Shown: positions 1 through 16,595 of the stretch, piece after piece
Numbering within the stretch: the stretch's first letter is position 1
How the letters are laid out: the number at the start of each line of letters is the position of its first letter
Virus record (IMG/VR): IMGVR_UViG_3300045988_078457
Location: 1-16,595 of that record
Direction: 5' to 3' (one strand)
DNA from: a virus
DNA: 16,595 nt
The notes under the pieces: model-generated
Databases searched by the model: none
Told to the model about the DNA's origin: nothing
The model's input: only the letters and a program-made list of their open reading frames with translations
Position numbers and translations under genes: made by a program

Positions 1-58
1 AATGTATTATCTTTGTAGTACAATAATAAACAAGTATTAACTTATAAATAATAAAATT

Positions 59-298
59 ATGAAAAAAATAAATAAAATTTTAGTTGGCCTTTTAATTGTA
101 TCTTCAATTGTTGCAGGTTTTAGAGTAAATGAAGTCTATCAGGAAAGGCAACATAAAACATTTGAATTAAGATTAGAAAGAGCAGAATTAAAACATAAAT
201 TAGATTCAGTAATGTGGGTTAATCCAGCAAGTGAAGAAGTATCTAATTTATATGAAGAATATTGTGATTTAACACTTAAAATTAATAATATAAAATAA
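59..298 (+). CDS. Small N-terminally membrane-anchored protein with a charged helical C-terminal part (79 aa), function unknown
   Basis: Track ORF. The hydrophobic stretch ILVGLLIVSSIVAGF follows MKKINK and is followed by a charged helical segment (ERQHKTFELRLERAELKHKL). TAA stop at 296-298 overlaps the next ATG (TAATG). Confidence 0.5.
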   Translation: MKKINKILVGLLIVSSIVAGFRVNEVYQERQHKTFELRLERAELKHKLDSVMWVNPASEEVSNLYEEYCDLTLKINNIK

Positions 299-732
299 TG
301 AAAACAGATATAAGAAGCTTAGTCTTTACAAAGAATCTATTTAAAGAGAAATTTAATATAGACATAGAATGATGTAAAGACGATTACTCCAGATATGATG
401 GAACATTTAATTGGAATGGAATTGATTATATAATTGAAGTTAAAAGGAGGAGATTTAATTCTAATAAATACCCAACCACTATTATTAATAGGGATAAATT
501 TGATATGCTATCAAGAAATAATTCTATATTAGTAATAATATTTGATGATGGAGTATATATATTTAAAGATATAAAACAAGCCTTTATAAAGGATTCTATG
601 AAATATGGTTGTTCTACAACAGATTTTGGAGGAACTTATGGCTATTCATTAAAAACAGAGTTATCTTTAAAGAAAGCCATTAAGATAGATGTAAATACAG
701 AATTTAGTAATTATATAGCAAATGACGAATAA
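298..732 (+). CDS. PD-(D/E)XK-fold nuclease candidate (144 aa); one in-frame TGA read as Trp
   Basis: ATG at 298 is in the same frame as track ORF 505..732. The only interruption is TGA at 370-372 (..NIDIEWCKDD..). YDG...IDYIIEVKRR resembles the D...(D/E)xK catalytic core. TAA stop at 730-732. The CDS call is firmer than the function call. Confidence 0.55.
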
Positions 733-1030
733 TGAGATTATTACCAAATACTATGACTTCTGTCAAGAGTTAAAACTTAAATTTGGAATGGATGATGATT
801 GTTTCCAGATGTGTATACTAGACCTTCTGGAAACATCAAATCCAAAATTAAATCAGCTTGATAGCAAAAATGAATTGAAATTTTGGATTACAAGATTATT
901 TAAGAATTATTGGTTTAGTAAAACAAGTAGATATTACTATACCTATAAGAAATATTATGAGATTGTTAAAGAACCACTTGAACAACAAAATGACGAATTG
1001 GAGGATTGATTAAATGAAACGGAAGATTAA
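722..1030 (+). CDS. Sigma-70 region-2-like protein (N-terminal half of a sigma factor); 3' end ambiguous (1009 if TGA stops, 1030 if TGA=Trp)
   Basis: Track ORF 722..1009. CFQMCILDLLE ... ELKFWITRLFKNYWFSK resembles sigma-70/ECF region 2 helices. Reading TGA 1007-1009 as Trp adds WLNETED and ends at TAA 1028-1030. Confidence 0.45.
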
Positions 1031-1259
1031 TATTGACGATTTACTTACTGAGTATGAAATAGACTATAGTATGTTTACAAATATGGATGATAGATTATTA
1101 AGTATATATCCAAAATGGCTTGAGCTTAATAAGGCAGATAAGACAGTAATCATATTATATGCTGAATATCGCAGTTATAGAGAAGTTGGAAGAATATTGG
1201 GAATTAGTCATACTACAATTCAAAGATTTATTAAACAAATAAGAGAGAGATTATGTTAG
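1014..1259 (+). CDS. Sigma-70 region-4-like helix-turn-helix protein (81 aa)
   Basis: ..VIILYAEYRSYREVGRILGISHTTIQRFIKQIRERL is a typical region-4 HTH. An in-frame TAA at 1011-1013 directly precedes the ATG, so there is no 5' extension. TAG stop at 1257-1259. Confidence 0.5.
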   Translation: MKRKINIDDLLTEYEIDYSMFTNMDDRLLSIYPKWLELNKADKTVIILYAEYRSYREVGRILGISHTTIQRFIKQIRERLC

Positions 1260-1582
1260 AATTATTTATAATAGCAATAATAATAGTCTTTATAATTGAT
1301 TTATCTGGCGCTTTAGATAGTTTTAAACATAGTATTTGAAAAAGACTATTTAAAGGTATGCCTTATAAAGAAGATTGAAGACTAAAACCTTTAGATTGCA
1401 GTTTATGTATGACTTGGTGAATTGGATTACTATATATTCTTATTACAAGTCAATTTTCAATTTTAATGGTTGGATATATTGCACTATTAGCATTTATGAC
1501 TCCAATTATTAAAGATATTATGATATTATTAAAAGATGCATCTACTAAACTAATAGATGTTATATACAAACTTATTAATTAA
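1253..1582 (+). CDS. Two-TM membrane protein (109 aa) with a CxxC-x-WW motif (DUF1360-like); three in-frame TGA
   Basis: Absent from the track. Hand translation gives MLELFIIAIIIVFIIDLSGALDSFKHSIWKRLFKGMPYKEDWRLKPLDCSLCMTWWIGLLYILITSQFSILMVGYIALLAFMTPIIKDIMILLKDASTKLIDVIYKLIN. TGA at 1337, 1376 and 1418; TAA stop at 1580-1582. The sequence has two clear hydrophobic helices. Confidence 0.6.
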
Positions 1583-1671
1583 AAATTATATTTTATGGAA
1601 ACAGAAATTATTTATCACTACAAGAATGGAAAGTTAATTTCTATATTTACTTATACTAAAAAGCGCTAATT

Positions 1672-2007
1672 ATGAAACAATTAACAGAAGAGCAGTTTAA
1701 ATATTTAAGAGGATTTGAAGATAGATTTGTAACTGCAACTAAGTCTAATTATTGCAGAAATGTACAAAAGCAGGATGTAATTAAACTTAAAGAGATTTAT
1801 GAATATTTAATTGAACAAGAATATAGAATGAGCGTAGCTTGTGCTACTTGTATACTTAATCTTATAAAGAGGATTGCCCCAATCTATTTTGAATATCAAG
1901 AAAAACTAAAGGAAAATGAAAGTAAAGAATCAAGAACTGCCGAAGAAAACAGGGAGACCAAGAAAGGAAGAGGTAAAAGAGAATCAAATAGACGAACAAA
2001 AAACTAA
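1672..2007 (+). CDS. Hypothetical protein (111 aa) upstream of the terminase genes
   Basis: Track ORF with a TAA stop. The Lys/Glu/Arg-rich tail (from about 1916) overlaps the terS candidate in another frame, so the true 3' portion is uncertain. Confidence 0.4.
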   Translation: MKQLTEEQFKYLRGFEDRFVTATKSNYCRNVQKQDVIKLKEIYEYLIEQEYRMSVACATCILNLIKRIAPIYFEYQEKLKENESKESRTAEENRETKKGRGKRESNRRTKN

Positions 2008-2368
2008 ATATCTTTATGCAGCAAGATTATTTAATAAAGGATGATCTAGAAATAAAGTAAGCGAAGAACTTCAAACTAAATATGGAGTTGGGCAAACTAC
2101 TGCTGCTAAATATATTAGAGAAGCTTATAAGATTATTGCAGATAAAAACGATAATCTTATAAAGAATTTAAGACATATACAATTAACAAGATTGGAAACA
2201 TTGTTGGATATTGCTATTAGTAAAAATGATGTAAGATCTGCTACTGAGGTTATTAAAACAATAAATTCTATGTTTGGATTAAATCAACCAGAAATTCAAG
2301 TTAATATTCAAAATAATGAATGCCAATTTAAATTTGGAGATCCCATTATAAATGACAAGGATATATAA
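1916..2368 (+). CDS. terS: Terminase small subunit candidate (150 aa); one in-frame TGA
   Basis: ATG at 1916 is preceded by an in-frame TAA at 1907-1909. TGA at 2042-2044 reads ..FNKGWSRNK... A basic GRPRK N-terminus is followed by the HTH-like VSEELQTKYGVGQTTAAKYIREAY. It ends at TAA 2366-2368 and overlaps the terL start by 17 nt, the classic position 5' of terL. Confidence 0.55.
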
Positions 2369-3599
2369 AGGATATAGGCCATTTATGTACCAATATAAGG
2401 TTCATATAGCTATGGCAGATGCTTATAGATCTGGAAGGATATTTACAATTAAAGCTAAACGACAAGTAGGTAAATCTTTCTTAGCTGAAAATGAATTATT
2501 ACGATTTGCAATTAACTATCCAAAAACAGTCAATTGTATAGTAGAACCTACTCTTGGGCAATCAAGAAAAGTGTTTAAAGAAATAGTTAATGCTATAGCT
2601 GAAGCAGATATTCTTAAACGTAAGAATGAAACTTTGCTTGAATTAGAGTTTAATAATGGCAGTTCTATATTATTTAGATCTGGAGAACAAATGGATTCGT
2701 TACGAGGATTCTCTGTAAGTGGATTACTTGTATTAGATGAGGCTGCTTACTTAAAAGATGAAGTATTTGAAATTATTAAACCTACTACTGATGTGTGGTC
2801 TGCTCCAATATTAATTATTAGTACTCCAAGGTTCCGAGAGGGTTTCTTTTATGACTGCTTTACTAAAGGGTTAGATCCGAAATATGACAAGTTCTATAAA
2901 TCATTTGATTGAGCTTTAGAAGATACATCTATGCTTTTAGATAAAGAGAAGTTAGAGATGTATCGACTTACAACCTCAAAAAATAAATTTAGAACCGAAT
3001 ATTTAGGGGAATTTGCAGATGATGATGGATGTTTATTTAATAATATAGCTAATTGCATAATTGAGAAAAAACCAGATTATCAGAGTCTTTATATAGGAAT
3101 AGACTGGGCTACTGGAAGTGGTAAAGACTATACTTGTGTTACTGCTTTAAATGAATCTGGGCAAATGGTCTTTATAAAGTATTTTAACGATAAAACTCCA
3201 ACAGAGCAAGTTGATTTATTAACAAATATACTAACTGAGTATCAAGGATTTATAAAGATTGTACAAGTTGAACAAAACTCAATTGGTAGTGTCTTCTATG
3301 ATATGTTAGTTCGGAAGAATCCGAAAATCAGGATTATACGATTCTTAACTACTAATAAGAGTAAGGCAGATATAGTTAATAAGCTTCAAGCTGCTTTGGA
3401 GAATGAAAAGATAGGATTATTAAAAGATGATAAACTTTTAAATGAGTTAAGACTATATGAAGCTTCATATAATCCAAAAACTGGAAATATTAGTTATAAT
3501 GCTCCATCTGGATTTAATGATGATACAGTAATTTCATTAATGCTAGCCTATGACTCATTAAATACAAACAAAGGACATTATAATATTAAAATTAAATAG
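2352..3599 (+). CDS. terL: Terminase large subunit (415 aa); one in-frame TGA
   Basis: Track ORFs 2352..2912 and 2931..3599 share a frame and are joined through TGA 2910-2912 (..KSFDWALEDTSM..). Walker A-like AKRQVGKS, Walker B LLVLDEAAY, and nuclease-domain acidic motifs IGIDWATGSGKDYT and FNDDTVISLMLAY. TAG stop at 3597-3599. Confidence 0.9.
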
Positions 3600-3600
3600 T

Positions 3601-4260
3601 ATGAATGTAGCAACTAAATGGGAAGAAGTATCTTTAAAGAAATTTCAAGCTTTAAATGCATTTATTATGAGTGATGCAAAAATGACAGATTTAGATAGGA
3701 GTATTGAGATCTATGCATTACTTACAGATAACCCAGATGAAGCAAGGGATTCTTTATTAAATATGACTGTAGATCAATTATCTGCAGAACTTAGTAAAAT
3801 TCATTTTATTGTAAATAAATATAAATCTAAAGTTCCAGAAACTGAGTATGATATTGATGGTAATAAATATACAGTTCAATTAAATCTCAGAAATATGACT
3901 GCTGCTCAGTATATTGATTTTCAGAACTTTTATAAAGATTATGAAAAGAATCAGAAGTATATATTTTTATGCTTTTTAATTCCTAAAGGAAAGAAGTATA
4001 ATGAGGGCTATGATGTAATGGAATTAGCAGATGAATTATATGATAAAATTCCAATTACTATTGTTACAGATATTATGGTTTTTTTTTGCAAATTATTAGA
4101 GAGCTTAACCATAGCTACCCTAATCTCTTCAATGCGGGAGATGAAGAAATTGATGAAAAAGGAGAAAGATCCAGTAAAGAAATATCAATTACGGAAGAGG
4201 ATAGTTCAAGCGAGACAAACTCTGAATTTAGTCAAAAATGGAACTGGATTTGTTGAATAG
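3601..4260 (+). CDS. Tail assembly chaperone, G-like product (219 aa)
   Basis: Track ORF. The N-terminus KWEEVSLKKFQALNAFI.. and the NMTAAQYIDFQNF segment resemble phage TAC families. A -1 frame stays open across its 3' end. TAG stop at 4258-4260. Confidence 0.5.
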   Translation: MNVATKWEEVSLKKFQALNAFIMSDAKMTDLDRSIEIYALLTDNPDEARDSLLNMTVDQLSAELSKIHFIVNKYKSKVPETEYDIDGNKYTVQLNLRNMTAAQYIDFQNFYKDYEKNQKYIFLCFLIPKGKKYNEGYDVMELADELYDKIPITIVTDIMVFFCKLLESLTIATLISSMREMKKLMKKEKDPVKKYQLRKRIVQARQTLNLVKNGTGFVE

Positions 4261-4403
4261 ACAGAGTTAGTGAAGTAACAAGGTTAAACTGGCATCAAGT
4301 ATACGATATGCAAATTCAAGAGTTCTTGAATATTATTTGCTACTTACTTGATAAAGGAAAGGAAGAAAAAAGACAAATAGATCTTTGAAAAGCTAAACAC
4401 TAA
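3601..4403 (+). CDS. Putative -1 frameshift (GT-like) product of the tail assembly chaperone, about 267 aa
   Basis: The -1 frame is open from 4047 to TAA 4401-4403 if TGA 4254 and 4386 are read as Trp. It encodes an acidic linker plus ..SQKWNWICWIDRVSEVTRLNWHQVYDMQIQEFLNIICYLLDKGKEEKRQIDLWKAKH. Candidate slippery sites are a T9 run at 4079-4087 and G-AAA-AAG at 4155-4161. Confidence 0.45.
4079..4087 (+). promoter_or_regulatory. T9 homopolymer: candidate -1 ribosomal slippery site (T TTT TTT in the zero frame gtt ttt ttt tgc)
   Basis: The run of nine T lies inside the window where the 0 and -1 frames are both open (4047-4258). The alternative heptamer G AAA AAG is at 4155-4161. Confidence 0.35.
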
Positions 4404-4436
4404 AATGTCAGGTTTTATTTATTTTAACTACTAAAA

Positions 4437-4455
4437 GTGAGTAAAAAACTTGACA
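4437..4455 (+). promoter_or_regulatory. Conserved intergenic motif, copy 1 (GTGAGTAAAAAACTTGACA)
   Basis: Its last 18 nt are identical to 13456-13473. It matches 13359-13377 at GTGAGTAAAA and TGACA. It contains TTGACA, but no -10-like hexamer follows at 16-18 nt because the hairpin sits there. Confidence 0.5.
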
Positions 4456-4460
4456 CTTAA

Positions 4461-4489
4461 ATAGGGAGTAAATCTCCCTATTTGTGTTT
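4461..4489 (+). terminator. Rho-independent terminator-like hairpin
   Basis: ATAGGGAG (4461-4468), loop TAAAT, CTCCCTAT (4474-4481). The stem is extendable by two A-T pairs and is followed by TTGTGTTT. It lies downstream of the chaperone gene. Confidence 0.5.
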
Positions 4490-4525
4490 AGATACTCAAT
4501 ATGAGAATGATATATTTTAGTAAAA

Positions 4526-5005
4526 ATGGCAAATCAAGTTTTGGATTTTCCCAATTTAGAAGCTGTCTTAAAACAATATGGAGAACAATTACTTTCTATA
4601 TATAGACAGAAATTACTACAAACTGGTTCAGATGATACGGGAACTCTTGGTAATACACTTAATTATATAGTTGAAGATCAAGATGAAGTATATGAAGTTA
4701 GTTTGCAAATACAAGATTATTGGAAGTATGTTGAGGAAGGTAGAAGTGCGGGGAAATTTCCTCCTATTAGTGATATAAAAAGATGGATACAAACTAAACC
4801 TGTATTACCTCGTATATATAACGGATCACTTCCAACTATTGATCAATTAGTATATTTAATAGCAAGAAAGATTTCTAGAAGAGGAATTGAAGGCAAGCAT
4901 CTATTAGAGGAATCATTAACTGAATTAGATGCTTATATGTTATTAGATGATGCAATTACAAAAGATTTAGAAACACAAGTTGATAATGTATTTAAAAACT
5001 TTTAA
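4526..5005 (+). CDS. Virion morphogenesis / head-tail joining protein candidate (HK97 gp10-like), 159 aa
   Basis: Track ORF. YWKYVEEGRSAGKFPPISDIKRWIQTK resembles the gp10-like Y-x-x-x-V-E-x-G core. TAA stop at 5003-5005. The function call is weak. Confidence 0.45.
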   Translation: MANQVLDFPNLEAVLKQYGEQLLSIYRQKLLQTGSDDTGTLGNTLNYIVEDQDEVYEVSLQIQDYWKYVEEGRSAGKFPPISDIKRWIQTKPVLPRIYNGSLPTIDQLVYLIARKISRRGIEGKHLLEESLTELDAYMLLDDAITKDLETQVDNVFKNF

Positions 5006-5007
5006 AA

Positions 5008-7188
5008 ATGGCATTTATACCAAGTAAATTAGGAGTATATAACGCATCAAGGAGTTTTCCTGTTAAATGAAATAATCCTGGATGAGGAATTACTGGAGAA
5101 TATGATTATTGGACTTGGGGAGATGATTATACTGAAGAGGGTCCTTTAAATGTAACTATACAAGATCCAAGTACTTCTGGATGTACAATACAATTTTTAT
5201 CTCCCACAACAATAACTACTGATTCTTCTACTGTATTTCATTTTTATCCTAGAGGTCTTACTACTGCTTTATTAATGGAAGATTTACCAATTAATCTACA
5301 TAGTAAAGCTCCTGGATTCTATCCTGCTAATAGTAGTATTAATGTACCAAATACTGGTGGAGAATATACAGTAGAGTATATATTAAATAGATCAGATATT
5401 ATTAAATGAAATGCAGCAGTTGTTAATGCTACAGCTTTAGTTAATATGGAAGTTCTGGATTGGGATTCTTGCTCTATTAAGTTTAAATTCACAGTAAGAG
5501 CTAATACTCAATGAAATACAGATTTAACTGGAACTATCCAATTAGGAGCTTATTATGACACTAATAAGTTTATTAGTTATAGTTACGGCTTTAAAATTGA
5601 AAAAAGTAATACTCCAGAAGATTTAAAGTTAGTAGTAACTCCTTCATCTGGAACTTATGGAGCATCTGCTTTTGTTACTGAAGAATTCCATTTAAGTACA
5701 ACTAAAGCAGAAGAAACAATTACCTCATTTAATGTTACTTGTCCTCAAGCTAGTAATATTAAAAAGGATATTGTTGATAACTATTTTGTATTAACTGTTC
5801 CAGAGAATAAAACTACTAATAATTTGGAGTTTAGTGCAATGGTTACTGCAACAACTTCTGGGGGTTATAACCTTGAAGCTACAGTTCCAATTAAACAAGC
5901 TGTAACATCTTTAGTGATTCCTAATACTAATTATGAAGTAAGTTGAACTGCATCTACATTAAATATAATGGGTACAGGTTCAAATAACTTAGATGATGTT
6001 GTATTTAGTATTCCTGTAGGTTGGATTAGTGGTCAGAAGTTCTCTGTGAATCCTCAAGGTGTAGCAACTATTAGTTTGAATATTGCAGAAAATTCAGGTT
6101 TATCTTCTAGACAAGCAACTATTGGAGTATCTGTTATAAAGAATAGTTCAAGTATTATTAATTTATCTATTAATATTACACAATCTGTTAAATCAGATAT
6201 TTCTCAAATTTGGAAAGATTATGTTTGGGAAGAGGTGATTAGTTCAGATTTTATTGAATATCATCTAGATTATGCAGGAGATATGGTTTATGCTGGTAAA
6301 GCTTATAAATATCCAGAAACTGATAGAGTAGAGTTTTTATTAAATAATGTTGCTGAAAATTATCTATCTAATGGGATTATATTTAATACATCAAAAACAA
6401 TAGTATCACCAGAATATTTAAAACCATTTACATTAATAACTTCATCTGGAAATGAAAAGCCAATTACTTTTTTCAATGATTGGAGTTATAAAGATAGAGA
6501 TCTAACTAAAGGCACTATGTTAAGTGATCCTATTACTGGTTTAGTTGATCCAAGACAATATTTAGTAGCAAGTTGAATTTTACCAACTGGAACGGGAGTT
6601 GTTAATAGATTTTTTTATGTAGATGGAGCACAAACTGCTATGGATATTAGTTTAAATTCTGGAATTAATGGATATACATATACAGAAGATTTAAGCAATA
6701 AACTATGGCCTTGTGGGAGCTATTTAATAGTAGGATTTGTAGAAGACGGAAATATTAGTGATAGACAGATTAGATATGATATAGATACTACAGGTAAAGA
6801 TTATGTGTTATATTATACTAATTCAGCAGGTGGATGGGATTCATTACTTGTTGAGGGTAATGTTAAAAAGAATGATGAGATTAAATCTGAAACATATACT
6901 CGTAAGGTATTAAATACATCACAAGAGTTTGCAAGAAATAAGTATTTGAATACTATAACTTCAAGCTGGGTTCTTTATACTGGTTATTTAAATGATATTC
7001 AAGCTTCTAAGATGTTTAATTTAATTGAGAGTACCAAAGTATATTTGCATAATCTTAAAGATAATACTATCACTCCAGTATTGATTACAGATACAAATTG
7101 TGAATATAAAACTTATACTAATCAAGGTAAAAACAAGTTCTATTATACAATTAATGTAGAAGCTTCTCAAGATACTTATCGTAAATAA
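5008..7188 (+). CDS. Large tail/baseplate structural protein (726 aa): N-terminal Ig/BACON-like modules plus a C-terminal conserved tail-protein domain; six in-frame TGA
   Basis: ATG at 5008 shares a frame with track ORFs 5968..6576 and 6640..7188. Hand translation of 5008-5967 and 6577-6639 shows only TGA interruptions (5068, 5083, 5407, 5512, 5944, 6574). The BACON-like segment is ..EVSWTASTLNI..IPVGWISGQKFSVNPQGVATISLNIAENSGLSSRQATIGVS..INITQS. TAA stop at 7186-7188. Confidence 0.75.
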
Positions 7189-7190
7189 TT

Positions 7191-7670
7191 ATGGAAGTAT
7201 ATAAAGACATTAAAGGATATGAGGGACTTTACCAGATAAGTAATACTGGTAAAGTCTTCTCTATAAAAAACAATAAAGAACTGAAGAGTGGATATACTCC
7301 AGCTGGATATACAAAAGTTCAATTGTGAAAGAATAAGTCTGGCAAGTGATTCAATATTCATAGATTAGTTGCAGAAGCGTTTATTCCAAACGTAGAAAAC
7401 TTACCACAAGTAAATCATATAAATGAGATAAAGGAGGATAATAGGGTTGATAATTTAGAATGATGTACAGCTCAATATAATGTTACTTATGGAAATAGAT
7501 TAAATAATAATAAAAAACCTGTAATACAGGAAAGCTTAGATGGCACTTTTATAAAGAGATGAAATTCAATTGCTGATACTAAAAAATATGGGTTTGTTCC
7601 CCAAAATATAGGACAGTGTTGTATTGGTAATATTTCACAACATAAAGGATATATTTGAAAATATGCGTAA
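7191..7670 (+). CDS. Free-standing HNH homing endonuclease (NUMOD4 + HNH_3 type), 159 aa; five in-frame TGA and no TGG
   Basis: Hand translation gives [100 protein letters not shown] at 7326, 7347, 7461, 7560 and 7656. The last three sit at Trp positions that are conserved in this family. TAA stop at 7668-7670. Confidence 0.85.
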
Positions 7671-10600
7671 AAATATTAAATTATTTATTGCAGGAAAAGA
7701 AGTACATTGTTCTGAAGGCATATCATTACCAATGACTTATACTGTAGAAGATTTTCAGAATCCAACAATAGTAAAAAATTCATTCAGTAAGACTATAAGC
7801 ATTCCAGGAGACAAAAATAATAATAAGATTTTTGGAGAGATTTATAAGTTAGATAGATTTCTCCATATAAAAGAAGGTAATTTCTCTGGAGTATATTTTG
7901 ATCCTTCAAAACGAGTTGATTTTGGAATTTATAATAATGGCTATTTAGTTGAATCTGGATATATGCAATTAAATAGCATATCTATAAAACAAGCTGTCAT
8001 TACTTATAATATTACTTTATATGGAGGATTAGGAGATTTCTTCTATGGACTTAAATATAAAGAAGATGGTACTATTAGGACTCTTGCTGATTTACAATAC
8101 TTTGTAACTGATGAAGATGGGAATACACTTCCTGCTGATACTGAACTTAATTTTTATATTAACAAAGATTTTGTAAATACTTGTTTTGACTGAAGTAAAA
8201 CGAATGAAGGAAGTCAAATATATGATTATTTGACATTTATTCCAGCATATAATGGTTTATATGAAGATTTTGATAATGAAAGTTGTTTAATAAATACTAA
8301 TGAAAATAGTATATTTCCTACTAGTAAGACAGATTCAGGAGTTACATATACACCTTATAATGGATATGGATTAGCTAAATTAAATAGAGCATATACAGAA
8401 TGGGAGATGAGAGATCTTAGAAGTTATATGCAGAGACCAGCTTTAAAATTGAGTAAGTTAATTGAAACTATCTGTAGAAAAGAGAATTCTGGATATGATG
8501 TAGTATTTGATCCTTCATTTTTTAATTGAAATAATCCGTATTGAAGTAAATCCTTTGTAGCTTTACCTTTATTATCTAATCTAGTAAGTGACGAAGCAGA
8601 TGTAACAGAATCTGGCTTTTTAGTAGAAGATAGTAAATATAATTATCAGGTAGGTATAAATAAAGGAGAATCTACATCAAGTCCTTTAAAATTATCCATT
8701 ACATCACCTGATATTGTTTATGATTCTGGAATAATTGATTTAAGTGAGGCTGGATTTAGAAAAAGTCTTTCTACAACTTTTTATTTTAAGTTAAAGTTTA
8801 ATCGAACTGCAGGAAATGTTGGGGATAGATATTTTTTTGGATTTAGAAGATATTTTAGCTCCTCTGCTCCTCCTTTTTATTCAGCATATAGAGGGTATGC
8901 TGATGTTTGGCTAACAATTACTAATGAAGTAGATGATATTATTTATACTTCTGAAATACATAGATTTACAAATTCAGGAACCTACTCACATCCTATAGCT
9001 AATGGGGTTAATCATTTTGGTTATTTTCAAAATAATGTATTTTATGATACTTCTTCATTAACTAATGATTTTGTTATTAATATTACAGATTTTAAAATTC
9101 CAATTAATAAAATTAAAATTAAACTTAATGTTGTATGATCTACTGGAAATAGTGTTAGACCTACTGGATTATTAAGTGAAGTAATAGAAAGAGGAGAGGA
9201 TTACCAAGCTATTCCAAAAGGAGATCTTATAGTAGATCTTACTTCTCCCATTGAAATTACTACTTCTACAGAGGTACTTCAAAGTAATGCATTATTAACT
9301 AAAAAATTATTATTAAAAACAGAACAATCTCCTGCTGATTACTTATTGAGTTATGCAAAACTATTTGGGTTATATTTTACAAAAGATATTGATAGTAAAA
9401 CAATTAGAATATATACTAGAAATAATTTCTTTAAGAATATAATCTCTGATTGGAGTAAGAGAATAGATTATTCTAAAGATTTCAATGTAAATCCAATATT
9501 ATTTGATAAGAAGTGATATAGAATGAGTTCTGAAGGTCCAGAAACTTATTTTTATAAAAAATACAATAAGGAATATTCTATATTATATGGTCAACAAAGA
9601 TTAAATACTGGTTATAATTTTAATTCTGAAACAACTGAACTGTATAGTGATAATATATATGAAAATATAGTTTCTGCAAGATGGAGAAATAAATATTTTA
9701 GAAATTTTTACAATTCTTCTTCCCTTGTAGTTCCTGCATTTATGAATGATAATATTACCTATACATTATTTAATAATAGCACTACTGAACTTAAGACTAT
9801 AGATCAAGAGTTATACGGAGCTAATTTTATAGATCCCTCTAAAACCACAGAATGATATAAAATCGCAGGTAATGATATATTTGCCAAAAATGTATTTTTC
9901 TCAATTGATGGTAATGAGGAATCTTTAGAGGATATCTCTCAATCCCTAGTATTCTTTAACGGTAATGTTCCTTTAACTGATGTAAAAGGAAATGAAGTAA
10001 CATATTGAATTACAGATGATCTTACAGAAATGAACATATTAAATGATCAGGAAATGTGTTATATATCTACTAAAAGTGAGAAAGATATTAGTGGGAATAA
10101 AATTGCTATAAAGAGAACTGTATTACCTCAATTTACAAGGTATACCGTTTCGTCCTCTAATGTTACTGCTTCTTGAGATTTTGGATTACCACAAGAGATT
10201 TATATTGATGATATAACTTATAATATCGGAAGTACTATTTATAGTAGATTCTGAAGTGAATTTTATAATGATCAATTTGATGTTAATACTAAGAAAGTTA
10301 CTTGTTTTGTAAGATTGGATGATTTAGATGTTAAGTATGATTTACTTAGACAGTTCTATTATTTTGAAGATTCTTACTGGATACTTAATAAGATTGATGC
10401 TTATGATATTAATTCAGATTCTACAGTTAGATGCGAATTTATTAAAGTTCAAGATATTAATAGTTATTTAGCTGGAGTTCAAAATCTAGGTGAATATATA
10501 TCATTTGATGATTCAGATCCAGTTGTAGATTATAAAGCTGGAACTAAAAAGATTACAGTTACTTCTAATATTCCTTGGGAATTAGGATGATATAGTCCAA

Positions 10601-11022
10601 ATGAAATTGTAAGCGTTACACCTGAATCTGGGCAACCTGGAGAAACAGAATTAACAGTTACATATAATGAGAATACTACATATGACCAAAGGAGTTTCTA
10701 TTTTAGTCTTTATAAACAAGGAAGTATAAATGGCCCTCAATGTATGTTTACTCAAACTCCAGACCCAAATAAAGCTATTCTTATTACAGGAAAGCTTCAA
10801 ACTTCTACTGGAGGTATTCCTTCTGGCGTTAATCAGATTCTAACTGAAAATGATAATTTCTTAAATGTCACTTATATGAGAGATGATGGAAGTTATAGAA
10901 TATATGCTCAAAATGGAGTTCAGTTTAAATTTGAGGTGGCTGATGGACCAACAGGAACAGTTAAATATACAGAGAATTTAACACTAACAGAAGATACTGT
11001 TAAAAACGTAACTATAAACTAA
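7663..11022 (+). CDS. Very large tail-tip / receptor-binding-class structural protein (1119 aa) with a C-terminal BACON/Ig-like module; ten in-frame TGA
   Basis: Track ORFs 7624..8193, 8230..8529, 9523..9855, 10315..10590 and 10744..11022 all share one frame. I translated every gap by hand and found only TGA (8191, 8527, 8542, 9136, 9514, 9853, 10006, 10174, 10252, 10588). The likely start is ATG 7663 ([14 protein letters not shown]..). The BACON-like module is ITVTSNIPWELGWYSPNEIVSVTPESGQPGETELTVTYNENTTYDQRSFYFSL. TAA stop. Confidence 0.75.
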
Positions 11023-11023
11023 T

Positions 11024-13357
11024 ATGGCTGAAGAAATTAAAAAAGTAATTAGTGTAGATACTAAAACCAGTTCAAAGTCGATCAAGCAGCTACGAGAAGA
11101 AGTAGCTGGCTTGACGGCTGAACTTGAAGATCTTGAGATTGGTAGTACTGACTATACTAAAAAGCTTGAAGAACTTGTTAATGTTCAAAATAAGTTAGGT
11201 GTTGCTACAGAATCTATGCAAGGTAAAACTGTAAATGCAGTTAAGGCGTTTGACAGTATCAATCAAGTAGCAGGAGGTTTAGCTGGAGGAGTTTCAGCTG
11301 TTAGTGCAGCATTCACTTTATTTGGAAAAGATACAGAGAATCTTCAAAAAACTATGGTTAAATTGCAAGCAGCAATTGCCATAGTTCAGGGAATTGGAGG
11401 ATTAAAAGGTTTAGGTGAAGGTATTCTTAATGGAGTAAAATCATTTAAAGCCTTATCTGTGGCAATGGGTGGTGCTACAGCTGCAACTGGAGGATTATCT
11501 GTGGCAATGGGTGTGCTACGGTCTGCAATTATATCTACAGGAATTGGAGCTTTAGTTGTAGCTCTTGGTATGCTCGTAGATTTTGCAATTAAAGCAGCAT
11601 CAGGAATGGATGATTTAAAAATTAGTATTTCTGGTTTAAAAGATATAACTGATCAATGAGGAACAAGCTATGCCAGAACTAATACTGAAATTGCAGGATT
11701 GGAGAGACAAAGAGAGAGAGATTTAGCTGCTGGTAAAAAAAATGAAATACAAATTTGGAAAGATTATGCTGAAGCATTAGGAGATTTAGATGCTGAATTA
11801 TTTCAACAATTTGGTAGTGTAACTAAAGCATATTCTGATTCATTTACTAATATACTTAAAAGTAATAAATACTTCAAAAAAGAATTTAAGAAATCTGGAT
11901 ATGAAACTTGGGAAGATTATTCCGAAGCAATACAATGAGGATTAAAGAATAGTTCTAATGAAGTTGATTTCTTTTTAAGTAAGTTAAATGAGGATCAAAA
12001 AGCAGCTTATGATGAAGCTTCTGGTATTTATAATACATATCTTGAGAAGCGAAATGATTTAATGCAAAAATCTGCTGAAGCTTATGAAAAAGTTAAGTTA
12101 ATGGAGATTGCTGCAGAACGTAAGCAGAGAGAAGATGCTAAAGCCCAGTATCTAAAGAATATAGAAGATAGAAAGAAACATAATCAAGATCTGCTTAAAG
12201 TTATTAACGATTTCTATGAAGAAAATAGGAAACTTCTTTTAGATGATGAAGCAAGAGAACTTGATGAATTAAATAGAAACTACCAGAATCAATTAGATGC
12301 ACTTAAAGAAGCCTACAATCTCAAATTAATAACAGTTAAAGAATATAATGAGAGATTAAAGCAGGTAAATGATGCATATAATAAAGAGTGACTAGATAAT
12401 AATAATGAACGTTATAGGGAAGACTTAGAAAATAGATTGTCTGCATTACAAGAAATGCAGGATAGGGAATCTCAATTATTTGCAAATAAAGAGGCTGCAT
12501 TATCTGCAGGTAAATCTGGAAGTTATGAAACTAGAGTTCAACAATTTGGTTCAACTGATTTCTATCAATCTAGAGAAGATGTTCAAAGACAATATCAAGA
12601 TACATTAGCTTATAATGAACAGTTATATAATCTTACCAAAGATAGAATTACAAGAGAGAATGAATTGATGTCTCAACAGCAAGCTATCTTAGATGAGCAA
12701 TATAACAATAAGCTGATAACTGAACAAGAATATGCTAATCAATCTCAAGCAATCAAATTACAGCAAGAAGCTAATGATATAGCTTTATCAGAAGCAGCTA
12801 ATGCAAGAGAAGAAGCAGATCTTCAAGCATTTAAAGATAGACAAGCTAAAAAGCAACAGGCTATTCAAGCTACTATGAATGTAGCTTCTTCTTTAAGTGG
12901 AGCTTTAGCTAATGTATTTAAACAAGAAGCTAGTGATGACAAGAAGAGTGAGAAACAGAGGGAGAAATCATTTAAAGTTTATAAAGCATTAGCTACTACT
13001 CAAGCTATTATTGATACTATCAGTTCTGCCCAAGGTGCATATAAAGCTATGGTAGGTATTCCGATTGTAGGTCCTATCCTTGCTCCTATTGCTGCTGCTA
13101 CTGCTGTTATAGCTGGTATTGCTAATGTAAAAGCTATCCAGAATGAACAATTACCTTCATCTGGAGGTTCTGGAAGTGATGCAGGAACTACTGCTCCTGT
13201 TGCTTTAAATACTGCTCCTGTAGAATATACTCGAAACTTACTTGGCAATAAAGAGACTGATGAATTGAATCAACCTGTTAAATGTTATGTAGTTGAGAGT
13301 GATATTACTAACGCTCAAACTAAAGTTGCAGTTACAGAATCAAATGCAAGTTTCTAA
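11024..13357 (+). CDS. Tape measure protein candidate (777 aa); three in-frame TGA
   Basis: Track ORFs 11024..11659, 11699..11938, 12062..12391 and 12437..13357 share a frame and are joined through TGA 11657, 11936 and 12389. Long Glu/Lys/Gln-rich coiled-coil stretches are flanked by Gly/Ala-rich hydrophobic blocks (GGLAGGVSAVSAAFTLFG.., ..MVGIPIVGPILAPIAAATAVIAGIANV), which is typical of TMPs. An internal ejection protein is an alternative. TAA stop at 13355-13357. Confidence 0.65.
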
Positions 13358-13358
13358 A

Positions 13359-13377
13359 GTGAGTAAAATTTCTGACA
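13359..13377 (+). promoter_or_regulatory. Conserved intergenic motif, copy 2 (GTGAGTAAAATTTCTGACA)
   Basis: It starts 2 nt after the TMP stop codon. It shares (C)TAAAGTGAGTAAAA and TGACAC with copy 1 at identical spacing and is immediately followed by a long hairpin. Confidence 0.45.
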
Positions 13378-13421
13378 CACTACTATGTAAGTTGCTGATT
13401 ATCAGTGCTTATATAGTAGTG
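13378..13421 (+). terminator. Long imperfect hairpin (about 19 bp including G-U pairs) after the tape-measure gene; terminator or RNA-processing/regulatory structure
   Basis: CACTACTATGTAAGT (13378-13392) pairs with GCTTATATAGTAGTG (13407-13421). An apical CTGA/TCAG stem (13395-13398 / 13402-13405) closes a TTA loop. Downstream is only moderately T-rich (caaaatttatttatctt). Confidence 0.4.
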
Positions 13422-13455
13422 CTATGTCAAAATTTATTTATCTTAGATACAAATT

Positions 13456-13496
13456 TGAGTAAAAAACTTGACATTTGATAGTATATAAATATATAA
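13456..13496 (+). promoter_or_regulatory. Conserved motif copy 3 plus a sigma-70-like promoter for the capsid operon
   Basis: TGAGTAAAAAACTTGACA (13456-13473) gives an A-tract plus TTGACA (13468-13473). TATATA / ATATAA follows at a 16-17 nt spacing (13490-13496). It lies about 60 nt upstream of ATG 13553. Confidence 0.5.
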
Positions 13497-13552
13497 AAAT
13501 AAAAGATTGTAACAATATTACATTTTTAAAATAGCTTATATATTAATAAAAA

Positions 13553-14146
13553 ATGGAAAAAATGTATAATGATCTTCCATTATATCAAGCAATTATTGCT
13601 GATGATTGTGATGGAATAGAGTTCGTAGCATTGACCAGTAAACCTGCAACCCAAGTTAATTGGCTTGCTTTTGGGGAATCTCAGAAGTTCTCGATGGATG
13701 AAGAAAAACATATAGTTACTTCTTGTTTAATGGTATGTGATATACCTATATTTAGACGGGATAGTAAAAACGGAGAATATTATATTCAATATGATAAAGA
13801 AACTCTCCGTTTAATGGCTGAAAAAATGATGTATGATAAGAGAACTACTGATGTAAATATTGAACATTTGGAAGATTCGGTAATTCCTGGAATAATTCTT
13901 CAAGAGCTATATATTAAAGATATAGATAGAGGAATTAATCCAGTTGAATTTGCTGATTGTCCAGATGGTTCATTATTTGCTACTTATAAAGTGAATAATC
14001 CTGTTATATGGGATGCAATTAAAGCTGGCAAGTTTAAAGGATTCTCTATTGAGGGATTGTTTACTTTAGAAAGACAATCTGATGAATATGAGGAACTTAA
14101 AGAGATTCAAAAAATGTTGAGAAAAATAAAAAGAGTTAAACATTAA
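13553..14146 (+). CDS. XkdF-like putative prohead serine protease / scaffold-associated domain protein (197 aa)
   Basis: Track ORF. ..EKHIVTSCLMVCDIPIFRRDSKNGEYYIQYDKETLRLMAEKMM.. and ..YKVNNPVIWDAIKAGKFKGFSIEGLF match my recollection of the XkdF (Peptidase_S78_2) pattern. It sits directly 5' of the scaffold and capsid genes. Confidence 0.55.
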   Translation: MEKMYNDLPLYQAIIADDCDGIEFVALTSKPATQVNWLAFGESQKFSMDEEKHIVTSCLMVCDIPIFRRDSKNGEYYIQYDKETLRLMAEKMMYDKRTTDVNIEHLEDSVIPGIILQELYIKDIDRGINPVEFADCPDGSLFATYKVNNPVIWDAIKAGKFKGFSIEGLFTLERQSDEYEELKEIQKMLRKIKRVKH

Positions 14147-14152
14147 TTAATT

Positions 14153-14758
14153 ATGAGTAAATTCACAAAAATTAAACTTGAGTTAGCTAAGATGCTTGCA
14201 AAGTTCAGTGATGTTAAAACTGACAAGGCTGTGCTTACTTGGGATTCAGATGAGGATCTGAGAGAAGGTATGGATGTTTATGTAGCTGATGAAAATGGCG
14301 AATATGCACCTGCTGCTGATGGTGAGTATGTTACCGAAGATGGCAAAACGATTGTTGTTAAAGACGGTAAAGTAGAGTCCATTACTGATCCTAAAGCTGA
14401 AGTTGATCCAGAAGAGGGTATGAGAACTGTTGAGGTTGATGCTGCTTGTGGAACTAAGAGAGTAAAAGCTGAGGAAGTTGCTGATCCTGCTGTTGAAACA
14501 GACGGTGTTAAAGAAACTGAGACTGATGCAATCGACGCTATTCATCGCGAAATTAATGAGCTTTACGATATTGTAGATAAGCTTGTTAAGAAAGTAGCAG
14601 AACTTGAAGGAAAATCAGAAGCTACTGAAAAGACTGTAGAAAAAATGAGTAAGATGAGTGCTGCTTTTTCAGCAGAGGAAACACTTGAAAATAAAACAAC
14701 TGCTCCTATAAGTGGGATAGCAGAAATAGATAGAAAGCTTAAAAACTTTATTGGTTAA
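14153..14758 (+). CDS. Scaffolding protein candidate (201 aa, acidic, helical C-terminus)
   Basis: Track ORF. It is highly acidic with a coiled-coil-like C-terminal half (REINELYDIVDKLVKKVAELEGKSEATEKTVEKM) and lies between the XkdF-like gene and the capsid gene. Confidence 0.55.
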   Translation: MSKFTKIKLELAKMLAKFSDVKTDKAVLTWDSDEDLREGMDVYVADENGEYAPAADGEYVTEDGKTIVVKDGKVESITDPKAEVDPEEGMRTVEVDAACGTKRVKAEEVADPAVETDGVKETETDAIDAIHREINELYDIVDKLVKKVAELEGKSEATEKTVEKMSKMSAAFSAEETLENKTTAPISGIAEIDRKLKNFIG

Positions 14759-14779
14759 TTTATAAAATTTTAAATAATT

Positions 14780-15679
14780 ATGGCAAATAGTCCTGTAATG
14801 ACAACGCTTCCTGCTTATGTGGAGCAAAGACGTCTCCCTCTTATTAAGGAAGCTGTTTTAAAAGCTAAGAGTGCAAGTTTGTTCAATCTTCAGACAGATA
14901 TTAAAACTGATGCTGCTCTTAACCTGTTATCTACCGATATTCAGTTCGGTGATGGTCTTACTTGTGGTTGGGATGAGGCTGGAACTCAGACTCTTTCGCA
15001 GAGAATTCTTAAGACTGGTAATATTAAGATTAATATGGCATATTGCGATAAGGCTATGCTGAAATACTGGACTCAGTATGCAGTTAAGGTAGCCGCTGGT
15101 CAGAAGACGCTTCCTTTTGAAGAGGATTTCGTAAATGCTGTTGTAGAGAATGTAAAAGAGGCTATTGAGGTAGCTATCTGGCAGGGTGATACGACTTCAG
15201 ATACTAATAACTTAAAGTATTTTGATGGTCTGCTTAAGATTCTTGCTGCTGATGCTGGTACTGTAGAAATTGCTGGAGCATCTGCTTATACTGACATTAT
15301 GGCAGTTTATAATGCAATTCCTGAGAAGGTTCTTGATGGTGCTTCTATTCTTGTTGGTGCTGATATGTTCCGTAAGTTCGTAAATGAACTTGTTGAGAAG
15401 AACTATTTCCACTATAGCGGAGAGAGCCTTGATGGTGAGATTTATCTTCCTGGTTCACAGGTTAAGGTTATTGCTGTTAATGGTCTTAATGGAACTGGTA
15501 AGATTGTTGCTGGTCAGTTAGACAAGAACTTCTTCTATGGTGTAGATATGATGAACGACGAAGAGAAATTCGAATTGTGGTATTCACAGGATTTCCGCGA
15601 GTTCAGATTAGCTATTGAATTTAACGCTGGTGTACAAGTTGCTTTCCCTAACGAAGTAGTATTAGGTGCCAAGGCTTAA
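14780..15679 (+). CDS. Major capsid protein candidate (299 aa)
   Basis: Track ORF. The call rests on position after the protease/scaffold genes, its size, and strongly biased codons (T-ending GGT/GCT/CTT/GTT) with locally higher G+C, consistent with the most highly expressed gene. Confidence 0.7.
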   Translation: MANSPVMTTLPAYVEQRRLPLIKEAVLKAKSASLFNLQTDIKTDAALNLLSTDIQFGDGLTCGWDEAGTQTLSQRILKTGNIKINMAYCDKAMLKYWTQYAVKVAAGQKTLPFEEDFVNAVVENVKEAIEVAIWQGDTTSDTNNLKYFDGLLKILAADAGTVEIAGASAYTDIMAVYNAIPEKVLDGASILVGADMFRKFVNELVEKNYFHYSGESLDGEIYLPGSQVKVIAVNGLNGTGKIVAGQLDKNFFYGVDMMNDEEKFELWYSQDFREFRLAIEFNAGVQVAFPNEVVLGAKA

Positions 15680-15719
15680 TTTCAATAGATTTTATTAACT
15701 TCTAAATGATATTGAAATT

Positions 15720-16244
15720 ATGGCTTGTTTAATAACTATCGCAGGAATCACACTTGATTGCCAACCTTCGTTAGGTGGTATCAAACAGGTTTGGATTACC
15801 CAGTATGCAGATGTTAAAAGTGTAACGGTTGATCCTGAGAGCAATATGATTTCAGCTATTACTCTTGAGTCTTCAGCTAAATGGTATAACTACCAATTTA
15901 GAAAGGCTACTGGTTCTCTAACCTCAACTTTAAATGTAGATGAAAGTGCTGGTGTTAATTATGTAAGTAATGAGCTTGCTCTTGTATTTACAAAGATGGA
16001 AACAGCAAAACGAGTAGAGATTGCAGCTTTATCTATTGGACAGCTTGCAGTTGTTGTTGAAGATAGCAATGGTAAGTATTGGTTCTTAGGTAAAGATGAT
16101 TATGTAAGCGCTTCCGCTGGTACGGGTGTTACTGGTACTGCTAAAGGTGATCAGAATGCTTATACTCTGACACTTTCAACAGATTCAGATTCTTATCCTT
16201 ATGAGTTATCTGCAGAAGCTATCCAAAGCGTTGTAGGTGCTTAA
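15720..16244 (+). CDS. Major tail (tube) protein candidate (174 aa)
   Basis: Track ORF. The pattern GGIKQVWIT..AKWYNYQFRKATGSLTS..ELALVFTKME..RVEIAAL..LAVVVEDSNGKYWFLGKD..GTGVTGTAKGDQNAYTLTL resembles siphovirus tail-tube families. It shares the capsid operon's codon bias. A head-tail connector or decoration protein is not excluded. Confidence 0.4.
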   Translation: MACLITIAGITLDCQPSLGGIKQVWITQYADVKSVTVDPESNMISAITLESSAKWYNYQFRKATGSLTSTLNVDESAGVNYVSNELALVFTKMETAKRVEIAALSIGQLAVVVEDSNGKYWFLGKDDYVSASAGTGVTGTAKGDQNAYTLTLSTDSDSYPYELSAEAIQSVVGA

Positions 16245-16254
16245 TAACAGAAAG

Positions 16255-16292
16255 AGGGGCGAGTATTAATTTACTTGCCCCTTATTTTGTTT
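16255..16292 (+). terminator. Rho-independent terminator closing the capsid operon
   Basis: AGGGGCGAGTA (16255-16265), loop TTAATT, TACTTGCCCCT (16272-16282). The stem is 11 bp with one G-U pair and is followed by TATTTTGTTT. Confidence 0.8.
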
Positions 16293-16335
16293 ATATAACA
16301 CATAATGAATAATTTATATTTTATAGAAAAATAAT

Positions 16336-16595
16336 ATGGCAATAGTATTTATATCAGAACCAGTAGCTAAAAATACTACAACTAAAAATTTAGATTTAAT
16401 TAAAGCTGCTGAATGTAAGTTACAAGAGAAATCAGTGGAATATACTCAAAATGCAGAGTTTGAAGTACTGCCAGATGAGGGATATGATGGAATGTCTAAG
16501 GTAAATGTATCTGTTGATGTAGTAGTGCCTACAGTTCAAGCTTCCAAAGCAATTACAATTACTCAGAATGGACCAATAGAGATTCTTCCTGACTC
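16336..16595 (+). CDS. Structural protein, 5' fragment (runs off the window); tail-fibre-like N-terminal module
   Basis: ATG at 16336 is open to the window end: MAIVFISEPVAKNTTTKNLDLIKAAECKLQEKSVEYTQNAEFEVLPDEGYDGMSKVNVSVDVVVPTVQASKAITITQNGPIEILPD. The motif LQEK-x-V-x(4-8)-PD-x-GYDG(M/L)SKV-x-V recurs in phage fibre-like proteins as far as I recall. Confidence 0.5.
   Translation, partial: MAIVFISEPVAKNTTTKNLDLIKAAECKLQEKSVEYTQNAEFEVLPDEGYDGMSKVNVSVDVVVPTVQASKAITITQNGPIEILPD

Follow-up and report, generated by a model that had tools for sequence, protein, structure and literature searches.

In-frame TGA codons probably read as tryptophan in a ~29-kb human gut phage genome

Does TGA terminate translation in this phage and, if it does not, what does it specify and how is it decoded? 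These questions are raised by the window analysed here, a stretch of 16,595 nucleotides (IMG/VR record IMGVR_UViG_3300045988_078457) that forms the left 16.6 kb of a ~29.07-kb tailed-phage genome, circular or circularly permuted, from the human gut. The reconstructed genome (29.07 kb, GC ~30%) comprises ~38 genes, which leave just 1.4 kb non-coding. Weighing the sequence comparisons set out below, we place at roughly 85% the probability that the whole is best explained as a gut phage genome in which TGA is a sense codon for Trp (translation table 4). All features of the window described here lie on the plus strand.

An earlier note on this DNA had listed 32 in-frame TGA codons between positions 298 and 13357. 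All 32 positions are indeed TGA, each in the frame that the note implied, but the list is incomplete, since a credible in-frame TGA at 1007 (gene 722–1030) was overlooked. Two of the entries, 4254 and 4386, are real coding TGAs but belong to an extension added by a conserved –1 frameshift, not to an ordinary ORF. The claim that TAA and TAG never interrupt these frames is borne out: the code-4 gene frames contain 36 TGA, no TAA and no TAG, and off-frame TAA and TAG are plentiful in the window (212–413 TAA per off-frame). The TGAs at 4502 and 4508 fall upstream of a real ATG at 4526, and the one at 13476 is within a doubtful 62-aa ORF. As also claimed, genes end only in TAA or TAG; this is true of every gene in the window and of 38/38 ends across the 29.07-kb genome, where TGA is never a terminator. 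The recoded span of 298–13357 holds as far as it goes but is too narrow, as the portal, endolysin and other genes past the window also contain in-frame TGA. Genome-wide, there are 47 in-frame TGA and 63 in-frame TGG codons; Trp amounts to 0.70% of residues on TGG alone and to 1.22% once TGA is included.

The check that the note had proposed, re-calling genes under different codes, favours TGA as sense. When TGA is treated in this way, greedy ORF coverage reaches 0.94 instead of 0.71, and the longest ORF measures 1132 rather than 306 aa, whereas read-through of TAG (0.73) or TAA (0.82), used as controls, gives no comparable gain. If TAA and TAG alone are taken as stops, fragments merge into proteins of 144, 109, 150, 415 (TerL), 726, 159 (HNH), 1119/1132 and 777 aa. 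The proposed restoration of TerL and of the 726-, 1119- and 777-aa proteins is upheld, in that both Pfam domains of TerL are recovered and a public gene caller reports the same three products.

Could the TGAs instead be genuine stops or errors, in a standard-code element made of short genes, pseudogenes or misassembled sequence? Standard-code calling does yield many ORFs of 60–300 aa. However, adjoining fragments invariably share a frame and are never separated by TAA or TAG, Pfam domains and homologue alignments span the TGAs, and the merged proteins correspond to single ORFs in standard-code relatives. Moreover, contigs from ENA and JGI contain the same recoded region (100% identity over the overlap with the window), Logan contigs are near-identical (~99%), and ~40 related IMG/VR genomes show the same in-frame TGA feature. 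Identical TGAs in the independent ENA, JGI, Logan and IMG/VR assemblies exclude assembly error as their source. This identity and the single-ORF orthologues already refute the reading as genuine stops or errors.

The identity of the amino acid, predicted to be Trp rather than Gly, is supported by three independent tests. Among related strains, substitutions at the TGA and TGG codons of the window involve exchange between these two codons only (six sites: 1116, 2042, 5068, 5083, 5512 and 6835), with no TGA↔GGN change. In alignments with 27 standard-code relatives, the columns that hold TGA were enriched in Trp, in agreement with the earlier note (32.8%, versus a background of 0.6%); Tyr made up 12.2% and Gly 4.8%, versus a Gly background of 6.4%. 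True Gly columns in the same comparison were 64% Gly. TGA also coincides with conserved Trp columns of the HNH, endolysin, portal and tail proteins, positions that cultured standard-code phages encode by TGG; in the endolysin, the position is a Trp encoded by TGG in Bacteroides and Achromobacter phages. In L054, an independent code-4 relative, TGA is aligned with Trp codons of the window at 11 positions and with Tyr or Phe at 6. These observations argue against the reading of TGA as glycine (table 25), the code used by Absconditabacteria and Gracilibacteria phages. That reading would accord with the low GC (30%), which resembles that of such hosts, and phages of these hosts have been reported from human-associated samples, but the lack of Gly enrichment, the six of six TGA↔TGG changes and the conserved Trp columns make it extremely improbable. 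Published mass spectrometry on recoded phages has validated code 15 only.

Individual genes in the left part of the window illustrate the pattern. The first, at 298–732, encodes a 144-aa protein of no assigned function (no Pfam or PHROG match) as a code-4 ORF with one TGA (370), and the public caller gives 144 aa as well. The protein at 722–1030 is 102 aa long, again as called publicly, and through TGA 1007 extends 7 aa past its code-11 end. Its homologue in L056, a standard-code relative, is also 102 aa but has a gap at the 1007 column, which is therefore uninformative there. In the 109-aa membrane protein (1253–1582), the TGAs at 1337, 1376 and 1418 correspond to TGG, TAC and TGG in L056; the last of these confirms the note's placement of a TGA at a Trp of the CxxC-x-W-W context. 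The 150-aa protein upstream of TerL (1916–2368) has one TGA, 2042, a codon that is TGA in two related strains and TGG in five. TerL itself (2352–3599, 415 aa) comprises Terminase_6N (residues 37–231) and Terminase_6C (248–401) domains. Its TGA, at 2910, is inside the ATPase domain, in a column that is Trp in 3/4 standard-code relatives; in L007, a sample called with code 11, TerL is broken into pieces of 175 and 222 aa.

The next gene (3601–4260) encodes 219 aa in frame 0, has homologues in L016, L017 and L056, and contains a slippery run of nine T residues at 4079–4087. The –1-frame extension that harbours TGAs 4254 and 4386 (4086–4403) has no ATG start and is entered by frameshifting at this run. 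That the frame is coding is indicated by between-strain substitutions, 27/42 of which fall at third positions. Both the T9 run and a homologous –1-frame peptide are conserved in L005 (53% identity) and L056 (48%), and the latter has TGG at 4386 and TAT at 4254. Further downstream, a 726-aa structural protein, likely of the tail (5008–7188), carries six TGAs and accounts for the swaps with TGG at 5068, 5083, 5512 and 6835.

The 159-aa NUMOD4/HNH_3 homing endonuclease, identified by Pfam (7191–7670), has five TGAs and no TGG. The claim that TGAs occupy the Trp of its NLEW, (K/R)W and IWKY motifs agrees with the residues of homologues, which are Trp in 105/118, 95/118 and 117/118 cases, respectively. 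The remaining two of its five TGAs fall in variable columns. Three Enterococcus phages have TGG at the NLEW position, and the gene is missing from three of the related genomes (L005, L009 and L010). Ten TGAs lie in the 1119-aa tail/host-recognition protein (7663–11022), which has a weak BACON-like C-terminal domain, a match below the Pfam threshold. Here the column of 10252 is Trp in 14/14 homologues, that of 8542 is Trp in 9, Tyr in 5 and Phe in 2, and that of 9514 is Tyr in 9 and Trp in 7. A 777-aa tape measure protein (11024–13357; PHROG tape-measure families) contains three.

TGA decoding appears to be costly, and the codon is nearly absent from the genes for proteins required in greatest abundance, namely the major capsid protein (MCP), protease and portal, and from the helicase-like replication gene. 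TGA makes up 0.43–0.45 of Trp codons in the genome, compared to an A-ending share of 0.83 for other NNA/NNG pairs (P ~5e-18). The capsid block (13553–16244) consists of genes for a protease-like protein (13553–14146), a scaffold-like protein (14153–14758), the MCP (14780–15679) and a 174-aa protein (15720–16244), with PHROG protease and virion matches. It has no TGA and 10 TGG codons, versus an expected A-ending fraction of 0.68 (P ~1e-5). The TGA-free stretch runs from 13553 to 19523, and the helicase-like gene is also free of TGA. Across relatives, TGA:TGG counts are 2:147 for the MCP, 2:92 for the 174-aa protein, 5:56 for the protease, 11:111 for the portal and 0:20 for the helicase-like gene, while the TGA fraction in tail, HNH, TerL and lysis genes ranges from 0.30 to 0.95. 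Rather than translational cost, recombination with standard-code relatives could account for the avoidance in capsid genes, and the capsid block does have a raised GC content (0.31–0.40).

These TGA-free regions also bear on whether the genome is dual coding, with a standard-code early/capsid block, a recoded late block and a switch between codes during infection, as in some crAss-like phages. Both the block at 13553–19523 and the helicase-like gene would fit such a scheme, and temporal regulation of this kind has been proposed by Borges et al. (10.1101/2021.08.26.457843). Yet no gene anywhere ends in TGA, and therefore no part of the genome needs the standard meaning of this codon; a TGA-free block fits both codes. 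Furthermore, the TGA-free genes encode the most abundant late proteins (capsid, protease and portal) rather than early ones, and TGA does occur in the genes that head the plus-strand operon, which are putatively early. A 17-mer, GAGTAAAAAACTTGACA, occurs in three exact copies in the genome, compared to 0.22 expected. One copy (4439–4455) is intergenic and followed by a hairpin, in a structured region (z = -5.0); a second (13457–13473) is just upstream of the capsid block, with a degenerate copy at 13361. From its positions, the 17-mer is a candidate module promoter or regulatory site. The same 17-mer precedes both the capsid block and TGA-rich modules, which further disfavours a block-wise switch, and we regard dual coding as improbable.

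How, then, is TGA decoded? ARAGORN, run in default, intron, low-threshold and mitochondrial modes with a positive control that worked, found no tRNA, suppressors included, in the window, in 8 loci or in ~69 relatives. Rfam searches at E<=1 likewise gave no tRNA, and a pattern scan of the 1.4 kb of non-coding DNA gave no UCA anticodon stem-loop. Pfam, PHROG, NCBIfam and precomputed domains revealed no release factor, tRNA synthetase, deaminase or integrase. For comparison, a Sup-TCA tRNA is carried by only 15–35% of code-4 gut phages. With no detectable phage-encoded tRNA, decoding would therefore rest on something else.

One answer would be that the phage mirrors a host that natively reads TGA as Trp, either Mycoplasmatota-like or an unrecognised code-4 gut lineage. 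Neither the complete 29-kb genome nor ~69 related loci encode a tRNA, release factor or synthetase, and almost every class of gene contains TGA, the genes that open the plus-strand operon among them (370, 1007, 1337–1418). A code-4 host would be the simplest account of these two facts, and most cultured code-4 phages are indeed phages of Mycoplasma or Spiroplasma. Against it, the TGA share here is 0.43, and ~0 in capsid genes, versus 0.77–0.87 over nearly all genes of Mycoplasma phages of similar GC. The phage also has genes for a holin-like protein and for an M15 peptidoglycan endolysin, so its host has a cell wall. The endolysin gene, outside the window, matches Peptidase_M15_3 and PHROG 894 and lies in a genome that also has a holin-like gene; its nearest relatives are in a Bacteroides fragilis phage, crAss-like phages (44% identity) and Prevotella phages. 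The clade to which the phage belongs, moreover, is mixed in code: 41 relatives use code 4, L056 is standard, L017 is TAG-recoded, and more distant relatives are standard. We know of no bacterium that reads TAG as Gln. Finally, the phage turns up widely in metagenomes of the human gut, a setting in which code-4 bacteria are rare. A natively code-4 host is thus unlikely.

We lean instead towards recoding as a trait of the phage lineage, acting in a standard-code host that is probably a member of the Bacteroidota. Of the two contexts that the earlier note had offered, that of crAss-like and Lak phages (lineage-level recoding in a standard-code host) is favoured over that of code-4 hosts such as Mycoplasmatota. 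The standard-code relative L056 (66% MCP identity, 28% GC) uses 35 TAA, 3 TAG and 2 TGA stops. That the nearest such relative nearly lacks TGA stops would fit a path in which TGA was abandoned and then recaptured as sense. The clues to the host are each individually weak: the similarity of the endolysin, the scarcity of Shine-Dalgarno-like motifs (3/37 genes) and the weak BACON-like domain are no more than suggestive of a standard-code Bacteroidota. In addition, the family of the 573-aa replication protein is found in elements integrated in standard-code bacterial contigs with BACON-domain neighbours. Searches for host linkage gave no CRISPR spacer match and no integrated copy of the phage. 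Some relatives fall in MAG bins, where they may be mis-binned phage contigs.

In a standard-code cell, lineage-level recoding could come about through the host tRNA-Trp, by near-cognate reading or after modification, if termination by RF2 is weakened as well; a helper element is another possibility. Tentatively, we suggest that in a standard-code Bacteroidota cell the switch may be made by a small phage protein or by a co-resident element with a suppressor tRNA. A small protein might block RF2 and thereby let host tRNA-Trp read UGA, or might cause the anticodon of tRNA-Trp to be edited or modified. If so, the lineage would be a minimal and tractable model in which to look for a code switch that works without a tRNA, as most code-4 gut phages seem to require, and the almost complete lack of TGA in capsid genes would show what inefficient suppression costs.

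Reading TGA as Trp is a known but rare habit among uncultivated gut phages, to which the present phage adds one more case. Mycoplasma phages MAV1 and phiMFV1 and Spiroplasma phages likewise have TGA as Trp, TAA and TAG as sole stops, no phage tRNA and low GC. Unlike MAV1 (0.77) and phiMFV1 (0.87), however, this phage has a TGA share of 0.43, falling to ~0.01 in the MCP, and it encodes a peptidoglycan endolysin, whereas the hosts of the Mycoplasma and Spiroplasma phages lack peptidoglycan. The code-25 phages of Absconditabacteria and Gracilibacteria (Liu et al. 2023, PMC10746230) similarly carry in-frame TGA in most genes and have low GC, but TGA is Gly in those phages; here Trp is enriched and Gly is not. 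With the TGA- or TAG-reassigned crAss-like phages (Yutin et al. 2021, PMC7886860; Cook et al. 2024, PMC11210395), our phage shares low GC, a gut habitat, probable Bacteroidota hosts and an endolysin that is 44% identical. It differs from them in genome size (~29 versus ~100 kb), in having no suppressor tRNA and in being recoded genome-wide rather than in a late block, and its MCP has no match in cultured phages, Crassvirales included. Closest in kind are the code-4 gut phages of Borges et al. (bioRxiv 10.1101/2021.08.26.457843; Nat Microbiol 2022), whose small-genome clades Garnet, Amethyst and Topaz span 22–34 kb. Garnet and Topaz include prophages whose integrase avoids the recoded codon, while the complete genome here has no integrase, and TGA is avoided most strongly by the late genes of the capsid core, not by integrase or replication genes only. 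In other respects the likeness is considerable, albeit one of size, habitat and mixed-code behaviour only: human or animal gut, ~29 kb, TGA aligned with Trp, and a mixture of codes 11, 4 and 15 within the clade. The lack of a suppressor tRNA is shared with ~65% of their code-4 genomes, and in both cases TGA stops are scarce in a close relative that uses the standard code.

Each of the 32 positions between 298 and 13357 at which the earlier note had placed an in-frame TGA does hold that triplet, in the frame claimed, but the list was incomplete, as a credible in-frame TGA at 1007 had been missed. TGAs at 4502, 4508 and 13476 fall outside credible genes. The gene frames contain 36 TGA and 42 TGG codons and, as had been said, no TAA or TAG, compared to hundreds of TAA and TAG in the two off-frames; every gene ends in TAA or TAG. 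Called with the standard code, the window yields 30 ORFs of 60 aa or more, the longest of 306 aa, covering 71% of its length. We then re-called genes with only TAA and TAG as stops. Coverage rose from 71% to 94%, and the fragments fused into ORFs of 144, 102, 109, 150, 415, 726, 159, 1119/1132 and 777 aa. For controls, we removed TAG (73% coverage) or TAA (82%) as a stop, and no comparable long ORFs were obtained either way.

The merged 726-, 1119- and 777-aa products, along with the 159-aa HNH endonuclease, are already the output of a public gene caller in most samples. The prediction that the standard code would shred the contig is borne out in one public sample called with code 11 (the standard code), where TerL appears as pieces of 175 and 222 aa. 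Under that code TerL, the tail proteins and the tape measure protein are all left in fragments, and annotation, clustering and host prediction for such contigs hinge on recognising table 4 (TGA read as Trp). Independent assemblies from ENA and JGI contain contigs identical to the window across the overlap, Logan assemblies contain near-identical ones, and the same sense-TGA feature is present in ~40 related IMG/VR genomes. Because these sources agree, the TGAs are not assembly errors, a possibility the earlier note had raised.

Two of the TGAs, at 4254 and 4386, belong to a frame that has no ATG start and overlaps the last part of the gene at 3601-4260 (219 aa). Between 4227 and 4403, the third position of this frame takes 27 of the 42 between-strain substitutions, which shows that the frame is coding. 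The frame opens at a T9 run (4079-4087; GTT TTT TTT TGC in frame 0) and ends at the TAA at 4401-4403. The related strain L005 and the standard-code relative L056 also have the T9 run in the same IMFFFV context, followed by a homologous -1-frame peptide (53% and 48% identity, respectively). This pattern marks the run as a putative conserved site of -1 programmed frameshifting or transcriptional slippage, with TGAs 4254 and 4386 in the predicted extension. The layout of 4079-4403 resembles that of tail-assembly-chaperone G/GT genes but, unlike those, does not adjoin the tape measure gene. Elsewhere, 333 nt (1583-1915) are left uncalled by the public gene caller. This stretch holds a TGA-free 111-aa ORF (1672-2007) that overlaps the start of the gene at 1916-2368 by 92 nt in a different frame, and the two may form another pair of frameshifted or overlapping genes, perhaps including a small terminase.

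We consider it almost certain (probability above 0.95) that TGA is read as Trp. Four comparative tests agree in pointing to Trp, and Gly is rejected. Strains with 90-99% identity to the window differ from it at its TGA and TGG codons solely by exchanges between TGA and TGG (sites 1116, 2042, 5068, 5083, 5512 and 6835). For the HNH endonuclease, a protein query with X at the TGA positions was compared with 118 homologues of at most 60% identity. The three columns that the earlier note had placed at conserved Trp residues, 91 (NLEW), 124 and 156, are Trp in 105, 95 and 117 of the 118 and never Gly; columns 46 and 53 are variable. Three cultured Enterococcus phages have TGG at the NLEW column; as for the remaining four TGA columns, three hold Tyr, Phe or Cys in these phages and column 53 varies. 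The sole TGA of the endolysin aligns with a Trp encoded by TGG in Bacteroides phage BF10P2 and an Achromobacter phage.

In 27 standard-code relatives, the residue opposite TGA is Trp in 32.8% of cases (background 0.6%) and Tyr in 12.2% (background 5.1%). Gly, the residue that table 25 would assign, is not enriched there (4.8% versus a background of 6.4%). Control columns in the same alignment are 56% Trp for TGG and 64% Gly for Gly. Clear columns include those at nt 10252 (Trp in 14 of 14), nt 8542 (Trp 9, Tyr 5, Phe 2) and nt 2910 in TerL (Trp in 3 of 4), and TGAs 1337, 1418 and 4386 are TGG in L056. For an independent code-4 relative (L054), its TGA faces Trp codons of this phage 11 times and Tyr or Phe 6 times.

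We looked up two TGA-free proteins by exact match and joined the overlapping contigs so recovered into a genome of ~29.07 kb that closes on itself. The genome is that of a tailed phage and encodes TerL, the tape measure protein, a portal, a protease-like protein, the major capsid protein (MCP), a holin-like protein, an M15 endolysin, several HNH/NUMOD homing endonucleases and a divergently transcribed 573-aa helicase-like protein. Sense TGA is also found beyond the window, in genes that include those for the portal and the endolysin. The whole genome has 47 TGA and 63 TGG codons and not one TGA-terminated gene. When TGA is included as Trp, the Trp frequency goes up from 0.70% to 1.22%, which is closer to typical values. 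Homing-endonuclease content differs among strains. The HNH gene (7191-7670) between the 726-aa (5008-7188) and 1119-aa (7663-11022) genes, in which all five Trp-type codons are TGA and none TGG, is missing from L005 and two other related strains (L009, L010), which have other NUMOD/HNH insertions (regions listed for L005: 3733-4395, 6759-7328, 10664-11158 and 11682-12167).

TGA makes up 43-45% of Trp codons, compared to 83% A-ending codons in other NNA/NNG pairs (P about 5e-18). In the Mycoplasma phages MAV1 and phiMFV1, which have similar GC, the share of TGA is 77% and 87%, and nearly all genes are affected. Avoidance of TGA is gene-specific here and consistent over distinct relatives, with TGA:TGG counts of 2:147 for the MCP (14780-15679), 2:92 for a 174-aa protein, 5:56 for the protease, 11:111 for the portal and 0:20 for the helicase-like protein. 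The TGA fraction is 0.30 for the 726-aa protein, 0.42 for the 1119-aa protein, 0.47 for the tape measure protein (11024-13357), 0.64 for TerL (2352-3599) and 0.88 for HNH. In the capsid block of this genome (13553-16244), none of the 10 Trp codons is TGA, against 68% A-ending codons in other A/G pairs (P about 1e-5). Our reading is that TGA is selected against in proteins required in high copy number, which implies that it is decoded less efficiently than TGG, and decoding by suppression fits the usage pattern better than a native code-4 cell does. An alternative is recombination with standard-code relatives; the capsid block does have raised GC (0.31-0.40, on to about 19.5 kb in the full genome, versus about 0.28 elsewhere) and more G-ending codons. 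TGA avoidance in capsid-core genes is at odds with a simple model in which late genes are the recoded ones.

ARAGORN found no tRNA in the window, the full circularised genome or ~69 related loci, although the positive control was detected, and its permissive modes found no UCA anticodon in the genome and ~69 relatives. Rfam at E ≤ 1 gave no tRNA, and a pattern scan of the genome's 1.4 kb of non-coding DNA gave no UCA anticodon stem-loop. With the rebuilt 29.07-kb genome and these relatives scanned, we reject a suppressor tRNA hidden outside the window. Among the phage genes, no release factor, aminoacyl-tRNA synthetase, deaminase or integrase was detectable. The TGA-free 573-aa protein was considered as recoding machinery and rejected: since members of its family are found in standard-code integrated elements as well (L138-L140), it is not recoding-specific but a general replication or mobile-element protein. 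It has no sequence match in Pfam, NCBIfam or PDB. A leaky-stop context was likewise rejected, as the base after TGA is A in 49% and C in 2% of cases, with no enrichment of the classically leaky TGA-C.

The 17-mer GAGTAAAAAACTTGACA occurs in three exact copies, all on the + strand and in intergenic DNA only (0.22 expected by chance). Its sites are at 4439-4455 and 13457-13473 of the window, with a degenerate one at 13361, and at 28811-28827 and about 22249 of the full genome. The sequence ahead of it is conserved, and in most cases a hairpin comes next. Copies precede the early/terminase, tail, capsid and portal modules, TGA-rich and TGA-free alike, making the motif a candidate site for a promoter or regulator specific to the phage. 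At 1014-1259 there is a gene for an HTH/sigma-r4-like 81-aa protein. The intergenic flanks of the capsid block are strongly structured (13358-13552, z = -4.6; 16245-16335, z = -5.8), the latter containing a GC-rich terminator-like hairpin around 16254-16283. At 17% GC, the divergent intergenic region (28748-29071 of the full genome and 1-58 of the window) shows very strong structure (z about -7), with 52-nt direct repeats and long imperfect inverted repeats. It is likely to be a replication origin and divergent promoter region.

We gathered 80 IMG/VR relatives by MCP alignment and assigned their codes by coding density. Code 4 is used by all relatives at ≥87% MCP identity and by three at 65-70%. 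More distant relatives are mostly standard-code, with GC from 28% to 58%; one (L017; MCP 48% identical; Bacteroidaceae MAG bin) uses TAG as sense, with 16 in-alignment TAGs. L056 (66% MCP identity, 28% GC), the closest relative that uses the standard code, forms, together with L136, the complete 30,128-bp contig IMGVR_UViG_3300029905_000019, which has collinear structural genes and no tRNA. Its stops are 35 TAA, 3 TAG and 2 TGA. L056 has almost given up TGA as a stop, which matches the "divest, then recapture" path that Borges et al. (10.1101/2021.08.26.457843) proposed. One of its two TGA-terminated ORFs (4100-4675) is followed one codon on by an in-frame 77-aa ORF (4679-4912), and 4100-4912 may be one gene with a single in-frame TGA, in which case it would be a sign of incipient recoding. 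Small, well represented in public data by dozens of near-complete genomes, and accompanied by a standard-code sister that has divested TGA (L056) and a cousin that recodes TAG (L017), the lineage is a good comparative system for stop-codon loss, recapture and decoding cost.

Several clues bear on the host. For the endolysin, a Bacteroides fragilis phage comes first (51%), ahead of crAss-like, Prevotella and further Gram-negative phages. A Shine-Dalgarno-like motif is present for just 3 of 37 genes, and the 1119-aa tail protein matches BACON below threshold. Homologues of the 573-aa protein lie in integrated elements, where Bacteroidota-style integrases and BACON-domain neighbours also occur; the bacterial contigs that contain these elements use the standard code. 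One of the elements (L137; ENA ERZ28598220 scaffold_71, locus 5900-21740) is a TAG-recoded prophage beside tRNA-Thr(CGT), in a host whose genes end in TGA. This prophage is unrelated to our phage, and its integrase and 579-aa replication protein have no in-frame TAG. Taken together, these clues, none of which identifies the host of this phage, favour a walled, standard-code, probably Bacteroidota host. Recoding at the level of the lineage within a standard-code host is the more likely setting, while a host that itself uses code 4 is improbable.

Three other leads on the host were set aside. The Bacteroidota promoter motif TAnnTTTG occurs overall as often as composition predicts, so nothing beyond its position in the divergent intergenic region is suggestive. 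Two relatives fall in Azospirillum sp. CAG:239 and Bacteroidaceae MAG bins, but as phage-sized contigs they may be mis-binned. A 148,631-bp contig (IMGVR_UViG_3300045988_175865), which was tried as an integrated copy, has at its end a relative whose MCP is 87% identical. That contig passes through the phage circular junction, phage DNA continues to the edge of the part examined, and a 21-mer scan returned no other parts; the contig may be a larger element, or strains joined in a concatemer or chimera. The MCP had no match among cultured phages.

Stop-codon recoding as such is already established in uncultivated gut phages (Yutin et al. 2021, PMC7886860; Borges et al. 2021/2022, 10.1101/2021.08.26.457843), and Ivanova et al. 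2014, as cited in PMC9610469, also deals with it. TGA recoding is much rarer than TAG recoding, with 46 UHGV vOTUs (about 0.08%), and a Dutch study assigned code 4 to 21 of 58,776 contigs (PMC9610469). Protein-level validation covers code 15 (TAG as sense) only (PMC9523058). A Sup-TCA tRNA is carried by only 35% (10.1101/2021.08.26.457843) or 15% (Cook et al. 2024, PMC11210395) of code-4 phages, and how the others are translated is an open question in the field. Codes 11, 15 and 4 are mixed within the small clades Garnet and Amethyst (about 34 kb) and Topaz (about 22 kb) (10.1101/2021.08.26.457843). The phage described here joins the TGA-recoded gut phages and is distinguished among them by its small size, a complete genome free of tRNA genes, avoidance of TGA in the capsid core, and a standard-code sister genome that has divested itself of TGA.

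Follow-up and report, generated by a model that had tools for sequence, protein, structure and literature searches.

Why does a phage that reads TGA as tryptophan have no TGA in its head genes? The question is raised by a human-gut phage with a genome of roughly 30 kb that uses code 4 (IMG/VR record IMGVR_UViG_3300045988_078457). We analysed positions 1 to 16,595 of this record, a stretch of 16,595 nucleotides that we call the window. An earlier note on this DNA pointed to four genes at 13553-16244 in which every tryptophan codon is TGG, and offered two readings of the pattern. Either TGA is costly to decode or can be decoded only at certain times, with a suppressor tRNA competing against RF2 in a standard-code host, and highly expressed genes purge it, or recombination brought in the head module from a standard-code phage. 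Here we recount the codons, place the operon among its relatives, and weigh these and other explanations.

Recoding of TGA in the window

Under code 11 the long genes of the window break up. With only TAA and TAG as stops, the window gives single plus-strand open reading frames of 726, 1132, 777 and 415 amino acids, and taking TGA as sense lifts the coding fraction of related loci from about 0.7 to about 1.0. TGA columns alternate with TGG among relatives, and they align with tryptophan, not glycine, in standard-code relatives. For example, tail gene column 328 holds 22 TGA and 8 TGG against tryptophan in 6 standard-code sequences, and column 726 holds 27 TGA and 2 TGG. The TGA share in the window is only about 50%, and A-ending codons fill about 72% of Lys/Glu/Gln sites. 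Older branches of the phage's family have no in-frame TGA. The clade is abundant in human gut data, with many sequenced variants and TGA-free sister lineages; a megablast search of the whole window against GenBank phages gave no match.

Organization of the TGA-free operon

The head block is one transcription unit made up of a candidate promoter, four genes and a strong terminator, all on the plus strand. Its products, a protease, a scaffold, the capsid protein and a probable tube protein, are the virion parts needed in the largest numbers. The intergenic region upstream (13358-13552) shows conserved blocks in 25 distinct relatives and contains the hexamer TTGACA (13468-13473) with AT-rich sequence after it that looks like a -10 element. 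Overall, the promoter scan yielded sites no more numerous than in shuffled sequence, so the operon promoter is one that we infer. The operon is closed by an intrinsic terminator at 16254-16283, with a 12-bp stem containing 6 G-C pairs, a 6-nt loop and a T-rich tail. Both borders agree with those drawn earlier. A 62-aa open reading frame at 13293-13481 was rejected as a gene, as it overlaps the end of the gene at 11024-13357, enters the intergenic region and has a low-complexity translation.

The first gene (13553-14146, 197 aa, 0 TGA and 2 TGG) encodes an S78/XkdF-like prohead protease, which matches PF14550 Peptidase_S78_2 with 32.4 bits against a curated cutoff of 24 and also matches PHROG head maturation proteases. 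The second (14153-14758, 201 aa, 0 TGA and 1 TGG) encodes a probable scaffolding protein that is acidic and has a helical C-terminal part; family matches are weak, and the assignment comes from composition and from the position between the protease and capsid genes. The third (14780-15679, 299 aa, 0 TGA and 4 TGG) has the strongest codon bias in the window and encodes the probable major capsid protein. A 91%-identical protein in nr bears the name "Major capsid protein", and 7 of the 12 members of phrog_1623, a virion structural protein family, were matched (best E = 2.6e-10). A structure model of the capsid protein (pLDDT 39) was too poor for use. The fourth gene (15720-16244, 174 aa, 0 TGA and 3 TGG) probably encodes the major tail-tube protein, a tentative assignment based on an AlphaFold model with a mean pLDDT of 67. 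In the PDB, almost every top match of this model is a tail-tube or tube-like protein (SPP1, lambda gpV, 7-7-1 and Milano); E values start at 7.5e-3, probabilities are 0.96-0.98 and TM is about 0.36. Sequence searches of Pfam, NCBIfam and the PDB gave no match for the capsid or tube protein.

The TGA-containing genes used for comparison lie upstream on the same strand. They encode the large terminase (2352-3599, 1 TGA and 2 TGG; phrog_2, E = 1e-36), a tail protein of 726 aa (5008-7188, 6 TGA and 10 TGG), an HNH homing endonuclease (7191-7670, 5 TGA and 0 TGG; phrog_59, E = 1.6e-42), a large tail protein of about 1119 aa (7663-11022, 10 TGA and 6 TGG) and a tape-measure-like protein of 777 aa (11024-13357, 3 TGA and 2 TGG). 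An identical HNH gene in relative L145 has the Pfam domains NUMOD4 and HNH_3. The TGA columns of the large tail gene align with tryptophan of standard-code relatives. The tape-measure-like protein has weak similarity to PHROG tape measures and a coiled-coil, Gly/Ala-rich composition.

Tryptophan codons in the window

Our recount bears out the observation that all 10 tryptophan codons of the operon are TGG and none is TGA. In the rest of the window we count 33 TGA and 29 TGG, or 31 and 29 with trimmed gene starts; an earlier hand count gave about 32 each. Fisher's test of the block against the rest gives P = 0.0014-0.0017, in line with the probability of about 0.001 first quoted, but that figure overstates the case. 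The block was picked post hoc, and when the longest TGG run at any place in the window is tested by permutation, P is 0.051 for the window alone. Heterogeneity of TGA/TGG use among the genes of the window has P = 0.035. G-ending codons make up 0.43-0.58 of Lys/Glu/Gln codons in the block versus 0.21-0.28 elsewhere, which raises the expected TGG share to about 0.67 and so the probability of ten in ten to about 0.02. The operon also offers few independent sites, with only 9-10 tryptophan columns. The window alone is borderline, and TGA avoidance is convincing only once relatives are included.

TGA avoidance among relatives

None of the 69 close relatives (capsid protein at least 86% identical) has a TGA in the capsid gene. 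The earlier note had named capsid TGA at similar density in relatives as evidence against its pattern; TGA does occur in the capsid gene in three deeper relatives (L142, L187 and L190), each with one such codon, so any cost of TGA must be small. No TGA is found in the scaffold gene of 35 unique relatives, and one of the two tryptophan codons of the protease gene is TGA in 9 of 38 relatives, which form a subclade. When unique sequences are pooled across the clade, TGA/TGG counts are 0/148 for capsid, 0/24 for scaffold, 1/92 for tube (31 unique relatives) and 6/64 for protease. The TGA share is 0.31-0.41 in the tail genes, 0.43 in the terminase gene (44 TGA and 58 TGG), 0.45 in the tape-measure-like gene, 0.42-0.57 in lysis-region genes and 0.64-0.77 in homing endonuclease genes. 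It is highest, at 0.80-0.96, in tail fibre and accessory genes, and membrane genes are also TGA-rich.

Avoidance of TGA extends to deeper divergence. Across five deep recoded lineages the operon is depleted of TGA with a CMH odds ratio of 0.14 (P = 7e-5), and the deep lineages without the window give an odds ratio of 0.21 (P = 0.006). The tryptophan positions of the operon are TGG in standard-code relatives, which indicates that the operon resisted conversion and did not purge TGA. Other genes are TGA-poor as well: the portal gene (0.10), the two genes after it (0.11-0.15), w09 (0.10), and a helicase-like minus-strand gene with 1 TGA and 79 TGG in 17 unique sequences and no switches in 3 columns. 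Two genes, w04 (0.71) and the lysin gene (0.42), are TGA-rich despite a high G-ending share.

Codon switching and codon bias

Are tryptophan codons in the operon held back more than other synonymous sites? We compared TGA/TGG switches per column with A/G switches at Lys/Glu/Gln sites, counted by parsimony on gene trees; these counts take no account of recombination or of rate variation among sites. The tail genes switch about equally at both (1.81 vs 1.88), and tryptophan columns switch more in the terminase (2.67 vs 1.11) and portal (3.25 vs 1.56) genes. The capsid gene shows no tryptophan switch in 4 columns vs 0.98 per column at Lys/Glu/Gln, and the tube gene shows 0.33 vs 0.95. For the head genes pooled, 3 TGA/TGG switches are observed where about 9.9 are expected (Poisson P = 0.011). 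A general preference for G-ending codons was considered as the whole cause. It covers the capsid's four codons in the window (expected probability about 0.55) but leaves the switching deficit across relatives unaccounted for. In the tail genes, TGG exceeds the G-ending share of Lys/Glu/Gln, so the pattern may in part reflect an ancestor with only TGG whose codons have not all been converted.

The capsid gene bears the classic signature of translational selection. Its C-ending share of two-fold pyrimidine codons is 0.37 vs 0.08-0.12 in the tail genes, ATA makes up 0 of 17 isoleucine codons vs 37 of 90, the CGY:AGR ratio is 3:3 vs 1:32, and the G-ending share of Lys/Glu/Gln is 0.72 vs 0.25. T occupies 0.69 of its four-fold sites, in keeping with the T-ending dominance noted earlier. 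The bias is graded, strongest in capsid and then falling through tube and scaffold to protease, which is both the head gene with the weakest bias and the one with TGA in a subclade. Capsid genes of the TGA-free relatives L037 and L044 have the same GC rise and the same codon-bias signature, and the shift in GC and codon use therefore predates recoding.

Origin of the higher-GC head module

The head block has 36.3% GC vs 28.8% in the rest of the window, and the two 60-mers cited in the earlier note (15061-15120 and 9061-9120) do contain 28 and 7 G+C. The block is thus a higher-GC island as claimed, but it is not unique in its avoidance of TGA, given the portal gene, its two neighbours, w09 and the helicase-like gene. 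Was the module imported from a standard-code phage? Its raised GC could suggest so, and modules do recombine freely. In L016, L020, L024 and L026 the tail genes have 95-96% nucleotide identity and the head block only 81-82%, L040 shows the reverse, and L034 has a visible breakpoint shortly before the protease gene, within the intergenic region. Tail and head blocks thus do exchange, with a breakpoint seen at the upstream border, but all partners are recoded phages, and the rampant recombination of modules takes place among recoded genomes. The composition also fails to mark the block as foreign, because the TGA-free relatives share it: in L037 GC and third-position GC are 0.367 and 0.27 for capsid vs 0.25-0.27 and 0.15 for tail genes, and L044 is similar. 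All 69 loci with head alleles at least 86% identical in capsid protein are recoded, the nearest TGA-free capsid is 66% identical, and we found no standard-code phage with a capsid protein more than 67% identical in IMG/VR or metagenome contigs. Finally, it is within recoded genomes that the head alleles have moved apart, down to 81% nucleotide identity and with each Lys/Glu/Gln site changed between A and G about once. We therefore regard an import as very improbable.

Proposed selection scaled with expression and its rivals

What has kept TGA out of this operon? We think it probable that selection scaled with expression has preserved the ancestral TGG codons of the head and tube genes, with neither purge nor import. 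On the recoded branch, ancestral TGG would in most genes drift to TGA with about the same freedom as A/G changes at other synonymous sites, and in the capsid and tube genes this drift would be blocked by translational selection that grows with expression. The same selection would act against A-ending and rare codons (ATA, AGA, TTA and AAA/GAA/CAA) and in favour of C- and T-ending codons. TGA would be a slightly worse codon that matters only at very high expression. The codon counts, the bias signature that TGA-free relatives also carry, the suppressed switching and the replication in deeper lineages all argue for this explanation, and a tube protein, the probable product of the fourth gene, would be in its place in an operon for high-copy proteins. 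We infer expression level as the driver from protein roles and codon bias, and the cost of TGA would presumably lie in slower or leakier decoding. Against the explanation stand the low-copy portal, the two genes after it, w09 and the helicase-like gene, whose scarcity of TGA is in no case explained by abundance. The core of the reading that TGA is costly in highly expressed genes is thus supported, and the idea of a purge falls, as the TGG codons are ancestral.

Two other accounts invoke timing and history. The operon and the helicase-like gene might have to be translatable before TGA decoding sets in within the infected cell, or without it, and so stay in the standard code, with the tail, lysis, terminase and homing endonuclease genes gated by TGA. 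The plausibly early helicase-like gene, with 1 TGA in 80 tryptophan codons, matches a model of early genes in the standard code; the operon has its own candidate promoter and terminator; and membrane, lysis-region and homing endonuclease genes are TGA-rich, as Borges et al. found in Agate phages. We nevertheless hold a timing effect to be unlikely. Early expression of the operon would have to be assumed, no code-switch machinery that could be timed was found, relatives are viable with TGA in the protease gene (9 genomes) or the capsid gene (L142, L187 and L190), and an on/off gate accounts less well than quantitative selection for the graded pattern and the codon bias in general. History and chance offer a simpler account, in which TGG is ancestral, the few tryptophan sites of slowly evolving head genes have not yet been converted, and the run was noticed post hoc. 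The corrected P of 0.05 for the window alone, the TGG at every head tryptophan position in standard-code relatives, the surplus of TGG in tail genes over what their Lys/Glu/Gln G share predicts, and the shorter gene trees of head genes are all consistent with it. But in the same head genes and trees Lys/Glu/Gln sites switch about once per column vs 0.33 for tryptophan (P = 0.011), the depletion recurs in lineages with 67-70% capsid identity, a distance at which saturation of synonymous sites is expected, and ancestral tryptophan columns in tail genes did convert. This makes history alone quite unlikely.

A further account turns on assembly in place of abundance. If TGA were partly read as stop, truncated subunits of the capsid, scaffold, protease or portal would enter assemblies and spoil them, and head-assembly genes would avoid TGA whatever their copy number. 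This could explain the low TGA share of the low-copy portal and the two following genes (0.10-0.15), which abundance leaves unexplained, and the most TGA-rich genes are indeed those for tail fibres and accessory proteins. However, the frequent switching of portal tryptophan sites (3.25 per column) shows no strong exclusion of TGA from that gene, and the large multimeric tail proteins carry 6-10 TGA each. Such poisoning seems to us decidedly doubtful, and selection scaled with expression remains our preferred explanation.

Decoding of TGA and the host

How does the phage read TGA? ARAGORN detected no tRNA either in the window or in a set of 60 loci that jointly cover the genome, an Rfam search of a complete 30,120-bp relative found none even at E up to 1, and neither a tRNA, a release factor nor a synthetase that could switch the code was found in the phage genome. 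The suppressor tRNA that the earlier note set against RF2 is thus a conjecture with no counterpart in this genome. The phage genes are without Shine-Dalgarno leaders. Among representative bacterial genomes, all relatives found were distant (38-54% capsid identity) and sat on short contigs, most of them in Bacteroidales bins, which is a weak hint at the host. Two candidate host links were rejected: a 148-kb IMG/VR contig whose repeats at 29,846 bp spacing mark it as a chain of phage genomes with no host flanks, and a 193-kb ENA scaffold with only phage genes near the match, which looks like a chain of the same kind. A host tRNA-Trp may read TGA as a near-cognate codon after the phage disables or outcompetes RF2, and TGA would then act as a slow, leaky damper on expression; we consider this improbable. 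If it were true, the tail, lysis and homing endonuclease genes would exploit or tolerate TGA, the head and tube operon would be kept TGA-free for bulk production, and the TGA share of each gene would reflect its intended protein dosage.

Discussion

Our literature search turned up no account of recoded-stop avoidance by capsid genes, and no useful information on whether strongly expressed genes of code-4 bacteria prefer TGG. Our work suggests that even a recoded phage that is well adapted pays a measurable cost for the reassigned codon, and that recoding is adjusted for each gene separately instead of being imposed on a module as a whole. There is also a practical consequence, as the capsid genes of such phages are called correctly under the standard code and recoding can therefore escape marker-gene screens. 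With its many variants, its TGA-free sisters and its lack of a suppressor tRNA, the clade is a good system for studying TGA decoding.

Translational selection on codon usage in highly expressed genes is a general phenomenon of bacteria and phages. The capsid gene conforms to it, with a preference for C-ending two-fold and T-ending four-fold codons and avoidance of ATA, AGA, TTA and A-ending codons, and the choice of TGG over TGA runs in the same direction. Unlike in ordinary translational selection, the disfavoured codon here is a reassigned stop, and its cost may include competition with release factor besides tRNA abundance.

The phage resembles recoded gut phages (Borges et al., bioRxiv 10.1101/2021.08.26.457843; crAss-like phages, Yutin et al., PMC7886860) in several ways. 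In-frame TGA aligns with tryptophan, TGA is a rare stop codon in the close relatives, which are not recoded, and genes differ in their content of recoded codons. Homing endonuclease and membrane genes favour TGA, a probable early gene shuns it, and the genome size of about 30 kb resembles that of the small clades of Borges et al. A suppressor was reported in 35% of code-4 phages by Borges et al. and in 15% by Cook et al. (PMC11210395), so most code-4 phages are without a detectable one. Borges et al. report that recoding is concentrated in the genes for structure and lysis, with no mention of avoidance in capsid genes. Current accounts have recoded stops gate the late structural and lysis genes as a block. 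Here, in contrast, the most abundant structural genes avoid TGA and the main virion building blocks are exempt. The late head and tube operon is TGA-free, and the earlier note was fair in calling this a departure from the picture of recoded late genes.

A parallel for a gene family that shuns the recoded codon is the integrase genes of Garnet and Topaz prophages, whose avoidance of recoded stops Borges et al. read as a lysis-lysogeny switch for a gene that has to work under the host code. In both cases a specific gene family is free of the recoded codon and this is shown statistically across relatives. Unlike those integrases, the genes here specify virion components made late, and we saw no integrase. 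Mycoplasma and Spiroplasma phages, which share their host's code 4 (Cook et al., PMC11210395), also read TGA as tryptophan without a phage suppressor tRNA, and like them our phage uses TGA and TGG as near-neutral synonyms in most genes. It differs from them in its human-gut source, its genes without Shine-Dalgarno leaders and its distant relatives in Bacteroidales bins, and also in having TGA-free sister lineages and a TGA share (about 50%) below that of A-ending Lys/Glu/Gln codons (about 72%).

Gene content and genetic code of the window

Every real gene of the window is encoded on the + strand. The standard bacterial code breaks up the large genes, whereas translation with TAA and TAG as the only stops yields one uninterrupted ORF each, of 726, 1132, 777 and 415 aa. 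TGA encodes tryptophan rather than glycine: in codon alignments, TGA columns interchange with TGG and match Trp in TGA-free relatives. Small genes come first, followed by the small and large terminases (the latter at 2352-3599), two genes without an assigned identity, a tail protein of 726 aa, an HNH endonuclease (7191-7670; 5 TGA, 0 TGG), a large tail protein of ~1119 aa and a tape-measure-like protein of 777 aa. A 195-bp gap then precedes the four genes of the head operon, which is followed by a strong terminator (16254-16283). Comparison with homologs places the start of the large tail gene at the ATG at 7663 (MRKNIK...), so that its first 8 nt (7663-7670) overlap the HNH gene; the start chosen by the ORF finder, TTG at 7624, is probably wrong. 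We found the identical capsid protein on ~29 kb contigs from human gut metagenomes.

The first operon gene (13553-14146, +) encodes an S78/XkdF-type prohead protease, with a Pfam match that exceeds the cutoff. The second (14153-14758, +) is in the scaffold position and encodes an acidic protein, probably a scaffold, whose C-terminal part is helical. The third (14780-15679, +) probably encodes the major capsid protein: an nr protein with 91% identity carries that name, and of 12 members of its family, 7 hit a PHROG family of virion structural proteins (best E = 2.6e-10). Pfam, NCBIfam and PDB sequence searches with the capsid protein gave no match, and its structure model was unusable. For the fourth (15720-16244, +), the model was moderate (pLDDT 67) and the top PDB matches, although weak in score, were nearly all tail-tube or tube-like proteins, suggesting a probable tube protein. 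With these identities, the operon would encode the virion parts of highest copy.

TGA depletion of the head operon

The earlier note described the operon as free of TGA, and our counts bear this out: TGA/TGG is 0/2 in the protease gene, 0/1 in the scaffold gene, 0/4 in the capsid gene and 0/3 in the fourth gene, while the remainder of the window holds 33 TGA and 29 TGG (31/29 with trimmed gene starts). The G+C counts of its two 60-nucleotide samples, the TTGACA at 13468 and the terminator were also as described. Fisher's test on the contrast gives P = 0.0014-0.0017, but the original statistics were optimistic, the block having been chosen post hoc. When the longest uninterrupted TGG run across the whole window is tested by permutation, P is 0.051; for among-gene heterogeneity of TGA/TGG, P is 0.035. 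Moreover, the block is richer in G-ending Lys/Glu/Gln codons, a bias that by itself lifts the expected TGG share to roughly two thirds. The window on its own is no more than suggestive of TGA avoidance.

We therefore rely on relatives. A protein search returned 3,390 capsid homologs, and we compared 137 loci around capsid homologs from IMG/VR and metagenome scans, with extra loci obtained via terminase and portal scans. In 69 loci the capsid protein is at least 86% identical; every one of these loci is recoded, and each has 0 TGA and 4 TGG in its capsid gene. Pooled over unique sequences, TGA/TGG is 0/148 for capsid, 0/24 for scaffold, 1/92 for tube and 6/64 for protease genes. The pooled TGA share of Trp codons is 0.31-0.41 in tail genes, 0.43 in terminase, 0.45 in the tape-measure-like gene, 0.64-0.77 in homing endonucleases and 0.80-0.96 in two fibre-like families. 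With five deep recoded lineages as strata, head genes are TGA-depleted (odds ratio 0.14, P = 7e-5), and they remain so when the window is left out (odds ratio 0.21, P = 0.006). At capsid identities up to 63%, in-frame TGA is essentially absent from every relative. The depletion of the head operon is thus real and reproducible. It is not absolute: 9 of 38 relatives carry TGA at one of two protease Trp codons, and three deeper recoded relatives (L142, L187 and L190) have one capsid-gene TGA each.

The head operon is one of several TGA-poor regions. TGA share is 0.10 in the portal gene, 0.11-0.15 in the two genes after it and 0.10 in w09, the gene after the terminase; abundance does not account for TGA poverty in these genes. 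A helicase-like gene, the sole minus-strand gene of the genome (572 aa; 4682-6400, minus, in relative L058, with homologs in L085 and L136), has 1/80 TGA across the clade. The encoded protein matches no family; possibly this is an early gene that has stayed in the standard code. The opposite extreme from the capsid gene is found in the fibre-like families downstream of the operon (L002 12905-15118 and 17658-18647, with homologs), in which Trp is almost all TGA (26/1 and 72/18 pooled). Clade-wide, tail and terminase genes have a TGG share of 0.56-0.75, far exceeding the share of Lys/Glu/Gln codons that end in G (~0.30). This excess in TGA-tolerant genes reflects either incomplete conversion from an all-TGG ancestor or mild TGA disfavour everywhere.

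Some relatives carry a GIY-YIG endonuclease gene within the head operon, where it either separates the capsid gene from the tube gene or follows the protease gene (L149 9212-9979, L150 7273-7767, L151 5602-6369). The TGA-free operon is therefore a target of invasion by selfish genes rich in TGA.

Origin and maintenance of the TGG-only state

Why does the head operon lack TGA? The earlier note raised the possibility that the block is a foreign, higher-GC island acquired from a standard-code phage. Module recombination is indeed rampant: nucleotide identity is 95-96% in the tail genes and 81-82% in the head block of some relatives, and other relatives have the opposite pattern. A check for breakpoints at the operon border found one just upstream of the protease gene. 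Exchange breakpoints (window ~12500-13552; relatives L034, L040, L016 and L020) map close to the tape-measure-like gene's 3' end and to the gap that precedes the protease gene. However, every recombination partner is recoded, and the closest TGA-free capsid protein in the IMG/VR and metagenome searches is just 66% identical, so acquisition from a standard-code phage is not supported. Nor does composition mark the block as foreign. The capsid gene has C at 0.37 of two-fold codons versus ~0.1, lacks ATA, favours CGY over AGR and CTT over TTA, has T at 0.69 of four-fold sites and ends 0.72 of its Lys/Glu/Gln codons in G, a usage that reads as a textbook signature of translational selection. Two TGA-free relatives, L037 and L044, show this signature in their capsid genes too, along with the same GC rise relative to their own tail genes. 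The higher GC thus belongs to this gene as a family trait, which is older than recoding and stems from amino-acid content and codon bias.

Slow evolution could also leave TGG in place. We counted minimum switches per column on recoded-clade gene trees, comparing TGA/TGG with A/G at conserved Lys/Glu/Gln. In most genes, Trp switches match or exceed Lys/Glu/Gln switches (tail 1.81 vs 1.88, terminase 2.67 vs 1.11, portal 3.25 vs 1.56); the frequent switching at portal Trp sites indicates that TGA exclusion is weak there. The capsid gene shows 0 switches in 4 columns vs 0.98, and the tube gene 0.33 vs 0.95. Pooled head genes have 3 observed TGA/TGG switches where ~9.9 are expected (P = 0.011). This is moderate evidence, given the small numbers and because recombination is ignored, that head genes stayed unconverted despite opportunity to convert. 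We propose that expression-linked codon selection would act on this operon of high-copy virion proteins, which would have kept its ancestral TGG; higher GC and the TGG-only state most likely both reflect such selection.

TGA decoding and host

TGA makes up ~40-50% of Trp codons in the clade. ARAGORN found no tRNA in the window or in 60 loci that jointly span the genome, and an Rfam search of a complete relative (L061+L102; 30,120 bp) was equally negative at a permissive threshold. The suppressor tRNA competing with RF2 that the earlier note put forward would thus be a hypothetical decoding mechanism. No Shine-Dalgarno-like sequence was found in the 25 nt 5' of any window start codon; these leaders are simply rich in A and T, a feature shared with Bacteroidota and their phages. 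Contigs of distant relatives were binned mostly with Bacteroidales, and TGA is rarely a stop codon in the TGA-free relatives. From these points we lean toward a standard-code, Bacteroidota-like host.

In L037 (IMGVR_UViG_3300029905_000019; GC 28%, capsid identity 66%), the gene homologs examined have no in-frame TGA, and 0 of 18 long ORFs stop at TGA. TGA looks essentially unassigned there, and L037 is plausibly an intermediate en route to recoding. In the contig carrying L033, L085 and L136 (IMGVR_UViG_3300045988_175865; 148,631 bp, about five genome units), the last 2,256 bp are repeated exactly 29,846 bp upstream. Assembly chains or concatemers probably account for this contig, the 193-kb ENA scaffold of L149 and the 175-kb contig of L181, and the long phage contigs showed no flanking host sequence.

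Comparison with known recoded phages

The published idea of standard-code early genes fits the helicase-like gene here. Homing endonucleases and membrane proteins prefer TGA in this clade, as in another recoded clade in a published report. Our literature searches found no description of capsid genes avoiding a recoded stop. Published surveys of recoded phages do show that recoding is uneven among genes, with avoidance described for integrase, and avoidance by the capsid gene is a modest addition to this known unevenness.
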